Source: Candidatus Falkowbacteria bacterium | GTDB lineage: Bacteria > Patescibacteriota > Patescibacteriia > JACRDY01 | Direction of reading: 5' to 3' | DNA length: 21,024 nt | Assembly (NCBI GenBank): GCA_016218485.1 | Contig: JACRDY010000068.1 | Location: forward strand, 1 to 21,024 | Part shown: positions 1-21,024 of the stretch, piece after piece | Position numbering within the stretch: the first letter of the stretch is position 1 | How the letters are laid out: every line of letters starts with the position of its first letter | Translations under genes and position numbers: made by a program | The notes under the pieces: generated by a model | Seen by the model: only the letters and a program-made list of their open reading frames with translations | Database searches by the model: none | What the model was told of the DNA's origin: nothing

Positions 1-402
1 GTAATACAGAGACCTCAAGCGTTATCCGGACTTATTGGGCGTAAAGCGTCCGTAGACGGTTGAGTAAGTCAGTGGTCAAATCTTGGAGCTCAACTCCAAG
101 ACCGCCACTGAAACTGCTCGACTAGAGGCCGGAAGAGGCGAGCGGAATTGCCGGTGTAGGGGTAAAATCCGTTAATATCGGCAAGAACACCAAATGCGAA
201 AGCAGCTCGCTGGTACGGCCCTGACGTTCAGGGACGAAAGCGTGGGTAGCGAATGGGATTAGATACCCCAGTAGTCCACGCCGTAAACGATGGGCACTAG
301 GCATTGGAAGTATCGACCCTTTCAGTGCCGCTTCTAAAAAAGCAAACGCGTTAAGTGCCCCGCCTGGGGAGTACGAGCGCAAGCTTAAAACTCAAAGGAA
401 TA

Positions 403-447
<45 letters not shown>

Positions 448-524
448 GTAAGCGAGGAACCTCACCAAGGCTTGACATCCTAGGAATCCACTGGAAACAG
501 AGGAGTGCCTTCGGGAACCTAGAG

Positions 525-566
<42 letters not shown>

Positions 567-638
567 ACCGTTAAGTCGGGAAACGAGCGCAACCCCTATG
601 TCGTGTTACAAGTGTCACGACAAACTGCCCCCGCCTAA

Positions 639-773
639 GCGTATTTACTTCGTAAATGCGCAAATTACGAATTACAAATTACGAATTATTCAGTATCCAG
701 AAAAATCAAGATACCGAAATTCGTCATTCATAATTACTCATTCGTAATTTGCACGTAGCGAAGCGAAGTGCAT
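639..773 (+). repeat. ~135-nt AT-rich insertion in a terminal 16S helix, just upstream of the GGAAGGTGGGGATGACGTCAAGTC block (E. coli ~1160-1175 hairpin). Built from ATTACGAATT-type words and internally palindromic.
   Basis: The flanking stem CCCCCGCCTAAGCG / CATTTAGGCGGGGG encloses tatttacttcgtaaatgcgcaaattacgaattacaaattacgaatt...attcgtcattcataattactcattcgtaatttgc. The equivalent E. coli loop is ~10 nt. The word AATTACGAATTAC recurs in the intergenic spacer at 9316-9350. Confidence 0.5.
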
Positions 774-782
774 TTAGGCGGG

Positions 783-818
<36 letters not shown>

Positions 819-1005
819 CTTACGCCTTGGGCGACACACGTGCTACAATGGCCGGTACAACGGGTTGCCAAACCGCGAGGTGGAGCCAATCCCTAAAAAC
901 CGGTCTCAGTTCGGATTGAGGTCTGCAACTCGACCTCATGAAGTCGGAATCGCTAGTAAACGCGTATCAGCCATGGCGCGTTGAATACGTTCTCGGGTCT
1001 TGTAC

Positions 1006-2038
1006 TCGGATCGCCTGGCAGCGATAGAAAAAAAGACGTGACCTGCCTCCGTTATAACTACGGCAAGGCCAGGAAATCGTCTACAGCGAATTGGAACGCT
1101 GAAAGCAGAGGGCACGTTTTGTCCGCGAGGACAACACGAAGGGCCCATAAGCATTTTGCAGCTTGAGTCCACGTTATAATAATGAAAGAGGTTGACGACC
1201 CATCTGTGAGTACATGGGGAAGTCATCCAATACCACCAAAGCCCTTTCATTATCGGTGGACCGGAGATGTAAAAAAATGTTTTCTTTCGTAACCCAGGGA
1301 GATCTGGCACGAGTCCTCGGAGGTATCCGCGGGACAGAATTTCTGTTCTATGGTAAACTAACCCCGAGGTAGATTAAGAAGTGATTCTTAGTTAATGCTA
1401 TGCCAGAAGTCTGCAGAGCTCGTAGTACCAATCGCCGTCCATTTAGGCGCAATCCTAAATTACAACCGCCGATTGGGAAGGAGCAAATCCAACAAAAACC
1501 GCTTAATCCGCACTACATTGCGGGATTCATAGATGGCGAGGGATCTTTTTCGGTGAGTATTAATCATCATAAAACCCTCACCAGCGGTATTGAAATTAAA
1601 CCGGAGTTTGAAATAGAGCTTCGAGCTGATGATAGGGAAATTCTTGAGCGCATAGTCGCGACCATTGGCTGCGGAAAAGTCTACGATTGCTCATATGAGC
1701 GTTATGGATGGTTCCCGCATGCCAAACTTAAAGTGACGAGTGCAAAAGATTTAGAGGAAAAACTCTTCCCGTTCATTGATCAATACCCCTTGCAAGCAAA
1801 AAAGCGCCAGGTCTATGCCTTATTTCGCGAGATTGTTCTGATGGTGAGAAGTAAGAAACATCTTAGTGAAGAAGGATTGCAAAAAATTCAGCAACTGCGG
1901 AATGAGATGCGAAAATTTGGCAAAAAACATAATTTTGTTGTCAAATTTAACGCTCAGTTGGAAACCGCCAGGATACGGGAAAACCGTTCGTCCGGTGGTG
2001 TCTGACAATAAGTTAGTAATAATTTATTGCATCAAAAA
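1006..2038 (+). other. Group-I-like intron in the 16S rRNA near E. coli position ~1390 (between GGGYCTTGTAC and ACCGCCCGTC). Exact splice junctions were not resolved.
   Basis: The conserved 16S sequence stops at ...gggtcttgtac (1005) and resumes at accgcccgtcacgtcaagg (2039). The intervening ~1 kb carries a LAGLIDADG ORF, which is typical of rRNA group I introns. Confidence 0.6.
1400..2005 (+). CDS. LAGLIDADG homing endonuclease, single-motif type, intron-encoded
   Basis: A 201-aa ORF with the motif NPHYIAGFIDGEGSFSVSI (LAGLIDADG dodecapeptide with the catalytic acidic residue) in its N-terminal part. It is about the size of I-CreI-like homodimeric enzymes and lies wholly inside the 16S interruption. 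Confidence 0.8.
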   Translation: MPEVCRARSTNRRPFRRNPKLQPPIGKEQIQQKPLNPHYIAGFIDGEGSFSVSINHHKTLTSGIEIKPEFEIELRADDREILERIVATIGCGKVYDCSYERYGWFPHAKLKVTSAKDLEEKLFPFIDQYPLQAKKRQVYALFREIVLMVRSKKHLSEEGLQKIQQLRNEMRKFGKKHNFVVKFNAQLETARIRENRSSGGV

Positions 2039-2548
2039 ACCGCCCGTCACGTCAAGGGAGTCGGTAACACCCAAAGTCCACGTTCGTGGGCAAAGGTGGG
2101 ATCGATGACAGGGACGAAGTCGTAACAAGGCATCCGTAGCGGAAGCTGTGGATGGATCACCTCCTTTCTAAGGAGTAACTTCCCGTCAGGCCATTGGCCT
2201 GACGCGGACATACGTGGTCGGTCGGGTTCGATTTATCGGACTCGTTACTCCGGTTAGTTTGAACATATCCCCGTAACCGGCCGCAAGGTCTCTATGGGGT
2301 AAAGGTTTTTATCACTTTTGAGTCGTTAACAATAAAAAATCATCGGCCGATTCGGCGGATGATTTTTTAGATTCAAGATTTAGGAATTAAGAATTAAGAA
2401 TCCAGTGAACGGTTGTTTGAACATAAACACAACCCCACCCTGTCCCTCCCCCTTATGAATAAGGGGGAGAGACTGGTTCGACCATGGACTTCACTAAATT
2501 ATAATTTTAATAGACAAAAACAATCTTAACTGCTAAATTAGTGATACT

Positions 2549-3115
2549 ATGACCGCAGAAACCATGGACTGGCCGCTGCCGATCGCCGAAAAACAGTTTG
2601 ATAACGCCGCGGCAGTGGTAGCTGGGCTGTATACCATTCCCCGCACCGGCTGGGTGCAGCGCGGGGTGGACAACCCGGAAAGTGTCGGGCAGCATACGGA
2701 TGCGCTCGTTACTTTGGCGCGAGAATTAGGGCCGCAGATAGCCGGGCTGGATCAGAAAAAATTAGAACGAATGCTGCAGATTCACGATTGGCCGGAGGCG
2801 CTGGTTGGTGATCAGGTAGCTTTCAGCTCCACAGAAAAACAACAAAAATTTTTAGTAGAAAGGGCCGCGATGCAAAAAATTTGCGCTGCATTAGGAGACG
2901 AGGGAGCGGAAATTATGAACCTGTGGCTGGAGTACACTGATGGCCAGACGGGTGAAGCAAGTATTGCTAAGCAGCTGGATAAACTGCAGGCACTCATGCA
3001 GGCGACCACGTACGAGCGCGCCGGGCAGACGGTGCGAGCACGTGATTTCGTTCACTACCGAGCAATGATTACGCATCCCTTGCTGCGTCAGATGCTGGCT
3101 GAACTGGAAAAATAG
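2549..3115 (+). CDS. HD-domain phosphohydrolase (YfbR/HDDC2-like 5'-deoxynucleotidase family)
   Basis: A 188-aa ORF with an H...HD...D arrangement: RTGWVQRGV-NPESVGQHTDALVTLA ... QIHDWPEALVGD. Confidence 0.6.
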   Translation: MTAETMDWPLPIAEKQFDNAAAVVAGLYTIPRTGWVQRGVDNPESVGQHTDALVTLARELGPQIAGLDQKKLERMLQIHDWPEALVGDQVAFSSTEKQQKFLVERAAMQKICAALGDEGAEIMNLWLEYTDGQTGEASIAKQLDKLQALMQATTYERAGQTVRARDFVHYRAMITHPLLRQMLAELEK

Positions 3116-3337
3116 TTTTTGAAGTTAAAAAAATCGTTGGCAGTGTGCCGGCGGTTTTTTTAACCAGAGAGATAAGAATTAAGATTAAAGATTTAAGAAT
3201 AAATACACCATTCTTAAATTTTTAATCTTATCCCTTAATTCTCCCGCTACTTGACCAATTACCAATTACCAGTAAGATAAGGGTAGGTTTGTCACTATAC
3301 CGTATAATACGGTGCACCAATAGAGGAGGAGGTCACG

Positions 3338-4612
<1,275 letters not shown>

Positions 4613-4647
4613 GGGTCAGGAGGGGAAGTTTTTCGCGAAAATTACAG

Positions 4648-4684
4648 GCCGGGTTCGCAAGGACCCGGCTTGATCTATTTTTTA
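4648..4684 (+). terminator. Candidate intrinsic terminator after purD
   Basis: Hairpin gccgggttcgcaaggacccggc followed by tctatttttt. A second imperfect hairpin plus T-run follows at ~4708-4745. Confidence 0.4.
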
Positions 4685-4854
4685 CTGTTTGGTGGCATCC
4701 CTGCTCGACTCACCCCGCACAATGCGGAGTGGGTGGGTTTTTATTGAATTACTTAAATTCTAAATTCAAAATCCTAAATTCCAAATACTTAAATCATAAA
4801 TTCTAAACACGCAATACCGAGTTTAAGATTTTGGATTTAGGTAGTATGATTCAT

Positions 4855-4911
4855 CCAGCACCTTCCAGAATATCCCGCAGCAAGCTGACGGGATATTCTG
4901 GAAGGTGCTGG
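4855..4911. repeat. Perfect long hairpin / palindromic element, copy 1 of the CCAGCACCTT family
   Basis: ccagcaccttccagaatatcccg-cagcaagctgac-gggatattctggaaggtgctgg, a 23-bp perfect stem. It is itself flanked by an inverted pair of AT-rich word-repeat arms (4745-4800 / 4912-4965). Confidence 0.7.
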
Positions 4912-4990
4912 ATTTATTTAGGATTTTGAATTTTAGGTTTATAATTTAATTCTTAGTTATGGGTAAGTCTCATTCTATAAATTTTCAGAG

Positions 4991-5083
4991 AGCGGGTAGG
5001 GGGAATCGCCAGCTCATCGGCAAAGTCGTGAGCTGATCCGCTAAAGCCCGAAGGGCTATGAGCGGAAACCCCCCTCCAGTTTG
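4991..5083 (-). pseudogene. Partial second copy of the tRNA-Gly 3' portion (anticodon-loop 3' side through the acceptor 3' strand) with a 59-nt structured insertion in the T-loop
   Basis: Minus-strand reading: AAACTGG-AGGGG-GGGGG-TTT[CCGCTCATAGCCCTTCGGGCTTTAGCGGATCAGCTCACGACTTTGCCGATGAGCTGGCG]ATT-CCCCC-TACCCGCT. It matches tRNA-Gly segments on both sides of the insert. The insert has two hairpins, one with a UUCG tetraloop. Confidence 0.5.
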
Positions 5084-5101
5084 CCTGCCCGCCAGAGCCT
5101 C

Positions 5102-5173
5102 AGCGGGTAGGGGGAATTGAACCCCCCTCTCCAGTTTGGAAAACTGGAATAATAACCGCTATACGATACCCGC
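5102..5173 (-). tRNA. tRNA-Gly (anticodon TCC)
   Basis: Reverse complement: GCGGGTA-TC-GTAT-AGCGGTTA-TTAT-T-CCAGT-TTTCCAA-ACTGG-AGAGG-GGGGG-TTCAATT-CCCCC-TACCCGC-T. Cloverleaf with U73 discriminator, closely similar to bacterial tRNA-Gly(UCC). No encoded CCA. Confidence 0.85.
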
Positions 5174-5191
5174 TCAGGCTGAGGCAGGCGG

Positions 5192-5213
5192 GGAAAACTG
5201 GAATAATAATCGC
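5192..5213 (-). pseudogene. Partial copy of the tRNA-Gly D-loop, D-stem 3' strand and anticodon stem/loop up to the anticodon, lying just 5' of the intact tRNA-Gly
   Basis: Minus-strand reading: GCGATTATTATT-CCAGT-TTTCC, against the intact gene GCGGTTATTATT-CCAGT-TTTCC. Together with the 4991-5083 fragment it forms an outer tRNA-Gly-like copy split in the anticodon loop by [spacer + intact tRNA-Gly + spacer]. Confidence 0.45.
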
Positions 5214-5228
5214 TTACCATTATATACA

Positions 5229-5304
5229 TGGTCGGGCCGGCGAGGCTCGAACTCGCGACCTCCTGGTCCCAAACCAGGCGCGCTACCAACTGCGCTACGG
5301 CCCG
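5229..5304 (-). tRNA. tRNA-Pro (anticodon TGG), CCA encoded
   Basis: Reverse complement: CGGGCCG-TA-GCGC-AGTTGGTA-GCGC-G-CCTGG-TTTGGGA-CCAGG-AGGTC-GCGAG-TTCGAGC-CTCGC-CGGCCCG-A-CCA. C1:G72 is typical of tRNA-Pro. Confidence 0.85.
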
Positions 5305-5325
5305 ACCATGTTTTTAATGATGAAA

Positions 5326-5448
5326 GCCGGGACGCGCTTCACCCGCCCAAATTTAGCTCTCATCATTAATGGTATCCGCGATTACCCACCATCGTGTAAT
5401 CAAAACGGACAACGTTTTTGTACCGAGCTAAATTTGGGCGGGTAAACC
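5326..5448 (-). repeat. Copy 1 of a ~125-nt terminally palindromic structured element (candidate ncRNA or MITE), immediately 5' of tRNA-Pro
   Basis: Terminal inverted repeats CACCCGCCCAAATTTAGCTC ... GAGCTAAATTTGGGCGGGTAAACC (~20 bp) enclose internal hairpins (CAAAACG-gacaa-CGTTTTG; GATTAC...GTAATC). Two further copies at 5756-5879 and 6149-6273 show the same organisation. Confidence 0.7.
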
Positions 5449-5465
5449 AACTGCGCTACGGCCCG
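5447..5465 (-). pseudogene. Partial copy of the tRNA-Pro 5' end (acceptor 5' strand through the D-loop), abutting element copy 1
   Basis: Minus-strand reading: CGGGCCGTAGCGCAGTTGG, identical to the first 19 nt of tRNA-Pro, followed directly by the element's TTTACCCGCC end. Confidence 0.5.
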
Positions 5466-5543
5466 TTAATAACAATTAACAGTTAACAATTAACCAGTAA
5501 CAAACAACCAAATATGCTAGTCAATTGTTAAGCGTTAATTTGT

Positions 5544-5640
5544 TAACTGTTAATTGGTGCCGAGGGGCAGAATTGCCCGCTCGTCTTCGCGAGCGGATCC
5601 GCTCAGGCCGAATGGCCATGAGCGGAAACTGCCGACGCTC
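5544..5640 (-). pseudogene. Partial second copy of the tRNA-Phe 3' portion with a ~50-nt structured insertion in the T-loop, and an encoded CCA
   Basis: Minus-strand reading: ...GGCGTC-GGCAG-TT[TCCGCTCATGGCCATTCGGCCTGAGCGGATCCGCTCGCGAAGACGAGCGG]GCAATT-CTGCC-CCTCGGC-A-CCA. The insert shares CCGCTCAT-GCC-TTCGG-C-T-AGCGGATC with the Gly-copy insert. Confidence 0.5.
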
Positions 5641-5662
5641 CCGCCAACTATTCCAGGCAATC

Positions 5663-5734
5663 TGCCGGGGGGCAGAATTGAACTGCCGACGCCATGCTCT
5701 TCAGGCATGCGCTCTACCACTGAGCTACCCCGGC
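5663..5734 (-). tRNA. tRNA-Phe (anticodon GAA)
   Basis: Reverse complement: GCCGGGG-TA-GCTC-AGTGGTA-GAGC-G-CATGC-CTGAAGA-GCATG-GCGTC-GGCAG-TTCAATT-CTGCC-CCCCGGC-A. No encoded CCA. It is flanked by the inverted leader/trailer GCAATCT...AGATTGC. Confidence 0.85.
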
Positions 5735-5755
5735 AGATTGCAAATTATAGTTGTA

Positions 5756-5879
5756 GGCGGGACGCTCTTCACCCGCCCAAATTTAGCTCTAGTAATTAAT
5801 GGTATCTGTGACTCTCTCACGCGCGTGTAATCCAAGCAGATAACGCTTTTGTGCCGAGCTAAATTTAGGCGGGTAAACC
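5756..5879 (-). repeat. Copy 2 of the ~125-nt element, immediately 5' of tRNA-Phe
   Basis: Same terminal inverted repeats (CACCCGCCCAAATTTAGCTC...GAGCTAAATTTAGGCGGGTAAACC). The interior is divergent, but the internal hairpin is kept by different base pairs (AAGC/GCTT versus AAAACG/CGTTTT in copy 1). Confidence 0.7.
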
Positions 5880-5918
5880 AGCCCCGAAGGGGCCCCTTTG
5901 GGGCTGAGCTACCTCGGC
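5880..5918 (-). pseudogene. GC-rich double hairpin plus a 15-nt fragment matching the 5' end of a tRNA-Phe variant
   Basis: Minus-strand reading: GCCGAGGTAGCTCAG-CCCCAAAGGGGCCCCTTCGGGGCTGG. GCCGAGG is exactly complementary to the CCTCGGC acceptor 3' strand of the partial Phe 3' copy at 5544-5640, and not to that of the intact tRNA-Phe (GCCGGGG/CCCCGGC). Confidence 0.45.
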
Positions 5919-5966
5919 TTACCCTGATATCTGAACGGAATATAGTATTAGCAAATAGACTGCATA

Positions 5967-6048
5967 GGGCGTACTTGGATTCCCCGCCTGCCAGCGCCTG
6001 CGGCGCAGCCGTTGGCGGGCAGGGAACCAAGGACCTCGTCATTATCAG
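5967..6048 (-). pseudogene. Partial second copy of the tRNA-Ile 3' portion with a 42-nt GC-rich hairpin insertion in the T-loop
   Basis: Minus-strand reading: CTGATAA-TGACG-AGGTC-CTTGG-TTC[CCTGCCCGCCAACGGCTGCGCCGCAGGCGCTGGCAGGCGGGG]AATCC-AAG-TACGCCC. The insert sits at the same T-loop position (after TTC) as in the Gly and Phe copies. Confidence 0.5.
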
Positions 6049-6066
6049 CTCCGCCCCGCACCAAAA

Positions 6067-6140
6067 TGCGCGTACTTGGATTTGAACCAAGGACCTCGTC
6101 ATTATCAGTGACGCGCTCTAACCAACTGAGCTATACGCGC
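6067..6140 (-). tRNA. tRNA-Ile (anticodon GAT)
   Basis: Reverse complement: GCGCGTA-TA-GCTC-AGTTGGTTA-GAGC-G-CGTCA-CTGATAA-TGACG-AGGTC-CTTGG-TTCAAAT-CCAAG-TACGCGC-A. No encoded CCA. Confidence 0.85.
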
Positions 6141-6148
6141 ATATTGCT

Positions 6149-6273
6149 GCGGGGTGAACGCTCTTCACCCGCCCAAATTTAGCCTTAGTAATTAAGGGTA
6201 ACCGCGATTACTCACCATCGTGTAATCTAAGCGGACAACCTTTTTGTACCGAGCTAAATTTAGGCGGGTAAAC
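6149..6273 (-). repeat. Copy 3 of the ~125-nt element, immediately 5' of tRNA-Ile
   Basis: The terminal inverted repeats and interior are highly similar to copy 1. It is followed at 6274-6313 by the same GC double hairpin and a 5' tRNA fragment GGACGTATAGCTCAG, which pairs with the TACGCCC strand of the partial Ile 3' copy. Confidence 0.7.
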
Positions 6274-6420
6274 CAGCCCCGAAGGGGCCCCTTTGGGGCT
6301 GAGCTATACGTCCGTCATCTAGAGTTTACTGCTAGGGTAGATAAAAATAACTACTCGGCAGTCTAATACAAAACGGTAAAAAAAGCAAGGTACGAGCAGG
6401 CTGATTTAGTCTTAATTTGA

Positions 6421-6449
6421 TTGATTAATTTAGATATTTCGGCTAGTAT
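6421..6449 (+). promoter_or_regulatory. Sigma70-like promoter for mnmA
   Basis: TTGATT, 17-nt spacer, TAGTAT, ending ~15 nt upstream of the ATG at 6464. Confidence 0.45.
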
Positions 6450-6463
6450 GCTAGAGCAGTTTT

Positions 6464-7564
6464 ATGACTCAAAAGAATAAGAAACCCACAGTCATCGTGG
6501 CCATGTCCGGCGGCGTGGATTCGTCTGTCGCGGCCGCTTTACTACAGCGGCAGGGCTATGACGTGCGCGGCGTGCATATCAAGATGTGGTCGGATCCGGA
6601 TATCCCCTGTTTGTTTACTTTTGACCGGATTGACGCCATGAAAGTAGCGATCCAGCTCGGCATTCCTTTCACCACTTGGGATCTGACGCGCGAATACCGC
6701 AGCGCGGTCGTGGACTACATGATCCGCGAGTTTAAGGCCGGTCGGACGCCCAACCCGGACGTGATGTGTAATAGCGAGATCAAGTTCGGGGTGTTTTTGG
6801 ATAAAGTTTTAAAAACGGGCGCGGAGTATTTGGCGACGGGGCATTATGTGAAAAAAGCGCAAAGCGCAAAGCGCAAAGCACAGAGCCAGTCCACGATACA
6901 AAAATTGTATATCGCGGCGGATGGGAATAAGGATCAGAGCTATTTTCTCTGGCGGCTGAATCAGCAGCAGCTGCGGCATAGCCTGTTTCCCCTGGGTGGT
7001 CTGACTAAGCCGCAGGTGCGAGTCCTCGCCAAACAGTTTAAGCTGCCTACCGCTGACAAGCCGGACTCGCAGGGTATCTGCTTCATCGGCGAGATTAACC
7101 TCAAGGATTTCCTGGAACACTACATCCCCCGCCGTCCGGGCACAATCGTGACCACGGACGGCCGCGTACTCGGCCATCATGAGGGTCTCCCCTTCTATAC
7201 CATTGGTCAGCGTGAGGGGCTGGGTCTGGGCGGTGGCATCCCCTACTATGTCGTTGCCAAAAATTTTAAAACCAATCAGCTGATTGTTGGCAGCCGGGGC
7301 GCGGCTGAACTGTTTCTGCCGAGTTTGCGGTTCACCGCCGCCAATTGGCTACTTGGCAGCGAGCCGAAACTGCCTCTGATCTGCCTGGCGCGTATCCGCT
7401 ACCGTCAGCCGCTGGAGCGTTGTCGGGTCAAACGCATCAGCGGTCGCGGCATTCGGGCGATCTATCAAGCGAAATTTACCGAGCCGCAGCGGGCCATTAC
7501 TCCCGGTCAGTCCATTGTGTTGTACAGGAGCGAGGAGATGATCGGGGGCGGGATTATTATTTAG
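6464..7564 (+). CDS. mnmA: tRNA-specific 2-thiouridylase (tRNA (5-methylaminomethyl-2-thiouridylate)-methyltransferase)
   Basis: A 366-aa ORF. PP-loop VAMSGGVDSSV near the N-terminus. Collinear with MnmA throughout (DQSYFL, GICFIGE, ITPGQS..GGGII C-terminus). It contains an ~8-codon in-frame insertion encoded by GCGCAAAGCGCAAAGCGCAAAGCACAGAGC at ~6856-6890. Confidence 0.85.
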   Translation: MTQKNKKPTVIVAMSGGVDSSVAAALLQRQGYDVRGVHIKMWSDPDIPCLFTFDRIDAMKVAIQLGIPFTTWDLTREYRSAVVDYMIREFKAGRTPNPDVMCNSEIKFGVFLDKVLKTGAEYLATGHYVKKAQSAKRKAQSQSTIQKLYIAADGNKDQSYFLWRLNQQQLRHSLFPLGGLTKPQVRVLAKQFKLPTADKPDSQGICFIGEINLKDFLEHYIPRRPGTIVTTDGRVLGHHEGLPFYTIGQREGLGLGGGIPYYVVAKNFKTNQLIVGSRGAAELFLPSLRFTAANWLLGSEPKLPLICLARIRYRQPLERCRVKRISGRGIRAIYQAKFTEPQRAITPGQSIVLYRSEEMIGGGIII

Positions 7565-7700
7565 TCCTTAGTCCATAGTCCCTAGTCCTTAGTCCATAGT
7601 CCTTATTCCATAGTCCTTAGCGTATAGTTTTAGCGTGAAAGCCTCCACTAAGTACTAGGGACTAAGGACTATGGACTATGTATAGGACTATGTACTATTT
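7564..7700. repeat. Palindromic spacer built from TAGTCC/TAGGAC-type 6-9-nt words
   Basis: gtccttagtccatagtccctagtccttagtccatagtcc...actagggactaaggactatggactatgtataggactatg. The two arms are reverse complements of each other. Confidence 0.55.
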
Positions 7701-7817
7701 CCTCTAATTTTGCTATACTAATACTATAGCTATCAGGACATTGACGCTTTTCCAGTCGTGTGCTAACCTATTGGCAAACAAAAGCCCTATGATACGGGTT
7801 TTTTATTTTAAGTCAGT

Positions 7818-7920
7818 CCAGCACCTTTCATCATTTTTATCTAAAATTTGCCATTATATTAGCTAAAATAAGATTAATTATGGTTGATTTATTTTAGATA
7901 AAAATGATGAAAGGTGCTGG
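7818..7920. repeat. Long perfect hairpin, copy 2 of the CCAGCACCTT family, with an AT-rich interior; it ends exactly at the start codon of the next gene
   Basis: ccagcacctttcatcatttttatctaaaat...attttagataaaaatgatgaaaggtgctgg, an ~30-bp perfect stem. Confidence 0.65.
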
Positions 7921-8523
7921 ATGGCTAAAAATATGCAAAAATCACGGATATTGCAAAAACTACGTAAATATTGGAGAAAATTAGGCGCTTTTTTGGTGCA
8001 CATGCATGTGCGTCGGGTTGAATTGGCTGTTTTTGCTGTAATTTTATTTGAATTTTCTTTTCCTCAAGTATCATTAGCTCAAGAATTGCAGGCTCCGGCC
8101 AGCTATCAGACCGAGAGCGTGATGTATGAAACAGTGATTCGGGATGCCGCTCCGGTTATCAGCGACGCGGCTGTATTGGCTGATTTTAATAATAGTCTGC
8201 CAATGGCGGCTGATCGTCAGCCGACCCGTACCATCTGGGTGACGGTAACGGCCTACTCCAGCACTCCGGATCAGACTGACGACAGCCCGTGTATTACGGC
8301 TAACGGGTTTGATGTCTGTGAACACGGGCAGGAGGACGTGATCGCGGCCAATTTTTTGCCCTTTGGTACCACGGTCAAAATGCCGGAGTATTTCGGCGAC
8401 ACAGTCTTTACTGTGCAGGATCGGATGAACGCGCGCTACTACAGCCGCGTTGATGTCTGGATGCAGAGCCGGGAGGCGGCTAAACAATTCGGCGTGCGGA
8501 CGCTTAAGGTTGAGGTTTATTAG
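7921..8523 (+). CDS. Secreted 3D-domain protein (MltA-like fold, cell-wall binding/remodelling; related to YocH/YuiC C-terminal domains)
   Basis: An N-terminal hydrophobic signal/anchor (LAVFAVILFEFSFPQVSLA). The C-terminal region has VTVTAYSSTPDQTDDSPCITANG ... VIAANFLPFGT ... FTVQDRMN...VDVWM, with three spaced Asp residues. The true start may be the internal ATG at 7933. Confidence 0.6.
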   Translation: MAKNMQKSRILQKLRKYWRKLGAFLVHMHVRRVELAVFAVILFEFSFPQVSLAQELQAPASYQTESVMYETVIRDAAPVISDAAVLADFNNSLPMAADRQPTRTIWVTVTAYSSTPDQTDDSPCITANGFDVCEHGQEDVIAANFLPFGTTVKMPEYFGDTVFTVQDRMNARYYSRVDVWMQSREAAKQFGVRTLKVEVY

Positions 8524-8587
8524 CTACAAATAGCGAATAGCACATAGTCAATAGTACATAGCGCTTGAGAAGGGCGTTTTTTTATAT

Positions 8588-8700
8588 GGCTACATTATCA
8601 CATTGCTACATTGCCAAATTGCTAAATTGTCACACTGTTGTGTGGGTTATTTAGCAATTTGGCAATGTAACAGTTTAACAATTTAACAATGTAGCAATTT
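8588..8700. repeat. Large palindrome of ATTGC/ACATTG-type words
   Basis: A perfect 17-bp inverted repeat, ttgccaaattgctaaat / atttagcaatttggcaa, sits inside longer symmetric arms (ctacattatcacattgctacattgcc ... ggcaatgtaacagtttaacaatttaacaatgtagc). Confidence 0.55.
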
Positions 8701-8745
8701 TGCTTTTCCCTTTTACTCCCGCGTGAAATACGGTATAATATTTTT

Positions 8746-9246
8746 ATGCAGCTATTTGTTAAAAAATTCACCAAAAACGGCCTGAAAATAGGTTTTTTTG
8801 TGGTGGCGCTGTGTTTGATGTTGGCGCTGGCATTGCCGGTGCTGGCCGTTACTGGACAGGGTGGTGACACGGGGCAGGGGGATACGAGTGGGCAGGGTAA
8901 TGACACCGGATCGGGTGGTGATACGGGACAAAATGAAGGGGGTAAGGCCAGTATTATATCCCTGGAAGATCCATTGAATGTAAAGACGGATGCAACAGGG
9001 CCATTGTCCAACATAGCTATTGTGCAGGAAATAATTCTCCGTTTGGCTAAATTCCTGATCGCGCCCATCGGCGCTATTGCTTTCCTCTGTTTGGTGATTG
9101 GCGGGTTTTATATGATTTTTTCCGGGGGTAATGAGGAGCGGGTTAAACAGGGCAAAGATATTATTGTCTGGACCGTGGTGGGGATTATCGTGATTTTTAG
9201 CGCCTACGCGGTGATTAATTTTGTGCTGACGGCGGTGAGAGGATAG
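8746..9246 (+). CDS. Secreted small membrane protein with TrbC/VirB2-like conjugative-pilin topology (signal peptide, Gly/Asp/Thr-rich low-complexity segment, two C-terminal TM helices)
   Basis: A 166-aa ORF. Signal peptide FFVVALCLMLALALPVLAVTG, then repeats QGGDTGQGDTSGQGNDTGSGGDTGQNEGG, then two hydrophobic helices separated by GGNEERVKQGKD. TATAAT at 8733-8742. The family assignment rests on topology only. Confidence 0.35.
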   Translation: MQLFVKKFTKNGLKIGFFVVALCLMLALALPVLAVTGQGGDTGQGDTSGQGNDTGSGGDTGQNEGGKASIISLEDPLNVKTDATGPLSNIAIVQEIILRLAKFLIAPIGAIAFLCLVIGGFYMIFSGGNEERVKQGKDIIVWTVVGIIVIFSAYAVINFVLTAVRG

Positions 9247-9478
9247 CACAAAGCTCAGAGCACAAAGCGCAGAGTTCAGAGCGCAAAGCACGTTTCAAAA
9301 GAGCGTCTTTTTTTAATTAGGAATTACTAATTACGAATTACGAATGAGATTACCAAAGAGCGGCTTTTGGCAGGCTAGGAACATGTAACATGTAGCATAT
9401 AGCATGTAACTCCATACAAGCTACACGCTACATGCTACAAGATTTTCTCTCATTTTAAACACTTTTATATACTTTTGA

Positions 9479-9507
9479 TTGACTTTTTATTTAAAATATG
9501 CTATATT
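9479..9507 (+). promoter_or_regulatory. Sigma70-like promoter followed by a ~175-nt structured leader upstream of the 9685 gene
   Basis: TTGACT, 17-nt spacer, TATATT. The leader contains hairpins CACACTGCAGAAGTGTG, CAACCGAA..TTCGGTTG and CCCCGCAAGGGG (GNRA loop). Confidence 0.5.
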
Positions 9508-9684
9508 GACAAATCACACTGCAGAAGTGTGTTTGTATACAGAACCTTGAAAACGGCGTTTATGACCAATAAGCGCTTACAAATATGCAACTCAAGTACA
9601 ACCGAAGAGTCAGTTTTCGGTTGAGTGAAATAGTACAGTCAACAATTCCCCGCAAGGGGTGCAACGGTTTTCGGAGGTGTCATC

Positions 9685-10698
9685 ATGATGCGATTGATTG
9701 AGTCTCTTGATGCGAAAGTCCAAAAGTGGTTCGGCATTCAGCTGATCAAGCTGTGGGACGCGAAAAGCCAAGGCAATCCCCCAGTCATTGTTCGGCTGGA
9801 TGAAAAGCACGAGATCGTTTTCCGATCCGTCTTCGGCAGTGACGACCACACCTTCAGTGGTTACCGGATAGAAGAACCCACCTATTGCTGGTGGGTCCCG
9901 GTCTTCCGTGACGAATACGTCGCCACGATTTTTACCGGGGAGTACTCCGCACCGTTCAATACGCAAGGATTTGAGGCCAACTCCGGCGTGGAAAATATAA
10001 ATGACCTGGAAAAGGAATTCAAGGGCATGATGGGCGCTGCCGCGTGGGAGAAGGCTCGTAAGGAACTGGAAGAGGTGATACAGCGTCGTCTGAAAGGCGG
10101 CGCGCCGAAAGTGACGATATACGTCTCCGGTACGTTGCAGCTCGATGTTGAAGGCATCATCAACGCCAGCGCGAAATACGCCACTCGCTTGTTCAAGAGC
10201 GGCAACGCGGATCAGATCATCAACGGCATGATGGAGCTCGCGCTCGCCCATGTCTTCGGCAGCATGATGCTGGAATCAGCCCTGATCCTCGCGGGTCATC
10301 GGCGGGAAAAGACGATCAAGCAGCTGATGAACTTGATGAATTTCGGCTGCCTGGAAGTGGACGAAGGTGGCGAGCCGATCGAGGCGACGCGGGTCACGGG
10401 TATCAAAGGTCTGCGGTACTACGGTCTCCGTCTGGTGCAGTTCGGTATCAAGCGGATTGTGCCGCCGGAGGAGATTGAGGAAGCGATCCGTCAGGAAGAA
10501 AGCGCCGAACGAGAGCGCGTGGCCGATAAAGCCAAGGCTGATGTCGCGGCAATGATTCACGATCTTCCAGCGGCGTTGGCGTTTACGGTTATGCACCTGA
10601 CCGATGCCCAAGTCAAAGGCCCGGGTCTCGAAATTTCAGTCAGTAAGAATAAGAAGGGAAAGTCCGGCGGTGCAGCAGCGAGTGACTCCACCGATTAA
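9685..10698 (+). CDS. Hypothetical soluble protein, 337 aa, no recognisable domain
   Basis: Long ORF with a GGAGGTG RBS 6 nt upstream and coding-like composition. No motif recognised by eye. Confidence 0.6.
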   Translation: MMRLIESLDAKVQKWFGIQLIKLWDAKSQGNPPVIVRLDEKHEIVFRSVFGSDDHTFSGYRIEEPTYCWWVPVFRDEYVATIFTGEYSAPFNTQGFEANSGVENINDLEKEFKGMMGAAAWEKARKELEEVIQRRLKGGAPKVTIYVSGTLQLDVEGIINASAKYATRLFKSGNADQIINGMMELALAHVFGSMMLESALILAGHRREKTIKQLMNLMNFGCLEVDEGGEPIEATRVTGIKGLRYYGLRLVQFGIKRIVPPEEIEEAIRQEESAERERVADKAKADVAAMIHDLPAALAFTVMHLTDAQVKGPGLEISVSKNKKGKSGGAAASDSTD

Positions 10699-10754
10699 CA
10701 CCAATTCGGGTCGCGGGCTTAAACCCCCGCGACCCGCTCAATCAGGAGTAGTCA

Positions 10755-11753
10755 ATGGAAACAGGAAAAGTCCCATATAGTGAGCCAGGTGAGGTAGATG
10801 CGAAGAAGAAGAAAGATCAATCAGGAGGGAGCATCTACGGCTGGACTATCGCCGGTTTTGCCCTGCTGGCCCTGGTGGTTGTGCTGGTGATCGTGGTAGG
10901 TATCGTGGCGGGGATCGTCGGGGCAATTTCCTGGCTAGCTTTAGGGCTCCTCAGCGTACATATCTCCGCGATTGTACTGCTGGTGGGCTGGCTGTACCGC
11001 CAAAAGGCATTTAGCGCCGCATGGGCAGTGATCTGGGCCGCCATTCTGTTTTTCGGCATCCCAATATGGCTCTTGAAGTATAGTGCCTGGTCGCCTGAGG
11101 CGGCCAAGATGATCAGCGTGTACATTGAGACCGAGGCGGACAAGCAGCGTGAGCTGCCAAACCCGCCGAGTGAGACCTATGAGGAACCAACTTTTCAGGA
11201 CTTCGTCCGTGAGGCCGGAGATCTAGGAGATGGTGAGACCACCACGTTTGAGGAGCCGGCATTTCCGATTGACACGTCAATCCATTGGAAGACCCAGCGA
11301 GGCGTGTGGTGCGTGTACTTTGATCCGAAGACGGATCCGTACCCGTGCCGCGGCAATACCGGCCTGCCCGGTCATGGCGACTTTCGTCTGAAGAACGACG
11401 GGCCGCACTTCACCATCAAGGCCAAGGGGCCGGTGGAGGGGCTGATATTCAGCTACACGGCCAAGACCGGGACTCACCCGGTGCGCAAAGACGACGCGAC
11501 CATCGCGGCCGAGCGCAGGGCCTATGAAGAGAAGGCGGCCGCGATCAAGGACAAGGCCGCGGTTCAAAAAAAGCCGCCGGACGAGTGGTACCAGAATCCA
11601 ATAACATGGATCGTTGTGGCGGTGCTTGCGCTGGTGATCGGCCTGATCATCAGCCGGGTTCGCGCTGGCGGTCGGGTCAAGGCCGCTCAACGTGCGGCAG
11701 ACCAGCAGGCCGTATTGGCACAGTTGGCAAAGGGCGAGGTCACGGTGGAGTGA
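10755..11753 (+). CDS. Hypothetical integral membrane protein (about 4 N-terminal TM helices, a central soluble domain, a C-terminal TM helix), probably co-transcribed with the 9685 gene
   Basis: A 332-aa ORF with an AGGAG RBS. A stable hairpin cgggtcgcgggcttaaacccccgcgacccg with no T-run sits in the 56-nt gap after the upstream gene. Confidence 0.6.
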   Translation: METGKVPYSEPGEVDAKKKKDQSGGSIYGWTIAGFALLALVVVLVIVVGIVAGIVGAISWLALGLLSVHISAIVLLVGWLYRQKAFSAAWAVIWAAILFFGIPIWLLKYSAWSPEAAKMISVYIETEADKQRELPNPPSETYEEPTFQDFVREAGDLGDGETTTFEEPAFPIDTSIHWKTQRGVWCVYFDPKTDPYPCRGNTGLPGHGDFRLKNDGPHFTIKAKGPVEGLIFSYTAKTGTHPVRKDDATIAAERRAYEEKAAAIKDKAAVQKKPPDEWYQNPITWIVVAVLALVIGLIISRVRAGGRVKAAQRAADQQAVLAQLAKGEVTVE

Positions 11754-11833
11754 TGAACTATAGCCCCGGGGGTACGCCCCCGGGCTCACGACTGACCTGG
11801 TTCATATACCAGATCAGTCACACGCAAAGGACG

Positions 11834-11857
11834 GTGGGCCATTTCCCACCGTTTTTT
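11834..11857 (+). terminator. Intrinsic terminator after the 10755 gene
   Basis: ggtgggccatttcccacc + gtttttt. A second hairpin, ccccgggggtacgcccccggg, lies at 11773-11795. Confidence 0.6.
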
Positions 11858-11879
11858 CATTGGCAAAATCTTGGTAACA

Positions 11880-11907
11880 AAAAACCGTCTTGATCAGAGA
11901 CGATTTT
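11880..11907 (-). terminator. Intrinsic terminator directly after the tRNA-Cys 3' end
   Basis: Minus-strand reading: AAAAAATCGTCTCTGATCAAGACGG + TTTTTT. Confidence 0.55.
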
Positions 11908-11982
11908 TTGGAGGCCTGGAGGGGAATTGCACCCCTGCATAGAGGTTTTGCAGACCTCTGCCTTACTGCTTGGCTACCAGGC
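11908..11982 (-). tRNA. Candidate tRNA-Cys (anticodon GCA), CCA encoded, with a non-canonical T-loop
   Basis: Reverse complement: GGCCTGG-TA-GCCA-AGCAGTA-AGGC-A-GAGGT-CTGCAAA-ACCTC-TATGC-AGGGG-TGCAATT-CCCCT-CCAGGCC-T-CCA. Perfect 7-bp acceptor, and U73 as expected for Cys. The T-loop UGCAAUU lacks the usual T54-Psi55-C56 (it has G at 55), and the D-stem has 3 bp plus an A-A. Confidence 0.55.
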
Positions 11983-12087
11983 CGTAAATTTACGTGGTCT
12001 TACTATAGCAGGATAAACCTTTAAAATCAAGAGTTTTTGCTGATTAAGAGTTTAGAAATATTTTAGATAGGCTGTGGTAGACTATTT

Positions 12088-12116
12088 TTGACAGGGTAAC
12101 TACCCTTTGCTATAAT
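12088..12116 (+). promoter_or_regulatory. Consensus sigma70 promoter for the 12133 gene
   Basis: TTGACA, 17-nt spacer (containing the palindrome GGGTAACTACCC), TATAAT, then ~16 nt to the ATG. Confidence 0.6.
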
Positions 12117-12132
12117 TCTTAAGCTATCGTTT

Positions 12133-12597
12133 ATGGGCAACACTAATCAACAATTTGAATTATTAGCCATTAAACAAGATTTGGCGGAATTTCGTCAAGA
12201 AAATAACGAACTGTTTTTGGCTATTAAGCAAGATCTAGATCGGATGGCCACCAAGGACGATCTCCAAGGCGTGAAGGACGATCTCCAAGGCGTGAAGGAC
12301 GATCTCCAAGGCGTGAAGGACGATCTCCAAGGCGTGAAGAAGGACTTACATAGGTTCGCCACCAAAGACGACCTATTAGCATTCGCCACCAAAGACGACA
12401 TGGAACATTTTCGGGATGAATTAAAAGAAGAAATTCATCAGACATTTGATGTGCTAATTACCGGGCAGGATAAAATAGTGAAGATACTGATGGATCAGAA
12501 AGCGGAAAACGCGGCCAATCAATCAGCGCACGGACGTTTCCAGACCACGCTGGATACCCACGAACGGAGAATAGGTGTTTTGGAAAATCCTGTTTAG
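12133..12597 (+). CDS. Coiled-coil repeat protein with KDDLQGV heptad repeats
   Basis: A 154-aa ORF with ATKDDLQGV-(KDDLQGV)x3-KKDLHRFATKDDLLAFATKDDMEHF. The heptad periodicity suggests a coiled coil. Confidence 0.6.
   Translation: MGNTNQQFELLAIKQDLAEFRQENNELFLAIKQDLDRMATKDDLQGVKDDLQGVKDDLQGVKDDLQGVKKDLHRFATKDDLLAFATKDDMEHFRDELKEEIHQTFDVLITGQDKIVKILMDQKAENAANQSAHGRFQTTLDTHERRIGVLENPV
12253..12336 (+). repeat. Perfect 4 x 21-nt tandem repeat (aaggacgatctccaaggcgtg) inside the 12133 CDS
   Basis: Four identical consecutive units encoding KDDLQGV. Degenerate units follow (aagaaggacttacat..., accaaagacgacctatta...). Confidence 0.9.
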
Positions 12598-12625
12598 TGT
12601 ATTTGCGGGCAATGGTATAAAATCG

Positions 12626-12654
12626 TCCCCCGATCCATCGGGGGCGGTTTTTTT
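12626..12654 (+). terminator. Intrinsic terminator after the 12133 gene
   Basis: cccccgatccatcggggg + cggttttttt. Confidence 0.65.
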
Positions 12655-12656
12655 AT

Positions 12657-12713
12657 CCAGCACCTTTCAGAATACCCCGTCAGCTTGCCGTGGGGTATGC
12701 TGAAAGGTGCTGG
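12657..12713. repeat. Perfect long hairpin, copy 3 of the CCAGCACCTT family, immediately upstream of polA
   Basis: ccagcacctttcagaataccccg-tcagcttgcc-gtggggtatgctgaaaggtgctgg. It is homologous to copy 1 (4855-4911) with compensatory substitutions on both arms. Confidence 0.7.
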
Positions 12714-12750
12714 ATTTTATTACCCCAAAAATGGTAAAATAGGCCTATCT

Positions 12751-15549
12751 ATGGCTAAGAAAAAGTTAGTAATTATAGATGGCAACGCCCTGATTCACCG
12801 GGCGTTCCATGCATTGCCGCCGACGCTGCGGACCAAGGACGGCACGGTCGTCAACGCCGTATACGGTTTTGCTTTGATTCTTCTCAAAATTTATAAAGAG
12901 CTGAAGCCTGATTATCTCGCCTTGACGTTGGACCGGGCCGCGCCGACATTTCGCCATATTGAGTACACCGAGTACAAGGCGCATCGGATCAAGCAGCCCG
13001 ATGAGCTGTACGCGCAAATTCCACTGGTTAGAGACTTGGCGGGCGCGTTTAATATCCCGACGTACGAGCTGGACGGCTACGAGGCGGATGACCTGATTGG
13101 CACGATTACCGCCAAGACCGACGGCGGTGTCAGGAATATCATTGTTACCGGCGACATGGACACGCTCCAGCTGGTGGATAACGACACTGAAGTCTTCACC
13201 ATGAAGAAAGGGGTCAATGACACGGTCACCTATGATAGTGCCGCCGTGGTCGAGCGCTATGGCCTGCGGCCAGACCAGATGATTGATTACAAAGCGCTGC
13301 GCGGGGACGCTTCAGACAATATCCCGGGCGTGCGGGGAATCGGCGAGAAAACCGCGGTGGAGCTGCTGCAACAGTTTGGGACTTTGGAAAATGTATATAA
13401 AGAAATAAAGAAATTGAGAAATAAAGAAATTACCAGTGTCCGGCCAAGAGTGGCAGAGTTGCTGTTGGAGCATGAGCAGGACGCGCAGATGTCACAGCAT
13501 CTGGCGACGATTGTCCGGGACGCGCCAATTAAGTTTATGATAGAGGACGCGGTAGTGGCCGGGTATGACCAGCAGGCGGTTTTTGACTTATTCCAAAAAC
13601 TGGAATTCAAGTCGCTCTTGAGCAAGATCCCGGGCATGGAAGGCCGGCAGCGTCCCGAGAGTAAAGAGGGGCAGCGGGGGTTGTTTGATAATTCAAAATC
13701 ACAAATTCAAAATAATAAATCCGAAATAAATTCTAAATTCCAAATCCGAAACGGCTACCACTTGCTGGACGATGAGAAGAGTTTTAAAAAGTTTATCGTG
13801 GAACTCAAGAAGCAAAAGTTGATTGTTATTGACACCGAGACCACGGGGTTGGATACGATTACGGATACATTATTGGGGATTGGGTTTTGTTGGAAAGAGG
13901 GGGAAGGATATTATTTAGAAATAAAGAAATTAAGAAATAAAGAAATTGAAAAAGCCATCAGCAGGATTTTATCTGATGAGAAAGTAAAAAAAGTCGGGCA
14001 CAATTTGAAGTTTGATATTGAGGTATTGACGAACGCCGGGTTTACCGTCCGGGGTGTGTATTTTGACACCATGCTCGCCTCCTACCTCCTGGATCCGGGC
14101 TCTCGGGCGCATGACCTGGATACGTTGGCCTTCACCGAGCTTGGCTACCAGATGACGCCGATTGAGCAGCTGATTGGCTTGGGCAAGAGTCAAATTACTT
14201 TAGCCGACGTGGCGGTGGAAGTCGTGGCCGACTACTGCTGCGAGGACGTGGATTATACATTTCGGTTGTATCAAAAGTTAAGTAACGCCATTGAGCAGAG
14301 AAACAGTTTTGGCTTGATGGAAACCATAGAAATGCCGCTCGTTGCCGTGTTAGCCAAAATGGAACTCTTGGGCGTGAAGATTGACATGAAGTTCCTGGGC
14401 CAGCTGGATCGTGAGATTGAGACCACGCGGCAGAAACTAGACAAGAAAATTTTTGCCATGGCAGGCAAAGAATTCAATCTTGATTCACCACTGCAGCTCA
14501 AAGAAATCCTGTTTGAGACGCTGGAAATCCCGACCGAGGGGCTGAAGCGCGGTAAAACCGGTTTCTCCACGGCCGCGGCTGAATTGGACAAAATGCGCGG
14601 GCTGCACCCGATTATTGACTTGATTTCCGAGCACCGGGAGCTGGCCAAACTGCAGTCCACTTACACCCAGGCACTGCCAAAATTGGTTAATAAAAAAACC
14701 GGCCGGGTGCACACCAGCTTTAATCAGACGGTGGCGGCTACTGGTCGGCTGTCTTCGTCAGACCCAAATCTCCAGAACATTCCCATTCGGACGTCATTAG
14801 GCCGCGAGGTGCGCAAGGCCTTCATCGCCGAAAAAGGCTGCCAAATACTGAAAGCCGACTACTCGCAGATTGAGCTGCGGATCGTGGCTAGTCTGGCGCA
14901 AGACAAAGAGATGTTGGCGATTTTCAAGCGCGGGGAAGATATTCATGCCGCTACAGCGGCAGCGATTCACGGCGTGCCCCTGGACAGTGTGACTAAGGAA
15001 ATGCGCTACAGCGCTAAAGAGGTCAACTTCGGCGTGCTCTACGGCATGGGCGCGTACGGCCTGTCGTGGCGCACCGGCATCAGCATGGCTGAGGCCAAAA
15101 ATTTTATTGATAAATATTTTAAGACCTTCTCTGGCGTGAAAAAGTTCGTGGATAGTACGATCAAGTTCGCCCGGCGGGACGGCTACGTGGAGACGCTGTT
15201 TGGCCGCCGCCGCTATCTGCCGGAGATTAATTCAGGCATGGCGCAAGTCAAAAACGCGGCCGAGCGCATGGCCATCAACGCGCCAATTCAGGGCACGGCC
15301 GCGGACTTGATTAAGCTGGCCATGATCGCGCTGGACACAAAGTTAGCGGCTGAATTTACAACAGAAGAAGTAAAGATGATCCTGCAGGTGCATGATGAAT
15401 TGGTGTTTGAGGTAAAGAGCGGTTTAGTAAAAACCGTCGCGCCACTGGTGAAGGATGTGATGGAGAACGTGTACCAGCTGCGCGTGCCGATTGTGGTGGA
15501 CGTGGAGGCGGGGGAGAGCTGGGGGGAGACGGGGGAGGTTAGTTTGTAA
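12751..15549 (+). CDS. polA: DNA polymerase I (5'-3' exonuclease, 3'-5' exonuclease and polymerase domains)
   Basis: Start chosen at MAKKKLVIIDGNALIHRAFHALPP (ATG 12751). The ORF-track start at 12685 lies inside the upstream hairpin. 5'-nuclease motifs are present (GDASDNIPGV.GIGEKTA), as are the 3'-5' exo region (VIDTETTGLD ... YLLDP) and the Pol A family motifs (RRxxKxxNFGxxYG; VHDELVFE). Confidence 0.9.
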   Translation: MAKKKLVIIDGNALIHRAFHALPPTLRTKDGTVVNAVYGFALILLKIYKELKPDYLALTLDRAAPTFRHIEYTEYKAHRIKQPDELYAQIPLVRDLAGAFNIPTYELDGYEADDLIGTITAKTDGGVRNIIVTGDMDTLQLVDNDTEVFTMKKGVNDTVTYDSAAVVERYGLRPDQMIDYKALRGDASDNIPGVRGIGEKTAVELLQQFGTLENVYKEIKKLRNKEITSVRPRVAELLLEHEQDAQMSQHLATIVRDAPIKFMIEDAVVAGYDQQAVFDLFQKLEFKSLLSKIPGMEGRQRPESKEGQRGLFDNSKSQIQNNKSEINSKFQIRNGYHLLDDEKSFKKFIVELKKQKLIVIDTETTGLDTITDTLLGIGFCWKEGEGYYLEIKKLRNKEIEKAISRILSDEKVKKVGHNLKFDIEVLTNAGFTVRGVYFDTMLASYLLDPGSRAHDLDTLAFTELGYQMTPIEQLIGLGKSQITLADVAVEVVADYCCEDVDYTFRLYQKLSNAIEQRNSFGLMETIEMPLVAVLAKMELLGVKIDMKFLGQLDREIETTRQKLDKKIFAMAGKEFNLDSPLQLKEILFETLEIPTEGLKRGKTGFSTAAAELDKMRGLHPIIDLISEHRELAKLQSTYTQALPKLVNKKTGRVHTSFNQTVAATGRLSSSDPNLQNIPIRTSLGREVRKAFIAEKGCQILKADYSQIELRIVASLAQDKEMLAIFKRGEDIHAATAAAIHGVPLDSVTKEMRYSAKEVNFGVLYGMGAYGLSWRTGISMAEAKNFIDKYFKTFSGVKKFVDSTIKFARRDGYVETLFGRRRYLPEINSGMAQVKNAAERMAINAPIQGTAADLIKLAMIALDTKLAAEFTTEEVKMILQVHDELVFEVKSGLVKTVAPLVKDVMENVYQLRVPIVVDVEAGESWGETGEVSL

Positions 15550-15655
15550 GTTCATAAGTTCATTAGTTGGTAAGTTTATTAGTTTATTAGTTGGAAAGTT
15601 TAAAAGTTAACCCCGTCGGATCGCTCTGGCGGGGTCTTGCTGTTCGTGCGGGGGT

Positions 15656-15769
15656 TCATGGCAGGACGCCCAGGACGTTGCAGATGGCGTTGGCCACGAA
15701 TGTGAAGACGATCGCGCCGATGGCGGTTTGCCACGCCATCACGAACATGGATTGCGTGAGATGATGCAT
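15656..15769 (-). CDS. Possible small hydrophobic peptide (37 aa), immediately downstream of the 15779 lipoprotein gene
   Basis: Minus-strand ATG at 15769: MHHLTQSMFVMAWQTAIGAIVFTFVANAICNVLGVLP-stop. It is followed by the hairpin CCCCGCCAGAGCGATCCGACGGGG and a T-rich tract. No clear RBS. It is below the ORF-track length cutoff. Confidence 0.25.
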   Translation of the reverse strand: MHHLTQSMFVMAWQTAIGAIVFTFVANAICNVLGVLP

Positions 15770-15778
15770 GGGTTGCCC

Positions 15779-16192
15779 TTACTCGCAGACGCGGTCGCGT
15801 GCCTTGATGGCCTCGGCCAGTTTGGCTTCCGTGAGGAGACGCTGCTTGTCCAGGCGCGTGGCCTCGCTGTAGAGCCGCTGCCACTCCAGCTCGATGGCGG
15901 GGTAGTTGGCGTTGTATCGCGACGAGGTGATGTCCTTGGCGACTTGGTAGTCGGCCAATTTGAGGTCCGCCGCTTTGGCGGAATCCTTGGCTTTGTCAGT
16001 GAGGTCGTCCAGGTCGCCCTGGAGTTTGTCGGCCTGCTTGTCGGCCGCGGTGCAGGCGGCCTTGGTGTTCGCGACCGACTCTTTTCCGATCATGTTGTCC
16101 ATGGCCACAGCCTGCTGGTTGGTCGCGGCGCAGCCGTTGACGACGATTCCCAGGCAGCACATCAGAACGAACAGAACGAGCGCGCGTTTCAT
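15779..16192 (-). CDS. Small lipoprotein, paralog A (signal peptide, lipobox VNGC, coiled-coil body, C-terminal Cys)
   Basis: MKRALVLFVLMCCLGIVVNGCAATNQQA.... GGAGGAGG RBS. A conserved 5'UTR hairpin CGTCCAATCCCGGACG sits directly upstream of the RBS. Confidence 0.7.
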   Translation of the reverse strand: MKRALVLFVLMCCLGIVVNGCAATNQQAVAMDNMIGKESVANTKAACTAADKQADKLQGDLDDLTDKAKDSAKAADLKLADYQVAKDITSSRYNANYPAIELEWQRLYSEATRLDKQRLLTEAKLAEAIKARDRVCE

Positions 16193-16379
16193 CGGTTTCT
16201 TCCTCCTCCGTCCGGGATTGGACGGTTATGTTTGCGATTGTGTATCTTATGACATTTTCGTCGGGCTGTCAATTATGGTTGAGATAAAAATAATGTCTGG
16301 AAAATAGGGCTTTTAGAAATGGTTGAGCCCCGCCGGAACGATCCGATGGGGCTCTGTTGCGCGCTGATTCGCGATGGAG

Positions 16380-16688
16380 TCATTTCTGACTCCGTTCGCA
16401 GTAGGTATTGCGCATGGCTTGCGCGATTTCCAGGTTGAGGTGGAGCCGGTCTGACTGTTGTGCGAGCTCGACCGCAGCCGGACCAGACTTGGTCGAGCGT
16501 AGGCGCTGCTCAGTCACCGCGATCTCGTGGCTGATGTTAGCGATCGACTGCTCGGCCTCGGCGCACTTTGCCGGGTCGGCTACGTCCTGCATCCCCAGCA
16601 GATGCGGGATTGTCAGGGCGTTGGGGTTGGTGGCCGCGCAGGCCACCGTGAGGCATAGTACGGTGACGGTCAGGATGGCCTTAATCAC
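16380..16688 (-). CDS. Small lipoprotein, paralog B, with a GTG start
   Basis: The ORF-track 179-aa ORF is an over-extension. AAAGGAGGACGACC-GTG gives M-IKAILTVTVLCLTVACAATNPNA... (lipobox VAC), about 102 aa. Its start overlaps the stop of the upstream paralog by 8 nt. Body and C-terminal Cys are homologous to paralogs A and C. Confidence 0.6.
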   Translation of the reverse strand: MIKAILTVTVLCLTVACAATNPNALTIPHLLGMQDVADPAKCAEAEQSIANISHEIAVTEQRLRSTKSGPAAVELAQQSDRLHLNLEIAQAMRNTYCERSQK

Positions 16689-17109
16689 GGTCGTCCTCCT
16701 TTGACGGGCAGTAGTATGTGCGCCGTCGGGTGGCTTCAGTGAGAGCTTTGCTCGTGTTTTGTTGATCGACCGCCAGTGAGTTGATGGCGGTCTCGAGCCG
16801 AGTCCACTGGGCTGAGAGAGCGGCGTTTTCCTCCGTATCATCCTCGCCCCGCAGGGTTTTCTGGAGGCTGACTCGGAAGTAGCCCTTGATCTCGGCTTGC
16901 GTCTTTTTGATCGCCGCATCGAGCTTCTCGAGCGTGCTTGTCAGCGCGCTGACGTCCTGGCGCGCTTTGGCGCACTCGGCCTCCCTGTCGGCGACCCACT
17001 CATGGCCGAGGAGCATATCCAGCTCGGCGGCGTTCTGGTTCTTGGCCGCGCAGCCACTGGCGAGGCACGCCAGCACCAGCAGTGCCAGAACGAATGATGT
17101 CTGTTTCAT
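16681..17109 (-). CDS. Small lipoprotein, paralog C
   Basis: MKQTSFVLALLVLACLASGCAAKNQNA.... GGAGGA RBS. The same conserved upstream hairpin as paralog A (CGTCCAATCCCGGACG-A-GGAGGA). Confidence 0.7.
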   Translation of the reverse strand: MKQTSFVLALLVLACLASGCAAKNQNAAELDMLLGHEWVADREAECAKARQDVSALTSTLEKLDAAIKKTQAEIKGYFRVSLQKTLRGEDDTEENAALSAQWTRLETAINSLAVDQQNTSKALTEATRRRTYYCPSKEDDRD

Positions 17110-17436
17110 TGCTTGTATTCCTCCTCGTCCGGGATTGGACGATTGTATTGGCGATTTTTGACTTTACCTTATTTCCACCTCCCTGTCAATGGCATTAGAC
17201 TAAAAAAATACGGCAAGCTAATGGGGCGGCTCACCGTGGTTTCCTGGAAAGGAATGGAGGGGGTGTTTTGAGGTATGGTGCTGTGGCAGCGGTCTCTGCC
17301 GGGGCGGCTTGCAGCTCATCTTCGGAAATATTGCGATGAGCGCCGCCGATCTCTGCCTGTTGGTCTGGCGGCAGATTTGGCGGGGTAGCAGTGAGGATGG
17401 TGTACACATGGCCAGTGCCATTGAGCCGACTGCTGA

Positions 17437-18030
17437 TCACTCTGGCCGGCCGTCCTTGCCACAGGACCGGGCTCCCGTTGGGGAATTTCGGTGCTGCATT
17501 TTCTTCATTCTGCTCTTCCTCCTGGTGATGGGCGTAGTGTACCGGATTATTTTTTTTCGCCAAGACTGTTGGTAAAAGGTAAGCCCGTCCCCGAACGCGG
17601 GAGGGCGGGCCAAATGAGCTTGCTGGCAGAAGCGGCGGCGCCAGCTTTTGATCTGTTCTATTTGAACACTCACATCGCGATACTTCCCTCGGGTCTGGCG
17701 CTGGATCGCCGACATCGACAGCAGGACTCTGTAGTCCCGTTCGGTCATTGTCTCCGGCAAGAATGGCAGGACGATGAATGCTCCACCAGACTGTTCCAGC
17801 TCGTCCAGTACGTTCTGGCCGTAGTAGTGCCGGATGGCCGCTCGGAAGACCATGTCTTGGGTGACAAGATCGCTCAAGAGCTGCTCCTGTAGGACCTCGC
17901 GGGCAATCTGTGCCAGTTCGAGGTCGTCGCAGGTTTGGCTCCCGTGTTCTATCTCAATCAGGGCGGCGAGTTGGCCATTGGCGGTGCAGCCGATGGAGAC
18001 TGCGATCATTAAAAAAAGAGCGCGTTTCAT
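17437..18030 (-). CDS. Lipoprotein, unrelated to the A/B/C paralogs; its 3' end is uncertain
   Basis: MKRALFLMIAVSIGCTANGQ (lipobox IGC) with an AAGGAGAAGG RBS. The last ~60 codons are basic and low-complexity, and they overlap an alternative 110-aa ORF (17231-17563) in another frame. Possible frameshift or misassembly. Confidence 0.5.
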   Translation of the reverse strand: MKRALFLMIAVSIGCTANGQLAALIEIEHGSQTCDDLELAQIAREVLQEQLLSDLVTQDMVFRAAIRHYYGQNVLDELEQSGGAFIVLPFLPETMTERDYRVLLSMSAIQRQTRGKYRDVSVQIEQIKSWRRRFCQQAHLARPPAFGDGLTFYQQSWRKKIIRYTTPITRRKSRMKKMQHRNSPTGARSCGKDGRPE

Positions 18031-18096
18031 TGCCTTCTCCTTGAGCGTGAAAGGGTTATGTTCTTTGTACCATACTAGGGGAAAAGGTCAAGATTA

Positions 18097-18167
18097 GACA
18101 CAGATTACACAGATAAACACAGATGGCACAGATCCGTGTGATCTGTGATTATCTGTGTAATCTGTGT
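18097..18167. repeat. Near-perfect ~70-bp palindrome of CACAGAT-type words, abutting the stop codon of the 18168 gene
   Basis: agacacagattacacagataaacacagatggcacagatc|cgtgtgatctgtgattatctgtgtaatctgtgtct. A second copy, 68/71 identical, is at 20861-20931. Confidence 0.8.
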
Positions 18168-19796
18168 CTAATAGATTTCCTTCTGGTAACACTCCTCACA
18201 GTACACCCGTTCCGGCCGCTCCGGCGCGTACGTCGTCTCAAATTCATTGGTGCAGCCCGCGTTCATGCAGGCGCGGTGGTACAATGTGCGCGGGTTGCGT
18301 TGCTGGAGTCGCGCCAAATGGCGACAGTCAAAGCACTGGCGGGCGATTGGCAGGCCGTGGCTGCGGTAGAATTTCAATTCCTGAGGAATAATTTTGTAGT
18401 CTTTTTTGCAAGTAGTGCAGGCCAGGATTTCGTTGAGAATGGCGTCTGTCACTTGGGTAATGTCAGCTGGTATGTCCGTCAGTGTTTCTCGGCCAAAGGT
18501 GCCCGGCAGCTCATTCTGCCAGAACCAGCCTTTACTCTGGACCTCATCTTTGGTCAGGGGAAAGTACTCCCGCGCGATGGTTTCGTTATAGCAGAACGGG
18601 GACAGGCGGATCGGGAAAAATTCGCCGTACTGGTCAGCTCGCTTCATCTCCTCAATAATCTTTTCTTTCAGTTGCTTATATTCGGTTTCGGAATATTTTT
18701 TGTTCAAAATTTGGTAGGAGCCGTGTTTGAGTCCGGTGCAGCCGAATAAATTTTGACTATAGAAACACTGCCACGAGTAGCTCGTGAATGAGCAGTCCCA
18801 GCAGGCCACCGTCGCAATTTGATATTTACTGTTGACGATGCTGATACAGTTGTAGCTCATTTCGGCTTTTGGCGAATAATTAATATCACTGACCGCTGAC
18901 GCGCCTCGGGGCAGGTTCCAGACGTAGAAGCAGTCTTCCAACTCTTGTGATTCAAAGCAGTGCGCGGCGTTGCGACAGTTATAGAGGTAGTCGCCGGTTG
19001 AGTTCTCGCAGTGGCGGATGCGCGCATATGGCCGCGGCACGGTCAGGCTGAATTGGTAGAATGTTTGATAAAATTTTTCCGGATTAGCTTTGGCTTCCGC
19101 TAACACTTTCGCGCATTCTTCCTTAGTCGCCGGTTTATTGAAAATATAATTTTCTTTGTGGCGCAGGCCGACGCAGCCAATGCAATTCTGGCAGCTGATG
19201 CAATCATAGCAAAAGGCCAGTTCAGATGAATTTTCGCAGTCATTACAATAAATGCCGGAGAAAAGATTTTGGCAGTGGACGCACTGGTAGCAGTTTTGCA
19301 GATCAAAGCCTTGCGCGCAGTCCATGGAGTCAAACGAGTTATTAACAAAATAGGAATAGTAAATATTCTCCCCGGTAACGCCGGAGATGCACATATAGGA
19401 ATCTTTGTAGTAGACCGAGTGCGGGCAGTAGTCGCTGTTTTCGCCGTGCGAGATGATCAGCGCCAGGTGCGGAGTTTTCAGTAGCAGCTCTTTGAATTGT
19501 TCCAGAAATGGTTTAGCTGGATCATAGTCCAGCGCTGGCGCTTGCCACCTGTCGCTCCACCAGCACTCCGGGCAGTACTGGAGGTAGGGTTTGTCTTTGG
19601 CGTAAAAAGAGACAATAGCTTTTTTGCAGAGATCACATTGGCGAGTATAGAGCATTCGTTCATTACGCCAGGCACAGCGAGATCGCTGCCGGCAGTCCGG
19701 GCAGCTTTTTGGCTCGGGCAGATTCAGTTTCACGAAGAAGTCTTTCTCGGCGCTCGTCAGGTCAAATTGTGCGTTGCAGTGTTGGCAGGTGGTCAT
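18168..19796 (-). CDS. Cysteine-rich multi-zinc-ribbon protein, 542 aa with roughly 60 Cys, and homologous N- and C-terminal double-CxxC modules
   Basis: N-terminus C5xxC8...FxxLNLPEPKSC32PDC35RQRSRCAWRNERMLYTRQC54DLC57...YC75PEC78WW. C-terminus CTTCKKDYKIIPQELKFYRSHGLPIARQCFDCRHLARLQQRNPRTLYHRACMNAGC...YCEECY. Both share the skeleton CxxC-F-LP-CxxCR-R-RN-R-LY-R-C-C-YC-EC. The centre has ~20-aa repeats of the form YNC-x3-C-x2-S-x2-L-x2-C. Confidence 0.7.
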   Translation of the reverse strand: MTTCQHCNAQFDLTSAEKDFFVKLNLPEPKSCPDCRQRSRCAWRNERMLYTRQCDLCKKAIVSFYAKDKPYLQYCPECWWSDRWQAPALDYDPAKPFLEQFKELLLKTPHLALIISHGENSDYCPHSVYYKDSYMCISGVTGENIYYSYFVNNSFDSMDCAQGFDLQNCYQCVHCQNLFSGIYCNDCENSSELAFCYDCISCQNCIGCVGLRHKENYIFNKPATKEECAKVLAEAKANPEKFYQTFYQFSLTVPRPYARIRHCENSTGDYLYNCRNAAHCFESQELEDCFYVWNLPRGASAVSDINYSPKAEMSYNCISIVNSKYQIATVACWDCSFTSYSWQCFYSQNLFGCTGLKHGSYQILNKKYSETEYKQLKEKIIEEMKRADQYGEFFPIRLSPFCYNETIAREYFPLTKDEVQSKGWFWQNELPGTFGRETLTDIPADITQVTDAILNEILACTTCKKDYKIIPQELKFYRSHGLPIARQCFDCRHLARLQQRNPRTLYHRACMNAGCTNEFETTYAPERPERVYCEECYQKEIY

Positions 19797-19893
19797 AGGT
19801 TTATCTTTAATTATCCAGCATACTCGCAGAGGAGTTTTTGGTCAATTATAATCAGACAATAGTGGTTAATTCTATTGGTATAGTTGATTAAAT

Positions 19894-19922
19894 TTGACTT
19901 ATTTTAAAGTAAATAATATAAT
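19894..19922 (+). promoter_or_regulatory. Consensus sigma70 promoter for the TrmB-family regulator
   Basis: TTGACT, 17-nt spacer, TATAAT. It lies ~190 nt upstream of the ATG at 20112. Confidence 0.55.
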
Positions 19923-19957
19923 ATTACTGTCGTCGGAAATTGTTGACGAGTTCACCT

Positions 19958-20078
19958 GGAGTGACGAATTGAAGCCGAGCGAAGCGAGGCTGAAATTCGT
20001 TATTGTTGCTCATGTAACGAATTTCGTCCCGCTGTGCCCGCCTAACGGCAGGGCTGGCGGGACTCAATTCGTCACTCC
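19958..20078 (+). promoter_or_regulatory. Highly structured leader: candidate cis-regulatory RNA (a closing 15-bp helix around three hairpins), or alternatively nested palindromic operator sites
   Basis: Outer pairing GGAGTGACGAATTGA (19960-19974) / TCAATTCGTCACTCC (20063-20077). It encloses AGCC-gagcgaagcgag-GGCT, GAAATTCGTTA...TAACGAATTTC (11 bp) and GTCCCGC...GCGGGAC (7 bp). Confidence 0.4.
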
Positions 20079-20111
20079 ATTTAACACAGTTGGAGGTTGT
20101 ATTAATACTCT

Positions 20112-20861
20112 ATGTCCACCAAAAATATTCTAGAAGACTTGGGTCTAACCAAAAGCAAGGCTGATGTGTACTTGGCGGCGTTAGCCGTTGGCAGCGGCTC
20201 GGCCCAGGAGATCGCCAATCGGGCGGGTTTACCGCGGACTACTACTCATGAAATTCTGCAGACGCTCGTCGGCATGAGTCTGATTGGTTTCGTGACTAAA
20301 GGCCGGACGCGGATCTACAGCGCCGAGCCGCCGGAGAAGCTCAAAATTTTACTCAAAGAAAAAGAGGCCAGGCTCGAAAAGGCTTTGCCAGAATTGTCGG
20401 CTCTCTTCAACACCAGCGGCATTCGGCCGCGGGTGCGGTTTTACGAAGGTGAGGATGGTATTAAAACAGTGTTTGAAGACACGCTGACCGTCAGCAACAA
20501 GCTGTTGCGCAGTATTCTTTCCATGAAAGACCTGTATGAAATGCCGGGCAAGGATTACGTCAACGCCTACACGCGCCGGCGAATTGCGGCTGGAATAAAA
20601 CTGCGCGTGGTGCGTTCAGAGGGTAAAGAAGTGGAGAAAGTTTGGCCGGCGAGCACTCGAGACAGCCGCGATCTGCATTACGCGCCGGATGATATGTTTT
20701 TCCCGATGACGGTGTATATTTACGACAACAAGCTCGGGCTCATCAGCAGCAAAAAAGAAAACTTCGGCATGATTATTGAGTCGCCGGATCTGTATCAGAC
20801 CATGAAGAATATGTTTGAGGTGATGTGGCAGGTGACGCGGGTGATGAAACCGGTGGATTAG
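20112..20861 (+). CDS. TrmB-family transcriptional regulator (N-terminal winged HTH plus C-terminal effector domain)
   Basis: A 249-aa ORF with the N-terminus LGLTKSKADVYLAALAVGSGSAQEIANRAGLPRTTTHEILQTLVGMSLI, which matches the TrmB HTH pattern (LGLTxxEAxVYLxLLxxGxxTAxEIAxxSGVPRTKVYxVLxxL). Confidence 0.65.
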   Translation: MSTKNILEDLGLTKSKADVYLAALAVGSGSAQEIANRAGLPRTTTHEILQTLVGMSLIGFVTKGRTRIYSAEPPEKLKILLKEKEARLEKALPELSALFNTSGIRPRVRFYEGEDGIKTVFEDTLTVSNKLLRSILSMKDLYEMPGKDYVNAYTRRRIAAGIKLRVVRSEGKEVEKVWPASTRDSRDLHYAPDDMFFPMTVYIYDNKLGLISSKKENFGMIIESPDLYQTMKNMFEVMWQVTRVMKPVD

Positions 20862-20931
20862 ACACAGATTACACAGATAATCACAGATCCGTGTGATCTG
20901 TGATTATCTGTGTAATCTGTATCTAATAGAT
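20861..20931. repeat. Second copy of the CACAGAT-word palindrome
   Basis: agacacagattacacagataatcacagatc|cgtgtgatctgtgattatctgtgtaatctgtatct. It overlaps the TrmB stop codon on one side and abuts the stop of the partial paralog on the other. Confidence 0.8.
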
Positions 20932-21024
20932 TTCCTTCTGGTAACACTCCTCACAGTACACCCGTTCCGGCCGCTCCGGCGCGTACGTGGTCTCAAATTC
21001 ATTGGTGCAGCCTGCGTTCTTGCA
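20923..21024 (-). CDS. 3' end of a second paralog of the cysteine-rich multi-zinc-ribbon protein; it continues beyond the window
   Basis: Positions 20923-21024 are ~96% identical at the nucleotide level to 18168-18262 (same ...CEECYQKEIY-stop), with a few substitutions. Confidence 0.7.
   Translation of the reverse strand, partial: CKNAGCTNEFETTYAPERPERVYCEECYQKEIY

Follow-up and report, generated by a model that had tools for sequence, protein, structure and literature searches.

Intervening sequences (IVSs) of bacterial rRNA genes lie in helices 25 and 45 of the 23S rRNA in Salmonella, Campylobacter, Coxiella and others, with cases in the 16S rRNA being rarer. Rickettsia palindromic elements (RPEs) are palindromic repeats of intergenic DNA that are also found within RNA and protein genes, where the position tolerates them, and the STRR sequences of cyanobacteria are heptanucleotide tandem repeats. 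Eukaryotic rRNA expansion segments evolve by "compensatory slippage" (Hancock and Dover). Heptamer direct tandem repeats are also seen in the Beggiatoaceae, where the TAACTGA repeats are mostly intergenic and of unknown origin (PMC4679880). For IVSs, horizontal or ectopic spread is suspected in PMC4990558 and PMC11270868. The 16S genes of CPR bacteria are known to contain ORF-less, non-intron inserts of <200 bp that are suspected RNase III-type IVSs (PMC11270868, Tsurumaki et al. 2024), and the CPR insertions treated there and in PMC9297842 come from the same organisms and belong to the same class of object as the insert described here. These surveys sort insertions by intron type and ORF. The main text of PMC11270868, in which no word begins with "repeat", holds no heptamer-palindrome anatomy, strain-level turnover or link to spacer arrays. 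Short uncharacterized CPR rRNA insertions are thus known, and the heptamer repeat anatomy reported here appears to be undescribed.

The window (the whole 21,024-nt stretch of DNA that was analyzed) begins inside a 16S rRNA gene. The bacterial SSU model RF00177 matches window positions 1-1021 with 846 bits over model positions 520-1533 (Rfam cmscan), and bases 1-2165 make up the 3' two-thirds of the gene, whose 3' end, GGATCACCTCCTT, is found at 2154-2166 after an interruption of ~1 kb. This interruption is a 16S intron at 1008-2038 that encodes a LAGLIDADG protein, and the end of exon 1 was placed from intronless relatives reading CTTGTACTC/ACCGCCCGTC across the junction. Other genes in the window encode a T4SS-type pilin, a TrmB-like regulator, PolA and MnmA and fit a CPR Candidatus Falkowbacteria MAG. 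For the PurD of the window, which was probably acquired horizontally, no close relative is seen (next best 54%); a PurD-seeded scan of genome contigs returned proteobacterial and Desulfobacterota-like loci only, at 48% identity, none of which gave the 16S of relatives. An exact-protein match to MnmA was found in one 1.4-kb Logan contig only.

In the alignment to the bacterial model (Rfam cmscan), the helix CUGCCCCCGC / GGGGGAGG has a terminal loop of 145 nt (635-779) compared with 3 nt in the model. The flanking sequence GGAGGAAGGUGGGGAUGACGUCAAGUC identifies this helix, in established numbering, as E. coli h40 (about 1161-1175). The parts of the 16S gene and of this extended helix are as follows.

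1..1007, plus strand: 16S rRNA exon 1 (RF00177; model positions 520 to about 1397; 5' end cut by the contig end)
628..635, plus strand: h40 basal stem, 5' strand CCCCCGCC (model alignment to the h40 stem)
636..659, plus strand: proximal non-repeat 5' part TAAGCGTATTTACTTCGTAAATGC (no TRF repeat call)
660..689, plus strand: 5' arm, heptamers AATTACG / AATTACA / AATTACG / AATTAT (TRF; inverted-repeat arm 660-686)
690..715, plus strand: hairpin tip, a small GUAUC...GAUAC stem with an A-rich loop (minimum-free-energy structure)
716..752, plus strand: 3' arm, degenerate heptamer complement (minus-strand pattern matches at 716-728, 723-735 and 737-749; inverted-repeat arm 726-752)
753..776, plus strand: proximal non-repeat 3' part ACGTAGCGAAGCGAAGTGCATTTA (CGTAGC..GCGAAG aligns with the motif of L077 and L080)
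777..784, plus strand: h40 basal stem, 3' strand GGCGGGGG (model alignment, fold)

In unexpanded relatives the conserved, GC-rich basal stem closes a 4-nt loop, e.g. GCCCCCGCAAGGGGGA. In the window, 625-790 folds as a single imperfect hairpin with a free energy of -67.5 kcal/mol vs -30.7 +/- 3.7 kcal/mol for 200 shuffles (z = -10.0), and the GC content drops to 0.33 (636-776) and 0.29 (660-752) vs 0.53 in the flanking 16S. The word repeats are confined to the central ~93 nt (660-752), with 636-659 and 753-776 being non-repeat. TRF calls (AATTACG)x3.7, period 7, at 663-688, and the 3' arm (716-752), read as its reverse complement, is AATTACG AATGAGT AATTATG AATGACG AATTT, such that 660-686 pairs with 726-752 at 85% complementarity (inverted-repeat scan; pair I17). 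The initial annotation had described, at 639-773, an AT-rich and internally palindromic insertion in a 16S terminal helix equivalent to a short E. coli hairpin, and all of this is borne out, with the coordinates right within a few bases and the stem strings that it named lying at 628-641 and 771-784. As in IVSs, the end of a conserved helix has given way to a longer stem-loop of higher AT content, which varies sporadically among close relatives. The differences are the 16S h40 site and the tandem-heptamer build.

The same annotation recognized the words of the insert in an intergenic spacer, and here too it was correct, as this spacer contains an AATTACG array at 9315-9348. Two exact 13-mers link the array to h40, namely AATTACGAATTAC, also present in the 5' arm, and AATTACGAATGAG, present in the 3' arm when read as its complement, and the variant AATTACG-AATGAG is present in both insert and spacer. 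Allowing <=2 mismatches, AATTACGAATTAC has 13 matches in the window vs 0.57 expected (0/100 shuffles), six of them within the h40 insert. Arrays of the same build, with other units, are found in most spacers.

9315..9348, plus strand: intergenic direct array AATTAGG AATTACT AATTACG AATTACG AATGAG (TRF 9315-9345, (AATTACG)x4.4, period 7)
3167..3243, no strand assigned: spacer hairpin, (AAGAATT/AAGATTA)n and inverted array (TRF, inverted-repeat scan; I10)
5470..5555, no strand assigned: spacer hairpin between tRNA genes, (TAACAAT)n and inverted array (TRF, inverted-repeat scan; I24)
7561..7698, no strand assigned: spacer hairpin, (TTAGTCC)x8.6 and inverted (ACTAAGG/ACTATGG)n (TRF, inverted-repeat scan; I8-I12)
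8583..8703, no strand assigned: spacer hairpin of 8-nt units, (GCTACATT)n and inverted (ATTTAGCA)n (TRF, inverted-repeat scan; I1, I3)
9380..9441, no strand assigned: spacer hairpin, (AACATGT)n and (TACAAGC)n (TRF, inverted-repeat scan; I23)
18093..18172, no strand assigned: 9-nt-unit palindrome (ACACAGATN)n, with a second copy at 20857-20927 (97% identity; I2, I4)

Tandem arrays of 7-9 nt units occupy 10 of the 15 spacers of >=150 nt (counted from TRF and direct reading), and across the window the array density is ~3.8 per kb of non-coding vs ~0.6 per kb of coding DNA. Of the 30 short-period arrays called by TRF, 14 have period 7; these 14 use 13 different canonical units, and most arrays have an inverted counterpart with which they give hairpins. 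The anatomy of the distal h40 insert, array plus inverted array, is that of most spacers in the window, with a unit identical to the AATTACG of h40 present in one spacer only and many different 7-9-nt units in the others. Coding DNA is also affected. An (AAAGCGC)n array lies in frame in mnmA at 6854-6881, where MnmA has six additional residues compared with a solved homologue, and the same unit is found in the spacer at 9243-9291; (AAATTCT)n is present in the spacer at 4755-4823 and, in frame, in the polA linker at 13682-13760; and polA contains an 8-nt array twice, each copy encoding EIKKLRNKEI. The array at 663-688 and the 13 other period-7 arrays of the window resemble STRR and TAACTGA repeats in being tandem direct repeats of a 7-nt unit. 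The genomes with STRR or TAACTGA repeats use one or few units, direct and often beside start codons, whereas the 21 kb of the window contain 13 period-7 units, for the most part facing an inverted array, and one of them is in an rRNA gene.

We compared h40 among related 16S genes, of which loci L005-L023 were reached through homologues of the intron-encoded LAGLIDADG protein and L024-L088 are 65 further loci from a metagenome scan with AACGAGCGCAACCC-N{20,50}-ACTGCCCCCGC. Some of these 65 metagenomic genes have an unexpanded h40, and at the other extreme the helix is about 330 nt longer; with several MAG loci included the AACGAGCGCAACCC-to-GGAAGG stretch runs from 45 nt (h40 = GCCCCCGCAAGGGGGA) to 374 nt, the window having 190. 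All expanded h40 helices are hairpins, with z scores from -5 to -15. Fifteen distinct helices measure 100-180 nt; in 11 of them autocorrelation peaks at lag 7, and the unit is a different one in each. The units below were read from the sequence, and most were also called by TRF.

L086: h40 unit TAGTGTG
L026: h40 unit TTAGTCT
L045: h40 unit GATTAGN
L073: h40 unit GATTTAA
L053: h40 unit AAATCCG
L030: h40 unit GATTTAT
L035: h40 unit CAATTTN
L075: h40 unit AGAAAGT

The two nearest relatives of the window, L077 (91% 16S identity over 851 nt; h40 flanks 93-94%) and L080 (87% 16S identity; h40 flanks 92-94%), both have ~100-nt GC-rich h40 extensions that contain no heptamers. The base of the extension, GCCTA(A/C)GC, and the 3' motif CGTAGC..GCGAAG are common to the window, L077 and L080, which argues that the base of the window's extension was inherited and is not a one-off insertion. 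The start of 636-659, GCCTAAGC, aligns with GCCTACGC of L077 and L080 and with GCCTAAG of L036, L044, L061 and L065. On this comparison of sequences, the heptamer part is the novelty of the window's extension, and the proximal ~25 nt on each side appear inherited and partly homologous to L077 and L080. Tips turn over rapidly, as judged from three pairs of loci whose flanks are short (86-414 nt), lie in conserved 16S and come from metagenome assemblies. The tips are entirely different between L085 and L030 (flanks 99.5-100% identical; h40 stretch of 206 vs 159 nt), between L086 and L026 (flanks 100% identical; 177 vs 146 nt) and between L065 and L082 (upstream flank 99.8% and downstream flank 98.2% identical; h40 stretch of 374 vs 162 nt). 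L051, L026 and L086 form a series with the same short h40 extension, capped in L026 and L086 by different array hairpins. Arrays are also found elsewhere in these loci: L086 has them at 2009-2093, about 90-180 nt into its 16S (5' region), and L013 (84% 16S identity), in which h40 is unexpanded, has (AATTACG)n/(CGTAATT)n hairpins in tRNA-tRNA spacers.

Two readings had been offered in the initial annotation, one in which a genome-wide repeat built from the words that fill the spacers had colonized a tolerant rRNA loop in the manner of RPEs, and one in which the segment was an expansion segment or IVS. The first fits the central ~93 nt, with their spacer-type anatomy, and not the non-repeat proximal parts; the identical unit is limited to a single spacer, and a discrete RPE-like element with full-length copies or target duplication is not seen in the 21 kb of the window. 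The second fits the expansion of h40 in many related CPR 16S genes and the base shared with L077 and L080. What emerges is a hybrid of the two, in which an inherited base carries a spacer-type distal array. We consider it probable that the insert is a lineage-specific, hypervariable h40 extension, a variant of the IVS/expansion-segment type and not an intron, whose tip derives from a genome-wide process that generates or copies repeats.

An ordinary lineage-specific expansion segment, grown in place, would resemble the spacers only because both are AT-rich and slippage-prone, and would match their words by chance. Expansions of unrelated sequence in many relatives, and the homologous base in L077 and L080, speak for it, whereas chance word similarity is disfavored. 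Canonical period-7 units coincide in 1.3% of array pairs from different loci, which, with the 13 other period-7 arrays of the window, makes a chance unit match there roughly 15% likely and so not very improbable. When all loci are pooled, the h40 unit coincides with an array from the same locus in 2/42 comparisons and with an array from another locus in 4/1128, the two own-locus matches being those of the window and L053. We also compared each h40 tip with the remainder of its locus by the longest word in common, which was longer than in any cross-locus control for 3 of 12 loci (L053, L054 and L080). In the window a single control out of 11 reached the same length, and the other loci of the 12 had no own-locus excess. 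We had considered (AATTACG)n as a specific, widely conserved signal and dropped this view, because arrays of arbitrary heptamers are common too: IMG/VR contains 72 (AATTACG)n stretches and, as controls, 24 of (AATTAGC)n, 27 of (AAATCCG)n and 7 of (TTAGTCC)n. Unit identity is therefore supportive and not decisive, and in the 21 kb of this genome that are available it rests on one spacer. Growth in place is also difficult to reconcile with the prevalence of period 7 among independent h40 helices, with the variant AATTACG-AATGAG recurring in the spacer, with the wholesale replacement of tips between near-identical 16S genes and with the near-identical hairpins of L053 described below, and we judge it unlikely. 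The eukaryotic expansion segments resemble the h40 extension in that simple-sequence motifs are matched by a complementary arm in a solvent-exposed, insertion-tolerant helix. The case described here differs from them in being bacterial, in its 7-nt period, in its much faster turnover and in the presence of the same repeats in spacers and coding regions.

The relative L053 provides a view of array hairpins at several rRNA sites. Its 16S h40 shares an 18-mer of (GAAATCC)n with a 126-nt insert that carries (GAAATCC)n in a 23S hairpin loop (model ~1893-1901). Array hairpins of ~190 nt at two other 23S sites, model ~224-232 and ~583 (helix-25 region), have a mean column identity of 85%, rising to >90% outside one 45-nt indel, and a third element has about 34 nt of terminal sequence in common with them. 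An intergenic position of these arrays was rejected, as Rfam puts them inside the 23S gene, so the argument from L053 is one of sharing between rRNA loops and not from spacer to rRNA. We regard the similarity of these sequences as direct evidence that array hairpins were copied between rRNA loops in this relative.

Such copies could also be expected of a discrete non-autonomous mobile element, MITE-like or RPE-like, that had transposed into the h40 loop. The L053 hairpins with their shared terminal sequence, the presence, absence or exchange of tips between near-identical 16S genes and the 9-mer palindrome that occurs twice in the window all speak for transposition, and array words within mnmA and polA recall the RPEs in particular. 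RPEs, however, are families of near-identical full-length copies, whereas here each site has its own unit, unlike a transposon family, and the 21-kb window contains no second copy of the h40 insert, the longest common word being 13 nt; the window is ~2% of a genome assumed, as typical of CPR, to be roughly 1 Mb. At 636/776 we found neither a target-site duplication nor defined termini, with no direct repeat around 636-776 and the insert extending the h40 stem, and no transposase is linked to it. A transposed element of this kind seems to us as improbable as growth in place.

An assembly artefact, in which a spacer repeat was joined into the 16S during metagenome assembly, has in its favor that repeats and conserved rRNA are typical chimera sites and that the contig end falls within a repeat; it is nonetheless very improbable, as the insert occupies precisely the loop of an h40 stem that is intact and complementary and that it continues, and the same architecture recurs at h40 in >10 assemblies made independently in separate projects. 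The least credible origin is a small self-splicing intron, or a catalytic or structured RNA of another kind, even in a 16S gene that has an intron of its own and belongs to an intron-rich group, since the insert is a plain simple-repeat hairpin, unconserved among relatives, and 635-779 matches no intron family in Rfam even at E <= 1. The only Rfam hit in this segment, a sub-threshold minus-strand alignment to mir-70 (30 bits vs a gathering score of 90), was set aside as a generic hairpin match.

Returning to the hypervariable extension with a repeat-derived tip, we examined the fold on both strands. Of 25 distinct expanded h40 helices, 21 have a more stable fold on the rRNA-sense strand than on the antisense strand, by a mean of 6.7 kcal/mol (Wilcoxon p = 3e-4) and mainly through G-U pairs, suggesting that pairing in the transcript matters in this group. 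The insert of the window is one of the four exceptions (-66.6 kcal/mol for sense vs -71.0 kcal/mol for antisense) and thus bears no signature of selection on RNA pairing by this measure; its antisense-favored fold hints, weakly, at a young palindrome formed at the DNA level. Once transcribed, the hairpin might be cut out by a double-strand-specific RNase in the classical way of IVSs, leaving a two-piece 16S, or might protrude from the 16S as an expansion segment. We incline slightly toward removal from the rRNA over retention. According to PMC9297842, which cites Brown et al. 2015, most CPR rRNA insertions are absent from transcripts. In E. coli, insertion i15 at h39/h40 (1153-1162), a site that adjoins the eukaryotic es9, gives a wild-type doubling time (PMC2441807). 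Judged by position only, the tip of h40 would be solvent-exposed and is a plausible tolerated site.

For the origin of the tip, we infer a DNA-level process that would make or copy short-period arrays and, at the same time, the inverted array opposite. It may involve replication slippage, template switching within a strand at hairpins and/or ectopic copying from one array to another, and a mobile element is a further candidate origin for the heptamer-palindrome class as a whole. The product may then persist at any site that tolerates it, such as the tip of h40, which faces the solvent on the 30S head. It is conceivable, and we put it forward tentatively, that in some CPR a fast process of this kind builds or copies tandem-heptamer palindromes, favoring hairpin tips and other tolerated sites. 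Taken jointly, and as no more than an equally tentative proposal, these sites could comprise helix loops of the 16S and 23S rRNAs, tRNA spacers, mRNA spacers and protein linkers. If so, the arrays would represent either non-autonomous repeat elements of a new class or the outcome of templated insertion directed by hairpins, and h40 would be a hypervariable, strain-level marker within the most conserved gene.

CPR rRNA insertions have so far been catalogued mainly as introns with homing endonucleases, with the short ORF-less ones left "uncharacterised". One uncharacterized class now gains an anatomy (array and inverted array on an inherited extension), a site (h40), a tempo (near-identical 16S genes already differ) and a link to the repeats of spacers and protein genes. 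If the finding is general, CPR 16S genes would contain a length-variable, strain-resolving region, which would affect amplicon primers, chimera filters, rRNA-based binning and alignment masks. It would also offer a natural system in which to follow the growth of a bacterial rRNA helix, in parallel to the eukaryotic expansion segments, and a way to approach the question, long without an explanation, of why some prokaryotic genomes favor tandem repeats of 7 nt.

Short-period arrays are found not only in the spacers of the window but also, in frame, within its genes, at the following positions.

6854-6881, (AAAGCGC)n in mnmA, falling at a six-residue gap of a solved homologue
12253-12339, a perfect 21-nt repeat (4.1 copies) in ORF 12133-12597, encoding KDDLQGV four times
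13396-13431 and 13912-13947, two occurrences of one 8-nt array in polA, encoding EIKKLRNKEI
13682-13760, heptamers in the polA linker

Array hairpins also occur in the relatives L013 and L053. In L013, whose 16S helix 40 is unexpanded, each of the three tRNA-tRNA spacers lying from 2824 to 3300 in the tRNA cluster (2660-3370) is a heptamer-array hairpin, and an apparent tRNA at about 2663-2900 seems to be interrupted by another complete tRNA gene. The 23S gene of L053 (6124-10734), a relative that also carries an array hairpin in helix 40, contains at least five insertions, including three array hairpins (model positions ~224-232, ~583 and ~1893-1901), a 112-nt insert at model position ~1764 and a group I intron near model position ~1943.

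Further repeats of the window are listed here.

4853-4913, 7817-7921 and 12655-12715, palindromes in three spacers with conserved ends (ATCCAGCACCTTYCA...TGAAAGGTGCTGGAT) and variable centers
5080-5196, 5218-5319 and 5645-5753, inverted repeats of 22-30 nt (80-91% complementary) bracketing tRNA-Gly, tRNA-Pro and tRNA-Phe
5316-5467, 5746-5911 and 6142-6306, three copies of a ~135-150-nt element, 80-91% identical
18092-18269 and 20856-21024, two copies of a ~170-nt sequence in direct orientation, 97% identical, beginning with the 9-mer palindrome

The ATCCAGCACCTTYCA...TGAAAGGTGCTGGAT palindromes form a family separate from the heptamer arrays. Each of the minus-strand genes for tRNA-Pro, tRNA-Phe and tRNA-Ile has a copy of the ~135-150-nt element immediately upstream. 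Every copy contains a long stem (CACCCGCCCAAATTTAGC...GCTAAATTTRGGCGGGTAAACCA), and the element matched no Rfam family at the gathering threshold. The inverted repeats around tRNA-Gly, tRNA-Pro and tRNA-Phe look like long processing stems. The ~170-nt direct repeats flank a 542-amino acid cysteine-rich ORF and a TrmB-like gene; because the second copy reaches the end of the contig, the assembly probably broke inside a multi-copy repeat.

The region from about 15600 to 18100 has a raised GC content (0.56-0.59) and a strongly negative AT skew. It contains only unannotated ORFs, two of which were tested against Pfam and gave no match, and the region may be foreign DNA. Downstream of the 16S gene (2166-4612) we found an HD-domain gene and purD rather than a 23S gene, so the rRNA genes are unlinked. 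The best non-self homologues of PurD are only 54% identical, those carrying names belonging to Desulfobacterota or Syntrophaceae, and purD looks like a horizontal acquisition, which would be unusual in a CPR genome.

Within the 16S gene, the first insertion is an intervening sequence of ~1,031 nt (1008-2038) between Escherichia coli positions 1397 and 1398, a site at which intronless relatives read without interruption from CTTGTACTC into ACCGCCCGTC. This location agrees with the known CPR site "16IS9 / position 1400" of Tsurumaki et al. (2024, PMC11270868). The intervening sequence encloses a single-domain LAGLIDADG_1 ORF (1400-2005) and a weak match to group II D1-D4 (1370-1483, 48 bits). 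Helix 39 of the same gene (596-625) is far shorter than the bacterial model, with ~17 model positions deleted in the alignment. Surface helices of CPR rRNA are reported to be reduced (PMC9297842), and the short helix 39 of the window fits that reduction.

Follow-up and report, generated by a model that had tools for sequence, protein, structure and literature searches.

We asked what kind of element interrupts the 16S rRNA gene at the start of a 21,024-nt stretch of Patescibacteria (CPR) DNA (the window, to which all coordinates refer), how the rRNA would be made continuous again, and how the element relates to those already published. The insert at 1008-2038 is very probably a group II intron with a IIC-like backbone, placed between C1397 and A1398 of the 16S rRNA, whose domain IV carries a gene for a single-motif LAGLIDADG homing endonuclease (LHE) instead of the usual reverse transcriptase (RT). 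This kind of element is not new: group II-LHE introns are known as a class from this 16S site, in CPR bacteria and in giant sulfur bacteria, and the intron in the window is a further member. What is worked out here is its structure, domain by domain, across the family.

The interrupted 16S rRNA gene and its splice junction

Alignment to the Rfam bacterial SSU model RF00177 and direct reading of the sequence showed that a Patescibacteria 16S rRNA gene is interrupted by 1031 nt, the model aligning the two flanks and skipping the stretch between (Table 1). A first-pass annotation, made from the sequence alone, had placed the break at 1006-2038; the interruption is real, and it starts 2 nt further to the right, at 1008. 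Conserved 16S sequence runs up to 1007 as ...GGGTCTTGTAC-TC and picks up again at 2039 with ACCGCCCGTCAC. Exon 1, whose 5' part is cut off by the window edge, covers Rfam model position 520 onward and ends in the equivalent of E. coli C1397. Exon 2 begins at A1398, spans helices 44 and 45 and closes the gene with ...GGAUCACCUCCUUU. The numbering of the junction, C1397/A1398, is our own, counted from the known positions C1400, G1401, C1402 and A1408.

Table 1. Features of the interrupted 16S rRNA gene and its intron, in window coordinates
Feature	Position	Strand	Basis
16S rRNA exon 1	1..1007	+	RF00177, 846 bits; sequence read directly
16S rRNA exon 2	2039..2167	+	RF00177 alignment
Intron, very probably group II (IIC-like)	1008..2038	+	boundaries conserved in 73 loci; 120 uninterrupted alleles
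Domain I	1014..1298	+	pair counts per helix
I(i); I(ii)	1014-1018/1294-1298; 1022-1031/1280-1289	+	
Ia; Ib	1035-1038/1078-1081; 1084-1088/1097-1101	+	
Ic base; Ic1 (GCGA loop)	1110-1113/1143-1146; 1115-1124/1129-1138	+	
Id(i); Id3	1154-1159/1269-1274; 1199-1201/1216-1218	+	
Domain II (basal stem 1303-1309/1401-1407)	1303..1407	+	97.9% paired, 4 compensatory pairs
D2 inner helices	1315-1320/1364-1369; 1373-1380/1385-1392	+	
Domain III	1419..1483	+	RF01998 alignment
Domain IV (basal stem 1488-1493/1957-1962)	1488..1962	+	98.6% paired, 5 compensatory pairs
Domain V, catalytic hairpin	1964..1999	+	14 pairs, 1008/1008 cells paired
Domain VI	2003..2034	+	family folds and window fold
IBS1 (GUACUC), last six exon bases	1002..1007	+	100% paired with EBS1 in 69 introns
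EBS1 (GAGUAC), terminal loop of hairpin Id3	1208..1213	+	family-conserved; covaries with IBS1
J2/3 linker (AGUCUGCAGAG); U1412, gamma candidate	1408..1418	+	conserved core of RF01998
Single-domain LAGLIDADG homing endonuclease ORF, 201 aa	1400..2005	+	Pfam LAGLIDADG_1, 5.8e-20

The same insertion was found at the same junction, to the base, in at least 73 independently assembled contigs from many studies, and the interruption is therefore not a product of chance. Uninterrupted natural 16S alleles were also retrieved. All 120 read CTTGTACTCACCGCCCGTCA, with C at position 1397 always and T or A never, so that the ligated sequence predicted for the window occurs as a natural allele in 120 of 120 retrieved contigs, which validates the junction. 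The nearest intron-bearing loci are labelled Magasanikbacteria and other Patescibacteria, in agreement with the CPR host proposed at first pass. Taxonomic labels of some related loci are implausible.

The same 16S gene contains a second insertion, of 155 nt, in helix 40 (626-780), which fits the RNase III-processed IVS family and forms an end-to-end duplex of -48.6 kcal/mol. For the ends of the 1031-nt insert, the corresponding duplex amounts to -21.2 kcal/mol, against a mean of -21.9 for shuffled sequences. The larger insert physically splits the 1392-1406 universal primer site, bearing out the expectation that standard 16S primers would be affected; with this split, about 1 kb of extra sequence and the helix-40 insertion, such a 16S gene is easily missed or misassembled.

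Domain structure, covariation and exon contacts

The first-pass annotation had called the insert group-I-like and likened its position to the S1389-1391 group I sites, which are eukaryotic. Its view of an intron-type, protein-coding insert in the decoding-centre strand holds, but the class does not, since the group II model RF01998 matches 1370-1483 (48.3 bits, gathering score 35), a hit that recurs at the corresponding position in 17 of 18 related loci. A search with RF00028, the group I model, returned no match even at E<=10 in 950-2200, nor at this site in those 18 loci, and the terminal G of group I is replaced by A in the window and by U in the family. All six group II domains, D1-D6, were located with covariation, which makes the S1389-1391 analogy irrelevant; the precedents are the CPR site 16IS9 (~1400) and rns-1396 of Thiomargarita, both group II with an LHE.

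The structure is based on an alignment of 69-73 homologous Patescibacteria introns, in which helices were assigned manually and their pairs counted; it replaced an automatic RNAalifold prediction for the first 500 nt, aligned with MAFFT, which had come out partly garbled. The closing helices of D1, D2, D3, D4 and D5 are 98-100% paired and show compensatory changes. Across I(i), I(ii), Ia, Ic, Id(i), Id3, D2, D3 and the D4 base, pairing is 89-100% with multiple compensatory pairs, compared with 33-90% (mostly 35-70%) in slid controls for the D1-D4 helices. Within D1, the helices I(i), I(ii), Ia, Ic base, Id(i) and Id3 are 92.8-100% paired with 3-10 compensatory pairs each, and Ib, Ic1, Id(ii) and Id2 find support only at a one-column slide, an alignment offset from indels in the window. 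Only one Ic arm was found. Ia is enlarged by 33 nt (1041-1073), and similar insertions occur at this position in L066 and L017. The D2 hairpin 1370-1397 is the first stem in the RF01998 alignment. In D3, helices 1419-1421/1481-1483 and 1428-1434/1470-1476 are 100% and 88.9% paired (2 and 7 compensatory pairs), with internal loops GUAGUA and GAAG and a distal hairpin at 1441-1460. The basal stem of D4 surrounds the endonuclease-coding body, and a single base, A1963, forms the J4/5 linker to D5. An alternative pairing of the 5' CUGGCA with UGCCAG at 1401-1406 was displaced by I(i) and the D2 basal stem, both of which covary.

Compensatory changes affect 7 of the 14 pairs of D5, whose slid controls are 30-52% paired and show none. 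The CGC triad of the hairpin occupies 1966-1968, and G1967 forms a wobble pair with U1996 in 71 of 72 sequences; two bases, U1988-C1989, bulge from the 3' strand, and the loop is GAAAA (1979-1983). The hairpin deviates from the canonical form in an invariant bulged A1970 on the 5' strand, in its 5-nt loop and in CGC for AGC. The D5/D6 model RF00029 found no match in the window even at E<=10, a silence explained by the atypical IIC-type D5, since a bona fide IIC comparator also stays below threshold (37.7, gathering score 40). In D6, a GUAA loop caps 10 bp (2006-2015/2020-2029) above a basal stem of U2003-A2034, G2004-C2033 and A2005-U2032. The homologous fold bulges C2030 and A2031; the latter, at -8 relative to the intron's end, is the candidate branch point. 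Group II introns have this adenosine 7-8 nt before the 3' splice site. Of 67 distinct D6 regions in the family, 53 leave an A unpaired at a distance of 6-9 nt, most often as a single bulge at -8. The A2031-bulged fold of the window (-7.8 kcal/mol) is 0.3 worse than the minimum free energy fold (-8.1), which leaves A2031 unbulged, and the basal stem is weak.

The intron opens with GGAUC here, as against GGGUC or GGGUG in the family. The canonical GUGYG was never seen, G1 being kept and U2 replaced by G. At the other end, 67 of 74 introns finish in AU, consistent with the AY consensus at the level of the family. In the window's clade the last two bases are AA, compensated at gamma: position 1412 and the last base, 2038, form A-U in 64-67 introns and U-A in the 4-5 of this clade, with one A-A exception. 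This covariation accounts for the unusual AA end; the U-A cases belong to one clade and may reflect a single evolutionary event.

The sequence GAGUAC, assigned as EBS1, occurs once within the window's intron. Its 6-bp pairing with IBS1 is preserved in L080 by a change on both sides, the exon there reading GUACAC and the loop GUGUAC; this is the one compensatory case. According to Table S4 of Liu 2026 (PMC13190283), the homologous EBS1 loop of rns-1396 is UGUGUGUACC; the context here, CUGUGAGUAC, was compared with this and with the published AAUGUGUACA, taking a loop with GUGWGUAC as the criterion, and such a loop is present. Many family members have a GAGUAC close to where the intron starts as well; it was rejected as EBS1, since inspection places it in the I(ii) strand and the window lacks it. 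The IBS3 base, A1398, is invariant across the family, and for this reason no EBS3 was assigned. No EBS2 was identified in the intron, and a scan for epsilon-epsilon' partners of intron position 3 gave many phylogenetically confounded candidates, none of them assignable.

The endonuclease gene and the subclass of the ribozyme

The ORF in D4 was recognised at first pass as a single-motif LAGLIDADG endonuclease, and this is confirmed by one LAGLIDADG_1 Pfam domain at residues 40-146 (nt 1517-1837), with YIAGFIDGEGSF at residues 39-50. Matches in the PDB are to the I-OnuI/I-SmaMI family, as good as 9e-39, and 734 homologs of the protein come from Patescibacteria. In 20 homologs GFIDGEGSF is nearly invariant: nine positions, E47 among them, never vary, and D45 is kept in at least 90%. 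G46-E47-G48 is present in 20/20, and with it the acidic residue by which LAGLIDADG proteins are judged. By comparison, the assayed CPR enzyme I-ShaI derives from a 23S group I site, as Tsurumaki 2024 (PMC11270868) relates where this enzyme is described. The ORF takes the place of a class C reverse transcriptase/maturase in D4 and extends beyond it, its N-terminal ~30 codons overlapping D2-D3 RNA and its C-terminal ~14 codons overlapping D5. Its start codon, AUG at 1400-1402, falls at the 3' strand of the D2 basal stem, with U1401 and G1402 paired and A1400 opposite C1310, just outside.

The subclass was judged against L081, a textbook RT-type IIC intron in a Monoglobus plasmid that was found through a single 28-nt BLAST match of the core against plasmids; it follows a terminator hairpin and T-run, starts with GUGUG and has a maturase ORF. 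The crystallised archetype of IIC is the O. iheyensis intron. Like L081, the intron family of the window has a 5-bp I(i) stem followed by CA, the GGUGNAAGUCC hairpin, a GAGG/GAGA D1-D2 junction, the J2/3-D3 core of RF01998, a compact ribozyme, a 3' end of GAU or AAU, and a CGC-triad D5 with identical flanks, AACCGCC...GGUGGUGU. The shared layout and D5 flanks make the backbone IIC-like. Among the IIC core traits given by Liu 2026 (PMC13190283), which include a compact D1 without IC2 and the single-A DIV-DV linker, we found the CGC triad, the single-A J4/5 and one Ic arm, and no EBS2 was identified. Several features set the intron apart from canonical IIC introns, which encode an RT/maturase, start with GUGYG, spread by retrohoming and insert after terminator hairpins with an IBS1 of 3-4 nt. 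Here the ORF is an LHE, the start is GGRUS, D5 has a bulged A and a pentaloop, and the insertion is in rRNA, with a 6-nt IBS1 and no adjacent terminator hairpin in the single-stranded 1397/1398 region.

Four other explanations were weighed. A 16S fragment chimerically joined to an unrelated mobile element by assembly or binning has to be considered for a metagenome-assembled contig, some of whose related loci are implausibly labelled, but junctions that agree to the base in at least 73 independent assemblies, and intron elements that pair with the flanking exon, reduce its probability to a negligible level. A LAGLIDADG-encoding intron of group I or of a group-I-like kind, which would splice by guanosine-initiated transesterification, draws support from the fact that LAGLIDADG ORFs are most often found in group I introns, from the frequency of these introns in CPR rRNA genes, as stated in Tsurumaki 2024 (PMC11270868) in its account of such insertions, and from group I introns at other 16S sites in the related loci L072 and L077. 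The RF00028 search found the introns of L072 and L077, showing that group I introns are detectable here, and yet was silent at this site. Six group II domains together with EBS1-IBS1 and gamma-gamma' covary, the intron ends in AU or AA without a terminal G, and the same paper, in its treatment of this site, gives group II and not group I, so that a group I intron is effectively refuted. The same element on a IIB1 backbone is unlikely. In its favour, Zimmerly & Semper 2015 assigned all LHE-encoding group II introns, the bacterial one included, to IIB1, the IBS1-EBS1 pairing has 6 bp, a terminator hairpin in the 5' exon is absent, and the closest solved protein relatives are fungal mitochondrial LHEs, with IIB1-LHE introns adjoining rns-1396 in the LHE tree of Liu 2026 (PMC13190283). 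Against this stand the CGC-triad D5 with flanks identical to textbook IIC, the 5' D1 layout, D1/D2 junction and J2/3-D3 core common to L081, the single-A J4/5 and single Ic arm, the lack of an identified EBS2, and the classification of rns-1396 as IIC in the same study.

Quite improbable, finally, is a decayed group II relic or IVS-like spacer, which would be excised by an RNase (e.g. RNase III) without ligation, leaving a fragmented 16S rRNA, or would be an inactive ribozyme wholly dependent on host factors. Many organellar group II introns no longer self-splice; in the present case the 5' end and D5 are non-canonical, RF00029 is silent and the D6 basal stem of the window is weak, and IVS-type insertions do exist in CPR rRNA genes, including the one at 626-780. 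The first-pass annotation had named an IVS as the alternative should no group I core be detectable. None is, but an IVS does not fit: the insert ends pair no better than shuffled sequence, unlike those of the helix-40 insertion, and the insert contains a ribozyme. Clear purifying and compensatory selection acts on its catalytic and exon-binding elements in at least 69 lineages, the window's own clade has a compensated gamma U/gamma' A, which is unexpected for a dead ribozyme, and, if 1397 and 1398 were left unjoined, the decoding-centre strand would be in two pieces.

Published relatives, proposed mechanism and implications

The group II intron in the window belongs to the CPR 16IS9 insertions. 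In the passages of Tsurumaki 2024 (J Bacteriol, PMC11270868) that deal with them, the insertions at 16IS9 (~1400) are the sole 16S insertions of group-II-like type; most of them encode LAGLIDADG_1 and none an RT. They were first noted by Brown et al. 2015, and the introduction states that Brown et al. found CPR rRNA insertions to be removed from transcripts. Host clade, site, Rfam group II signal, the single-domain LAGLIDADG_1 ORF and the absence of an RT all agree with the window intron. The description in those passages, 'reminiscent of group II introns', is based on Rfam hits; the present analysis adds the domain structure, the junction, EBS/IBS and the subclass.

The second relative is rns-1396 of Thiomargarita and other Thiotrichaceae, a IIC intron with a single-motif LHE in DIV (Liu 2026 GBE, PMC13190283); an earlier description of the Thiomargarita 16S intron by Salman 2012 PNAS is relayed in that paper. 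As described in print, rns-1396 lies within 1 nt of the same 16S site and has the IIC backbone, the single-motif LHE in DIV, the single-A DIV-DV linker and no EBS2; its EBS1 loop contains GUGUAC, as in L080, compared with GAGUAC in the window. Liu 2026 placed its junction at A1396/C1397, whereas the CPR copies are unambiguous at C1397/A1398; should the last base of the Thiomargarita intron be C, both placements could describe one site. The main text of Liu 2026 reports rns-1396 from Thiotrichaceae only, and Table S4 has one CPR entry, Saccharimonadota CP065013. Here, by contrast, at least 73-120 genome loci and the 734 protein homologs are Patescibacteria. The group II-LAGLIDADG introns of fungal mitochondrial rRNA genes (Toor & Zimmerly 2002; Mullineux et al. 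2010, rns-952) present the same pairing of ribozyme and LHE, and the proteins are related, the best solved-structure matches of the window ORF being fungal mitochondrial enzymes of the I-OnuI/I-SmaMI type. The fungal introns, however, are IIB1, mostly double-motif, often with the ORF in DIII, and their 5' splice sites are often shifted and their branch points often lost; the window intron is IIC-like and single-motif, with the ORF in DIV and a candidate branch-point A kept.

From this anatomy we infer splicing as follows. The precursor rRNA would fold into D1-D6, and the 5' exon end GUACUC would be held by the EBS1 loop GAGUAC. D5, with its CGC triad and 2-nt bulge, would form the active site together with J2/3. 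The 5' splice site would be attacked either by the 2'-OH of the bulged A2031 in D6 or by water, and the freed exon 1 would then attack the 3' splice site, positioned by the gamma-gamma' pair U1412-A2038. Ligation would give a continuous decoding-centre strand, ...GUACUC-ACCGCCCGUCA..., with the predicted junction GGGUCUUGUACUC-ACCGCCCGUCAC. The endonuclease, translated from the precursor or from the excised intron, would be expected to dimerise and to cut intron-less 16S alleles at GTCTTGTACTC/ACCGCCCGTCA (predicted target GGGTCTTGTACTCACCGCCCGTCACG), and repair would copy the intron in. Its spread would thus be DNA homing and not retrohoming.

Correcting the annotation to group II changes the expected splicing chemistry, the diagnostic models and the relevant precedents. 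The family-level structure also bears on the dispute in the literature over the subclass, IIB1 or IIC, on the exact splice junction and on the claimed confinement of bacterial LHE-group II introns to Thiotrichaceae. We lean slightly towards a view in which 16IS9 and rns-1396 are one IIC-derived, LHE-mobilised family, with its main reservoir in Patescibacteria (hundreds of lineages) and not in Thiotrichaceae, its junction at C1397/A1398, a fixed 5' GGRUS, and an ORF threaded through the ribozyme RNA, starting at the D2 stem, with its N-terminus across J2/3-D3 and its C-terminus across D5. If the ORF is threaded in this way, RNA structure would dictate the conserved protein tails MQEVSR..ST and ETARIRENRSSGGV, and translation and ribozyme folding would be mutually exclusive.

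Location and class of the 16S insertion

The Rfam model of bacterial SSU rRNA aligned to window positions 1-1007 (846 bits) and 2039-2167 and skipped the interval between them, the 16S gene being cut by the left edge of the window at model position 520. Direct reading located the same break: the conserved 16S strand ...GAAUACGUUCUCGGGUCUUGUACUC stops at 1007, and ACCGCCCGUCAC... starts again at 2039. The insert therefore comprises 1008-2038 (1031 nt). The first-pass annotation had recognized this insertion, with a start at 1006 that is 2 nt too far left. With the well-known E. coli positions C1400, G1401, C1402 and A1408 as anchors, our numbering puts the break between C1397 and A1398, in the decoding-centre strand that is single-stranded.

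The sole long sense-strand ORF of the insert (1400-2005) encodes 201 aa, with YIAGFIDGEGSF at residues 39-50 and one Pfam match to LAGLIDADG_1 (E 5.8e-20), which confirms the LAGLIDADG gene proposed earlier. In a PDB search (down to 9e-39), the two halves of double-motif I-OnuI/I-SmaMI-type enzymes were each matched by the product, which is therefore a single-domain enzyme. The gene is intact, and E47, the acidic residue of the motif, is invariant among homologs. Among 734 homologs, those with a name were Patescibacteria, in line with the CPR/Patescibacteria host that had been suggested.

The idea of an endonuclease-bearing intron in a CPR host was thus upheld, whereas its assignment to group I was not. 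RF00028 (group I) had no match in 950-2200 even at E<=10; instead, RF01998 (group-II-D1D4-1) matched 1370-1483 with 48.3 bits (gathering score, 35), and this model also hit the homologous place in 17 of 18 related loci. RF00028 matched only two of these 18 loci, L072 and L077, at other 16S positions, showing that group I introns are detectable in these genes and that the insert is not one. In both loci, a Rfam-significant group I intron (L072:1107-1385 and L077:424-692) occupies an upstream 16S site besides the group II intron at 1397, so that a single rRNA gene can host both classes. An RNase III-type IVS, excised by cleavage at paired ends, would be expected to have ends that pair strongly. 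However, the pairing of the insert ends was no better than that of shuffled sequences (-21.2 vs mean -21.9 kcal/mol), unlike a separate insertion in the same 16S gene, whose ends pair at -48.6 kcal/mol. This second insertion (626-780, ~155 nt) lies at the tip of helix 40, adds 145 bases at model position ~1158 in the Rfam alignment and folds into a single long hairpin that is almost perfectly paired (MFE -67.6 kcal/mol, z = -10). It contained no ORF and no ribozyme match, and resembles either an expansion segment or an IVS of the RNase III type.

Ribozyme anatomy and splice junction

The 1031-nt insert is a complete, conserved group II ribozyme with exon-binding and 3'-site pairings and a valid ligated product. 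A scan for ORF relatives (one genome per species) gave 120 confirmed loci, of which 80 were listed. Nearly all of these 80 were labelled Patescibacteria, and 73 had identical insert boundaries (exon ...UUGUACUC, intron GGGUC, GGGUG or GGAUC ... AU, exon ACCGCCCGUCA; AA end in the window's clade), with intron lengths of 913-1430 nt. For the 5' part, 69 introns were aligned with MAFFT L-INS-i; our own pair counts, with slide controls, upheld helices of D1 to D4 (Table). Helices Ib, Ic1, Id(ii) and Id2 of D1 paired well only at a one-column slide, because indels in the window offset the alignment.

A single base, A1963, separates the D4 basal stem from D5, a 14-bp hairpin (1964-1999). In a gap-free alignment, 1008/1008 sequence-by-pair cells of D5 were standard, with both-side changes at 7 of the 14 pairs. 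When the partner was moved by 1-3 columns, pairing was 30-52%, and compensatory changes numbered 0 at five slides and 1 at -3. For D6, 53 of 67 distinct family sequences folded with an A left unpaired 6-9 nt before the 3' end, most commonly a single bulged A at -8. The homologous fold of the window (-7.8 kcal/mol vs an MFE of -8.1) has C2030 and A2031 bulged under a 10-bp GUAA-capped stem.

Length varies in D1. The window carries a 33-nt stem-loop (1041-1073) within the conserved UGNAANU loop of hairpin Ia; it is absent from most family members, and two loci (L066 and L017) carry insertions at the same point, which suggests that this loop is a tolerated expansion site. Longer introns in L021 (1430 nt), L035 (1342 nt) and L054 (1089 nt) exceed the usual length by 100-450 nt; the extra sequence sits in D1 upstream of J2/3 and could represent nested insertions.

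Table. Features of the insert and of the region downstream of the 16S gene
Feature	Position	Strand	Remarks
I(i)	1014-1018/1294-1298		99% paired, 4 compensatory pairs
I(ii)	1022-1031/1280-1289		96% paired, 10 compensatory pairs
Ia, Ic base, Id(i), Id3			D1 helices upheld by pair counting (69 introns)
D2 base	1303-1309/1401-1407		98% paired, 4 compensatory pairs
D3	1419-1421/1481-1483 and 1428-1434/1470-1476		Upheld by pair counting
D4 basal stem	1488-1493/1957-1962		99% paired, 5 compensatory pairs; encloses coding body
D5 CGC triad	1966-1968		G1967 in G-U wobble
D5 bulged A	A1970		Invariant
D5 2-nt bulge	U1988, C1989		On 3' strand of hairpin
D5 terminal loop			GAAAA
ORF start AUG	1400-1402		At 3' strand of D2 basal stem
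ORF codons 2 to ~28			Translate J2/3 and D3
ORF last ~14 codons (ETARIRENRSSGGV)			Translate catalytic D5
ORF stop codon			At base of D6
ORF/ribozyme overlap	1400-1483 and 1961-2005
HD_3-domain protein	2549-3115
PurD	3338-4612
tRNAs Gly, Pro, Phe, Ile	5101-6141	minus
MnmA	6464-7564
SPFH protein			Downstream of 16S
tRNA-Cys	11909-11983
PolA	12685-15549
TrmB-like regulator			Downstream of 16S

The Id3 hairpin loop bears the intron's only copy of GAGUAC (1208-1213), the exact complement of GUACUC, the last six exon bases. These six pairs were 100% standard over 69 introns, and the related locus L080 combines exon GUACAC with loop GUGUAC, a matching change. The two hexamers are EBS1 and IBS1, respectively. 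At the 3' site, the variable base of J2/3 (AAGUC-N-GCAG, position 1412) covaries with the final base of the intron: the two are A and U in 64-67 introns, U and A in 4-5, and A and A in one exception, which fits gamma-gamma'. This pairing explains the odd AA terminus of the window, which together with its closest relatives makes up the U/A cases; as these form one clade, they perhaps reflect a single evolutionary event.

As an independent test of the junction, metagenome contigs were scanned for uninterrupted CTTGTACT-N-ACCGCCCGTCA. Among the matches listed, N was C in all of at least 120 uninterrupted stretches, and a junction shifted by 1 nt (U or A at 1397) was seen in none of them. Thus, the predicted ligated product is a real and common 16S sequence. 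At E. coli position 1396 (window 1006, in GUACUC), where A is the usual base, the 16S genes with the intron carry U; L080 alone among them has A1396, with the compensating EBS1 change. U1396 also occurs in environmental 16S sequences that are uninterrupted, at least 120 of them (L082-L161). Independently of the intron, U1396 is an extra mismatch to the 1392-1406 universal primer.

The ORF overlaps ribozyme RNA at both ends. Its peptide tails (MQEVSR..ST and ETARIRENRSSGGV) are conserved among homologs, and the nucleotide changes beneath them are compensatory RNA changes; constraint there therefore acts on RNA, whose structure seems to dictate the conserved tails. Since some homologs stop before D5 or lack the AUG (e.g. 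L030, with AAACAAGA at that point), the protein tails are probably dispensable.

Subclass and known relatives

[quoted passage not shown] (2026, PMC13190283). BLAST of the intron core against plasmids gave one short match, in a Monoglobus plasmid, adjoining a 'group II intron maturase-specific domain' gene. This element (L081) is a textbook IIC intron. A terminator-like hairpin and a T-run precede it, its first bases are GUGUG, and its D5, AACCGCCGUGUACCGAACGGUAUGCACGGUGGUGUG, has a CGC triad; it matches RF02001 and RF01998 and, just under threshold, RF00029. Common to L081 and the window's family are CA after a 5-bp I(i) stem, the GGUGNAAGUCC hairpin, a GAGG/GAGA D1-D2 junction, the J2/3-D3 core, D5 flanks AACCGCC...GGUGGUGU and a GAU/AAU 3' end. 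In addition, J4/5 is a single A in this family and there is one Ic arm, both of which are among the IIC traits of Liu et al. (2026). On these grounds, we call the backbone IIC-like. In contrast to the behavioural hallmarks of class C, the family has no RT and no terminator-hairpin target, its IBS1 spans 6 nt instead of 3-4 nt, and its 5' end is never GUGYG.

For CPR site 16IS9, Tsurumaki et al. (2024, PMC11270868) describe 53 group-II-like insertions, every one at ~1400; 39 of them have an LHE, a single-domain LAGLIDADG_1 protein. By that description, the window's intron belongs to this element class. Its site, backbone, motif number, ORF position and EBS1 loop also match those of the rns-1396 family; Table S4 of Liu et al. 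(2026) lists this loop as UGUGUGUACC in Thiomargarita and as AAUGUGUACA in a single Saccharimonadota entry. Their main text restricts that family to Thiotrichaceae; that Patescibacteria copies far outnumber those of Thiotrichaceae may go beyond published accounts. Judged against the papers available to us, the same may hold for the domain-by-domain, covariation-tested model of the CPR copies, for the junction at C1397|A1398, for the compensation at gamma-gamma' and for the real-data support favouring IIC over IIB1.

Some contigs with CPR-type 16S and the intron (L010, L074, L011) are filed as Bathyarchaeia, Thermoplasmatales or Gammaproteobacteria MAGs, probably through mis-binning. Many other intron-bearing loci are labelled 'uncultured Candidatus Saccharibacteria', a group in which, according to Tsurumaki et al. 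(2024), hardly any of the rRNA insertions hold introns or HE genes. Taxonomic labels on such loci look unreliable.

Gene context and proposed life cycle

No 23S rRNA follows the 16S gene within the remaining 19 kb (2168-21024), so the rRNA genes are unlinked; this region is ordinary chromosomal context (Table).

We propose that the precursor 16S would fold the ribozyme, whose A2031, or water, would attack the 5' splice site. With exon 1 kept in place by EBS1, its end would then attack the 3' splice site and restore ...GUACUC-ACCGCCCGUCA.... Removal of CPR rRNA insertions from transcripts is attributed to Brown et al. in the introduction of Tsurumaki et al. (2024). As with other single-motif enzymes, the endonuclease is presumably a homodimer; it would cut intron-less alleles, and repair would copy the intron in. 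The CPR enzyme that has been assayed, I-ShaI, comes from a group I site in 23S. From the absence of an RT in all site-1400 elements, Tsurumaki et al. (2024) likewise conclude that these spread through DNA homing. With the ORF running through catalytic RNA, ribozyme folding and translation of the endonuclease would compete.

Follow-up and report, generated by a model that had tools for sequence, protein, structure and literature searches.

Hairpins in a Falkowbacteria contig belong to a dispersed, probably mobile palindromic repeat family of CPR bacteria

Hairpins and genes in the window

The window analysed here is a stretch of 21,024 nucleotides from a Candidatus Falkowbacteria (CPR) contig. 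It carries three long hairpins, at 4854-4912 (copy 1; 59 nt, 25-bp perfect arms), 7817-7921 (copy 2; 105 nt, 31-bp perfect arms and an AT-rich interior) and 12656-12714 (copy 3; 59 nt, 24-bp arms that are 96% complementary). A covariance model scored them at 40.1, 39.2 and 38.8 bits, respectively, and found no further copies in the window. All three had been noticed in the original prediction, and we found each to be one base wider at both sides. Their termini are TCCAGCACCTT…AAGGTGCTGGA, a paired pattern whose chance expectation in the window is 0.00, and the 10-mer CCAGCACCTT occurs 6 times in the window against 1.19 expected, a count reached by 0 of 100 shuffles. Folding z-scores range from -9.5 to -12.5, with copy 1 at -12.3 (-50.8 kcal/mol), copy 2 at -12.5 and copy 3 at -9.5.

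Copies 1 and 3 have opposite orientations, and copy 3 differs from the reverse complement of copy 1 at seven positions (88% identity in inverse orientation). Two pairs are fully compensatory, a C-G to T-A change at element positions 12/48 and a T-A to C-G change at 20/40, which bears out the compensatory changes that had been proposed. The remaining differences are a G.T wobble at 24/36, a mismatch at 16/44 and one change in the loop.

The hairpins had been described as each lying immediately upstream of a gene start. This holds for copy 3, which ends 36 nt before the polA ATG (12751), and for copy 2, which abuts the ATG at 7921 and, as proposed, ends at the start codon, its last base being the A. 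It does not hold for copy 1, which is upstream of no gene start and lies in a convergent spacer between purD (end 4612) and the 3' side of a minus-strand tRNA cluster, the nearest member of which is tRNA-Gly at 5101-5174. The genes of the window have intrinsic terminators separate from the hairpins, at 4645-4672, 7780-7803 and 12627-12644; copies 2 and 3 are placed in or after the T-tracts of the upstream genes' own terminators, copy 3 starting directly after the T-tract of 12627-12644. We considered whether the hairpins are themselves intrinsic terminators, and rejected this because the window genes carry their own and because a TTTATT tail follows the element in one orientation only, with no orientation bias towards the tail. 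Nor did we find support for the suggestion that the hairpins regulate gene starts by sequestering start regions: across the family described below, orientation relative to neighbouring genes is random (43:37), and copies occur inside ORFs and in convergent spacers as well as downstream of stop codons. Hairpins lie near gene starts because intergenic spacers in CPR genomes are short.

A dispersed family with constant termini

We found the same paired termini at over 100 sites, in MAGs that represent ten or more CPR lineages, and in more than 106 genome tiles, nearly all of them from CPR MAGs, so that the condition under which the prediction was to be abandoned, that only these three hairpins exist, is false. 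The family is centred on CPR/Patescibacteria and is dispersed, non-coding and multicopy. In the sampled tiles of Doudnabacteria MFEF01 there are at least 22 sites, 20 of which carry an identical 98-nt sequence, in both orientations; Magasanikbacteria MFQY01 has eight diverged copies, and the window has three in 21 kb. One viral contig gave a match with canonical flanks, and no match was found in the plasmid and phage collections. Exact matches to the foldback subfamily of the window were absent from the JGI metagenomes. Several matches carry non-CPR labels, one of which, a MAG labelled Gammaproteobacteria, proved to be Patescibacteria by its Rho protein. In the literature searched, we found no paper on this palindromic repeat family and none that reports MITE-like elements from CPR.

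The canonical element is about 98 bp long (family lengths 52-120 nt, mode 98) and is bounded by terminal inverted repeats of 11-13 bp, TCCAGCACCTT(C/T)(C/T)…AAGGTGCTGGA. The outermost 11 nt are exact, with pairing that extends to 13-15 bp through compensatory changes, and the covariance model added only 3 copies with 1-2 terminal mismatches. Interiors drift to 50-70% identity while the termini stay exact. Between the termini lie hairpin 1, a short middle hairpin and hairpin 2, forming a cloverleaf-like junction; the inner helices were specified by hand, as RNAalifold on a MAFFT alignment gave the outer stem only. With this structure, 83% of cells are paired, compared with 39-47% in slid controls, and all 8 pairs of hairpin 2 vary on both sides. 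The covariation across copies that the prediction proposed to test is present, with 0 of 500 shuffles matching the observed structure statistics. The right terminus, GGAAGGTGC, resembles the inverted repeat of IS5 but points outward, a resemblance that we take to be coincidence.

Identical TAAA (or TTTA) stands on both sides of the element at 80 of 104 distinct sites and 10 more are one base off, giving a flank logo of A82% A92% TAAA, element, TAAA. The element is found in both orientations, its interior polarity tracks the flank, which is not palindromic, in about 42 of 46 copies, and its orientation relative to GC skew is balanced (38:42, a weak test on 8-kb tiles). At two of the 10 sites with non-TAAA flanks, identical 4-mers (TTGA, TGAA) stand on both sides against about 0.07 expected, which is only suggestive as this expectation is our own base-composition estimate; a shuffle test of the non-canonical flank 4-mers gave p=0.45 but was confounded by TAAA/TTTA left in the pool. 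The TAAA repeats look like a 4-bp target duplication. They could also be a target TAAA plus one borne by the element, no empty site having been recovered at the nucleotide level.

We found no sign that the element codes for protein. It has no ORFs beyond read-through of host frames, six encoded peptides gave no match to Pfam and NCBIfam (including the RPE models) at E<=10, and nothing but nine short spurious ORFs came up when the insert peptide was searched against a protein database. Rfam 15 likewise placed no family on the window copies at gathering thresholds or on canonical elements at E<=1; the matches seen were to tRNA, rRNA and intron families only, and the sole overlap was a tRNA-Ala between the termini of one locus.

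Placed against this family, copy 1 combines the family termini with a nearly perfect match to the right half of the canonical element (hairpin 2 plus GGGATATTCTGGAAGGTGCTGGA), its left arm being replaced by the complement of that half, and copy 3 aligns to the right half as well. Both are foldback derivatives of that half. Copy 1 is flanked by TTCA (4850-4853) and TTTAT (4913-4917, plus strand), a degenerate TTTA…TTTAT whose right side reads, on the other strand, as ATAAA, the left flank of the family. Copy 3 is flanked by TTTA (12652-12655, plus strand), which we interpret as what is left of the 4-bp target duplication, and TTTT (12715-12718), one mismatch from TTTA…TTTA. Copy 2 is a non-canonical member that shares only its 13-nt termini, TCCAGCACCTTTC/GAAAGGTGCTGGA, with the family; it has no TAAA flanks and its AT-rich interior matches no family locus, in keeping with the original description of a copy that retains nothing but its ends. 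Two other loci likewise have no TAAA flanks and have unrelated interiors: L098, in which the tRNA-Ala stands exactly between the termini, and L015, a hairpin in a Saccharibacteria rRNA spacer 19 nt past the 3' end of the 16S rRNA. The three window hairpins are best explained as decayed or rearranged members of the dispersed family.

Copies also lie in frame within genes, at 12 of 93 sites (about 13%). Pfam confirmed the host protein in 9 of the 12, among them UvrC, an MGMT-like protein, an integrase and glycosyltransferases. For the MGMT-like protein, the query advances from residue 40 to 80 over a stretch in which PDB 3gva moves only from 45 to 52, and the insert adds exactly 33 residues, which equals 95 nt + 4. 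The SAM-like domain of the integrase spans 115 residues for 82 profile positions, and the RNase H domain of UvrC spans 185 for 157, with the insert in a variable linker. The NCBI annotation of this UvrC includes the insert; its AF2 model gives the insert (452-487) a pLDDT below 50 between confident domain halves, and its closest homologues (72% identity or less) have other inserts at the same linker. The ORF is kept in every genic copy and excision in silico repairs none, so we rejected splicing or excision of these copies. As excision never repairs a broken ORF, the genic inserts are probably translated, as in Rickettsia RPEs.

Dispersal of the element

Taken as a whole, the hairpins probably belong to a mobile palindromic repeat family, which is best read as new, MITE/RPE-like and mobilised in trans. 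The responsible enzyme would recognise both termini, excise or copy the element, and insert it at the asymmetric target AA-TAAA with duplication of the TAAA. The simplest source of terminal repeats combined with a 4-bp duplication would be a DDE-type transposase, and we propose this sub-mechanism tentatively, rating it a little short of even. Insertions in tolerant protein loops would survive and be translated and gene-breaking ones would be purged; genic insertions would be tolerated because the termini are stop-free in all three frames and the commonest lengths plus 4 are divisible by three. For copies 1 and 3, a snap-back, with template switching at hairpin 2, may have made the right half a perfect palindrome, while copy 2 would have kept its termini and nothing else.

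Some observations fit this proposal less easily. We found no autonomous element or transposase in about 660 kb of CPR flanks or in about 190 kb of the high-copy genome, a search that covered part of each genome, and the multicopy ORFs of the high-copy genome, considered as transposases, turned out to be pilins, PaaX-like proteins and inositol monophosphatases. Neither long-range pairs nor solo termini occurred in 106 tiles. That the termini never occur alone also led us to reject a DNA-uptake sequence. Resampled JGI and ENA contigs showed no filled-versus-empty polymorphism at the nucleotide level, all being the same strain with the same insertions, and no syntenic tiles were found between related genomes. 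A DDE MITE whose terminal repeats are symmetric would not usually show the coupling of polarity to the flank (about 42 of 46), and exact termini around diverging interiors could reflect selection in place and not only for mobility. The members with unrelated interiors and no TAAA flanks (L098, L015 and window copy 2) also speak against the proposal.

The polarity coupling would be accounted for if the same mobile family moved as single-stranded DNA by means of an HUH/Y1 enzyme, in an IS200/IS605-, PATE- or REP/RAYT-like peel-and-paste manner. On this reading, which is possible but unlikely, the element would insert 3' of (AA)TAAA with fixed polarity, the right TAAA would be its own cleavage site and the hairpins would be recognition structures. 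It agrees with the many conserved, covarying hairpins, with the lack of a DDE partner among our finds, with the feasibility of a circle of about 100 nt as single-stranded DNA, and with a modest strand asymmetry (A.C 94 versus G.T 55; one strand stabler 23 versus 13, p=0.009). However, the stabler strand is the opposite of the one that the model predicts, and orientation is unbiased with respect to both GC skew and gene strand. IS200/IS605 types have no terminal inverted repeats, whereas here repeats of 11-13 bp are the most conserved feature, and the identical non-TAAA 4-mers on both sides of two variant sites are what a true duplication predicts. No Y1/HUH gene was seen in the sampled tiles. 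We also weighed a rather improbable reading in which the 11-bp stem is the recognition module of a conserved chromosomal CPR enzyme (a housekeeping HUH, Xer-like or RNase-type protein). It would explain the invariant termini and drifting interiors, the missing autonomous partner, the polarity at AATAAA, and the stem around a tRNA and beside the 16S rRNA. In that case the host would mobilise the element or have partly domesticated it, and the cloverleaf would be specific to CPR and possibly tRNA-derived, a picture that we likewise regard with considerable doubt.

The tRNA and 16S loci also bear on a structured RNA or RNA signal (a processing stem, sRNA or terminator), with a host factor binding the outer stem and dispersal being secondary. 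The covarying cloverleaf-like structure, termini much more conserved than the interiors, the real tRNA-Ala exactly between the termini of L098, the hairpin beyond the 16S rRNA of L015 and the TTTATT after the stem in one orientation are all compatible with such a role. It is nevertheless distinctly improbable, as copies stand in both orientations relative to neighbouring genes, 12 are in frame within ORFs (9 in Pfam-confirmed genes), 20 are identical in one genome, direct repeats flank the element, many canonically flanked members have unrelated interiors, Rfam gives no match and the upstream genes of the window have terminators of their own. Termini acting as the binding arms of a site-specific recombinase (attC-, dif- or lox-like), with TAAA as the crossover core common to element and target, would account for the direct repeats as well as for the coupled polarity, by inverted 11-bp arms and an asymmetric core; attC sites have a variable terminal structure that the branched, variable interior recalls, and Xer/IntI-like recombinases are present in these genomes. 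But target sites share AATAAA only, without arms, the RYYYAAC/GTTRRRY (R''/R') cores are absent from the copies, there are no arrays of single orientation, and steric constraints make a double-stranded circle of about 100 bp unlikely. Joined-end sites were absent from the family loci analysed, and in a metagenome search for joined ends 18 of 18 matches were ordinary terminator hairpins, none with a TAAA spacer. These points make the recombinase very improbable. Finally, the presence of only three window copies, two of them 88% identical in inverse orientation, might suggest a coincidence or a recent duplication or inversion in this contig only, a reading that is scarcely credible given the zero chance expectation of the paired pattern in the window and the occurrence, in many unrelated assemblies, of over 100 copies that share these termini and flanks.

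Relation to known repeats and significance

Mobilisation in trans as a MITE/RPE-like family invites comparison with several known systems. In the work of Ogata et al. (2000/2002), as reviewed in PMC10969869, RPEs are described as small palindromic repeats of reduced genomes that lie in frame in unrelated genes without a known transposase, and nearly half of the sites of some RPE families are reported to be genic. Both groups share a scale of about 100-150 bp, intergenic dispersal, in-frame genic insertion and, if the CPR inserts are translated as is probable, an added peptide tolerated by the fold. They differ in host (CPR, not Rickettsia) and show no sequence relationship, and the CPR family has sharply defined terminal inverted repeats and TAAA flanks, with about 13% of its sites genic. 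MITEs are defined by small size without a transposase ORF, terminal inverted repeats, a target-site duplication, dispersed copies and a related autonomous IS (PMC10969869). The CPR family shows the small size without a transposase ORF, the terminal inverted repeats and the multicopy dispersal; an autonomous IS with the same termini was absent from 106 tiles. It resembles the bacterial MITEs Correia/NEMIS, ERIC, RUP and Nezha in size, terminal repeats, short direct repeats, dispersal, stable structure, lack of coding capacity and presumed mobilisation in trans. Unlike these, it has no parent IS among our finds, a non-palindromic target and apparent duplication (AATAAA/TAAA) with coupled polarity, termini that are invariant over many deep CPR lineages while interiors diverge, and a branched, covarying interior.

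The prediction had named REP-like elements or recombinase substrates as candidates, and in the broad sense of a dispersed palindrome, possibly an enzyme substrate, it has stood up across many CPR genomes. As in REP/REPIN and RAYT systems, the palindromes are dispersed and non-coding, recognition would rest on hairpins, and an HUH enzyme may be involved. REPs in the strict sense are 20-40 nt long, have a GT(A/G)G head, are usually extragenic and often clustered, and include a REP-flanked RAYT gene. None of this is seen in the CPR family, an element of 60-120 nt with terminal inverted repeats and TAAA direct repeats, whose termini read TCCAGC… with no GTAG or other GT(A/G)G head, and for which no RAYT was found. 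The PATEs derived from IS200/IS605 also have subterminal hairpins and insert beside a fixed short target with fixed polarity, but they have no terminal inverted repeats or duplications and are biased to a replication strand, whereas terminal repeats are the hallmark of the CPR family, variant 4-mers stand in identical form on both sides of two sites, and its orientation showed no strand bias. Integron attC sites (57-141 bp) are similar in their conserved ends, variable and sometimes branched middle, conservation of structure over sequence and a hint of strand asymmetry; the CPR family differs in having no RYYYAAC/GTTRRRY cores, no one-orientation cassette arrays, genic copies and both orientations.

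A large share of bacterial diversity falls within the CPR/Patescibacteria, whose tiny, gene-dense genomes are, to our knowledge, usually thought poor in mobile elements. The element has practical consequences for their study. Short-read assemblies appear to break at it, since Logan contigs of the same organism end in or near it; it gives rise to small spurious ORFs and adds length to annotated proteins, and it could mark mis-binned or mislabelled CPR contigs. We know of almost no genetic tools for CPR, and identification of the enzyme that mobilises the element could make its defined 11-bp ends and AATAAA target the foundation of a transposon tool for these bacteria. With copies in genes such as uvrC, the family would be a second, independent case of the Rickettsia-type selfish DNA inside proteins, both cases occurring in reduced, symbiont-type genomes.

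Hairpins of the window

We found that the three long hairpins of the original prediction were borne out both by reading the sites and by an inverted-repeat scan. Copy 1 (4854-4912, 59 nt) has perfect 25-bp arms, copy 2 (7817-7921, 105 nt) perfect 31-bp arms, and copy 3 (12656-12714, 59 nt) 24-bp arms at 96%. CCAGCACCTT occurs six times in the window against 1.19 expected, with no shuffle reaching six, and the paired-termini pattern is expected 0.00 times by chance. All three copies fold far more stably than shuffled controls (z -9.5 to -12.5). A scan of the window with the family covariance model found no further copies. Copy 3 is a reversed copy 1, and when so aligned the two differ at seven positions. 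The predicted compensatory changes are present as two fully compensatory pairs; the rest are a G.T wobble, a mismatch and a change in the loop.

Over their right 39-40 nt, copies 1 and 3 match the canonical right half of the ~98-bp family element near-perfectly; in each, the left arm is complementary to this half. Judged from these alignments, copies 1 and 3 are foldback derivatives, for which template switching at hairpin 2 of the element would be the simplest source. Their flanks (TTCA/TTTA for copy 1 and TTTA/TTTT for copy 3) are the family flank in decayed form. No exact relative of the foldback form was found in JGI metagenomes. Copy 2 has only its 13-nt termini in common with the family; its AT-rich interior matched no locus, and TAAA flanks are absent.

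The genes of the window, a whole contig (21,024 bp) from a Candidatus Falkowbacteria MAG, include purD, a tRNA cluster on the minus strand, mnmA and polA. Copy 1 occupies the spacer where purD and the tRNA cluster converge, the cluster facing it with its 3' side. The spacers of copies 2 and 3 are co-directional, and both copies are found within or just past the T-tracts of separate intrinsic terminators (7780-7803 and 12627-12644). Perfectly complementary 18-nt arms, AAATTCAAAATCCTAAAT (4762-4779) and ATTTAGGATTTTGAATTT (4916-4933), enclose copy 1, which appears to have been inserted into another repeat, a heptamer-type palindrome.

Long hairpins of tandem heptamer-like units (TAGTCCA/TAGTCCT, ATTGCTA/AATTGCT and ATTAGACACAGATTACACAGAT) also fill spacers at 3167-3243, 7562-7680, 8583-8703, 18093-18172 and 20857-20927, the last two being of the ATTAGACACAGATTACACAGAT type. 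This is a repeat system distinct from the hairpin family. An additional inverted-repeat family, TTCACCCGCCCAAATTTAGCTC…GAGCTAAATTTGGGCGGGTAAA, occurs among the tRNA genes (5338-5446 and 5768-5877), and the inverted-repeat scan showed leader/trailer pairing of the tRNAs running past the acceptor stem. In the region 1-2005, the contig opens partway through a highly divergent 16S rRNA gene, which covers positions 520-1533 of the Rfam model and in which an insertion at ~640-770 holds a heptamer-repeat hairpin (GCAAATTACGAATTACAAATTACGAAT…); after the 16S come a match to group II intron domains D1-D4 (1370-1483) and a LAGLIDADG endonuclease ORF (1400-2005).

Structure and hosts of the family

The modal element of 98 nt, TCCAGCACCTTCC-TGTCGGGGTATTGCACCCCGCAGG-AAGGCTATATTGAGCCATTCA-TCCCCGCAGCAAGCTGCGGGG-TATTCTGGAAGGTGCTGGA, folds as a four-way junction resembling a cloverleaf (-59 kcal/mol, z -7.7). 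Both a genome-wide search for the paired termini and a covariation check across copies had been proposed in the original prediction. In an alignment of 37 full-length copies, the junction, specified by hand, was paired at 83%, compared with 39-47% in slid controls. Hairpin 2 covaries, with both-sided changes in 8 of 8 pairs, and for the junction no shuffle in 500 matched the values observed. The scan, with one genome per GTDB species, returned at least 106 tiles. Hosts among the listed matches are Doudna-, Moran-, Magasanik-, Levy-, Kuenen-, Falkow-, Taylor-, Nealson-, Peri- and Saccharibacteria and other Parcubacteria; about 12 of the listed matches are chance palindromes in coding sequence of high-GC organisms. 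The covariance model, run over tiles totalling 660 kb, added only three copies with inexact termini (1, 1 and 2 mismatches), and in the last of these a compensatory change preserves pairing.

One Doudnabacteria genome (MFEF01) carries at least 22 sites, 20 of them sequence-identical, in both orientations. The eight copies of a Magasanikbacteria genome (MFQY01) share just 68-84% identity. Interiors group mainly by host lineage, with identities of 71% within a genome, 62% between like-labelled genomes and 53% between genomes with different labels. The interiors of a Taylorbacteria copy (L084, 5456-5553) and a copy of the Doudnabacteria genome (L044, 2911-3008), both from RIFCSPHIGHO2-series MAGs, are 92% identical, which is either horizontal transfer between CPR lineages or a binning error.

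Canonical elements were also seen on MAGs labelled Gammaproteobacteria, Nitrospirota, Thermodesulfobacteriota and Methylomarinum (L004, L036, L064, L079, L099, L106 and others). The Gammaproteobacteria label of L004 is wrong, because its Rho is 78-100% identical to Patescibacteria/Microgenomates Rho. The other carriers without a CPR label may be mislabelled or mis-binned, and the element is therefore a possible marker for CPR contigs. The sole match in a viral collection (L116, 503-566, IMGVR_UViG_3300023440_000168) encloses a non-canonical interior within canonical TTTA…TTTAT flanks. The contig may be misclassified, or may belong to a CPR phage that could move the element from host to host.

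Family termini were found in other settings as well. On a Saccharibacteria contig (L098, 6328-6430) a genuine tRNA-Ala(GGC) sits exactly between them, TCCAGCACCTTTGaa[tRNA]AAGGTGCTGGA, without TAAA flanks, which could reflect cargo capture, a tRNA-related origin or a processing stem. Another hairpin bearing family termini comes from a Saccharimonadales MAG (L015, 3956-4025), where it is placed in the rRNA spacer, 19 nt past the 16S rRNA 3' end; its stem continues into the flanks (CTAGC…GCTAG) and TAAA is absent. On 18 metagenome contigs (L117-L134), unrelated and varying in GC content, the 11-mers occur in reversed order (AAGGTGCTGGA, a short loop, TCCAGCACCTT, then a T-tract); these are ordinary terminator hairpins.

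Insertion sites and proposed mode of movement

Oriented copies share the consensus A(82%)A(92%)TAAA before the element and TAAA after it, and positions further out are hardly constrained. TAAA (or TTTA) is identical on both sides at 80 of the 104 distinct sites listed, and 10 more are one base off. Where neither flank is canonical, two of ten sites have identical 4-mers (TTGA, TGAA), compared with an estimated ~0.07 from base composition. These duplicates, together with TAAA on both sides, favour a real 4-bp target duplication. An empty site was sought at the nucleotide level and not found. Interior polarity matches flank polarity in ~42 of 46 full-length copies, and orientation is random with regard both to GC skew (38:42) and to the strand of genes (43:37).

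The family is probably a non-autonomous transposable element: its terminal inverted repeats are invariant and flanked by short direct repeats, identical copies are dispersed, coding capacity is absent, and comparison with homologues shows insertions. Its most likely mover would be a DDE-type enzyme supplied in trans. This reading leaves three features unaccounted for: the coupling of polarity to an asymmetric target, the lack of a partner element among the tiles searched, and the far stronger conservation of the termini than of the interiors. A single-strand mechanism of the HUH type would account for the polarity, and a modest strand asymmetry (A.C 94 versus G.T 55, p=0.009) is in keeping with it; the terminal repeats, the duplicated variant 4-mers and the lack of a replication-strand bias are not. 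Were the termini recombinase sites, a joined-end site might be expected, and a search for one in the family loci and in metagenomes found none. Copies in frame within genes, the random orientation and the unrelated interiors fit poorly with a primary function as RNA.

The family is nearest in structure to bacterial MITEs and in behaviour to Rickettsia palindromic elements (PMC10969869); the latter are not sequence relatives. The features that define REP/RAYT, PATE and attC are lacking. In full-text literature searches on CPR/Patescibacteria MITEs, palindromic elements or inverted repeats, and on the motif, we found no description of the family, and a 2024 MITE review leaves CPR unmentioned.

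Copies beside and within genes

About 16 copies start one base past a TAA stop codon, and 12 of 93 listed sites lie inside long ORFs with the frame kept, in both orientations. Genic copies use all three terminus frames (SSTF…KVLD, PAPS…GRCW and QHL…EGAG), and 39 of the 73 unique copies have a length that, plus 4, is divisible by three. Nine host proteins were confirmed by Pfam, and in several the interruption is directly visible. An MGMT/ATL-like protein spans 112 residues against 79 profile positions, and alignment to the PDB gave exactly 33 surplus residues (95 nt + 4); the corresponding values are 115 against 82 for a XerC/IntI-like integrase and 185 against 157 for UvrC. Further hosts are O-antigen-ligase-like, YfhO-like, PMT_2-like, GT1 and DUF4430 proteins.

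The UvrC is annotated by NCBI with its insert retained, at a linker of variable length among CPR homologues. In its AlphaFold model the insert has pLDDT <50 and the domain halves on either side are confident. Removal of genic copies was considered and rejected: in silico excision of the element plus TAAA restored a broken ORF at none of 93 sites, a result that favours translation of the genic copies over their removal.

In an alignment of UvrC homologues (A3; P0011-P0018 and P0122), differing odd inserts, 'LPSSLHLLERGVPSPGDGEGERERS' and 'PPPREEGQGRLTPSQSPPH' among them, were seen at this linker (columns ~520-575) and in other places. They resemble translated repeats belonging to other families, so CPR may commonly take up repeats in frame.

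Follow-up and report, generated by a model that had tools for sequence, protein, structure and literature searches.

The closest known analogues of the locus described here are the homing of phage T4 SegB and the fungal mitochondrial ORFs that bring a replacement gene end. SegB is a free-standing GIY-YIG homing endonuclease of a tRNA gene cluster, with a recognition site that includes a conserved tRNA motif, the T-psi-C stem-loop, and when it cuts the naive genome, the nuclease gene and the tRNA genes beside it are inherited as a result (PMC2330249). The presence of a GIY-YIG nuclease gene among tRNA genes is the likeness to the cassettes of Patescibacteria (CPR) considered here (PMC2330249). 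However, the SegB gene lies between tRNA genes, never within one, and has no nested relic or replacement copy, whereas the CPR cassettes are nested; SegB is larger and has a DNA-binding part, whereas the CPR proteins are bare catalytic domains of 74-100 aa, nearest to UPF0213 and SLX1; palindromic termini are found in the CPR cassettes and not with SegB; and the activity of SegB is experimentally demonstrated, whereas that of the CPR nuclease is predicted. In the fungal mitochondrial mORFs with a replacement gene end (Allomyces macrogynus atp6; Glomus atp6, atp9, cox2 and nad3), a LAGLIDADG or GIY-YIG endonuclease ORF enters an essential gene together with a foreign version of the displaced part, the native part stays downstream as an unexpressed relic, and the sequence differences between the inserted and the native parts indicate a horizontal origin (PMC3630166). 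The gene concerned is protein-coding and its C-terminal part alone is replaced, in frame (PMC3630166). The CPR cassettes, in contrast, supply a whole tRNA inside the old gene, with both 5' and 3' relics, and are far smaller (about 100-370 nt), with palindromic ends and stacked layers.

Miniature inverted-repeat elements and small palindromic repeats, such as the Rickettsia palindromic elements, the small dispersed repeats of cyanobacteria and the GC clusters and double-hairpin elements of mitochondria, share with the present elements their hairpins, conserved ends, variable middles and mutual nesting, their occurrence in RNA genes and the existence of non-autonomous copies. For most of them the mobilising enzyme is either unknown or a transposase, not a GIY-YIG protein of about 90 aa enclosed by the repeats, and no repeat of this kind is known to bring a complete tRNA as cargo or to lie inside the gene that it replaces. 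Integrative elements that target tRNA genes likewise supply what their insertion destroys and leave a displaced resident fragment, a comparable archaeal case of which has been described (PMC3293823), but they are recombinase-mediated, kilobases long and duplicate the 3' part alone. [quoted passage not shown]

The window, a stretch of 21,024 nucleotides analysed at its full length, comes from an ultra-small (Patescibacteria/CPR) bacterium. Its minus strand carries four intact tRNAs (Ile, Phe, Pro and Gly) within positions 4990-6313; the ARAGORN check of this claim of the sequence-only reading found all four, and Rfam agreed (tRNA, 59-76 bits). Each intact tRNA is nested in a co-oriented outer copy of the same tRNA, split by hairpin inserts (Table 1). 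All the repeated pieces claimed for the locus were recovered by repeat comparison, and the chimeric module with a Pro 5' and a Gly 3' fragment was confirmed. The palindromic element measured 105-106 nt instead of the 125 nt reported earlier, and it and the intact tRNA are separate inserts in the window and not, as the earlier reading had it, a single insert occupying the middle of the outer gene; two inserts lie in the D-loop, one in the anticodon arm and one in the T-loop. The element occurs in three copies in the window, with six terminus matches against 0.01 expected, and its termini belong to the CCCGCCYAAATTT ... AAATTTRGGCGGG family. The 22-nt CCCCAAAGGGGCCCCTTCGGGG, with two copies against none expected by chance, folds into two hairpins that are not significant alone (z -0.28). 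In the inner tRNAs, the leader is complementary to the trailer, prolonging the acceptor stem. By eye, TTCA-CCCCGCAGCAATAT of the Ile module resembles the TTCA-CCCGCCYAAATTT junctions elsewhere and would be a diverged core-type terminus, and CGGAG of the Ile right arm may be a degenerate remnant of the 5' strand of the anticodon stem in the outer copy. The termini of the inner Gly cassette are of a family common to the Ile T-loop insert and a tRNA-Arg cassette in another locus (L043). The tRNA-Cys gene at 11909-11983 of the window is ordinary: it has a terminator and is accompanied by no fragments.

Table 1. Positions of the tRNA pieces and inserts in the window, listed in tRNA orientation.
Module	Feature	Position	Strand	Remark
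Ile	Outer (putative relic) tRNA-Ile, 5' acceptor strand and 5' D-stem, GGACGTATAGCTCAG	6299..6313	-	Part of spliced ARAGORN tRNA-Ile
Ile	22-nt double mini-hairpin CCCCAAAGGGGCCCCTTCGGGG, outer D-loop	6277..6298	-	After G15
Ile	Outer D-arm remainder, CTGGTT and AAGAGCG	6271-6276 and 6159-6165	-	Either side of element
Ile	105-nt palindrome-ended element, outer D-loop, TA-CCCGCCTAAATTT...AAATTTGGGCGGG-TG	6166..6270	-	DNA fold z -5.9
Ile	Inner cassette, left arm and leader, TTCA-CCCCGCAGCAATAT	6141..6158	-	Pairs with trailer
Ile	tRNA-Ile(GAT), intact inner, presumed working gene (6067-6140 within cassette)	6066-6141	-	ARAGORN; Rfam, 76.4 bits
Ile	Inner cassette, trailer and right arm, TTTTGGTGCGGGG-CGGAG	6049..6066	-
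Ile	Outer tRNA-Ile 3' part, anticodon loop to acceptor end	5967..6048	-
Ile	42-nt GC-rich hairpin, outer T-loop	5982-6023	-	Termini CCTGCCCGCC / GGCAGGCGGGG
Phe	Outer tRNA-Phe, 5' acceptor strand and 5' D-stem, GCCGAGGTAGCTCAG	5904..5918	-
Phe	22-nt double mini-hairpin, copy 2	5882..5903	-	D-loop position as in Ile
Phe	Outer D-arm remainder, CTGGTT and AAGAGCG	5876-5881 and 5763-5769	-	Either side of element
Phe	106-nt palindrome-ended element, outer D-loop	5770..5875	-	z -5.0
Phe	Inner cassette, whole	5639..5762	-
Phe	Inner cassette, arm TCCCGCC and leader	5735-5762	-
Phe	tRNA-Phe(GAA), intact inner (5663-5734 within cassette)	5662-5735	-	ARAGORN; Rfam
Phe	Inner cassette, trailer and arm GGCGGGA	5639-5662	-
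Phe	Outer tRNA-Phe 3' part: variable region, T-arm, acceptor 3' strand, CCA	5555..5638	-
Phe	51-nt double hairpin, outer T-loop	5576-5626	-	z -5.5
Pro/Gly	Outer tRNA-Pro 5' part, CGGGCCGTAGCGCAGTTGGTT, 3' half absent	5445..5465	-	20 nt identical to inner Pro
Pro/Gly	105-nt palindrome-ended element, outer Pro D-loop	5340..5444	-	z -7.9; then AAGCGCG (5333-5339)
Pro/Gly	Inner Pro leader with arm TCCCGGC	5305-5332	-	Complementary to trailer
Pro/Gly	tRNA-Pro(TGG), intact inner, CCA encoded	5229-5304	-	ARAGORN; Rfam
Pro/Gly	Outer tRNA-Gly 5' piece, 3' D-stem to anticodon loop, GCGATTATTATTCCAGTTTTCC	5192..5213	-
Pro/Gly	Inner Gly cassette: arm CCGCCTGCCTCAGCCTGA, tRNA-Gly(TCC) (5102-5173), arm GAGGCTCTGGCGGGCAGG	5084..5191	-	In outer anticodon loop
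Pro/Gly	tRNA-Gly(TCC), intact inner	5101-5174	-	ARAGORN; Rfam
Pro/Gly	Outer tRNA-Gly 3' part	4990..5083	-
Pro/Gly	59-nt double hairpin, outer Gly T-loop	5008-5066	-	z -4.2

The outer copies are more complete than the sequence-only reading had recognised. The outer Ile and Phe copies had been taken for a 15-nt stub and a 3' part; CTGGTT and AAGAGCG are present as well, and because these are the D-arm remainder, both copies are almost complete genes that four inserts interrupt. The Phe 3' copy starts at the variable region and not, as had been stated, at the anticodon loop, because the inner cassette is an exact substitution for outer positions 27-43, the 17-nt anticodon arm. The T-loop inserts have the sizes given earlier, 42-59 nt (42 in Ile, 51 in Phe and 59 in Gly); their placement after TTC is correct for Ile, while those of Phe and Gly follow TT. 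The complementarity claimed for the outer 5' and 3' fragments holds for Phe, with 7/7 pairs (GCCGAGG/CCTCGGC against GCCGGGG/CCCCGGC in the inner gene), and was slightly generous for Ile, with 6/7 pairs and an A3.C70 mismatch, in addition to which its anticodon stem has two mismatches. Without its inserts, the outer Ile gives tRNA-Ile(GAT) in ARAGORN at a lowered threshold; the spliced outer Phe is called only with a grafted anticodon arm, and the acceptor 5' strand and the 5' D-stem are missing from the outer Gly. In these splicing trials with ARAGORN, three of the four outer copies are unable to yield a tRNA by any excision, and the outer copies are likely to be non-functional relics. The inner and the outer copies differ mainly in the acceptor stems, where the changes are compensated (Phe pair 5-68, Ile pair 2-71), and are identical in the T-arms and variable regions, with 20 identical nt for Pro; the compensated differences fit two alleles of separate origin but also fit selection on pairing in an outer RNA.

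Searches for the pattern CCCGCCYAAATTT-N60-90-AAATTTRGGCGGG were performed in a species-representative genome collection, and the 68 stretches matched were, all but a few, labelled as Patescibacteria lineages (Saccharibacteria, Kaiser-, Uhr-, Buchanan-, Azam-, Doudna-, Sung- and Paceibacteria); the same pattern had no match in viral contigs. The window's own subfamily, AAATTTAG...CTAAATTT, was found nowhere beyond the window in searches that included the species-representative collection. The cargo between the termini is variable. In all 17 loci with tRNA cargo, the flanks are halves of a co-oriented outer tRNA of the same identity (Val x8, Met x3, Arg x2, Ala x2, Glu, Leu and Pro), with up to three layers of nesting (L026), and non-tRNA cargos showed no similarity to their own flanks. 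The outer copy is complete in L064, with a perfectly paired acceptor stem, and truncated in L045, L019 and L036; in many outer copies (L006, L018, L025, L050, L069 and L073), as in the window, extra GC-rich hairpins sit in the D, anticodon or T loops. L045 and L064 have in common a 143-nt cassette with 94% identity, beyond which they align only in two short and weaker stretches close by. In L064 the two copies of tRNA-Val, inner and outer, differ in every stem, and the inner one is therefore no local copy. Family elements also lie inside 16S and 23S rRNA genes (L065, L059, L097 and L130). Partial self-copies at most 260 nt away were observed for 37 of the 101 tRNAs in the CPR loci examined, a biased sample. 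At anticodon-loop junctions CA is replaced by TTCA-...-CAAG, unlike the simple 3-4-bp duplications of the elements of about 290 bp. No empty-site/filled-site pair was found among the loci; the nearest MnmA homologue was only 64% identical, and the two relatives checked were not syntenic.

Longer relatives with the same termini, about 290 bp in length, encode GIY-YIG proteins of 74-100 aa (Pfam E 6e-17 and 1.5e-13), with profile matches to UPF0213 proteins and the structure-specific endonuclease SLX1, and at the sites where they are inserted, TATG, GATG, GTG or CTTG is directly duplicated. Among metagenomic loci with homologues of these proteins, both termini adjoin the ORF in 43 of 80 and at least one does so in 65 of 80. 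A second class, with at least 13 distinct loci, has a tRNA 5' part, GGTT, [T/C]ACCCG...CGGGT[A/G] and AAGAGCG, the exact D-loop junction of the window, followed 3' of AAGAGCG by a GIY-YIG ORF ending within an intact tRNA (Ile, Val or Met); in L111, 5' halves are stacked upstream and 3' halves downstream of an intact tRNA-Ile. The nuclease gene or a remnant of it was absent from the 21-kb window by tblastn (all E > 0.01). The locus is probably, with a confidence of roughly 0.72, the product of repeated tRNA-gene invasion by Patescibacteria-wide palindrome-ended cassettes, the autonomous members of which carry a 74-100-aa GIY-YIG nuclease. The earlier suggestion of a mobile element and tRNA cassette that replaces resident tRNA genes is supported by the nesting elsewhere and by the GIY-YIG relatives, and no description of such an architecture was found in the literature searched, in agreement with that reading.

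An arrangement designed at the RNA level, in which the outer pieces are functional parts of one precursor and the palindromes and the inner cassette behave like intervening sequences, is unlikely; unusual processing of a precursor RNA had been one of the options of the sequence-only reading. The outer tRNA-like frame would then guide processing or be re-joined into a second tRNA, on the model of rRNA intervening sequences cut by RNase III or of archaeal-type introns. The predicted fold of whole modules is one cloverleaf inside another, the outer acceptor stem being closed (z -9.3 for the minimum-free-energy fold of the Phe module, and -9.2), compensated changes keep the outer acceptor stems paired, every insert is a hairpin in a loop that would spare the outer fold, and the family elements in 16S and 23S genes must be removed or tolerated at the RNA level. 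The constant D-loop position of the palindrome in the outer copies of four different tRNAs also favours such a design and is unexplained by random later insertion. However, the outer Phe is without an anticodon arm, the outer Pro is without a 3' half, and the outer Gly lacks both the 5' D-stem and the acceptor strand on the 5' side; two anticodon-stem mismatches and an acceptor-stem A.C pair are present in the outer Ile; outer copies in other genomes are decayed and truncated (L045, L019 and L036); simple excision at the conserved junctions leaves no 7-nt anticodon loop; and no Rfam family matched the elements. Local duplication and decay with no mobile cassettes, through palindrome-stimulated replication errors or unequal recombination, the decayed copy then collecting hairpins, appears quite improbable. 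Palindromes do provoke rearrangements and the inner and outer copies of the window are very similar, but tandem copies lie side by side and are not nested, and nesting with conserved junctions recurs across many unrelated genomes. The dissimilar inner and outer tRNA-Val of L064, the nearly identical cassette in otherwise unalignable loci (L045 and L064) and the physical linkage of the nuclease gene also argue against local duplication.

The sequence-only reading had also proposed remnant att sites of tyrosine or serine integrases, with crossovers in tRNA loops and later deletion of the islands. Although integrases classically use tRNA genes as their sites and leave a displaced 3' fragment behind, integration duplicates only the tRNA part 3' of the crossover, with a whole island between the copies, whereas here 5' fragments occur too, the copies are 15-30 nt from the intact gene and each gene has several different breakpoints. 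No integrase was found among the window ORFs scanned, and the gene associated elsewhere is a GIY-YIG nuclease and not a recombinase, all of which makes this origin very unlikely. It is equally hard to credit an assembly artefact of a short-read MAG, in which strain variants or repeats would have been merged into a nested path that does not exist. The contig is metagenome-assembled, the element is repeated three times within 1 kb, and a second assembly, the Logan assembly of SRR12113407, ends within the repeated element. Nevertheless, the architecture recurs in dozens of contigs from varied projects and assemblers, and the inner and outer copies are not identical repeats: the substitutions that separate them are specific and in part compensated. 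The Logan contig, which is identical to window positions 6249-7640 and probably derives from the same source reads as the MAG, exactly reproduces one junction, that of the 5' fragment, hairpin, CTGGTT and element terminus.

Under cassette invasion, a cassette would enter a resident tRNA gene at one of its loops or stems (D-loop, anticodon arm or T-arm) and split it, a lesion that would be survivable only because the cassette brings a complete, co-oriented tRNA of the same identity. Spread would be driven by the nuclease, either by homing through break repair or by transposition with 3-4-bp duplications. The cassette tRNA, expressed from the resident promoter, would take over, and the resident gene would remain as the outer relic, in the loops of which further hairpin elements would settle. 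Later cassettes may land in an earlier inner gene, giving Russian-doll layers and chimeras such as the Pro/Gly module. The nuclease gene would have been lost from all four window cassettes, or never present, or the cassettes mobilised in trans.

The working tRNAs of the window would thus be the inner Ile, Phe, Pro and Gly genes, and their paired leaders and trailers together with the terminal repeats would form a long helix continuing the acceptor stem, which is probably trimmed during maturation. The nesting of like within like is no direct evidence of targeting and may owe much to survivorship, only such replacements being locked in. Core-terminated elements were found in 16S and 23S genes, and the non-intron insertions of CPR rRNA genes (PMC11270868) probably belong to this family of elements, encountered there in rRNA instead of tRNA genes.

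The window is a complete contig (21,024 bp) from a metagenome-assembled genome of Patescibacteria (CPR); a cyanobacterial origin, first suspected from its heptamer repeats and GC hairpins, was rejected on protein matches to Falkowbacteria and Sungbacteria. Its tRNA locus is flanked by purD and mnmA, and four intact minus-strand tRNAs, Gly(TCC), Pro(TGG), Phe(GAA) and Ile(GAT), were recovered in it by ARAGORN, with Rfam in agreement. Each of these inner genes is surrounded by the remains of an older, co-oriented outer copy, and every tRNA piece listed in the sequence-only reading was located by minus-strand reading, repeat finder and exact string positions, together with further ones. Repeats of the locus occur far more often than chance allows. 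The order of the Ile module on the minus strand is GGACGTATAGCTCAG, a 22-nt double mini-hairpin, CTGGTT, a 105-nt element with the termini CCCGCCTAAATTT and AAATTTGGGCGGG, AAGAGCG, an 18-nt leader, the intact tRNA, an 18-nt trailer, CTGATAATGACGAGGTCCTTGGTTC, a 42-nt hairpin and AATCCAAGTACGCCC. The outer Ile pieces had been recognised from the sequence alone, the 5' piece as a 15-nt fragment; CTGGTT and AAGAGCG constitute the missing halves of the outer D-arm, so that the outer Ile gene is essentially complete. Four inserts interrupt it: the D-loop holds two, the T-loop holds one, and another lies at the 5' margin of the anticodon arm. The Phe module follows the same plan, except that TCCCGCC-leader-tRNA-trailer-GGCGGGA stands exactly in place of the 17-nt anticodon arm. 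The 5' part alone remains of the outer Pro copy, while the outer Gly copy is kept from the 3' D-stem onward and holds the inner gene inside its anticodon loop.

Leader and trailer were found by the repeat finder to be complementary around each inner tRNA, and thermodynamic prediction gives the full Phe and Ile modules a cloverleaf-inside-cloverleaf fold (z about -9). Three exact pairs of the core termini CCCGCCYAAATTT / AAATTTRGGCGGG occur in the window, and the arms of the inner cassettes (CCCCGCA, TCCCGCC, TCCCGGC and CCGCCTGCC) are, as judged by eye, diverged versions of these termini. A promoter and terminator scan of the tRNA locus gave a site count not above that of shuffled sequence; outside this locus, the window's tRNA-Cys gene is ordinary and has a terminator. 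The positions of these and other features are collected in the table.

Positions of features in the window and in DNA stretches from other genomes and metagenomes (L-numbers)
Stretch	Feature	Position	Strand
Window	Region with 3' two-thirds of 16S rRNA gene, which ends at 1021	1-2005	
Window	Group II intron D1-D4 match, ~350 nt past 16S 3' end	1370-1483	
Window	LAGLIDADG ORF, overlapping the D1-D4 match	1400-2005	
Window	purD	3338-4612	
Window	AT-rich 7-nt-period repeats (region 4747-4933)	4747-4818, 4916-4933	
Window	Perfect 25-bp inverted repeat among these repeats, just downstream of tRNA locus	4853-4877 / 4889-4913	
Window	tRNA locus	4990-6313	minus
Window	AT-rich palindromes built from TTAACAGTTAACAATTAAC, between Phe and Pro modules	5473-5556	
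Window	Weak sigma-70-like match within these palindromes	5553-5524	minus
Window	Stretch identical in Logan assembly of run SRR12113407	6249-7640	
Window	mnmA	6464-7564	
Window	ORF with type IV secretion system pilin domain (PF18895, E 1.8e-9)	8746-9246	
L005, L011, L012, L014, L021, L035, L037, L047 and about 15 more	Core element central in longer palindrome		
L023	Nearly empty member, termini 9 nt apart, at centre of longer palindrome	5697-5731	
L072, L073, L075, L077, L078, L082-L084, L088, L090, L095, L104	~290-bp element exactly on start codon	ends near 1480 and 1770 in most	
L099	Element at tRNA-Gly/tmRNA site	1313-1667	
L100	Element at tRNA-Gly/tmRNA site	1482-1838	
L135	Element at tRNA-Gly/tmRNA site	1453-1808	
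L086	Element at tRNA-Gly/tmRNA site	1471-2117	
L095	Element at tRNA-Gly/tmRNA site	504-1142	
L104	Element at tRNA-Gly/tmRNA site	922-1549	
L096	Element at tRNA-Gly/tmRNA site	1244-1790	
L102, L107, L108, L111, L122, L128, L129, L132, L136, L138, L141, L149, L150	Members of tRNA-linked GIY-YIG class		
L107	D-loop palindrome in tandem triplicate, TTGGTT between copies	1345-1500	
L108	D-loop palindrome in tandem triplicate, TTGGTT between copies	711-870	
L111	ORF with TAG stop inside downstream intact tRNA (U8-A9-G10 or D-loop)	1488-1750	
L138	ORF, TAG stop as in L111	1495-1790	
L141	ORF, TAG stop as in L111	1500-1780	
L149	ORF, TAG stop as in L111	655-880	

A scan with the pattern CCCGCCYAAATTT-N60-90-AAATTTRGGCGGG, using one genome per species, retrieved 68 stretches, nearly all from Patescibacteria and from many of their classes, in which the termini are constant and the interior is variable. 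These belong to a palindrome-ended GIY-YIG element family of Patescibacteria, defined in this analysis, for which no published name was found. The core elements also lie inside 16S and 23S rRNA genes; some are intergenic at the centres of longer palindromes and others lie at places with clean 4-5-bp direct duplications. The longer palindromes have ~45-nt arms (ttatgagcgaagcgaattaca..ttcttaa) and occupy the spacer of two co-directional genes, with the outer end adjoining the ATG of the downstream gene. The elements match no Rfam family, and a search of viral contigs for termini spaced 60-90 or 0-30 nt apart returned none.

In two longer elements, the same termini surround ORFs of 88 aa and 74 aa that are GIY-YIG domains; annotated homologues exist in Uhrbacteria, in Sungbacteria and in further Patescibacteria. 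Nuclease loci were searched using a 7-sequence alignment, a 24-sequence profile being too diverse for search patterns. The nuclease and the termini are physically associated, with termini tight on both sides of the ORF in 43 of 80 metagenomic homologue loci and at least one terminus in 65 of them. The whole nuclease-bearing element measures ~290 bp, and the nuclease profile has matches to UPF0213 proteins and to SLX1, a structure-specific endonuclease. Sites of three kinds are occupied, namely start codons, 23S rRNA and the 5' ends of tRNA-Gly and tmRNA. At start codons TATG, GATG or GTG is duplicated on both sides, so that the downstream gene keeps its start codon; at tRNA-Gly and tmRNA the right terminus GGCGGG with a 3-nt duplication rebuilds the displaced 5' acceptor strand, the RNA gene starting inside the terminus (ARAGORN) and a short 5' stub remaining upstream. 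In one such stretch, L096, a tRNA-Gly(GCC) is enclosed by a GIY-YIG element together with two copies of a 72-nt non-autonomous element, and acceptor stubs, both 5' and 3', lie beyond these.

The nuclease also occurs in a tRNA-linked class, in which the 5' part of a tRNA ending in GGTT is followed by the short palindrome [T/C]ACCCG...CGGGT[A/G], by AAG(A/C)GCG, by a few nt of anticodon stem and by the GIY-YIG ORF. An intact tRNA (Ile, Val or Met) starts at the end of the ORF, whose stop codon falls within it, so that RNase P cleavage at this tRNA would deprive the mRNA of its stop codon; the ATG with which the L149 ORF starts is made by the outer anticodon loop and stem (GATAATG). One member, L111, has stacked 5' halves, cut at CTGATAG, upstream of an intact tRNA-Ile and stacked 3' halves downstream. 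A single regular expression finds the three junctions of the window and at least 13 distinct GIY-YIG loci. All three D-loop junctions of the window fit the order of GGTT, palindrome and AAG(A/C)GCG, an intact tRNA follows each, and the leader of 18-28 nt is the whole interval between junction and tRNA; the window modules are the architecture of this class without the ORF. Neither a GIY-YIG ORF nor a remnant was found by tblastn in the 21-kb window; its element copies would be non-autonomous.

The 69-70-nt interior of the window elements has chance-level similarity to the ~290-bp elements (scores 9.5-14), on which ground its candidature as a decayed nuclease gene was rejected; that as a known RNA was rejected for want of an Rfam match. 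One of 35 pairs is compensated among the three element copies, a thin sample for covariation. A classical MITE, the deletion derivative of a transposase-encoding IS, would be expected to have an interior related to the ends of an autonomous IS and a target-site duplication of fixed length; no clear duplication flanks the D-loop copies in the window, while the ~290-bp elements have duplications of 3-4 bp. The window's own subfamily had zero matches in the metagenome collection and is missing among the 68 genome stretches.

An intact tRNA forms the interior of 16 loci, to which a relaxed search adds one, and in all 17 it lies between the two pieces of a second tRNA that shares its amino-acid identity and orientation. 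In a biased sample of CPR loci, 37 of 101 tRNAs have a partial self-copy no more than 260 nt away. Anticodon-loop junctions read TTCA-CCCGCC...GGGCGGG-CAAG, with the loop CA missing, and the D-loop cases are their reverse complement, CTTG...TGAA at a TG; simple excision at the anticodon-loop junctions was rejected, as by eye no single boundary choice gives back the 7-nt loop. The outer copies form a decay series: that of L064 is complete and its acceptor stem pairs perfectly, and those of L045, L019 and L036 are truncated. The loops of many hold extra GC-rich hairpins, among them the double hairpins that follow GGTTC in the T-loop of L069 and L073, comparable with the window. Three layers are present in L026, where the outer tRNA is itself bounded by termini. 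In L043 a tRNA-Arg lies between CCTGCCCGCC...GGCAGGCGGG inside an outer tRNA-Arg, and the same termini are found in the Gly cassette and the Ile T-loop insert of the window. A 143-nt cassette is common to L045 and L064 at 94% identity, with just two short weaker matches nearby otherwise, and the inner and outer tRNA-Val of L064 differ in every stem. That cargo copies target was rejected as a general rule, since non-tRNA cargos resemble their own flanks no more than they resemble the flanks of other loci.

Invasion by palindrome-ended cassettes bearing replacement tRNAs is considered the best explanation, with a probability of roughly 0.7, and the mobile cassette of element and tRNA suggested in the sequence-only reading is upheld in substance by the terminus family, the same-identity nesting and the GIY-YIG association. 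The relic and replacement expected of homing elements are both present in the window, where four intact inner tRNAs stand within relic copies. Cassettes would spread through nuclease-induced breaks and repair, or through a transposition-like step; in single-copy tRNA genes the only insertions to survive would be those supplying a working replacement, co-orientation would be required for expression from the resident promoter, and the split resident gene would lock the cassette in, which would enrich nested cases among survivors. The cassette common to L045 and L064 and the inner/outer divergence of L064 suggest horizontal movement, and the same cassette and stem differences lend at most indirect support to homing, in which the nuclease would cleave an uninterrupted allele and break repair would copy the element. 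For Phe and Ile in the window, the acceptor stems of outer and inner copy differ by compensated changes, which are consistent with two alleles that arose separately and would be just as consistent with selection on outer pairing. The cassette model gives no account of the constant D-loop position of the palindrome or of the TTCA/CAAG junction chemistry.

A role of the outer tRNA frame at the RNA level is improbable, given that essential parts are absent from three of the four outer copies and that outer copies decay in other genomes. Slightly less probable still is local duplication and decay without mobile cassettes, which yields no nesting and leaves the foreign-looking inner genes unaccounted for. 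Remnants of integrase att sites, an option raised in the sequence-only reading, are very improbable, as 5' relics are present beyond a mere 3' duplication, each gene has several breakpoints and no single crossover point, and no integrase occurs among the window ORFs scanned. With regard to tRNA introns, an Rfam intron search of 4600-6500 gave no match, and the inserts, at 22-124 nt, are below group I intron size. Removal of the inserts gives a recognisable tRNA for Ile only, and weakly: it is identified as tRNA-Ile(GAT), but its anticodon stem is weak and A3.C70 is mismatched. The outer Phe is recognised solely after an anticodon arm is grafted in. The predicted folds of the inserts share the hairpin shape of RNase III-cut, rRNA-type intervening sequences; a tRNA nicked in the anticodon arm would be non-functional.

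An assembly artefact is unlikely, as dozens of independent contigs have the same plan. A Logan contig of run SRR12113407 spans the junction of 5' fragment, hairpin, CTGGTT and element terminus and ends within the repeated element; a spurious 125-aa ORF spanning Ile to Phe, sought as a marker of an independent assembly of the nested part, is not on record. The window's MnmA is on record under Candidatus Falkowbacteria bacterium and its nearest other homologues have at most 64% identity, and the contigs examined from two relatives (L070, L071) have no tRNAs next to mnmA and hence offer no orthologous locus for comparison.

The principle of a nuclease element replacing what it breaks is known. 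In phage T4, the gene for the GIY-YIG homing endonuclease SegB lies in a tRNA gene cluster; the SegB site includes the conserved T-psi-C motif, and SegB carries neighbouring tRNA genes along (PMC2330249). Fungal mitochondrial endonuclease ORFs enter atp6, atp9, cox2 or nad3 and supply a replacement C-terminus, the native one persisting as a relic (PMC3630166). CPR rRNA genes are reported to contain non-intron insertions, some with GIY-YIG ORFs, and that study makes no mention of tRNA genes or inverted repeats (PMC11270868). A survey of Patescibacteria tRNA introns treated group I introns alone (PMC13011429). A full-text literature search, including the terminus sequences, brought up no account either of tRNA cassettes nested in this way or of the termini, in agreement with the first impression that the architecture had not been described. 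Thus, the principle is known and the form appears to be new, in that the predecessor encloses a whole tRNA gene, the ends are palindromic, the nuclease is minimal, the cassettes stack in layers and their spread is phylum-wide.

The remaining window features include the group II intron match and the LAGLIDADG ORF. CPR 16S genes are reported to have LAGLIDADG-bearing group II introns that lack reverse transcriptase (PMC11270868), whereas no group II intron of any kind was found in complete Patescibacteria genomes (PMC13011429); the present match lies beyond the 16S 3' end. No 23S gene is present in the 21-kb window, and several ORFs neighbouring the pilin-domain ORF had no Pfam match.

The whole reading of the cassettes as a selfish, putatively nuclease-driven gene-replacement drive on essential tRNA genes is put forward tentatively, at rather less than even odds. 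A bare ~90-aa SLX1/UPF0213-like GIY-YIG nuclease would recognise a feature, of structure or of sequence, common to tRNA genes and its own palindromes; the resident gene would be broken, and repair would put in nuclease, palindrome and replacement tRNA. The host could not lose the cassette because it would hold the sole working copy. The ~290-bp forms would insert only where their own ends rebuild what was displaced, namely at start codons and at the 5' end of a tRNA-Gly or tmRNA, and would rank among the smallest known autonomous mobile elements. Successive waves would account for the Russian-doll layers and for horizontal spread over Patescibacteria classes.

If correct, these interpretations would mean that essential tRNA genes of the smallest known bacterial genomes are repeatedly overwritten by tiny selfish cassettes bearing replacements, which would account for "tRNA fragments" and odd hairpins of Patescibacteria that annotation pipelines ignore or miscall, and would tie the puzzling non-intron insertions of CPR rRNA genes to the same element family. 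The minimal nuclease (74-100 aa), with its palindromic sites, may act on DNA structure and would be of interest for mobile-DNA biology and as an enzyme. The nested copies would offer natural, datable layers for the study of tRNA pseudogene decay, and the cassettes a route for horizontal exchange of tRNA genes among distant lineages.

Follow-up and report, generated by a model that had tools for sequence, protein, structure and literature searches.

Copies of tRNA genes in Patescibacteria are interrupted, at positions that code for the loops of the tRNA, by a GC-rich double hairpin that typically measures about 55 bases. This element, HP, is present in the window (the whole stretch of 21,024 nucleotides analysed here, from Candidatus Falkowbacteria bacterium, contig JACRDY010000068.1) and in related loci, where it accompanies a small GIY-YIG gene. 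We consider it probable, on balance, that HP is a site-specific, non-autonomous mobile element that acts at the DNA level, enters tRNA loops and is mobilised by the GIY-YIG nuclease.

Intact tRNA genes within disrupted outer copies

The window holds four intact tRNA genes, all on the minus strand and all uninterrupted (4/4). Each is enclosed by a disrupted outer copy of the same tRNA, and a partial 3' copy lies directly 3' of the intact tRNA-Gly, tRNA-Phe and tRNA-Ile genes. The interruptions of the outer copies are clean hairpin inserts at the D-loop, the anticodon position and the T-loop. The features are as follows.

4990-5083, minus: 3' part of the outer tRNA-Gly, from the 3' side of the anticodon loop to the acceptor 3' end, split by HP copy 1
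5009-5066, plus: HP copy 1, a 58-nt double hairpin in the T-loop of the outer tRNA-Gly (AATCG^AAC; covariance model 75.7 bits, E 2e-14)
5084-5192, minus: block of the intact tRNA-Gly(UCC), with the tRNA at 5101-5174 and complementary arms at 5084-5100 and 5175-5192
5193-5214, minus: 5' part of the outer tRNA-Gly, D-arm to anticodon loop, 22/23 identical to the inner tRNA
5229-5304, minus: intact tRNA-Pro(UGG), its leader pairing with its trailer
5338-5465, minus: 5' fragment of the outer tRNA-Pro (5446-5465, 20/20 identical to the inner tRNA) and a TIR-115 insert
5557-5637, minus: 3' part of the outer tRNA-Phe, variable loop to ACCA, split by HP copy 2; acceptor 3' strand CCTCGGC
5576-5626, plus: HP copy 2, 51 nt, in the T-loop of the outer tRNA-Phe (AATTG^AAC; covariance model 62.2 bits, E 2e-11)
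5638-5762, minus: block of the intact tRNA-Phe(GAA), the tRNA (5662-5735) tipping a long leader/trailer helix
5763-5919, minus: 5' part of the outer tRNA-Phe (GCCGAGGTAGCTCAG .. TGGT .. AGAGCG), with two D-loop inserts
5882-5904 and 5768-5878, minus: the D-loop inserts of the outer tRNA-Phe, a 23-nt palindrome and TIR-115, respectively
5966-6046, minus: 3' part of the outer tRNA-Ile, position 33 to the 3' end, split by HP2
5983-6023, minus: HP2, a GC-rich hairpin of another family, in the T-loop of the outer tRNA-Ile (between GGTTC and GAATCC)
6047-6152, minus: block of the intact tRNA-Ile(GAU), with the tRNA at 6066-6141 and pairing arms CCCCGCA and TGCGGGG, at outer position 32/33
6153-6313, minus: 5' part of the outer tRNA-Ile (GGACGTATAGCTCAG .. 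TGGT .. AGAGCGTTCAC), with the same two D-loop inserts as the outer tRNA-Phe
6275-6297 and 6164-6271, minus: the D-loop inserts of the outer tRNA-Ile, the palindrome and TIR-115, respectively

The arm helix of the tRNA-Gly block continues the acceptor stem, and this block interrupts the outer tRNA-Gly at position 36/37; in the outer tRNA-Phe, the leader/trailer helix (TCCCGCC..GGCGGGA and others) stands where the anticodon arm would be. We rejected simple tandem-duplication debris as the source of the partial Gly and Ile copies, since in both tRNAs the two outer parts, 5' and 3', join precisely at a single position of the anticodon loop. The outer copies retain intact acceptor, D and T stems, and outer and inner acceptor stems differ by compensating changes (G5-C68 to A-T in Phe; C2-G71 to G-C in Ile). 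Such changes would not be expected for simple decaying pseudogenes, and they count against the mobile-element reading. An independent Logan assembly of the same sample is identical base for base over positions 6249-6470 of the window, and its contig ends at the repeat. Since the same architecture also recurs in unrelated assemblies, we rejected an assembly artefact. The MnmA of the window has no relative above 64% identity.

The first-pass annotation had placed the inserts of the Gly, Phe and Ile copies at one fixed T-loop position. They do share the same spot, to within 1 nt rather than strictly, since the inserts of Gly and Phe separate T55 from C56 (between GTT and CAATT, and between GTT and CGATT, respectively) and the Ile insert lies after C56. 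The inserts themselves are real; their coordinates were corrected to 5009-5066 for Gly and to 5576-5626, not about 5565-5615, for Phe. The motif said to be common to the Gly and Phe inserts was recovered as CCGCTCAT..AGCGGATC, found exactly twice in the window (5035-5065 and 5596-5625, minus strand; 0 expected in 100 shuffles), and the proposed two-hairpin fold was supported by energies of -28.8 and -35.7 kcal/mol (z -3.95 and -6.16), with the two hairpins adjacent. These two inserts are copies of one family, HP. The Ile insert, HP2, is a different GC-rich hairpin, as had been noted, with a fold of -33.7 kcal/mol. Its suggested relationship to the spacers of tRNA-Gly was also correct: the arms, CCTGCCCGCCA and GGCAGGCGGG, repeat the sequence that flanks the inner tRNA-Gly in opposite orientation, as its exact reverse complement. 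In the outer tRNA-Pro, TIR-115 is a long-hairpin insert of about 108 nt (5338-5445), clean between TTGGT and AGCGCG in the D-loop. TIR-115 was absent from about 100 kb of other Patescibacteria loci and had no match in Rfam or in scans of viral collections. The latter gave a single HP-like match, a chance one in a coding region, and phage genomes yielded no BLAST match to HP or to TIR-115. TIR-115, the 23-nt palindrome and the insert of the Ile copy may be analogous hairpin elements of other families.

Structure, distribution and target of HP

HP consists of two abutting GC-rich hairpins, each with a foot that is conserved (CCGCTC...GAGCGG) and a distal stem that covaries, and ranges from 51 to 78 nt across the family. 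The feet are invariant. In the alignment, 95.9% of cells were paired and 11 of 26 stem pairs carried compensatory changes, a level reached by 0 of 500 shuffles, and slid controls were at most 39% paired. This suggests that the structure is under selection. Its stability is equal on both strands. We found no earlier description of the element in the literature and no family match in Rfam.

HP was searched for with a context-free metagenome scan, using a pattern without the tRNA flank, and with a covariance model (R1). The pattern scan gave two matches, both within tRNA fragments. The covariance model found 18 HP sites in 87 kb, a small sample that amounts to about 12-14 independent insertions at loci mostly reached via the GIY-YIG gene, which weakens the mobile-element reading; it found no HP in about 108 kb of control Patescibacteria DNA around mnmA homologs. 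A scan of 596 Gb of contigs with the 16-base motif of the first-pass annotation, for which roughly 2000 chance matches were estimated, gave at least 120 matches; all those listed look chance-like, in coding DNA of unrelated taxa, and speak neither for nor against the tie to tRNA loops. HP is found across Patescibacteria. Its GC content is 59-72%, against 31-48% for the related loci and 51% for the window, and the nearest relatives of the hairpin subtypes present in the window copies come from other genomes. The GC contrast and the subtype relationships suggest horizontal spread.

The sites agree with the proposal that insertion is site-specific and tied to tRNA loops: 16 of the 18 lie in tRNA-derived sequence. 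A generic small repeat, frequent outside tRNA contexts, is not what the pattern scan and the covariance model returned. As to whether the motif is always within tRNA-like T-loops, the T-loop is not the sole target: the 16 tRNA-derived sites comprise four in T-loops, six in D-loops and six in anticodon loops. At L127, a 17th site, the right flank resembles a D-loop. At 16 of the 18 sites the last bases of the left flank are YYG, and the right flank begins with AR at 17; the two exceptions on the left, which count against the mobile-element reading, are L127 and L128 6028-6081, the latter outside recognisable tRNA sequence. Insertion thus falls between the G and the A of YYG^AR, with no target duplication, and is exact to the base wherever the intact sequence is known. 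The target takes the form TTCG^AA (complement TTG^AA) in T-loops, YTG^AR in D-loops, and TTG^AAA or TCG^AAA in anticodon loops. The same DNA contains 1296 YYGAR sites. A five-base target is far too common to account for the restriction to tRNA loops, which is a point against the mobile-element reading; some further determinant is required, such as the structure of hairpin loops or copying that depends on homology.

The orientation of HP follows the strand that bears YYGAR. In the window, HP is antisense to the tRNA (copy 1 reads B-then-A on the plus strand); the T-loop sequence there is TTCAATT, with YYGAR on the antisense strand only. The loops of L122 and L128 have the sequence TTCGAAT, and HP is sense in them. 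HP also occurs in fragments that have no partner stem strand (L122, L128 2218-2295). Its presence in both orientations and in truncated fragments suggests that HP acts on DNA and not on RNA. Truncated fragments bearing HP always have an intact copy of the same tRNA beside them. In L128, for instance, a 5' fragment with HP is followed by the intact tRNA and then by a 3' fragment with HP.

Association with a GIY-YIG gene, and alternative explanations

HP was found beside the GIY-YIG gene in 8 of the 8 homologs whose contexts were examined (the distinct loci L125, L127, L128, L131, L135, L137, L138 and L139), and likewise in L123, the source of the query. It lies 7-40 nt upstream of the gene in six loci, about 160 nt upstream and 14 nt downstream of it in L128, and about 21 nt downstream of each gene copy in L138, and runs in the same direction as the gene wherever its strand could be called clearly. 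These loci all adjoin tRNA-Ser, which the gene abuts. The cassette in other Patescibacteria spans about 0.35 kb, with HP at the upstream end, then the gene, then tRNA-Ser. The encoded protein matches Pfam PF01541 (E 1.9e-13, in the related loci) and, weakly, a group I intron endonuclease family. It consists of the catalytic domain only, 80 residues without a DNA-binding domain, and the catalytic residues Y, Y, G, R, H, N and E are invariant. As in a homing-endonuclease cassette, an intact GIY-YIG catalytic domain therefore stands beside the target gene in the related loci. The 21-kb window holds no GIY-YIG gene, and no other nuclease or transposase candidate except an unrelated LAGLIDADG ORF. 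This counts against mobilisation by a GIY-YIG nuclease, for which mobilisation in trans is a candidate explanation. GIY-YIG enzymes are hydrolytic nucleases that are not known to have strand-transfer activity. The insertion chemistry of HP is not accounted for by hydrolysis, a further point against this reading.

Transposition offers another source of such repeats. Hairpins with a conserved foot, motif-directed insertion without duplication and an orientation tied to the strand are hallmarks of single-strand transposition by HUH enzymes, as in IS608 and ISDra2. HP could accordingly be an element of the REP or PATE kind, moved by an unlinked HUH transposase (IS200/IS605 TnpA or RAYT-type), with the GIY-YIG gene a mere neighbour that shares its preference for tRNA genes. 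HP does have hairpins with a sequence-conserved foot and covarying stems, and it does insert 3' of a short left-flank motif, with no target duplication and in an orientation set by the target strand, just as an IS200/IS605-type PATE or a REP-RAYT would with its hairpin ends. We nevertheless regard this explanation as rather unlikely: no Y1/HUH transposase was annotated with Pfam among the genes of roughly 140 kb of distinct sequence, the gene flanked by the repeat is the GIY-YIG gene, all eight homologs carry HP in a fixed orientation and usually a few nucleotides upstream, and the hairpins of HP lie at its very ends, whereas those of IS200/IS605 are subterminal. A DDE-type MITE would share the inverted termini (CCGCTC/GAGCGG), but HP has no duplicated flank. 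The first-pass annotation had named site-specific recombinases as one possible source of a fixed insertion point, and the partial tRNA copies might be attL/attR remnants of decayed integrase-driven elements at anticodon and T-loops, the hairpins being leftover att-arm sequence. The 3' fragments beside the intact tRNAs do begin in the anticodon loop or T-loop, as at tRNA-integrating islands, and L138 has tandem units (tRNA 3' part, gene, fragment). Shared tRNA segments are present, but we found no tyrosine or serine recombinase among the 16 ORFs scanned in the window or, at the eight related loci, within 4-5 kb. The supposed elements would measure only about 20-400 nt, HP is a clean insertion in an otherwise contiguous tRNA copy whose sequence continues on both sides, the outer parts of Gly and Ile join at exactly one anticodon-loop position, and D-loop sites are used as often as others. 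We consider an integrase origin highly improbable.

A different possibility is that these are units of RNA, the outer copies being functional tRNA-like scaffolds or intron-bearing tRNAs with expansion hairpins in their three loops, from which RNase P and RNase Z would free the inner tRNA, and HP a structural or processing module. All inserts lie in loops, and the outer copies keep their acceptor, D and T stems; the acceptor stem of the outer tRNA-Phe is fully paired, shows covariation when compared with the inner stem and terminates in ACCA; entire units fold into cloverleaves nested in one another (z -8.45, -8.29 and -6.66); TIR-115 gains 4.5-6.5 kcal/mol in stability on the tRNA-sense strand in 3 of 3 copies; and in other genomes HP closely precedes the start codon of the GIY-YIG gene, as a 5'-UTR element would. 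The same units, however, include an outer tRNA-Ile with a broken anticodon stem and acceptor pair (A3.C70), an outer tRNA-Gly without a 5' acceptor strand and an outer tRNA-Phe without an anticodon arm. HP itself points either way relative to the tRNA according to the YYGAR strand, is as stable on one strand as on the other, and occurs in truncated fragments that could not fold as a tRNA, always with an intact copy alongside. Orientation and truncation also told against the suggested intron-like elements. Rfam Intron_gpI gave no match in 4600-6480 at the gathering threshold or at E<=5, and the inserts are 41-58 nt long and in the T-loops of partial copies. Predicted folds contained no 3-4-3 bulge-helix-bulge at the junctions of the kind expected of archaeal-type tRNA introns, as the ends of the inserts pair together and are flanked by unpaired T-loop bases. 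Function at the RNA level thus seems to us very unlikely.

We return, then, to a DNA element whose mobilising break is probably made by the GIY-YIG nuclease. HP would enter between the G and the A of YYG^AR in the loop-coding part of a tRNA gene and would kill the tRNA, so that it would survive only in redundant copies or fragments beside an intact copy. In the window, the redundant copies would be the outer shells around the nested intact Gly, Phe and Ile genes, and the HP copies, with no GIY-YIG gene nearby, would be non-autonomous ones. The partial and nested duplicates may derive from the cassette, if it brings a replacement tRNA or part of one. Tentatively, and as a bolder proposal that we hold possible rather than likely, HP and the mini GIY-YIG protein may form an unrecognised bacterial selfish element that attacks YYG^AR in the loops of tRNA genes, perhaps by recognising hairpin loops or a cloverleaf in the DNA. 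Its persistence would rest on the replacement tRNA, or part of a tRNA, that every invasion supplies or generates, leaving 'Russian-doll' genes in which a working gene sits inside the wreck of its predecessor. On this proposal, the compensating changes between the acceptor stems would reflect the origin of the inner gene in a different lineage.

Significance and likeness to known systems

Patescibacteria have tiny genomes in which tRNA genes are mostly single-copy. Despite this economy, the tRNA loci of the window are layered with wrecked copies and conserved hairpin inserts. If HP is mobile and driven by a nuclease, it would represent a novel mode of life for selfish DNA, one based on essential RNA genes, and it could drive the turnover and horizontal replacement of tRNA genes in Patescibacteria. 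An 80-residue GIY-YIG protein with a hairpin partner and a five-base target would also be an unusually small site- or structure-specific nuclease system. In practical terms, such loci confuse tRNA annotation, through partial matches and spurious ORFs (for example 5525-5830 and 5725-6102 in the window), and break short-read assemblies, as where the Logan contig stops.

Like the REP/BIME-RAYT systems and PATEs, HP is a short non-coding repeat that forms hairpins with a conserved foot, goes with one small nuclease gene that has the repeat beside it, and inserts beside a short specific motif without target duplication. It differs from them in that the nuclease is GIY-YIG and not HUH/Y1, the hairpins reach the termini, copies are few, and these lie in loop-coding positions of tRNA gene copies, whereas REP and PATEs occupy intergenic space generally. 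With free-standing GIY-YIG homing endonucleases (the Seg enzymes of T4, including SegB in a tRNA cluster, and I-TevI), the HP-linked protein shares the catalytic domain, a gene located between or inside essential RNA genes, and stacked copies with duplicated target fragments around the gene. Unlike them, it is an 80-residue protein with no DNA-binding domain and no intron, accompanied by a conserved double hairpin, and its homing is putative.

Islands and phages that integrate in tRNA genes at the anticodon loop or T-loop were reportedly divided into sublocation classes by Williams in 2002. HP loci share with such elements the sublocations within the tRNA, the restoration of the tRNA by the element and the displaced partial copy, and differ in having no integrase, units of only 0.05-0.4 kb, clean hairpins and use of the D-loop as well. 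The non-canonical tRNA introns of archaea and the group I introns in anticodon loops of Patescibacteria (PMC13011429) likewise interrupt D-, anticodon and T-loops, with related inserts common to different tRNAs. HP inserts, unlike these introns, have neither a bulge-helix-bulge nor a group I core, are independent of orientation and lie in non-functional copies beside an intact gene. Finally, HP resembles the double-hairpin elements of mitochondria (Allomyces, chytrids) and the GC clusters of yeast mitochondria, which are also about 50 nt long, GC-rich and made of two hairpins (PMC4478555). Those elements reside in AT-rich genomes, are mobile and can enter structural RNA genes, with no mobilising enzyme known; HP, in contrast, is bacterial, targets a defined motif, YYG^AR, in tRNA loops and is consistently linked to a GIY-YIG gene.

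Nested tRNA copies and their insertions

Between purD and mnmA, ARAGORN and Rfam both assign four intact tRNA genes, all on the minus strand:

5101-5174, minus strand, tRNA-Gly(UCC)
5229-5304, minus strand, tRNA-Pro(UGG)
5662-5735, minus strand, tRNA-Phe(GAA)
6066-6141, minus strand, tRNA-Ile(GAU)

A fifth tRNA, Cys (11909-11983), is ordinary and without partial copies. The 21,024-nt contig carries the NCBI label 'Candidatus Falkowbacteria bacterium' (Patescibacteria/CPR); in the protein collection, no relative of its MnmA exceeds 64% identity, and positions 6249-6470 are reproduced exactly by an independent Logan assembly. Two ORFs crossing the tRNA cluster, 5525-5830 (plus strand, 101 aa) and 5725-6102 (minus strand, 125 aa), are almost certainly spurious, a product of the repeats. 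Elsewhere, within positions 1-2005, a bacterial 16S rRNA is represented by its 3' two-thirds, with the end at 1021. Downstream of it, the group II intron D1-D4 model matches 1370-1483 with 48.3 bits (gathering score 35), and an ORF at 1400-2005 encodes a LAGLIDADG endonuclease (Pfam E 5.8e-20). In a 2026 survey, complete Patescibacteria genomes were reported to be free of group II introns (PMC13011429).

Viewed along the minus strand, every intact gene (inner) is enclosed by a disrupted copy (outer) of that tRNA:

Outer Ile, minus strand: GGACGTATAGCTCAG, a 23-nt palindrome, TGGT, the 108-nt insert TIR-115 and AGAGCGTTCAC; then inner tRNA-Ile between two arms, TGATAATGACGAGGTCCTTGGTTC, a hairpin insert and GAATCCAAGTACGCCCT
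Outer Phe: built like outer Ile, but with a long leader/trailer helix and the inner tRNA in place of the anticodon arm
Outer Gly: inner tRNA-Gly between two arms, at position 36/37
Outer Pro: a 5' fragment and TIR-115 only

All the insertions in the outer copies are at loop positions and are clean, in that their removal restores the tRNA sequence. TIR-115, a long hairpin of about 108 nt with arms ACCCGCCYAAATTTAGCTC, is present in three copies (5338-5445, 5768-5878 and 6164-6271; 80-90% identical), each a clean D-loop insertion, between TGGT and AG, into an outer copy. Because of G.U pairs, its tRNA-sense strand is 4.5-6.5 kcal/mol more stable in all three. TIR-115 matched no Rfam family and lacked relatives in about 100 kb of other Patescibacteria loci, and neither the 23-nt palindrome nor the Ile hairpin had relatives outside the window in the data searched. 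An AT-rich palindrome (5473-5556; CAATTAACAGTTAACAA and TTGTTAACTGTTAATTG, complementary at 17/17 positions) separates the outer Phe 3' end from the outer Pro 5' fragment. Just 3' of the cluster, at 4740-4950, AT-rich inverted TAAATTC/TAAATCC-like arrays surround a perfect 25-bp hairpin (4853-4913); comparable arrays, up to 93% identical across 27 nt, are found next to tRNAs, and next to one copy of the HP insert described below, at two related Patescibacteria loci (L128, 648-728 and 6091-6108; L138, 3859-3877).

The predicted fold of the whole units is a nested cloverleaf (z -6.7 to -8.5). The outer Ile copy is damaged in its anticodon stem and at pair 3-70. The halves of outer Gly and outer Ile abut exactly at one anticodon-loop position, the acceptor stems of outer and inner copies show allele-like, compensating differences (G5-C68 to A-T in Phe, C2-G71 to G-C in Ile), and at a further related locus (L135) a tRNA fragment differs strongly from the adjoining intact tRNA. 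Taken together, these observations suggest the introduction of a functional tRNA, whole or partial, with the resident copy remaining as a shell.

The T-loop inserts and a linked GIY-YIG gene

As the first-pass annotation had noticed, Gly, Phe and Ile each have a partial 3' copy with an interrupted T-loop, placed immediately downstream of the intact gene in the sense of the tRNA. The position of these interruptions, proposed to be after C56 in all three, is fixed to within 1 nt: Ile is interrupted after C56, Gly and Phe between T55 and C56. The Gly (5009-5066) and Phe (5576-5626) inserts, the latter first placed about 11 nt away, each fold as two abutting hairpins and share the motif already noticed, which is found exactly twice in the window, against none expected; we refer to this double-hairpin family (hairpins B and A) as HP. 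The Ile insert (5983-6023) is indeed a different GC-rich hairpin, with arms identical to the reverse complement of two spacers flanking the intact tRNA-Gly.

In a first public scan the pattern was too short and gave matches by chance only. A stricter pattern, without the tRNA flank, matched two metagenome contigs. In one (L122), HP interrupts a tRNA 3' fragment at its T-loop, between GTTCG and AATCCCTCCCTCTCCGCCA; in the other (L123), it abuts a tRNA-Ser 5' fragment, with only an 82-aa GIY-YIG gene between it and an intact tRNA-Ser. The GIY-YIG protein has 30 homologs; among the six with a taxon label, five are labelled Patescibacteria and one Saprospiraceae. It consists of the catalytic domain only, with conserved active-site residues and basic tail. 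HP was found beside the gene in 8/8 homolog contexts (nhmmer profile, regular expression and covariance model). In six of the eight loci it precedes the start codon by 7-40 nt; L128 has one copy about 160 nt upstream and another 14 nt downstream, and L138 has one about 21 nt downstream of each gene copy. HP and the gene are co-oriented wherever the strand call is clear, and tRNA-Ser always adjoins the gene. No HP was present in the control DNA, about 108 kb surrounding mnmA homologs. Near mnmA homologs of other Patescibacteria, stretches of 1.5-1.9 kb lack a called gene (L144, 1837-3762; L145, 534-2043; L140, 15689-17509). These stretches contain no HP; Rfam found one tRNA only in the whole L140 locus and no family in the L144 stretch, and ARAGORN no tRNA in the L145 locus.

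The L128 locus repeats the layout of the window. An intact tRNA-Ser(GCT) and then a full pseudo-copy, whose D-loop carries HP and whose T-loop carries another GC-rich hairpin, precede the GIY-YIG gene; after the gene come a tRNA-Ser(UGA) 5' fragment with a D-loop HP, the tRNA-Ser(UGA) in intact form and a 3' fragment interrupted by HP in its T-loop. L138 is made of tandem units of a tRNA 3' part, GIY-YIG, an anticodon-stem fragment and HP. Two GIY-YIG genes stand in tandem at a further locus, L127 (5001-5658), with a tRNA-Ser part after each, and in L138 (4001-4661), with one before each, as if one tRNA gene had been repeatedly invaded. GC-rich hairpins of other families occupy T-loop and D-arm regions of tRNA-Ser pseudo-copies (L128, 1668-1723; L127, 5287-5326; L138, 3658-3770) in genomes that are AT-rich. 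Thus, several hairpin families use tRNA loops, HP being one.

Target, structure and possible spread of HP

We assembled a small sample of 18 HP sites, most of them reached via the GIY-YIG gene and representing about 12-14 independent insertions. In B-then-A orientation, the left flank ends in YYG at 16 of the 18 and the right flank starts with AR at 17, defining the target YYG^AR, and insertion is exact at every site with a known uninterrupted tRNA. In TTCGAAT loops, HP is in the sense orientation; the window T-loops read TTCAATT, so that YYGAR is present on the antisense strand only and HP is antisense. The expected tie to tRNA was borne out at 16/18 sites, although only four are in T-loops, the others being in D-loops (six) or anticodon loops (six). 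A seventeenth (in L127) has a D-loop-like right flank. The sole copy outside recognisable tRNA sequence (L128, 6028-6081; flanks TTAAG and AATGGTGGTAG) is bordered by type IV secretion-like genes, one TraG-like and one TraC-like. The same DNA holds 1296 YYGAR sites; the five-base motif alone cannot explain the restriction to tRNA loops.

The structure of HP is under selection: in the alignment 95.9% of cells are paired and 11/26 pairs show compensatory changes, both controls being far lower, and the hairpin feet CCGCTC/GAGCGG are invariant. At locus L131, the D-loop and the anticodon loop of a single fragment each carry one of the two HP hairpins as a separate insertion, and the basic unit may therefore be a single hairpin. 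The GC content of HP is 59-72%, against 31-48% for the related loci, and the two window copies belong to different subtypes, each with closer relatives in other genomes. Both observations fit horizontal spread.

Nature of the element

The inserts had been seen as what intron-like elements or site-specific recombinases would produce, and neither reading was supported. Rfam returned no intron or other family for the inserts, and no bulge-helix-bulge was found at their junctions. Moreover, HP is equally stable on both strands, which, together with the orientation rule, the exact five-base target and the copies in truncated tRNA fragments, points to an element acting on DNA rather than to an intron or an RNA expansion. 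Neither an integrase nor an HUH transposase was seen in the window ORFs scanned or in eight related loci, and the GIY-YIG nuclease is the only protein consistently linked to HP. We accordingly interpret HP as the non-autonomous version of a cassette made up of HP, GIY-YIG and tRNA. The nuclease would make the break at YYG^AR, and repair of the break would copy in HP or the cassette. To our knowledge, GIY-YIG enzymes do not catalyse strand transfer.

A recent survey of tRNA introns in Patescibacteria describes only group I introns in anticodon loops (PMC13011429), and our full-text literature searches found no description of tRNA-loop hairpin insertions or of a GIY-YIG/tRNA-Ser cassette in this group. 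HP lacks features by which group I introns, archaeal introns, DDE MITEs and integrase elements are defined. It works like REP/PATE-type hairpin repeats and resembles the double-hairpin elements and GC clusters of mitochondria. The gene that accompanies it is similar to free-standing GIY-YIG homing endonucleases, and the tRNA sublocations that HP targets are similar to those of tRNA-integrating islands. The relation of HP to the GIY-YIG cassette would parallel that of a REP and its RAYT, or of a MITE and its transposase.

Follow-up and report, generated by a model that had tools for sequence, protein, structure and literature searches.

Inverted repeats in the D-loops of tRNA-like shells that enclose intact tRNA genes in a Candidatus Falkowbacteria bacterium

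The Correia/NEMIS elements of Neisseria and the ERIC/IRU elements of Enterobacteria are non-coding MITEs of 100-155 nt with terminal inverted repeats of 20-26 bp. They occur as several diverged copies per genome and are transcribed together with adjacent genes, forming long hairpins, and the Correia hairpins are substrates of RNase III. REPINs are REP doublets that form long hairpins in single-stranded DNA or RNA and are mobilised by RAYT transposases. Extended helices are also found in loops of structured RNAs, where rRNA intervening sequences and pre-rRNA stalks are cut by RNase III, and in tmRNA a long helix leading from a tRNA-like acceptor/T-arm domain to another functional module replaces the anticodon arm. 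Disrupted tRNA genes of Archaea and Cyanidioschyzon may contain non-canonical introns, be split or be permuted, and their pieces are spliced via a bulge-helix-bulge into one functional tRNA (PMC3728597, PMC3978253, PMC4390854, PMC3241643). Patescibacteria carry group I introns of several hundred nt, catalytic and self-splicing, at position 35/36 (PMC13011429).

The window analysed here is a stretch of 21,024 nt from a Candidatus Falkowbacteria bacterium (GCA_016218485.1, JACRDY010000068.1). Three copies of an inverted-repeat element lie within a single 1-kb tRNA array of this 21-kb contig, the one contig of the source genome that the analysis covered (Table 1), at the places given in the original prediction: the terminal motif CACCCGCCCAAATTTAGC has six matches at up to three mismatches, one for each arm of the three copies, against 0.03 expected. 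The terminal inverted repeats, predicted at about 20 bp, have arms of 20-22 nt that are 90-95% complementary in all three copies, and the spans in Table 1 are measured from one repeat end to the other. Pairwise identity among the copies is 80-91%, and each is more stable than its shuffles (z = -6 to -7.3). The termini form a GC clamp, TTYACCCGCC-N-AAATTT..., and copy 3 runs TTTACCCGCC...GGGCGGGTGAA. The element has no coding capacity, being crossed only by spurious ORFs, and the one that spans it has no homologues in the protein collection. Rfam 15 returned nothing near gathering score over the element, the chance match to a miRNA model reaching 21 bits where gathering is 51.

Table 1. Features of the tRNA array, listed unit by unit (Ile, Phe, Pro, Gly) with positions in the window.
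Feature	Position	Length	Strand	Remarks
Outer Ile 5' piece	6299-6313		(-)	GGACGTA (acceptor), TA, D-stem GCTC, AG
GC hairpin CCCCAAAGGGGCCCCTTCGGGGC	6276-6298	23 nt	(-)	inserted in outer Ile shell D-loop
Element copy 3	6164-6272	109 nt	(-)	in D-loop of outer tRNA-Ile shell
Outer Ile D-stem 3' strand, then stalk 5' strand	6141-6163		(-)	GAGCG, then TTCACCCCGCAGCAATAT
Inner intact tRNA-Ile(GAU)	6067-6140		(-)	76.4 bits
Ile stalk 3' strand	6049-6066		(-)	TTTTGGTGCGGGGCGGAG
Outer Ile 3' piece	5967-6048		(-)	anticodon-loop remnant CTGATAATGACG, variable region, T-arm, acceptor TACGCCC
Outer Phe 5' piece	5904-5918		(-)	GCCGAGG, TA, GCTC, AG
Element copy 2	5768-5877	110 nt	(-)	in D-loop of outer tRNA-Phe shell
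Outer Phe D-stem 3' strand, then stalk 5' strand	5735-5767		(-)	GAGCG, then TCCCGCCTACAACTATAATTTGCAATCT (holds TATAAT)
Inner intact tRNA-Phe(GAA)	5663-5734		(-)	69.8 bits
Phe stalk 3' strand and outer Phe 3' piece	5558-5662		(-)	stalk strand 5639-5662
Outer Pro 5' piece	5447-5465		(-)	
Element copy 1	5338-5446	109 nt	(-)	in D-loop of outer tRNA-Pro 5' piece
Outer Pro D-stem 3' strand, then stalk 5' strand	5305-5337		(-)	GCGCG, then stalk
Inner intact tRNA-Pro(UGG)	5229-5304		(-)	70.4 bits
Pro stalk 3' strand, outer Gly 5' piece, Gly stalk 5' strand	5174-5228		(-)	Pro stalk strand 5215-5228
Inner intact tRNA-Gly(UCC)	5102-5173		(-)	59.4 bits
Gly stalk 3' strand and outer Gly 3' piece	4991-5101		(-)	Gly stalk strand 5084-5101

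Each element copy is flanked on one side by the acceptor 5' strand, U8/A9, the D-stem 5' strand and AG of the neighbouring tRNA, and on the other by the D-stem 3' strand GAGCG (GCGCG for Pro). Because both D-stem strands bracket it, the element lies inside the D-loop of a duplicated tRNA and is no leader. In the original prediction every copy stood just upstream of a tRNA and on its strand; the strand is right and the leader position is not, since the element is a D-loop insert of an outer tRNA. The predicted short distance to the tRNA also stands, at 7-21 nt by the boundaries then used and 23-33 nt when counted from the repeat end. The element junctions read ...TGG/TTTACCC...GGGTGAA/GAGCG (Pro: GCGCG). 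No target-site duplication is visible at them: relative to a native D-loop, the element stands in for TA, with no bases repeated.

Of the contig's five tRNAs, four (Ile, Phe, Pro and Gly) are nested in this way. A unit runs from the acceptor 5' strand through the D-stem, the element and the D-stem 3' strand to a long stalk with an intact tRNA; after the stalk, its 3' end is made up of the outer T-arm, with a hairpin insert of its own, and the acceptor 3' strand. The inner tRNAs are flanked by their own colinear duplicates, whose interruptions all fall in the D-loop, the T-loop or the anticodon arm or loop, and MFE folds recover the nested layout unprompted. Flanking self-duplicates were looked for around tRNA-Cys in the same contig, and none was found; tRNA-Cys served as the internal control, only four usable tRNAs being present among 117 random loci.

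The units are preserved to different extents. The outer Ile acceptor strand pairs 6/7 with its 3' strand, and a 42-nt hairpin (5982-6023) is inserted in the outer Ile T-loop. The 23-nt GC hairpin of this shell has a second, identical copy in the outer Phe shell (5881-5903), and both belong to a 58-nt exact repeat (5854-5911 = 6249-6306). The outer Phe acceptor pairs 7/7 and differs from the inner stem by one compensatory change (A5:U68 vs G:C); its 3' piece consists of variable region, T-arm, acceptor 3' strand CCTCGGC and then A, and in the T-arm a 51-nt two-hairpin insert (5576-5626) separates T55 from C56. For Pro, positions 5446-5465 are a 20-nt exact duplicate of tRNA-Pro positions 1-20, and the array holds no matching 3' piece. 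The outer Gly 5' piece (5192-5214) extends from D-loop to anticodon, ending ...CCAGTTTTCC, and the stalk 5' strand CCGCCTGCCTCAGCCTGA (5174-5191) is inserted directly after the anticodon; the 3' piece comprises the remaining anticodon arm, the T-arm with a 58-nt two-hairpin insert (5009-5066) and the acceptor 3' strand TACCCGC. An outer Gly acceptor 5' strand is absent. In each unit the inner intact tRNA is the working gene, and the outer shell is unable to decode.

We rejected an assembly artefact on three grounds: the duplicated pieces of tRNA, 10-25 nt long, are shorter than assembler k-mers, the copies have diverged, and about 25 loci from unrelated projects show the same layout. As an artefact check we also used the sole other assembly of this organism, an independent 1.4-kb Logan contig that is 100% identical over 6249-7640.

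The interruptions could in principle be novel bacterial tRNA introns, with the inserts excised and the outer exons ligated to give two functional tRNAs per unit. The insertion positions, namely the D-loop, the anticodon loop or stem junction, and the T-loop, do resemble those of non-canonical introns in Cyanidioschyzon and Crenarchaeota (PMC3241643, PMC3728597), an abundance of tRNA introns is known from Patescibacteria (PMC13011429), and in another nested locus (L139) the joined outer exons would yield an almost complete tRNA-Ile. However, the outer Phe shell of the window is without any anticodon arm, joining the outer Ile exons yields no more than a 3-bp anticodon stem and a 6-nt T-loop, and outer Pro and Gly are halves unable to pair with each other; for the Phe, Pro and Gly units the reading is already contradicted. 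A bulge-helix-bulge motif is absent at the element, whose fully paired helix continues into the D-stem with no 3-nt bulges. Group I and group II intron models found no match within 4500-6700 at E up to 5, the sole intron match in the window being at 1370-1483, and the outer T-loops of L139 and of a further locus, L143, carry C at the universally conserved U55. We therefore consider excision and ligation of the outer exons very improbable.

The original prediction had proposed that the element is a selected RNA or DNA structure that may supply promoters or leader-processing signals. In its favour are the position of all three copies upstream of a tRNA on the same strand, their very stable folds, and a TATAAT that is indeed present about 9 nt upstream of tRNA-Phe. 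This hexamer has no acceptable -35, however, and is located in the stalk, outside the element. Promoter-like sites (-35/-10 with 16-18-nt spacing) number 3, no enrichment over the 2.1 +/- 1.4 expected from shuffles, and no element or stalk contains one. The element is no promoter, and tRNA-Cys, tRNA-Gly and the tRNAs of relatives manage without it. The bracketing D-stem strands mark an insertion in tRNA-derived sequence. Covariation had been claimed for an internal hairpin (AAGC/GCTT versus AAAACG/CGTTTT), and this claim fell away: only one pair is compensatory, copy 3 does not keep the hairpin intact, and equally high scores are reached by 319 of 500 shuffles, in a comparison of three sequences with low power. 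RNAalifold favours a different, mutually exclusive internal hairpin, in which 1/37 pairs is compensatory.

Twenty-nine stalks fold alike on either strand (-19.9 vs -19.5 kcal/mol; Wilcoxon p = 0.63), and their G-U counts, 45 vs 48 by strand, have no sense-strand bias. The three element copies of the window fold 4-6 kcal/mol better on the tRNA strand, through substitutions that are largely shared among them. RNA-level structure deduced from G-U asymmetry in the element helix was withdrawn in view of the 29 independent stalks without strand bias. We read the stalks as palindromes at the level of DNA and not of RNA and count this in favour of the mobile-element explanation developed below. With no promoter enrichment, no covariation excess and no stalk G-U bias, a selected structure that supplies promoters or leader-processing signals is highly unlikely.

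The tRNA-within-tRNA layout is found again in uncultured (CPR) bacteria that are only distantly related. Metagenomes were scanned for a tRNA-Ile anticodon-loop segment that is followed by a second one 42-72 nt downstream, a pattern that selects for tRNA-Ile. It matched 42 loci, and about 25 of these are nests in which an outer 5' piece and an outer 3' piece enclose an intact tRNA-Ile borne on a stalk. The nested tRNA-Ile loci cover at least 14 populations, and 16S identity among the carriers goes from 86% down to 76%. Several nests have more than one layer (L140, L123 and L161, the last with three layers for Phe and at least three for Gly). Our literature search found no description of nested bacterial tRNA genes, and the layout appears to be so far undescribed. 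A search by synteny with the MnmA homologue, whose nearest relative is 64% identical, gave no homologue with a tRNA array beside mnmA. Some scan matches (L144, L151, L154, L156 and L157) come from ordinary bacteria and are simple partial tRNA duplications.

Fragments of tRNA genes are also left by integrases that use att sites in them, and the repeats could then be left-over ends of integrated elements. Such fragments are common in prokaryotes (PMC9897764), and the partial duplications just mentioned are of this kind. The downstream fragments of the window start in classic crossover zones, namely the anticodon loop (Ile, Gly) or the variable region (Phe), and in L162 a truncated serine recombinase gene adjoins tRNA-Ala. 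Site-specific integration, however, gives direct repeats of one tRNA end with a whole element between them; it does not yield a 5' and a 3' piece that match and fit closely around an intact tRNA on a 15-30-bp inverted-repeat stalk, and it leaves the D- and T-loop hairpins and the two or three concentric layers unexplained. None of the 10 window ORFs scanned with Pfam is an integrase. An origin of the nests as integration scars is hardly credible.

The element belongs to a family that is shared with the stalks. The motif TTCACCCGCC occurs 11 times in 236 kb, against 0.45 expected, and every site is a stalk base or an arm of the window's element. Nest stalks of other loci have the terminal motif TTCACCCGCC-N-AAATTT in common with it, and in further genomes the motif encloses different contents. 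Organisms at 76-86% 16S identity share conserved stalk termini, TTCAYCC(C)GC / GCGGG(G)CAAG. These conserved TTCACCCGCC-N-AAATTT termini point to a putative protein that recognises them. In L162, the D-loop of the outer Ile shell holds an element of about 115 nt with related termini, inserted at a point that differs by a few nucleotides from that in the window, and the same locus has a small element whose arms equal its tRNA stalk. Not every related copy is tRNA-adjacent: L149 carries two free-standing GC-clamp copies that are 95% identical, in opposite orientations and far from tRNAs, both flanked by TCAA, which is either a target site or part of the element.

Comparison with the closest relative, L161 (86% 16S identity), also bears on mobility. 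Its outer Ile and Phe shells are without the element and have other D-loop hairpins in its place, while the outer Ile 3' pieces of the two organisms are 95% identical, T-loop insert included. The three substitutions that separate the window's outer T-arm from that of L161 are the bases of the window's own inner tRNA. We infer from these observations that the element is probably mobile. Inspection of the window and the fetched loci revealed neither a transposase nor an autonomous partner sharing the element's termini, and no clean filled-versus-empty site was seen between close strains. The two-arm pattern CCGCCYAAATTTAG N{60,85} CTAAATTTRGGCGG had no match in viral contigs or metagenomes, and the single-arm and T-loop-insert patterns had none in viral contigs; the window's exact element is therefore absent from those collections. 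A 16-nt motif, which is too short for the purpose, gave 117 chance matches in a 596-Gb genome collection, of which BLAST found none related.

On balance we lean towards the explanation that the repeats are copies of an element of about 109 nt from a MITE-like inverted-repeat family that targets tRNA loops and whose tRNA-carrying versions make the nests. This is close to what the original prediction had held in reserve, a MITE with a preference for tRNAs: the repeats are long, the copies non-coding, the element is missing from the corresponding shells of L161, and the same termini surround other contents elsewhere. According to this explanation, a family of inverted-repeat insertions would land in the loops of tRNA genes in Patescibacteria. 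The outer shell would be what is left of an older, now split copy of the tRNA gene, in which a cassette consisting of an inverted-repeat stalk and a complete cognate tRNA interrupts the anticodon arm. Where the tRNA gene is single-copy, an insertion would survive only if the cassette brings the same tRNA, and repeated rounds of cassette insertion would give several nest layers. Cargo-less copies such as the 109-nt element would persist only in shells that are already dead, which would explain why D- and T-loop hairpins are confined to outer layers. In a transcript of the array, the element would form a 22-bp helix, plausibly a substrate of RNase III. More tentatively, and with somewhat less than even confidence, we propose a class of small, undescribed inverted-repeat cassettes in Patescibacteria, each with an entire tRNA gene, that enter the resident copy of their own tRNA, replace the gene that they destroy and recreate their target, building nests of up to three layers that are later colonised by cargo-less relatives.

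In favour of dispensable shells, the window's Pro unit lacks its outer 3' piece and its Gly unit the outer acceptor 5' strand, and in L124, L141 and L145 the shell is a 3' piece only; the inner tRNA is intact in all of them. Against the mobile-element explanation, insertion in loops only would also be expected from selection on a functional folded shell, and the stalk termini and the T-loop hairpin shared with L161 are conserved far beyond neutral DNA, which implies either recent horizontal spread or functional constraint. The shell, hairpin inserts and stalk may thus form a functional scaffold, a selected tRNA-like precursor architecture. The acceptor/T-arm minihelix would recruit RNase P, RNase Z or the CCA-adding enzyme, processing stalks like those of pre-rRNA would be formed by the long helices and serve RNase III or some factor specific for their sequence, and the whole would present, protect or time the release of the inner tRNA, with the 109-nt element as an expansion segment.

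Several features of the shells fit such a scaffold. All insertions are in cloverleaf loops and never in stems. In nearly every case the acceptor and T stems of the outer copy are completely paired, with differences that compensate each other. In 10 loci whose outer T-loop is canonical, the outer acceptor strands pair 7/7 with sequences that differ between loci, and L139 and L143 share the derived, non-canonical outer T-loop TCCGATT and yet differ at three compensatory pairs. The conserved stalk termini, the near-identity of the window and L161 Ile 3' pieces, and the greater stability of the window's elements on the tRNA strand point the same way. Automatic outer T-arm boundaries are unreliable for shells with T-loop inserts or non-canonical loops, and the values for the window, L161, L125, L133, L141 and L145 were taken by reading the sequences. 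On the other side, shells are often incomplete around an intact tRNA, as described above, or decayed (L133, T-stem 3/5; L125, acceptor 5/7), and the number of layers differs inside a single population (L123/L127/L134/L140/L153). Most tRNAs are plain: about 18 of 23 tRNAs from the same genomes but outside the search selection have no self-fragments, like tRNA-Cys in the window. The D-loop inserts are unlike between the window and L161, the T-arm substitutions that match the window's inner tRNA fit gene conversion and not selection, and the stalks have no sense-strand G-U bias. A functional scaffold is, in our judgement, unlikely, though clearly more plausible than introns, leader signals or integration scars.

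If the nests do arise from tRNA-carrying cassettes, a mobile element invades essential single-copy genes and the host survives with the replacement it supplies; such cassettes would be, in effect, a self-compensating gene-replacement drive for tRNA genes and a route for horizontal tRNA gene replacement in highly reduced CPR genomes. If instead the shells are functional, they represent a new kind of bacterial tRNA precursor architecture. In either case, tRNA annotation of such genomes will report stray fragments or miss the context, and the nest repeats break assemblies; the Logan contig stops exactly at one of them, the 58-nt repeat.

Compared with Correia and ERIC MITEs, the window's element is without a visible TA or other target-site duplication and has no known cognate transposase, and 3/3 of its copies lie in D-loops of disrupted tRNA copies. 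To our knowledge, termini that also bracket whole tRNA genes, as in the window's family, have not been reported for those MITEs. Like REPINs, the element is a non-autonomous, GC-rich palindromic hairpin former of about 100 nt with no target-site duplication; unlike them, it comes with no RAYT gene or conserved GTAG-type REP head that we could see. REPINs are extragenic, and we know of none that target tRNA loops or carry tRNAs. With rRNA intervening sequences, pre-rRNA stalks and tmRNA the nest helices share an analogy only, and neither ARAGORN nor Rfam found a tmRNA in the window. The tRNA fragments of integrative elements (PMC9897764) are similar in being partial copies that adjoin an intact tRNA and break off in the anticodon loop or close to the T-arm; here, in contrast, matched pieces enclose the tRNA concentrically at 15-30 nt in up to three layers, and no integrase-bearing element lies between the repeats. 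Archaeal and Cyanidioschyzon genes likewise have D-loop, anticodon-region and T-loop interruptions, sometimes several per gene, whereas the outer pieces described here cannot rebuild a decoding tRNA, the interruption holds a second complete tRNA, there is no bulge-helix-bulge and the host is a bacterium. The group I introns of Patescibacteria (PMC13011429) occur in the same phylum and also interrupt the anticodon loop in a way that standard annotation misses; the inserts of the nests differ from them in having no group I match and in consisting of either a stalk-borne tRNA or a 109-nt hairpin.

The window, 21,024 bp long, comprises one entire contig from a genome bin of Candidatus Falkowbacteria (Patescibacteria/CPR). 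It contains purD, mnmA, polA, a 16S rRNA gene of which the 3' part is present, and five tRNA genes, the tRNAs on the minus strand. The three-copy repeat described in the original prediction is real: the terminal motif of this element of about 109 nt is found six times in the window, once per arm in each of the three copies, where 0.03 would be expected, and the element's arms of 20-22 nt are 90-95% complementary. Every copy folds more stably than its shuffles (z = -6 to -7.3). An independent Logan assembly, which reproduced 6249-7640 at 100% identity and stops exactly at the start of a 58-nt exact repeat common to copies 2 and 3, excludes an assembly artefact; the duplicated tRNA pieces are also too short for assembly loops.

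The placement of the element just upstream of a tRNA, as first proposed, overlooked that both halves of a tRNA D-arm bracket every copy. Read on the tRNA strand, the element is preceded by an acceptor 5' strand, U8/A9, a D-stem 5' strand (GCTC; GCGC in Pro) and the start of a D-loop; after it come GAGC or GCGC as the 3' strand of the D-stem, then G26. Beyond G26 lies a 15-30-bp helix that prolongs the acceptor stem of an intact tRNA (inverted repeats I6, I7 and I14), and then that tRNA's 3' half recurs as variable region, T-arm and acceptor 3' strand, with a hairpin of 42-58 nt inserted in its T-loop at position 55/56 or 56/57. An outer shell, likewise derived from a tRNA, therefore encloses each intact tRNA of the Ile, Phe, Pro and Gly units, and where the element occurs it interrupts the shell's D-loop. 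Unconstrained RNAfold gives back this nested architecture. The outer shells cannot decode: the anticodon arm is missing from outer Phe, and outer Ile would have an anticodon stem of 3 bp.

Features of the window (forward-strand positions)
Feature	Position	Strand	Remarks
Element copy 1 (Pro unit)	5338-5446	minus	repeat end to repeat end
Element copy 2 (Phe unit)	5768-5877	minus	repeat end to repeat end
Element copy 3 (Ile unit)	6164-6272	minus	repeat end to repeat end
Phe shell			acceptor stem 7/7 paired (GCCGAGG/CCTCGGC); compensatory change relative to inner stem
Ile shell			acceptor stem 6/7 paired; compensatory swap at positions 2:71
Pro shell			5' piece only
Gly shell			no 5' acceptor strand; split directly after anticodon
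tRNA-Cys	11909-11983		plain gene, no flanking self-duplicates; internal control
Outer Gly T-loop insert	5009-5066
Outer Phe T-loop insert	5576-5626
AT-rich palindrome	5473-5556		TTAACAGTTAACAATTAAC units; spacer between Phe and Pro units
Promoter-like match	5553-5524	minus	within the palindrome
Group-II-D1D4-1 match	1370-1483	plus	Rfam, 48 bits (gathering score 35)
LAGLIDADG endonuclease ORF	1400-2005	plus	start overlapped by group-II-D1D4-1 match
16S rRNA 3' end	1021
Perfect 25-bp inverted repeat	4853-4877 / 4889-4913		inside the 18-bp repeat
Perfect 18-bp inverted repeat	4762-4779 / 4916-4933
AT-rich repeats	4747-4818		14-nt periodicity; flank the nested inverted repeats

We also considered whether the element acts as RNA. 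The covariation claimed for its internal hairpin did not hold up, as that hairpin has one compensatory pair, is broken in copy 3 and is equalled by 319 of 500 shuffles; RNAalifold chose another internal hairpin, with 1 compensatory pair in 37. Because of G-U pairs, folding of the three window copies is 4-6 kcal/mol more stable on the tRNA strand than on the other, but the substitutions behind this difference are mostly common to the copies. Over 29 independent stalks (the helices between shell and inner tRNA) the strand bias is absent (-19.9 vs -19.5 kcal/mol; G-U 45 vs 48; p = 0.63). No Rfam family was matched by the element. Nor did the suggested promoter role find support, promoter-like sites being neither enriched nor present within the element. 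The AT-rich palindrome may drive the Pro-Gly part of the array, because it holds the array's sole minus-strand promoter-like match.

Sequence-based searches for the element, including viral contigs and metagenomes, recovered no relatives, and the synteny route via mnmA homologues recovered no related array. We therefore scanned metagenomes for the architecture itself, a tRNA-Ile(GAU) anticodon-loop-plus-variable segment recurring 42-72 nt downstream, a spacing too short for a second complete gene. Among the 42 loci obtained, about 12 are coding repeats, a few from ordinary bacteria are partial duplications of a simple kind, and about 25, which represent at least 14 populations, have the same nest as the window. 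From 5' to 3' such a nest consists of an outer 5' piece with GAGCR at its end, a stalk strand that starts TTCAYCC(C)GC, the intact tRNA-Ile, a stalk strand with GCGGG(G)CAAG at its end, and an outer 3' piece that starts CTGATAA. Ten loci have a canonical outer T-loop; in all of these the outer acceptor strands are 7/7 paired and differ in sequence from the inner stems. Layers can be repeated: L140 and L123 have two round tRNA-Ile, and in L161 tRNA-Phe has three concentric layers, each with a perfectly paired acceptor stem and with D-loop and T-loop hairpins in the outermost only, while a Gly nest has at least three up to the contig end. The closest relative of the window's array is again L161, which keeps the Ile-Phe order, has an almost identical Gly stalk and shows 95% identity over the outer Ile 3' piece and its T-loop insert. 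Among carriers for which a 16S gene is present, 16S identity to the window is 86%, 86% and 78%, and to one another 76%, so nesting extends over family-to-class depth.

Several loci showed further peculiarities. L123, L127, L131, L134, L140 and L153 represent one population from several metagenomes, in which layer numbers and recombinant combinations differ and an exact 46-nt 5' unit occurs once or twice; this variation indicates rapid unequal recombination among layers. The outer tRNA-Ile T-loops of L139 and L143 both read TCCGATT, with C replacing the universally conserved U55, and the two loci differ by compensatory pairs in T-stems and acceptor stems. Downstream of tRNA-Phe in L150 (oriented, 4822-4960) lie 5'-half fragments of it (positions 12-27 and 28-38), an arrangement unlike the concentric nests that appears permuted. 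The L161 nests lie directly downstream of a 16S rRNA gene on the same strand (1457-3161), whose 1705 nt against a 1533-position model imply about 170 nt of inserted sequence somewhere within.

The element and the stalks share their termini. Within 236 kb the 10-mer TTCACCCGCC appears 11 times (0.45 expected), always in a window element arm or a stalk base round a nested tRNA-Ile (L123 group and L161), and the AAATTT after it is likewise common to both. In L162 the D-loop of the outer Ile shell contains an element of about 115 nt with related termini (TTGCCCCGCC...GGCGGGGTGAA, followed by G), inserted a few nucleotides off the window's point; L162 has in addition a small inverted-repeat element with arms equal to the stalk round the inner tRNA of that locus. 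Two GC-clamp inverted-repeat elements of about 135 nt, 95% identical, lie in L149 at 2685-2825 and 5277-5410 (numbered along the tRNA strand), in opposite orientations in ordinary intergenic DNA, both TCAA-flanked and far from any tRNA, which look like free-standing MITE-like relatives. Judged by these common termini and the L149 copies, the window element is one member of a family of inverted-repeat insertions, with either a complete tRNA or a short hairpin inside. In the outer Gly and Phe shells the T-loop inserts have their first hairpin in common (TCCGCTCAT-GCC-TTCGG-C...AGCGGA, 81-88% identical), which makes up another small repeat family, separate from the D-loop element; viral contigs contained no match to it.

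The most economical model, which we favour by a modest degree, is insertion of a MITE-like inverted-repeat family into tRNA loops. Where a genome has single-copy tRNA genes, an insertion would survive only if it carried the same tRNA, giving nests; the cargo tRNA would recreate the target, allowing repeated layers, and cargo-less copies would survive only in shells already dead. This fits because only outer layers carry hairpins, the inner tRNA stays intact where shells are incomplete, layer number varies within one population and L161 shells lack the 109-nt element. We find it rather doubtful that the shells are a functional tRNA-like scaffold or processing stalk, a reading favoured by the restriction of all insertions to cloverleaf loops, by shells that are intact almost throughout, by very strong conservation of stalk termini and T-loop hairpin at 76-86% 16S identity, and by L139 and L143, which share a non-canonical T-loop yet are three compensatory pairs apart. 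Compensatory differences between layers are expected on the insertion model too, because each layer would once have been a working tRNA. The three substitutions separating the outer T-arms of the window and L161 all match the inner tRNA of the window itself, a pattern that points to gene conversion. Neither a transposase, a target-site duplication nor a strain-level filled-versus-empty pair was found in the window and retrieved loci, and mobility is thus something we infer. Tests of the intron, promoter and integrase-scar readings gave a poor fit.

Other features were seen nearby. In L162 a truncated large serine recombinase ORF (3330-4286, minus; Recombinase, Zn_ribbon_recom) abuts tRNA-Ala and adjoins the nested tRNA-Ile; it may be the trace of an integrated element, or else a candidate for the enzyme behind the rearrangements. 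The nested inverted repeats between purD and the tRNA array (4747-4933) may act as a bidirectional terminator, or may be a further inverted-repeat element. The group-II-D1D4-1 match lies just downstream of the 16S 3' end; a recent survey found Patescibacteria to be without group II introns except fragments (PMC13011429).

The element itself would be a new bacterial MITE. In the literature searched there is no description of a tRNA-in-tRNA nest or of common termini bracketing whole tRNA genes. Closest in theme are group I introns in tRNAs of Patescibacteria (PMC13011429), fragments of tRNA genes that stem from integrated elements (PMC9897764) and disrupted archaeal or red-algal tRNA genes (PMC3728597, PMC3978253), each of which differs from the nests in a defining feature.

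Follow-up and report, generated by a model that had tools for sequence, protein, structure and literature searches.

Repeat arrays in genes and spacers of the window

The DNA analyzed here, referred to as the window, is a stretch of 21,024 nucleotides from the genome of a Candidatus Falkowbacteria bacterium, an ultra-small member of the CPR/Patescibacteria (contig JACRDY010000068.1). It includes a 16S rRNA gene, mnmA, a pilin-like gene and polA, and short tandem arrays lie within or beside all of these (Table 1). The common denominator of the tracts is a period of 7 nt, sometimes 8 nt, which an earlier note on this DNA, made from its sequence, had missed. Local arrays in the window occur at lags 7 and 8 (and 14, which is twice 7) only, and a 50-kb E. 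coli control has none at lag 7 or 8. Arrays cover 13.2% of the intergenic nucleotides and 1.7% of the genic nucleotides; for the host genome, the excess and the intergenic bias were measured on the 21-kb window alone.

Table 1. Periodic arrays of the window and the evidence for each.
Feature	Positions	Strand	Evidence
AATTACG heptamer array in the 16S rRNA gene, one arm of a long hairpin (partner arm 726–752)	659–692	+	Lag test; fold z −4.6
Spacer array, TAAATTC x7.6 (complementary arm 4917–4947)	4752–4807	+	TRF
mnmA in-frame heptanucleotide array	6848–6889	+	TRF; lag-7 test; orthologue loops; AF2 model
Long hairpin with heptamer arrays as both arms, TTAGTCC x8.6 (7553–7620) and ACTAAGG (7646–7698)	7553–7698	+	TRF; fold
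Single-arm spacer array, GCACAAA/GCTCAGA/GCGCAGA/GCGCAAA	9245–9291	+	TRF; comparison
Spacer array AATTACG (9313–9350) and hairpin pair AACATGT/TACAAGC (9375–9410, 9415–9444)	9313–9444	+	TRF; lag test
PolA site 1, 8-nt array (AGAAATAA/AGAAATTG) in the 5'-nuclease SAM-fold domain	13393–13432	+	TRF; lag test
Degenerate 7-nt array in the PolA interdomain linker, types AATTCAA/AAATTCC/AAATCCG	13690–13751	+	TRF; lag-7 test; relatives' alignment
PolA site 3, second copy of the site 1 8-nt array, in the 3'-5' exonuclease domain	13912–13954	+	Match to site 1
8-nt array (TAAGTTYA) over the last codons and stop codon of polA	15537–15608	+	TRF; lag test

The hairpin of the 16S rRNA array constitutes an insertion of 145 nt in that gene (approximately 635–779). 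The long hairpin that begins at the mnmA stop codon has a folding energy of −59.9 kcal/mol (z −8.0). The mnmA tract is matched most closely by the single-arm array, which begins at the pilin-like stop codon, and the polA linker tract by the TAAATTC spacer array (22/24; 17/18). The contig also has a dispersed palindrome family (TCCAGCACCTTYCA, three hairpins), which is confined to non-coding sequence. An Rfam search of the tracts and spacers found no known RNA family, and its matches were only to rRNA, tRNAs and one intron-domain.

An in-frame array in mnmA

The mnmA open reading frame spans 6464–7564 and carries its array in frame, between the GHYV and NKDQSYF motifs. The perfect core, (AAAGCGC)x3.7 at 6854–6879, has a period of 7 with 100% matches by TRF, and is bordered by degenerate units, GTGAAAA upstream and GCACAGA and GCCAGTC downstream; this anatomy, a perfect core with decayed units on either side, counts in favor of a microsatellite. 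Across the whole zone the lag-7 match is 0.71, compared with 0.33 ± 0.08 in shuffles of the same tract (p<0.0002). The encoded peptide is KKAQSAKRKAQSQS, and its 7-residue period is a by-product, because three units of 7 nt make seven codons. We saw no hairpin in the tract (fold z −0.76) and no complementary arm nearby.

The tract had been credited with adding about eight residues, and there are indeed additional in-frame residues, although the figure is either seven, relative to S. pneumoniae MnmA (2hma), or 12, relative to the CPR minimum loop of 15 residues, which is present in 21 of the 78 loci with a delimitable loop. In an AF2 model the insert extends the β-hairpin E130–135/E144–149, and the 10-residue block 131–140 has a mean pLDDT of 72 compared with 88.8 for the model overall; the array lengthens a β-hairpin loop of MnmA. 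Its words are those of the spacer array at 9245–9291, as the earlier note had proposed for approximately the same spacer positions (9247–9292). The sequence GCRCARAGCRCARAGC, with no more than two mismatches, matches only the mnmA tract and this spacer (nine occurrences observed, 0.21 expected), and the two are identical at 24 of 28 positions, with a longest exact common word of 12 nt.

Arrays in polA

The polA linker array encodes amino acids 314–334, within the linker (amino acids 275–335) that separates PF01367 from PF01612. That a repeat tract encodes the linker is confirmed, in the form of a degenerate 7-nt array: the lag-7 match is 0.62, compared with 0.38 ± 0.06 when shuffled (p=0.0002), and TRF reports a period of 14 with 2.9 copies and 84% matches at 13690–13729. 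An exact 18-mer reported to be common to the linker and the intergenic repeat at about 4776–4793 was not recovered; the best matches are 17/18, at 4755–4772 and at 4769–4786, and the longest exact common word is 14 nt. At its 3' end the linker array is made of ancestral coding sequence, KFQIRNGY aligning with the conserved DFKIRKGY of relatives. The linker tract forms no hairpin (fold z +1.14), and a complementary arm was not found nearby.

The array at PolA site 1 encodes EIKKLRNKEI, and related 8-nt arrays are present at this site in two relatives (L084 and L085). Sites 1 and 3 of the window are alike at 33 of 36 nt, 18 of them in an exact run, and have a common 16-nt super-unit; they are therefore not independent in origin and one copied the other, so that some copying between arrays does occur. 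Both of these polA arrays, and the 16S rRNA array, had been overlooked previously.

Orthologous sites in relatives

The nearest relatives that we found stand at 64% for MnmA and 68% for PolA. Alignment of orthologues, the check proposed in the earlier note, places the extra residues exactly at the tracts and reveals that they differ between lineages. The MnmA loop varies from 15 to 70 residues over the 78 delimitable loci, and loops of at least 23 residues mostly have their best lag at 7. We did not observe loop lengths quantized as 15 + 7n residues, as would be expected if only three-unit steps occurred.

The arrays begin after GHYV-K-K in the window (AAAGCGC), in L081 (AAAGTCC), L082 (AAAATCC) and L083 (AAAACAC), and also in L019, L032, L009 and L008. 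Different lineages thus start from the same Lys codons and in the same register, and each has its own homogenized unit. Unit identity is 0.93 within an array and 0.67 between lineages (eight lineages, same register), the same substitution is found in all units of the array within each lineage, and at least three perfect units are kept in at least eight lineages. Pairs of MnmA proteins that are 85–95% identical over the next 150 residues can carry unrelated loops. Two scans of public metagenomes gave no matches to length variants of the window mnmA array. All MnmA genes examined are intact open reading frames through the array and no frameshifted allele was seen among them; a frameshift considered for L036 and L038 was ruled out, as both are intact with GHH in place of GHY.

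In three syntenic relatives (L084–L086) arrays are located at the corresponding variable PolA sites, with differing units, and no site lacks an array in more than one of these relatives. Some of these units are one substitution apart (GCTCGCA and AGCTCCC), and the units at site 3, that of the window included (AGAAATAA, GCCATCG and GGTTCGC), are unrelated to each other; the site 3 arrays of the relatives are 7-nt arrays unrelated to the 8-nt array of the window. Two-armed heptamer hairpins that resemble the intergenic structures occur in frame in L085 (polA site 3) and L001 (MnmA loop), and L085 also has AGAAATAA hairpins in its spacers. A further genome, P0235, encodes the peptide SKKLEVRS at both polA sites 1 and 3. 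Insertions of 50 residues in the MnmA loop or at polA site 3 of other CPR genomes (...SFPRKRESRL...LDSRFRGNDN and ...SRESGNP...DSRLRGNDK; P0081 and P0235) look, from their sequences, like palindromic elements translated in frame, and P0081 differs from P0061 by such a palindromic-element-like insertion at 95% identity.

Generality of the 7-nt period

Across 81 CPR loci (1.24 Mb) we identified 104 lag-7 arrays, compared with between 5 and 27 at other lags, lag 14 excepted. These arrays have 79 distinct consensus units, which rules out a single unit family throughout CPR. Units are alike (at least 6/7) in 13.5% of non-adjacent pairs within a locus and in 7.2% of pairs between loci, a 1.9-fold difference. 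Thirty of 98 lag-7 arrays are located in mnmA, at two hot spots, when only seven are expected from its 7.1% share of the DNA; the density in mnmA is 0.39 arrays per kb compared with about 0.28 per kb in intergenic DNA, and is roughly 13-fold the density in other long open reading frames. The sense strand is A-rich in 34 of 36 mnmA arrays, compared with 59 of 96 elsewhere.

Origin of the arrays

We consider it probable that the mnmA and polA linker tracts are coding members of a genome- and CPR-wide class of long-unit microsatellites of 7 nt (sometimes 8 nt), which arise in place, evolve in concert and are filtered by selection, and that they are not a transposed element. The arrays have at least three head-to-tail copies of one unit, an excess of the period that is mostly intergenic, and concerted evolution in eight lineages, as is characteristic of heptanucleotide long simple sequence repeats (SSRs). 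We infer that slippage is the generating step and selection the filter. Arrays would arise and turn over in place when strands slip or templates switch in the course of replication or repair, with native A-rich codons as the probable seeds (GTG AAA AAA after GHYV in mnmA, and TTC AAA ATC CGN in the polA linker), and the same copying process would keep each array internally homogeneous. Intergenic DNA would be filled by such arrays, often in complementary pairs that form the arms of long hairpins. Within genes, an array would survive only if its added length is divisible by 3 nt, all three frames that it cycles through are free of stop codons, its A-rich strand is on the sense side, giving a peptide rich in Lys, Ser, Asn, Ile and Gln, and it lies in a permissive place: the tip of the MnmA β-hairpin, the PolA interdomain linker and two loops, and a 16S rRNA expansion helix. 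Likeness to particular spacers may then reflect a common process and a biased word repertoire, together with occasional copying from array to array.

Several observations count against an origin in place. The unrelated units at polA site 3 are not easily explained by mutation and homogenization, and the same side of the balance includes the copy at polA sites 1 and 3, the in-frame hairpins of relatives, the modest excess of unit sharing within genomes and the fast turnover of the loops. Moreover, a 7-nt unit in an essential gene is a mutational liability that should be selected against, and its persistence is not fully explained.

An alternative explanation is that spacer arrays already present in the genome were the source of the coding tracts, copied either by a mobile repeat like the Rickettsia palindromic elements (RPEs) or MITEs, or by ectopic templated repair (gene conversion), such that the dominant word families of each genome overwrite permissive gene sites. 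The earlier note had favored a version of this, RPE-like in-frame colonization by a small repeat family. It was right that tracts and spacers are alike in kind, both being short arrays of 7-nt periodic words, and that within the window the coding words resemble spacer arrays more than expected by chance. For every in-gene array the best partner lies inside the window: 9245–9291 for mnmA (20/24, equalled in 4 of 80 foreign loci), 4754 for the polA linker (22/24, equalled in none of 80) and 9315 for the 16S array (22/24, equalled in 1 of 80). The super-unit common to polA sites 1 and 3, at a site where the arrays of relatives are unrelated, the repeated SKKLEVRS at the same two sites in P0235, the AGAAATAA hairpins in L085 spacers, the 1.9-fold greater unit sharing within loci, and the 50-residue palindromic-element-like insertions at the MnmA loop and polA site 3 of other CPR genomes all point the same way. 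However, unrelated CPR genomes match the coding tracts nearly as well (up to 21–22/24, compared with 20–22/24 for the window spacers), and the window has about eight times as many arrays as the average CPR locus, so that a good match inside it is likelier by chance.

The RPE-like small repeat family itself is not supported. Permissive sites of conserved genes do carry in-frame insertions, in the MnmA β-hairpin loop and in the PolA linker, but we found no discrete element of 100–150 bp with a many-copy consensus (best matches elsewhere are 20–22/24); the coding tracts are of variable length, 26–63 nt, with no defined ends, and the lag-7 arrays of the CPR loci have 79 units among 104 arrays. Array edges decay gradually, with neither clean presence/absence boundaries nor target duplication, and the mnmA and polA linker tracts have no hairpin potential. 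Relatives have orthologous arrays in the same register, and the one real dispersed palindrome family of the contig stays out of coding sequence. We regard such copying as an unlikely source of the tracts.

A further proposal, to which we assign a rather low probability, is that a CPR-specific and highly active process writes and homogenizes 7–8-nt arrays and their inverted copies as a major engine of genome evolution, with the MnmA loop as a maintained hypermutable or contingency site and not an accident that is tolerated. The cause of this process could be a property of the replication or repair polymerases, or a dedicated enzyme.

Non-triplet repeats within open reading frames drive phase variation in pathogens, and the mnm5s2U34 modification of tRNA-Lys affects reading and frameshifting on A-rich codons. 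The mnmA array, which has a 7-nt non-triplet unit within the open reading frame, might be a functional hypermutable site, acting either as a contingency locus (the gene switched off and on through frameshifts of ±1 unit) or as an AAA/CAA/AAG sensor read by MnmA-modified tRNAs. The array density in mnmA is above that of intergenic DNA, Lys and Gln codons abound in the arrays, and the retention of perfect units in so many lineages implies recent or continuous homogenization. We nevertheless think this function very unlikely, as the MnmA reading frames examined are all intact, copy numbers are low (3–5), and PolA linkers and 16S rRNA, for which switching would be meaningless, have arrays of this kind too; a Lys-codon seed together with selection for hydrophilic loops also accounts for the A-richness, and a stretch of MnmA-dependent codons would give positive rather than homeostatic feedback. 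That nothing happens at the DNA level, and protein selection simply maintains low-complexity hydrophilic loops and linkers whose likeness to spacers is a compositional accident, is scarcely credible: the sites are poorly conserved loops or linkers in all homologues and A/T-rich word classes recur over CPR genomes, but 26 nt of perfect (100%) 7-nt periodicity cannot stem from amino-acid selection, and this idea is already contradicted by the TRF period, by lag-7 signals above own-composition shuffles (p≤0.0002) and by the same substitutions in all units, lineage by lineage.

Relation to known repeats

The arrays most resemble heptanucleotide long SSRs. Mrazek, Guo and Shah (2007, PNAS), as represented in PMC4692102 and PMC4679880, found that in many bacteria heptamers are over-represented more strongly than other long SSRs, and proposed polymerase slippage; as in the window, these are tandem 7-nt units in excess over neighboring periods, mostly intergenic and with many units per genome. 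As far as these accounts go, repeats in coding sequence mainly have units that are multiples of 3, whereas the arrays described here include perfect 7-nt ones in frame in essential genes, recur at one loop throughout a phylum-level radiation and, in the window, form an rRNA expansion helix. No report of heptamer arrays in CPR/Patescibacteria was found in the literature searched.

Other heptamers include the STRR sequences of heterocystous cyanobacteria (Mazel et al. 1990) and the GGGGAYT/GGGAATC repeats of Nostoc and Xanthomonas (both PMC4692102), and the TAACTGA repeats of Beggiatoaceae (PMC4679880). On the evidence of these sources, they too are tandem arrays in spacers, some in inverted stem-loop pairs, that vary between close relatives, although they belong to different phyla, differ in sequence, and have a few dominant units per genome and an almost wholly intergenic location, whereas CPR have dozens of units. 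The host, a Candidatus Falkowbacteria, and the units (AAAGCGC, AATTACG, TTAGTCC and others) place the window arrays outside the cyanobacterial STRRs.

RPEs, in the description available in PMC10969869, are discrete palindromic elements, roughly 150 bp long, that fall into about ten families and encode a peptide conserved within each; like the window tracts they add in-frame residues at permissive surface sites of housekeeping proteins, and insert in RNA genes too, whereas the window tracts are short and periodic and not palindromic, have units specific to their locus, and correspond to orthologous arrays in relatives. Borg tandem repeats create disordered protein regions, and those within open reading frames give amino-acid repeats of 4–17 residues (PMC9879509). 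They resemble the window arrays in being perfect, fast-evolving and independently arising, in encoding hydrophilic low-complexity peptides, and in that slippage is discussed for them (PMC9879509). Borg units are longer and, because the in-frame repeats yield tandem amino-acid repeats, are read in a single frame, whereas the 7-nt unit cycles through three frames and is viable only as net three-unit changes.

Implications

Because two of three slippage events destroy the frame, essential genes would be expected to lose non-triplet repeats; against this expectation, mnmA and polA retain perfect 7-nt arrays, and these recur at the same loops over a huge bacterial radiation, with each lineage having its own homogenized word. 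In CPR proteins, tracts like these will lead to errors in alignments, in comparisons of gene length and in the placing of domain boundaries, and they are likely to be variable-number markers for strain typing. They also provide a natural test system for why 7 nt is the favored slippage unit in bacteria. The odd, variable insertions in conserved proteins, the rRNA insertions and the word-like hairpin spacers of CPR genomes would all find a single explanation in microsatellites that arise in place. If the CPR-specific array-writing process were real, it would build long spacer hairpins, rRNA expansion segments and hypervariable loops in essential proteins.

Heptamer arrays in mnmA and polA

The mnmA tract is present as the earlier note described; above all, it is periodic at 7 nt. 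Its core at 6854-6879 consists of (AAAGCGC)x3.7 with 100% matches (Tandem Repeats Finder), and decayed units flank it, GTGAAAA upstream and GCACAGA and GCCAGTC downstream. At 13690-13751, polA likewise holds an array of 7-nt period, here degenerate; it corresponds to residues 314-334 within the linker (residues 275-335) separating the 5'-nuclease from the 3'-5' exonuclease domain (Pfam). Matching at a 7-nt offset is 0.71 in the mnmA tract against 0.33 in shuffles of its own composition, and 0.62 against 0.38 in the polA linker tract (p<=0.0002 for each). The reported likeness of the mnmA tract to the spacer at 9245-9291 is real (24/28 identical, 12 nt exact), and a degenerate two-unit pattern matches these two places only, with 9 matches and 0.21 expected. 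The exact 18-mer said to be common to the polA linker and a spacer is wrong in detail; the agreement is 17/18, at 4755-4772 and 4769-4786, and the longest exact common word is 14 nt.

Features of the window, an entire contig (21,024 nt) from a metagenome-assembled genome of Candidatus Falkowbacteria (CPR/Patescibacteria)
Feature	Position	Strand
16S rRNA, 3' part	1-1021	
LAGLIDADG endonuclease	1400-2005	
HD-domain protein	2549-3115	
purD	3338-4612	
tRNA genes (4)	5101-6141	minus
mnmA (MBI5622117.1)	6464-7564	
Hypothetical gene	7921-8523	
T4SS-pilin-like gene	8746-9246	
SPFH-domain protein	9685-10698	
Membrane protein	10755-11753	
tRNA-Cys	between membrane protein and repeat protein genes	
Repeat protein	12133-12597	
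polA (MBI5622123.1)	12751-15549	
GC-rich stretch	~15.6-18.1 kb	
Cys-rich protein	18168-19796	minus
trmB-like gene	20112-20861	

Periodic arrays across the window

Among lags 1-15, local periodic arrays occur in the window at lags 7, 8 and 14 only; ten are at lag 7 and five at lag 8, and there are 9-nt arrays too. In 50 kb of E. coli DNA, run as a control, the same detector found no lag-7 or lag-8 arrays. In the window, 13.2% of intergenic nucleotides lie in arrays versus 1.7% of genic ones, and the array words differ at almost every place. Many intergenic arrays are paired as complementary arms of one long hairpin, and the hairpin at 7553-7698, directly 3' of the mnmA stop codon, has a folding energy of -59.9 kcal/mol (z -8.0); the arrays at 9245-9291 and 15537-15608 are single-armed. 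Besides the mnmA and polA linker tracts, in which folding revealed no RNA or DNA hairpin potential, there are three in-gene arrays, two in polA and one in the 16S rRNA gene.

The 16S rRNA array (659-692) lies in a 145-nt insertion at 635-779 relative to the bacterial SSU model (model positions ~1158-1161), where it forms a long hairpin of AATTACG heptamers with a partner arm at 726-752 (z -4.6). The same word recurs in the spacer array at 9313-9350, so the repeat process behind such arrays may also build the rRNA expansion segments of this lineage. Past the point where the annotated 16S rRNA ends (3'), a match to the group-II-intron D1-D4 RNA family at 1370-1483 (48 bits) overlaps the start of the LAGLIDADG endonuclease ORF; in L082, the locus of another CPR genome, a LAGLIDADG gene of equal length is located inside the region that a fragmented match to 16S rRNA covers.

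Several arrays also start at gene ends, either within the final codons or right on the stop codon, in mnmA (7553-7564), the pilin-like gene (9244-9246) and polA (15537-15549), with comparable arrays in the relatives L084 (12798-12843) and L085 (12811-12848). Gain or loss of units at such gene ends could alter the C-terminus or stop codon; past the stop of the pilin-like gene the frame is open for 24 further codons. The repeat protein (154 aa, no Pfam match) contains KDDLQGV four times, encoded by a perfect 21-nt tandem repeat at 12253-12339 (4.1 copies, 100% identity), which together with the perfect mnmA heptamer array suggests that tandem duplication has been active very recently in this genome.

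The MnmA loop in CPR relatives

The nearest MnmA homologue is only 64% identical. Among 32 aligned homologues the segment from GHYV to NKDQSYF varies hugely in length, bearing out the lineage-specific indels expected by the earlier note, and many inserts resemble translated periodic DNA. We compared 80 MnmA loci from species-representative genomes with the window (1.24 Mb in all), and these 81 loci contain 104 lag-7 arrays versus 5-27 at any other lag, 14 excepted. In 78 of these loci the limits of the loop were clear; it has the minimum length of 15 aa in 21 of these and is 27 aa long in the window, and 7 is the best lag for most loops of at least 23 aa. Thirty of 98 lag-7 arrays lie at two hot spots in mnmA, a gene that makes up 7.1% of the DNA, and array density is higher in mnmA than in intergenic DNA, figures that rest on crude ORF masks and on loci selected via MnmA, which limits the ranking of mnmA as a hot spot against other proteins.

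In many lineages the arrays start directly after the GHYV-Lys-Lys codons, in identical register with differing units. The loop unit is AAAGCGC in the window, AAAATCC in L082, which is syntenic with it, and AAAGTCC (L081), AAAACAC (L083), AAAGYGC (L019), AAAGTTC (L032), AAAAATC (L009) and AAAATTC (L008) elsewhere. Unit identity is 0.93 inside an array versus 0.67 between lineages. This pattern is the hallmark of an orthologous tandem array in concerted evolution, and recent insertion from a spacer would not yield it. Loops turn over fast, and MnmA pairs 85-95% identical over the next 150 residues can have unrelated ones.

In an AlphaFold2 model (mean pLDDT 88.8) the insert lies in a beta-hairpin (strands 130-135 and 144-149), with a mean pLDDT of 72 for the 10-residue block 131-140; the loop is 7 residues longer than in the solved S. 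pneumoniae MnmA (2hma). The A-rich strand is the sense strand in 34/36 mnmA arrays versus 59/96 arrays elsewhere, and Lys, Ser, Asn, Ile and Gln are abundant in the encoded peptides. Since a heptamer array is read in the three frames by turns, survival inside a gene requires a stop-free word in each frame and a net length divisible by three.

Variable sites in PolA

The PolA proteins of the syntenic relatives L084, L085 and L086 are 67-68% identical to that of the window, and the lineage differences anticipated at the polA tract are found, as arrays with other units at the variable sites; every such site is periodic in at least two of the three relatives. Site 1 (13393-13432 in the window) has related 8-nt units (AGAAATAA, AAGAAAAC, AACAAAAC), and the linker units of L085 (GCTCGCA) and L086 (AGCTCCY) differ by one substitution. 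At site 3, L084 carries GCCATCG, L086 GCGAGCY and L085 an in-frame two-armed hairpin (GGTTCGC...GCGAACA). In the window, site 3 (13912-13954) is a copy of the genome's own site-1 array, the one clear copying event; the two are near-identical 8-nt arrays (33/36 nt, 18 exact), both encoding EIKKLRNKEI. At the 3' end of the window's linker array, KFQIRNGY lines up with codons conserved in the relatives as DFKIRKGY, so this array grew out of native sequence.

Other repeats and structured elements

A separate genome-specific palindromic family with arm ends ATCCAGCACCTTYCA is present at 4853-4913, 7817-7921 and 12655-12715; the arms match six times in the window, against an expectation of 0.01, and the 86 other loci contain no match. 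The first copy is nested within a heptamer hairpin (4752-4947), the second ends at the start codon of the hypothetical gene, and the third follows a terminator-like hairpin and ends 36 nt before polA starts. Its members may be REP/MITE-like elements or operators.

Directly upstream of tRNA-Pro, tRNA-Phe and tRNA-Ile is a conserved structured element of ~130-170 nt (5305-5480, 5736-5915 and 6142-6310, minus strand; mean column identity 84%), with a long stem ACCCGCCYAAATTTAGCTC...GAGCTAAATTTGGGCGGGT and no Rfam match. Partial tRNA duplications adjoin it, 5441-5460 repeating part of tRNA-Pro and 6024-6071 duplicating 6084-6131 of tRNA-Ile, and inverted repeats (I15, I22, I25) flank the tRNAs.

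The GC-rich stretch (GC 0.57-0.60, AT skew as low as -0.27) has only two ORFs, both on the minus strand and without a Pfam match, and a 552-aa gene occupies its position in the syntenic relatives L084 and L085; the stretch may have been replaced or be of foreign origin. A ~170-nt block that opens with a palindrome of 9-nt units (ACACAGATA) flanks the Cys-rich and trmB-like genes at 18092-18269 and 20856-21024 (97% identical). The second copy extends to the last base of the contig, so the assembly may have broken there.

Origin of the coding tracts

There are 79 consensus units among the 104 arrays. Over 24 nt, the in-gene arrays match the rest of the window at 20-23/24 at best, and unrelated CPR loci at 21-22/24. 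Units are shared (at least 6/7) by 13.5% of non-adjacent pairs in the same locus versus 7.2% of pairs from different loci, so that the excess of word sharing within a genome over that between genomes is no more than about twofold; throughout the CPR radiation the repertoire favours A/T-rich, AAATT-like words. The mnmA and polA tracts represent, inside coding sequence, a class of 7-8-nt microsatellite-like arrays that pervades CPR genomes. Colonisation of coding sequence like that by Rickettsia palindromic elements (RPE), as the earlier note proposed, fails on what defines RPEs, which are discrete, palindromic and present in conserved copies. The most economical mechanism would be local slipped-strand or template-switch copying, probably seeded by native A-rich codons and followed by repeated homogenisation and, inside genes, strong selective filtering.

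In many bacteria no other class of long simple repeat is as over-represented as heptamers (PMC4692102 and PMC4679880), and a polymerase footprint has been proposed to explain their excess. Coding repeats in that long-SSR literature are chiefly multiples of three; what is new here is therefore perfect heptamer arrays within essential genes, recurring at orthologous loops. The literature searched yielded no description of them for CPR.

A copy-and-paste component is unlikely, though two facts speak for it: arrays do at times copy one another, and insertions resembling translated palindromic elements occur in the same loops of other CPR genomes. That the mnmA array is a functional hypermutable site is a remote possibility and has no direct support.

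The insertions in question, each of ~50 aa, are in the MnmA loop of the CPR protein P0081 (...SFPRKRESRL...LDSRFRGNDN) and at PolA site 3 of P0235 (...SRESGNP...DSRLRGNDK). P0081 differs by its insertion from P0061, with 95% identity over the next 150 aa. Judged by their sequences, both look like in-frame translated palindromic DNA elements at the same permissive sites, and if they are true palindromic elements they would represent a genuine RPE-like phenomenon in CPR.

Follow-up and report, generated by a model that had tools for sequence, protein, structure and literature searches.

Repeat arrays in the window

The window, i.e. the whole stretch of 21,024 nt of Candidatus Falkowbacteria DNA that was analysed, carries 16S rRNA, a tRNA cluster, mnmA, a 200-aa gene, a pilin-like gene, polA, a 542-aa minus-strand gene and a pair of convergent genes. 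TRF returned 51 rows in these 21 kb, compared with 8 weak rows in an E. coli control of 50 kb, and the 51 rows reduce to 34 non-redundant arrays in which periods 7, 8 and 9 prevail, a very high density of 1.6 arrays per kb. Non-coding DNA holds 18 arrays with units mostly of 7 nt and some of 8-9 nt (Table 1), and higher-order periods of 14, 16 and 24 were also seen. Arrays cover 814 of the 4359 spacer bases (18.7%) and 2.9% of the coding DNA, while 100 dinucleotide shuffles gave a mean of 12.5 spacer bases in arrays (0.3%) and a maximum of 78. The window arrays are made of head-to-tail tandem units of 1-11 nt and exceed the expectation from composition in both the shuffles and the E. coli control.

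The repeat pattern listed in the initial annotation proved to be real, all of its words and coordinates being present and far beyond chance, yet it had been overstated on four points. The spacers are not almost entirely made of repeats: in the three focal ones TRF cover amounts to 31%, 43% and 39%, and no array was reported in 7 of the 17. Neither are the arrays only intergenic, since the same type lies in the 16S rRNA insertion and in frame in mnmA and polA. About 15 different words occur among the window arrays, and the claim that each spacer uses its own word did not hold: AATTACG is shared by the 16S insertion and the array at 9315, AAGAATT by two spacers, AAAGCGC by the mnmA reading frame and position 9264, and AAATTC-type words by position 4755 and polA.

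Table 1. Arrays, palindromes, hairpins and separate terminators in the window (z, fold z score; positions in nt).
Feature	Position	Strand	Evidence	Remarks
AATTACG array and inverted partner	660-752	+	TRF, inverted pair, z -5.8	Hairpin core of a 145-nt insertion (about 638-782) in 16S rRNA
AAGAATT x3.9	2375-2401	+	TRF	Directly 3' of terminator
AAGAATT/AAGATTA palindrome	3167-3243 (TRF 3174-3203)	.	Inverted pair, z -9.95	
ACCAATT x2.6	3254-3271	.	TRF	After the AAGAATT/AAGATTA palindrome
TAAATTC x7.6	4754-4807; whole element 4754-4947	.	TRF, inverted pairs, fold	Inverse partners at 4822-4842 and 4917-4947; between them TCCAGCACC hairpin (4853-4913)
TAACAAT palindrome	5470-5555	.	TRF, inverted pair, z -6.1	In tRNA cluster
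In-frame AAAGCGC x3.7 in mnmA	6854-6879	+	TRF, MnmA alignment	Encodes AQSAKRKAQS at tip of GHY...KDQSY hairpin, a lineage-wide hot spot
Left arm, TTAGTCC x8.6	7562-7620 (TRF 7561-7620)	+	TRF, inverted pairs, fold z -8.4	Its first TAG serves as stop codon of mnmA (7562-7564)
Right arm, GGACTAW, inverse words, period 7	7647-7698	+	TRF, inverted pairs, fold	Pairs with 7562-7620 in several registers (register test)
Canonical intrinsic terminator, stem and T-run	7780-7806	+		Apart from array hairpin
Hairpin, perfect 31-nt arms, TCCAGCACCTTYCA family	7817-7921	.	Inverted-repeat search	6 family matches vs 0.32 expected; separate element, no word array; right arm runs to ATG of following gene
Single-arm array TAGC/ATAGCNA, TAG per 7 nt	8521-8563	+	Read by eye; fold z -0.6	Begins at stop codon of 200-aa gene; unstructured
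Canonical terminator, 7-bp stem and T7	8560-8582	+		
Palindrome, period-8 words GCTACATT / ATTTAGCA	8583-8703	.	TRF (8589-8634, 8649-8700), z -6.9	
Single-arm array AGCACAA/AGCGCAG, period 7/14	9245-9291	+	TRF, fold, dispersed-repeat match	Begins at stop codon of pilin-like gene; shares word with in-frame mnmA array
AATTACG x4.4	9315-9345	+	TRF	Directly 3' of weak T7 terminator; shares word with 16S insertion array (92%)
Palindrome AACATGT x4.4 / TACAAGC x3.9	9380-9441 (TRF 9380-9410, 9415-9441)	.	TRF, z -5.0	
Three in-frame AT-rich polA arrays	13396-13431, 13690-13751, 13912-13947	+	TRF, dispersed-repeat match	First and third 33/36 identical, in two loops
Single-arm period-8/24 array AGTTTATA	15539-15608	+	TRF, fold	Spans polA stop codon; GC-rich hairpin next at 15610-15635
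CACAGAT palindrome, 40-nt arms, no loop	18093-18172 (TRF 18091-18167)	.	z -12.6	Adjoins stop codon of 542-aa minus-strand gene
CACAGAT palindrome, duplicate	20857-20927 (TRF 20862-20920)	.	z -10.9	Fills entire gap of convergent genes (20861/20931), both stop codons in outer words; 97% identical to 18093-18172, from which it differs by exactly one 9-nt unit

Arrays in related Patescibacteria and in MnmA

The window was compared with 160 related Patescibacteria loci (2.1 Mb), the nearest relative having only 64% MnmA identity. Period 7 was the modal repeat period in these loci as in the window, and two relatives (L047 and L055) were equally array-rich, with period 7 dominant in both. Confinement to this contig, a possibility raised with the initial annotation, was thus not observed; the arrays belong to the Patescibacteria/CPR lineage and are not contig-specific. 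Across the loci, 118 different canonical words were counted in 211 arrays.

Array density in the related loci was 0.27 per kb in spacers and about 0.04 per kb in coding DNA without mnmA (0.083 with mnmA), and MnmA stood out with 0.52 arrays per kb, at least 10-fold over most other gene families. Called coding DNA held 154 period-7 arrays, 92 of them in mnmA, and fewer with periods 6 (82) or 9 (38). The 155 MnmA genes contain 91 in-frame arrays of period 7, placed at two loop sites of low occupancy, and in-frame heptamer arrays at the two loop tips were found in 58 of the 155 genomes, mostly with different words. The commonest word, AAACTAC, corresponds to the native codons of the YKLL strand beside the MnmA insertion site. 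LeuRS and PolA also bear arrays (LeuRS in relatives).

Orthologous arrays of related genomes kept a constant length with units altered in concert; in L008, L014, L090 and L096, a 15-aa insert is retained while its word shifts between CAAAATT, CAAAAAT and CAAAATG across several units. Stop-containing sense-strand words were depleted in coding arrays (43 vs 73 expected), and in L055 the sole unit with a potential in-frame TAA reads TAT. As in phase-variable loci, non-triplet SSRs thus lie inside reading frames (mnmA 6854-6879, polA and the relatives' LeuRS); all 155 full-length MnmA frames were in frame, in a set of intact ORFs over most of the query that cannot reveal off-phase alleles.

Comparison with known repeat families

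In most prokaryotic genomes heptanucleotides are the most abundant class of long SSRs (LSSRs), for which polymerase slippage is the suggested origin (Mrazek, Guo and Shah 2007, in the account of that work given by PMC4679880 and PMC4692102). As described there, LSSRs resemble the window arrays in their tandem units of 5-11 nt, with 7 nt the commonest, and in their intergenic enrichment. The window arrays differ from the published LSSRs by their density and by the pairing of most spacer arrays with an inverse array. The published rule that coding units are divisible by three is not followed here either, heptamers being common inside reading frames. No report of heptamer LSSRs in CPR/Patescibacteria was found in the literature. 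The repeat class itself is known (Mrazek et al. 2007, cyanobacterial STRR, Xanthomonas), and the form that it takes here is unusual.

Word-specific heptamer families comprise the cyanobacterial STRR, GGGAATC of Xanthomonas and GGGGAYT of Nostoc (PMC4692102), and TAACTGA of Beggiatoaceae (PMC4679880). These families are likewise intergenic heptamer arrays with lengths that vary among close relatives, and some Xanthomonas GGGAATC arrays form inverted pairs between convergent genes like the window arrays (PMC4692102). Such families employ one or a few words genome-wide, with proposed word-specific roles in G-quadruplex formation and translational control, whereas nearly every site has its own word in the lineage of the window. 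With about 15 words in the window and 118 in the 211 arrays across loci, membership in a word-specific family was rejected.

The Borg tandem repeats (PMC9879509), on the other hand, are pervasive, locus-unique and A-biased, lie in spacers and reading frames, add hydrophilic or disordered protein loops and evolve fast, as is the case here. Their in-frame units are always divisible by three and near-perfect (PMC9879509), whereas the arrays described here are short, degenerate runs of about 4 units, each of 7 nt, and many of them stand in inverted pairs. Considering the excess of period 7 over periods 6 and 9 in coding DNA (154 vs 82 and 38), repeats of the Borg type were also rejected.

Rickettsia palindromic elements and palindromes of REP/MITE type form families with a conserved consensus, and Rickettsia-type elements are hairpin-forming insertions that occupy spacers and also, without loss of frame, permissive sites of conserved proteins and RNAs. 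The window arrays are like the latter in siting and hairpins but have no common consensus or termini. MITE/REP-like mobile palindromes were rejected, a shared consensus with terminal inverted repeats being absent, and the dispersed-repeat search found no palindrome in common except the segmental duplication of 18093 and 20857. The family of tiny mobile palindromes previously put forward as an origin was therefore not supported, no sequence, termini or flanks being shared outside that duplication. What recurs above chance at unrelated sites of one genome is identical arrays, not palindromes.

A probable slippage origin of the arrays

The arrays are probably heptanucleotide LSSRs which arose through replication slippage and inverted copying and were kept where insertions are tolerated, making them mutational by-products rather than designed elements. 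By analogy with what is known of SSRs, a short seed would be expanded into a tandem array, and the array remodelled, by replication slippage, and fold-back or template-switch copying would add the inverse array and so generate a slippery hairpin; parallel expansion of a complementary seed could alternatively provide the inverse array. The arrays survive only at insertion-tolerant places, namely the stretch from stop codon to terminator, that from terminator to next promoter, a 16S helix tip and the exposed tips of protein loops, where they are retained in frame with an A-rich sense strand and with loss of in-frame stop codons. Turnover appears to be fast, units being gained, lost and changed in concert, which would leave each site with its own word.

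Slippage plus template switching, one of the two generating mechanisms suggested at the outset, is thus favoured by the palindrome copies that are 97% identical and one 9-nt unit apart, by the higher-order periods, by the constant lengths with concerted units in relatives and by the purging of stop codons from in-frame copies. The match of AAACTAC to the native YKLL codons was counted for slippage as visible local seeding, and so was the selective filter seen in the MnmA frames, the stop depletion, the L055 TAT and the LeuRS and PolA arrays. Counted against it were the length mode of period-7 arrays (27-33 nt), plain birth-and-death slippage predicting monotonic lengths; the recurrence of a word at distant sites, in some cases with the same order of unit variants, which purely local slippage does not predict; the array excess in MnmA, which calls for an unusually permissive loop or something more; and the higher frequency of inverted partners in spacers than in coding DNA. 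The Lys/Asn/Gln-rich low-complexity insertions of CPR proteins and the CPR rRNA expansion segments may have one common mutational origin.

Preferred array size and re-use of words

Another reading, considered unlikely, is that the arrays are actively written or copied, with blocks of about 31 nt (4 units) being inserted and the words of the genome re-used at new sites. It is consistent with the preferred size, common to coding and non-coding DNA: near-perfect period-7 arrays peak at exactly 31 nt, and counts drop steeply between 4.x and 5.x copies, in MnmA as in other coding DNA and spacers, while for periods 6, 8 and 9 the length counts only decay. In coding DNA, however, the 4-unit mode may partly reflect frame preservation, one unit and three added units giving four. 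The same word was found at distant sites of one genome in 14 pairs vs 4.7 +/- 2.0 expected, none of 2000 permutations reaching 14. In L123, a 23-nt array recurs without a difference in two unrelated genes, its unit variants, their order and the reading frame all being the same; in L055, LeuRS and MnmA share a 34-nt block encoding LNAKRYTLNAG; and the two polA loops of the window listed as near-identical (Table 1) also speak for copying. Gene conversion of same-word arrays together with composition and codon constraints could nevertheless explain part of this sharing. Moreover, in same-word arrays the array alone is shared, without conserved termini and with unrelated flanks, the number of words is large (118 in 211 arrays), and no candidate writing or copying enzyme adjoins the arrays in their window neighbourhood.

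Such writing could be the work of templated insertion in the course of break repair, of a micro-mobile element or of an enzyme that carries a 7-nt template. Active writing overlaps with the slippage origin and may supplement rather than replace it. That Patescibacteria possess a dedicated, non-slippage process, writing about 31 nt at a time as blocks of roughly four 7-nt units and transferring existing words of the genome to new sites, is likewise improbable. Its target sites would be in-frame positions of MnmA, LeuRS and PolA, which are tRNA- or DNA-handling enzymes, and rRNA helix tips; in a variant of it, the 7-nt arrays of mnmA may be frame-switching contingency repeats for a tRNA-modification enzyme. 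If true, this would add a novel type of micro-mobile DNA or of templated micro-insertion.

Why prokaryotic LSSRs favour a 7-nt unit has been a question since 2007, and the present lineage supplies dense natural data on that preference, two shared loop tips of MnmA having independent arrays by the hundreds and further arrays lying in rRNA, operon gaps and spacers. Jointly the arrays display a sharp preferred size and within-genome re-use of words, which allows slippage and templated copying to be modelled or to be tested in vitro.

Hairpins and the terminator question

An inverted partner was defined as an inverted 9-mer at most 150 nt away. Among the non-coding arrays of the window, 14/18 (78%) have one, vs 0/18 control positions; in the relatives, the figures are 39/133 (29%) vs 10/133 in spacers and 33/322 (10%) vs 16/322 in coding DNA, a bare enrichment. 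Paired arrays fold into long hairpins with stems of 25-45 bp and z scores of -4.3 to -12.6. The large palindromes of the initial annotation do not extend to the single-armed post-stop arrays 8521-8563, 9245-9291 and 15539-15608, which are unstructured (z -0.6 to -2.0). A perfect inverted repeat given as 17 bp is indeed present, and its length is 21 bp (8607-8627 pairing with 8649-8669).

The spacer-over-coding excess of inverted partners could reflect selection for hairpins in non-coding DNA, and the palindromic arrays might then be selected RNA elements for which repeats are merely an easy route to long stems, serving in termination without a U-tract, protection of mRNA 3' ends or as RNase III sites between cistrons; this reading of the arrays and these roles are improbable. 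In addition to the stability of the hairpins, it would account for the palindrome that is the only element between the convergent genes, both stop codons included, for the single strict mirror register of the CACAGAT palindromes and for the inverted arrays that bracket the whole rplP cistron inside a ribosomal-protein operon of L047. The palindrome at 8583-8703 (T-rich tail on 8589-8698) is the sole one with such a tail.

Intrinsic terminators are also stem-loops just 3' of genes, but the window stems are long, rich in AT and composed of repeats. A T-tract (at least 5 T in the 8 nt past the stem) follows one of the 9 palindromes and is missing from the other 8, so that they were rejected as terminators of the type with a GC-rich stem and a U-tract. 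Most spacers between co-directional features already hold a canonical terminator with A-tract, stem and T-tract (eight in six spacers: 2333-2369, 3128-3161, 4645-4686, 4703-4743, 7780-7806, 8560-8582, 9285-9314 and 12620-12654), and the array hairpins are therefore redundant there and not needed as terminators. On the sense strand the arm mismatches (G:T 5, A:C 15, other 15) are not biased towards G:U, and the heptamer palindromes allow several pairing registers of about equal quality. Many hairpins lie between terminator and next promoter and may be untranscribed, and the same arrays occur in 16S rRNA, in reading frames and in the ribosomal-protein operon. For the most part, the suggested function as bidirectional terminators or insulators was thus not supported, and an RNA 3' hairpin role, if any, would be secondary. 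For CPR annotation, long hairpins after genes should not be taken as terminators by default.

Improbable readings: periodic binding sites and assembly artefacts

It is very unlikely that the arrays serve as periodic binding sites of a DNA- or RNA-reading protein with a 7-nt step and about four protomers per array, such as a cold-shock or S1-type OB fold or a HutP-like ring on UAG-N4 repeats. The fixed 7-nt period and the size of about 4 units would suit such a protein, three focal arrays have TAG or TAA every 7 nt from the stop codon on, and for the TAACTGA repeats of Beggiatoa candidate proteins that bind heptamers have been considered (PMC4679880). However, no single sequence-specific binder fits 118 words in 211 arrays, the stop content of the words equals the expectation from composition (81/89 vs 75 and 13/13 vs 11.4), and arrays lie in frame in proteins and within rRNA. 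An artefact of sequencing or assembly in low-complexity DNA can practically be dismissed, since no sign of it was found beyond the general caution on repeat mis-assembly, and the same array type recurs across many assemblies that were made independently, by different projects and with different assemblers. Long conserved genes are moreover kept in frame by arrays at two constant loop positions, and each array is short (20-70 nt), well under read length.

Tandem arrays and their pairing in the window

Every word and coordinate listed in the initial annotation was found in the sequence. Tandem Repeats Finder (TRF) returned 51 rows for the window, corresponding to 34 non-redundant arrays, and the non-coding ones have periods of 7 (11 arrays), 8 (3 arrays) and 9 nt (4 arrays). 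Arrays occupy 814 of 4359 spacer bases (18.7%) versus 2.9% of coding DNA; spacer coverage in dinucleotide shuffles averaged 12.5 bases with a maximum of 78, and 50 kb of E. coli analyzed as control gave 8 weak TRF rows. An inverted 9-mer partner is present at most 150 nt away for 14 of the 18 non-coding arrays compared with 0 of 18 control positions, and the hairpins formed by paired arrays are long, with fold z-scores of -4.3 to -12.6.

The pattern reported initially is real, and its description was overstated in part. Spacers are not almost entirely composed of repeats, as coverage of the focal spacers (around 7564-9450) is 31%, 43% and 39% and 7 of 17 spacers are without array. Many arrays do form large palindromes, but those at 8521-8563, 9245-9291 and 15539-15608 are single-armed, unstructured and begin at stop codons; the inverted repeat given as perfect over 17 bp is present but has a length of 21 bp (8607-8627 with 8649-8669). 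Likewise, the word differs at almost every site but several words are common to more than one, and the spacers are array-rich but arrays also occur in 16S rRNA, mnmA and polA.

Occurrence in related Patescibacteria

The closest MnmA in both large collections scanned is 64% identical and an exact TrmB look-up in them gave no match; with no close relative there, turnover was studied only through deeper relatives and an internal duplication. The comparison set consisted of 160 loci (2.1 Mb) fetched via MnmA, all titled Patescibacteria. Their modal tandem-repeat period is 7, and two of them (L047 and L055) equal the window in array richness. With genes called by a crude longest-ORF method, so that the coding/spacer split is approximate, 67 period-7 arrays fall in spacers, called coding DNA holds 154 arrays of period 7 versus 82 of period 6 and 38 of period 9, and an inverted partner is present for 39 of 133 spacer arrays (control 10) versus 33 of 322 coding arrays (control 16). 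The array pattern is lineage-wide.

Arrays within rRNA and protein-coding genes

An AATTACG array and its inverse form the core of the 145-nt insertion in 16S rRNA. Of the three arrays in polA, two are 33/36 identical and both are translated as EIKKLRNKEI. In L047, arrays occupy the gaps between rpsC, rplP, rpmC and rpsQ within the ribosomal-protein operon. At 10798-11370 of this Parcubacteria relative, rplP is flanked by inverse arrays, in the order GCTTTTTA, TAAGCTA, rplP, TAGCTTG, CTAAAAAG, which could pair across ~420 nt of mRNA; the rpmC-rpsQ and rpsQ-rplN gaps are array-filled as well.

MnmA provides a natural experiment, with at least one period-7 array in 58 of 155 genes (91 arrays in total) and a density of 0.52 arrays per kb, followed by LeuRS with 0.15-0.24 and most other families with 0-0.05. 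The arrays are concentrated at a hairpin tip between motifs GHY and KDQSY and in a loop at window residues about 318-337. At the GHY-KDQSY site, 39 sequences show the basal length of 23 residues and the others carry insertions of 3-65 residues; those of 8-25 residues are mostly recognisable heptamer arrays whose word differs in nearly every genome, and in one locus (L001) the insertion is a palindromic array pair within the reading frame. MnmA arrays are in frame with an A-rich sense strand, giving peptides rich in Lys/Asn/Gln/Ser. Words with a sense-strand stop are scarcer than expected in coding arrays (43 vs 73), and in the CTAAACG array of L055 the lone unit with a would-be in-frame TAA reads CTATACG.

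Other sequences were observed at this site. In the clade of L128, L073, L047, L144, L160, L124 and L088, the position after GHY is occupied by a GC-rich stem that has a TTCG loop and is translated as ARLRRE (GCCCGCCTTCGGCGGG). An AAATCCN array comes immediately after it, and in L073 and L047 this array is interrupted by an additional GC-rich insertion.

Turnover and origin of the arrays

A 97%-identical segmental duplication (18092-18269 and 20856-21024) covers the CACAGAT palindrome and, upstream of it, the Cys-rich 542-aa gene at its 3' end; the start of the duplication coincides exactly with the palindrome's outer edge. The palindrome at 20857-20927 is a single 9-nt unit shorter than that at 18093-18172, and it supplies TrmB, the convergent gene, with its stop codon. 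MnmA genes of the related genomes L008, L014, L090 and L096 keep a 15-residue insert length while several units are altered in parallel, and many arrays show higher-order TRF periods of 14, 16 and 24. The commonest word, AAACTAC, corresponds to the native codons of the YKLL strand adjoining the MnmA insertion site, an indication of local seeding.

In the best-supported reading, the arrays are heptanucleotide long simple-sequence repeats (LSSRs), which would arise by replication slippage, with inverse arrays produced by inverted (fold-back or template-switch) copying, and which would persist wherever insertions are tolerated. Slippage plus template switching, one of two origins proposed initially, is the favoured mechanism. 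The insertion-tolerance filter and the turnover of arrays are observed directly, and slippage and inverted copying are what we infer behind them.

Two properties, the size mode of the arrays and the re-use of words within genomes, are unaccounted for by this simple model. Period-7 array length has its mode at 27-33 nt and near-perfect arrays peak at 31 nt, the drop from 4.x to 5.x copies being 49 to 7 in MnmA, 21 to 3 in other coding DNA and 31 to 5 in spacers; counts for periods 6, 8 and 9 only decay. The 22 arrays with stops in all six frames likewise peak at 4.x. Quantisation of copy number by frame (4, 7, 10 units), which is seen in MnmA with 49 arrays at 4.x and 5 at 7.x, was considered as a possible proof that coding arrays grow by slippage; it is not decisive because spacers have the same 4.x mode.

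Same-word pairs more than 300 nt apart within one genome number 14, compared with 2.3 by plain permutation and 4.7 +/- 2.0 when locus GC and word GC are preserved (0 of 2000 permutations reach 14). Such pairs have the array alone in common, with unrelated flanks, and some carry unit variants in matching order. In L123, 23 identical nt in the same frame are present in two unrelated genes, those of a 1160-aa protein and MnmA (6053-6077 and 10828-10850), and in L055 a common 34-nt block in the likewise unrelated LeuRS and MnmA genes (374-403 and 7192-7221) encodes LNAKRYTLNAG in the same frame in both; the near-identical pair of arrays in the window's polA is a further case. Words may be copied to new sites from a template, and gene conversion between arrays could be behind part of the re-use. 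There is a small chance that the 31-nt preferred size and within-genome copying reflect something more novel.

A family of mobile palindromes, the other origin proposed initially, is unsupported as stated, since comparison of the palindromes revealed no common sequence, termini or flanks apart from the segmental duplication, and that of same-word arrays no common termini or flanks. Loops of 7 nt lie beyond the usual range of MutS. Loss of mismatch repair as the cause was set aside on a 21-kb contig; MutS/MutL are missing from Saccharibacteria and present in other CPR (PMC8406219).

Spacer anatomy and transcription termination

The focal spacers all have one layout. After the stop codon, sometimes with an array at or a few bases from it, comes a canonical A-tract/stem/T-tract terminator (see table); an array palindrome, a single array or several arrays follow, and then a promoter-like site and the next gene. 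Array hairpins, many of them between terminator and next promoter, are thus extra to the real terminators. One of nine palindromes (8589-8698) has at least five T in the next 8 nt. Mismatches between palindrome arms comprise 5 G:T, 15 A:C and 15 others, showing no wobble-pair excess for a sense transcript, and RNA-level selection is therefore unsupported by this wobble-bias test. In the heptamer palindromes, several alternative registers offset by 7-8 nt give pairing of about equal quality; a single mirror register is clearly best in both CACAGAT palindromes. Rfam searches at gathering threshold recovered rRNA, tRNAs and one intron domain only, and at E <= 1 the spacers matched nothing but generic hairpins of miRNA precursors, which score far below threshold. 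The arrays in 16S rRNA, mnmA, polA and the ribosomal-protein operon are not explained by a role as terminator or insulator. Consequently, the function suggested in the initial annotation is unsupported as stated.

The focal arrays display TAG or TAA at 7-nt spacing from the stop codon onward. This pattern, suggestive of spare stops in every frame or of a UAG-N4 binding site, was rejected as a special property of the words since letter-shuffled words are nearly equal in stop content (81/89 observed vs 75.1; 13/13 vs 11.4).

Relation to known repeat systems

The LSSR class itself is already known. As relayed in two later papers, units of seven nucleotides make up the most abundant class of long SSRs in the majority of prokaryotic genomes, and slippage of the polymerase has been proposed to cause them (Mrazek et al. 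2007, via PMC4679880, PMC4692102). Heptamer arrays, including inverted pairs, occur in Xanthomonas and Nostoc (PMC4692102), and heptamer arrays are also known from Beggiatoaceae (PMC4679880); in Borg elements, as here, both spacers and reading frames contain tandem repeats unique to their locus (PMC9879509). Repeats within reading frames of other systems are reported to have units divisible by three (PMC4679880, PMC9879509), whereas 7-nt units are abundant there in the present lineage. Full-text literature searches gave no report of such arrays for CPR or Patescibacteria, and the lineage is therefore counted as new. Also new are the array density, the pairing as register-degenerate hairpins with a word differing at almost every site, and the plentiful 7-nt units in reading frames.

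Other features of the window

Annotated features of the window
Feature	Position	Remark
16S rRNA, 3' two-thirds	1-2170	16S 3' end resumes near 2041
145-nt insertion in 16S rRNA		model position about 1158
Intervening sequence (intron) in 16S rRNA		~1 kb, after model position about 1390
Rfam group-II-D1D4-1 match	1370-1483	in 16S intron
LAGLIDADG ORF	1400-2005	in 16S intron
HD-domain gene, purD, four-tRNA cluster (minus strand), mnmA		after 16S
AAAGCGC x3.7 array	6854-6879	in mnmA, in frame
200-aa gene, T4SS-pilin-like gene, SPFH gene, tRNA-Cys, polA		further genes
Small minus-strand genes		GC-rich block, after polA
542-aa Cys-rich gene, TrmB-type regulator, start of second 542-aa gene copy		window end
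Canonical terminator	2333-2369
Canonical terminator	3128-3161
Canonical terminator	4645-4686
Canonical terminator	4703-4743
Canonical terminator	7780-7806
Canonical terminator	8560-8582
Canonical terminator	9285-9314	weak
Canonical terminator	12620-12654

GC skew is positive over the entire window. Between 15600 and 18030, GC is raised (0.56-0.62), AT skew is negative and arrays are absent; this block contains three or four small genes, all on the minus strand and with N-termini like those of lipoproteins, that share the motif GCGGCGCAGCCGTTG (16125, 17045, 17981), and none of them has a Pfam match.

Perfect or near-perfect hairpins at 4853-4913, 7817-7921 and 12655-12715 have common outer arms, ATCCAGCACCTT[TC]CA...GGTGCTGGAT, and interiors that differ between the three copies by compensating changes. 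The pattern has 6 matches versus 0.32 expected, and is absent from the 160 related loci. In the 7817-7921 hairpin, the right arm runs up to the ATG of the 200-aa gene and includes that gene's likely ribosome-binding site. These hairpins may belong to a small family resembling MITEs, or may act as an operator. Another hairpin element of ~110-150 nt, CACCCGCCCAAATTTAGCTC...GAGCTAAATTTGGGCGGGTAAACC, is present in three copies (5316-5467, 5746-5911, 6142-6306), each immediately upstream of a tRNA gene on the minus strand (for Pro, Phe and Ile) and followed by a duplicated piece of a tRNA 5' end. It has no Rfam match at gathering threshold and resembles either a tRNA-associated insertion that duplicated its target or an element derived from a tRNA.

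A 21-nt repeat, AAGGACGATCTCCAAGGCGTG, of a class distinct from the heptamer arrays, occurs in 4.1 copies with 100% identity at 12253-12339 within a 154-aa ORF (12133-12597), giving KDDLQGV repeats in the protein. A spacing of 7 nt separates the promoter-like TTTACT-16-TATAAT at 8712-8746 from the start codon (ATG) of the pilin-like gene, which suggests a leaderless mRNA. The stop codon is TAG in 8 of the 16 ORFs checked in the window, unusually high for a bacterium.
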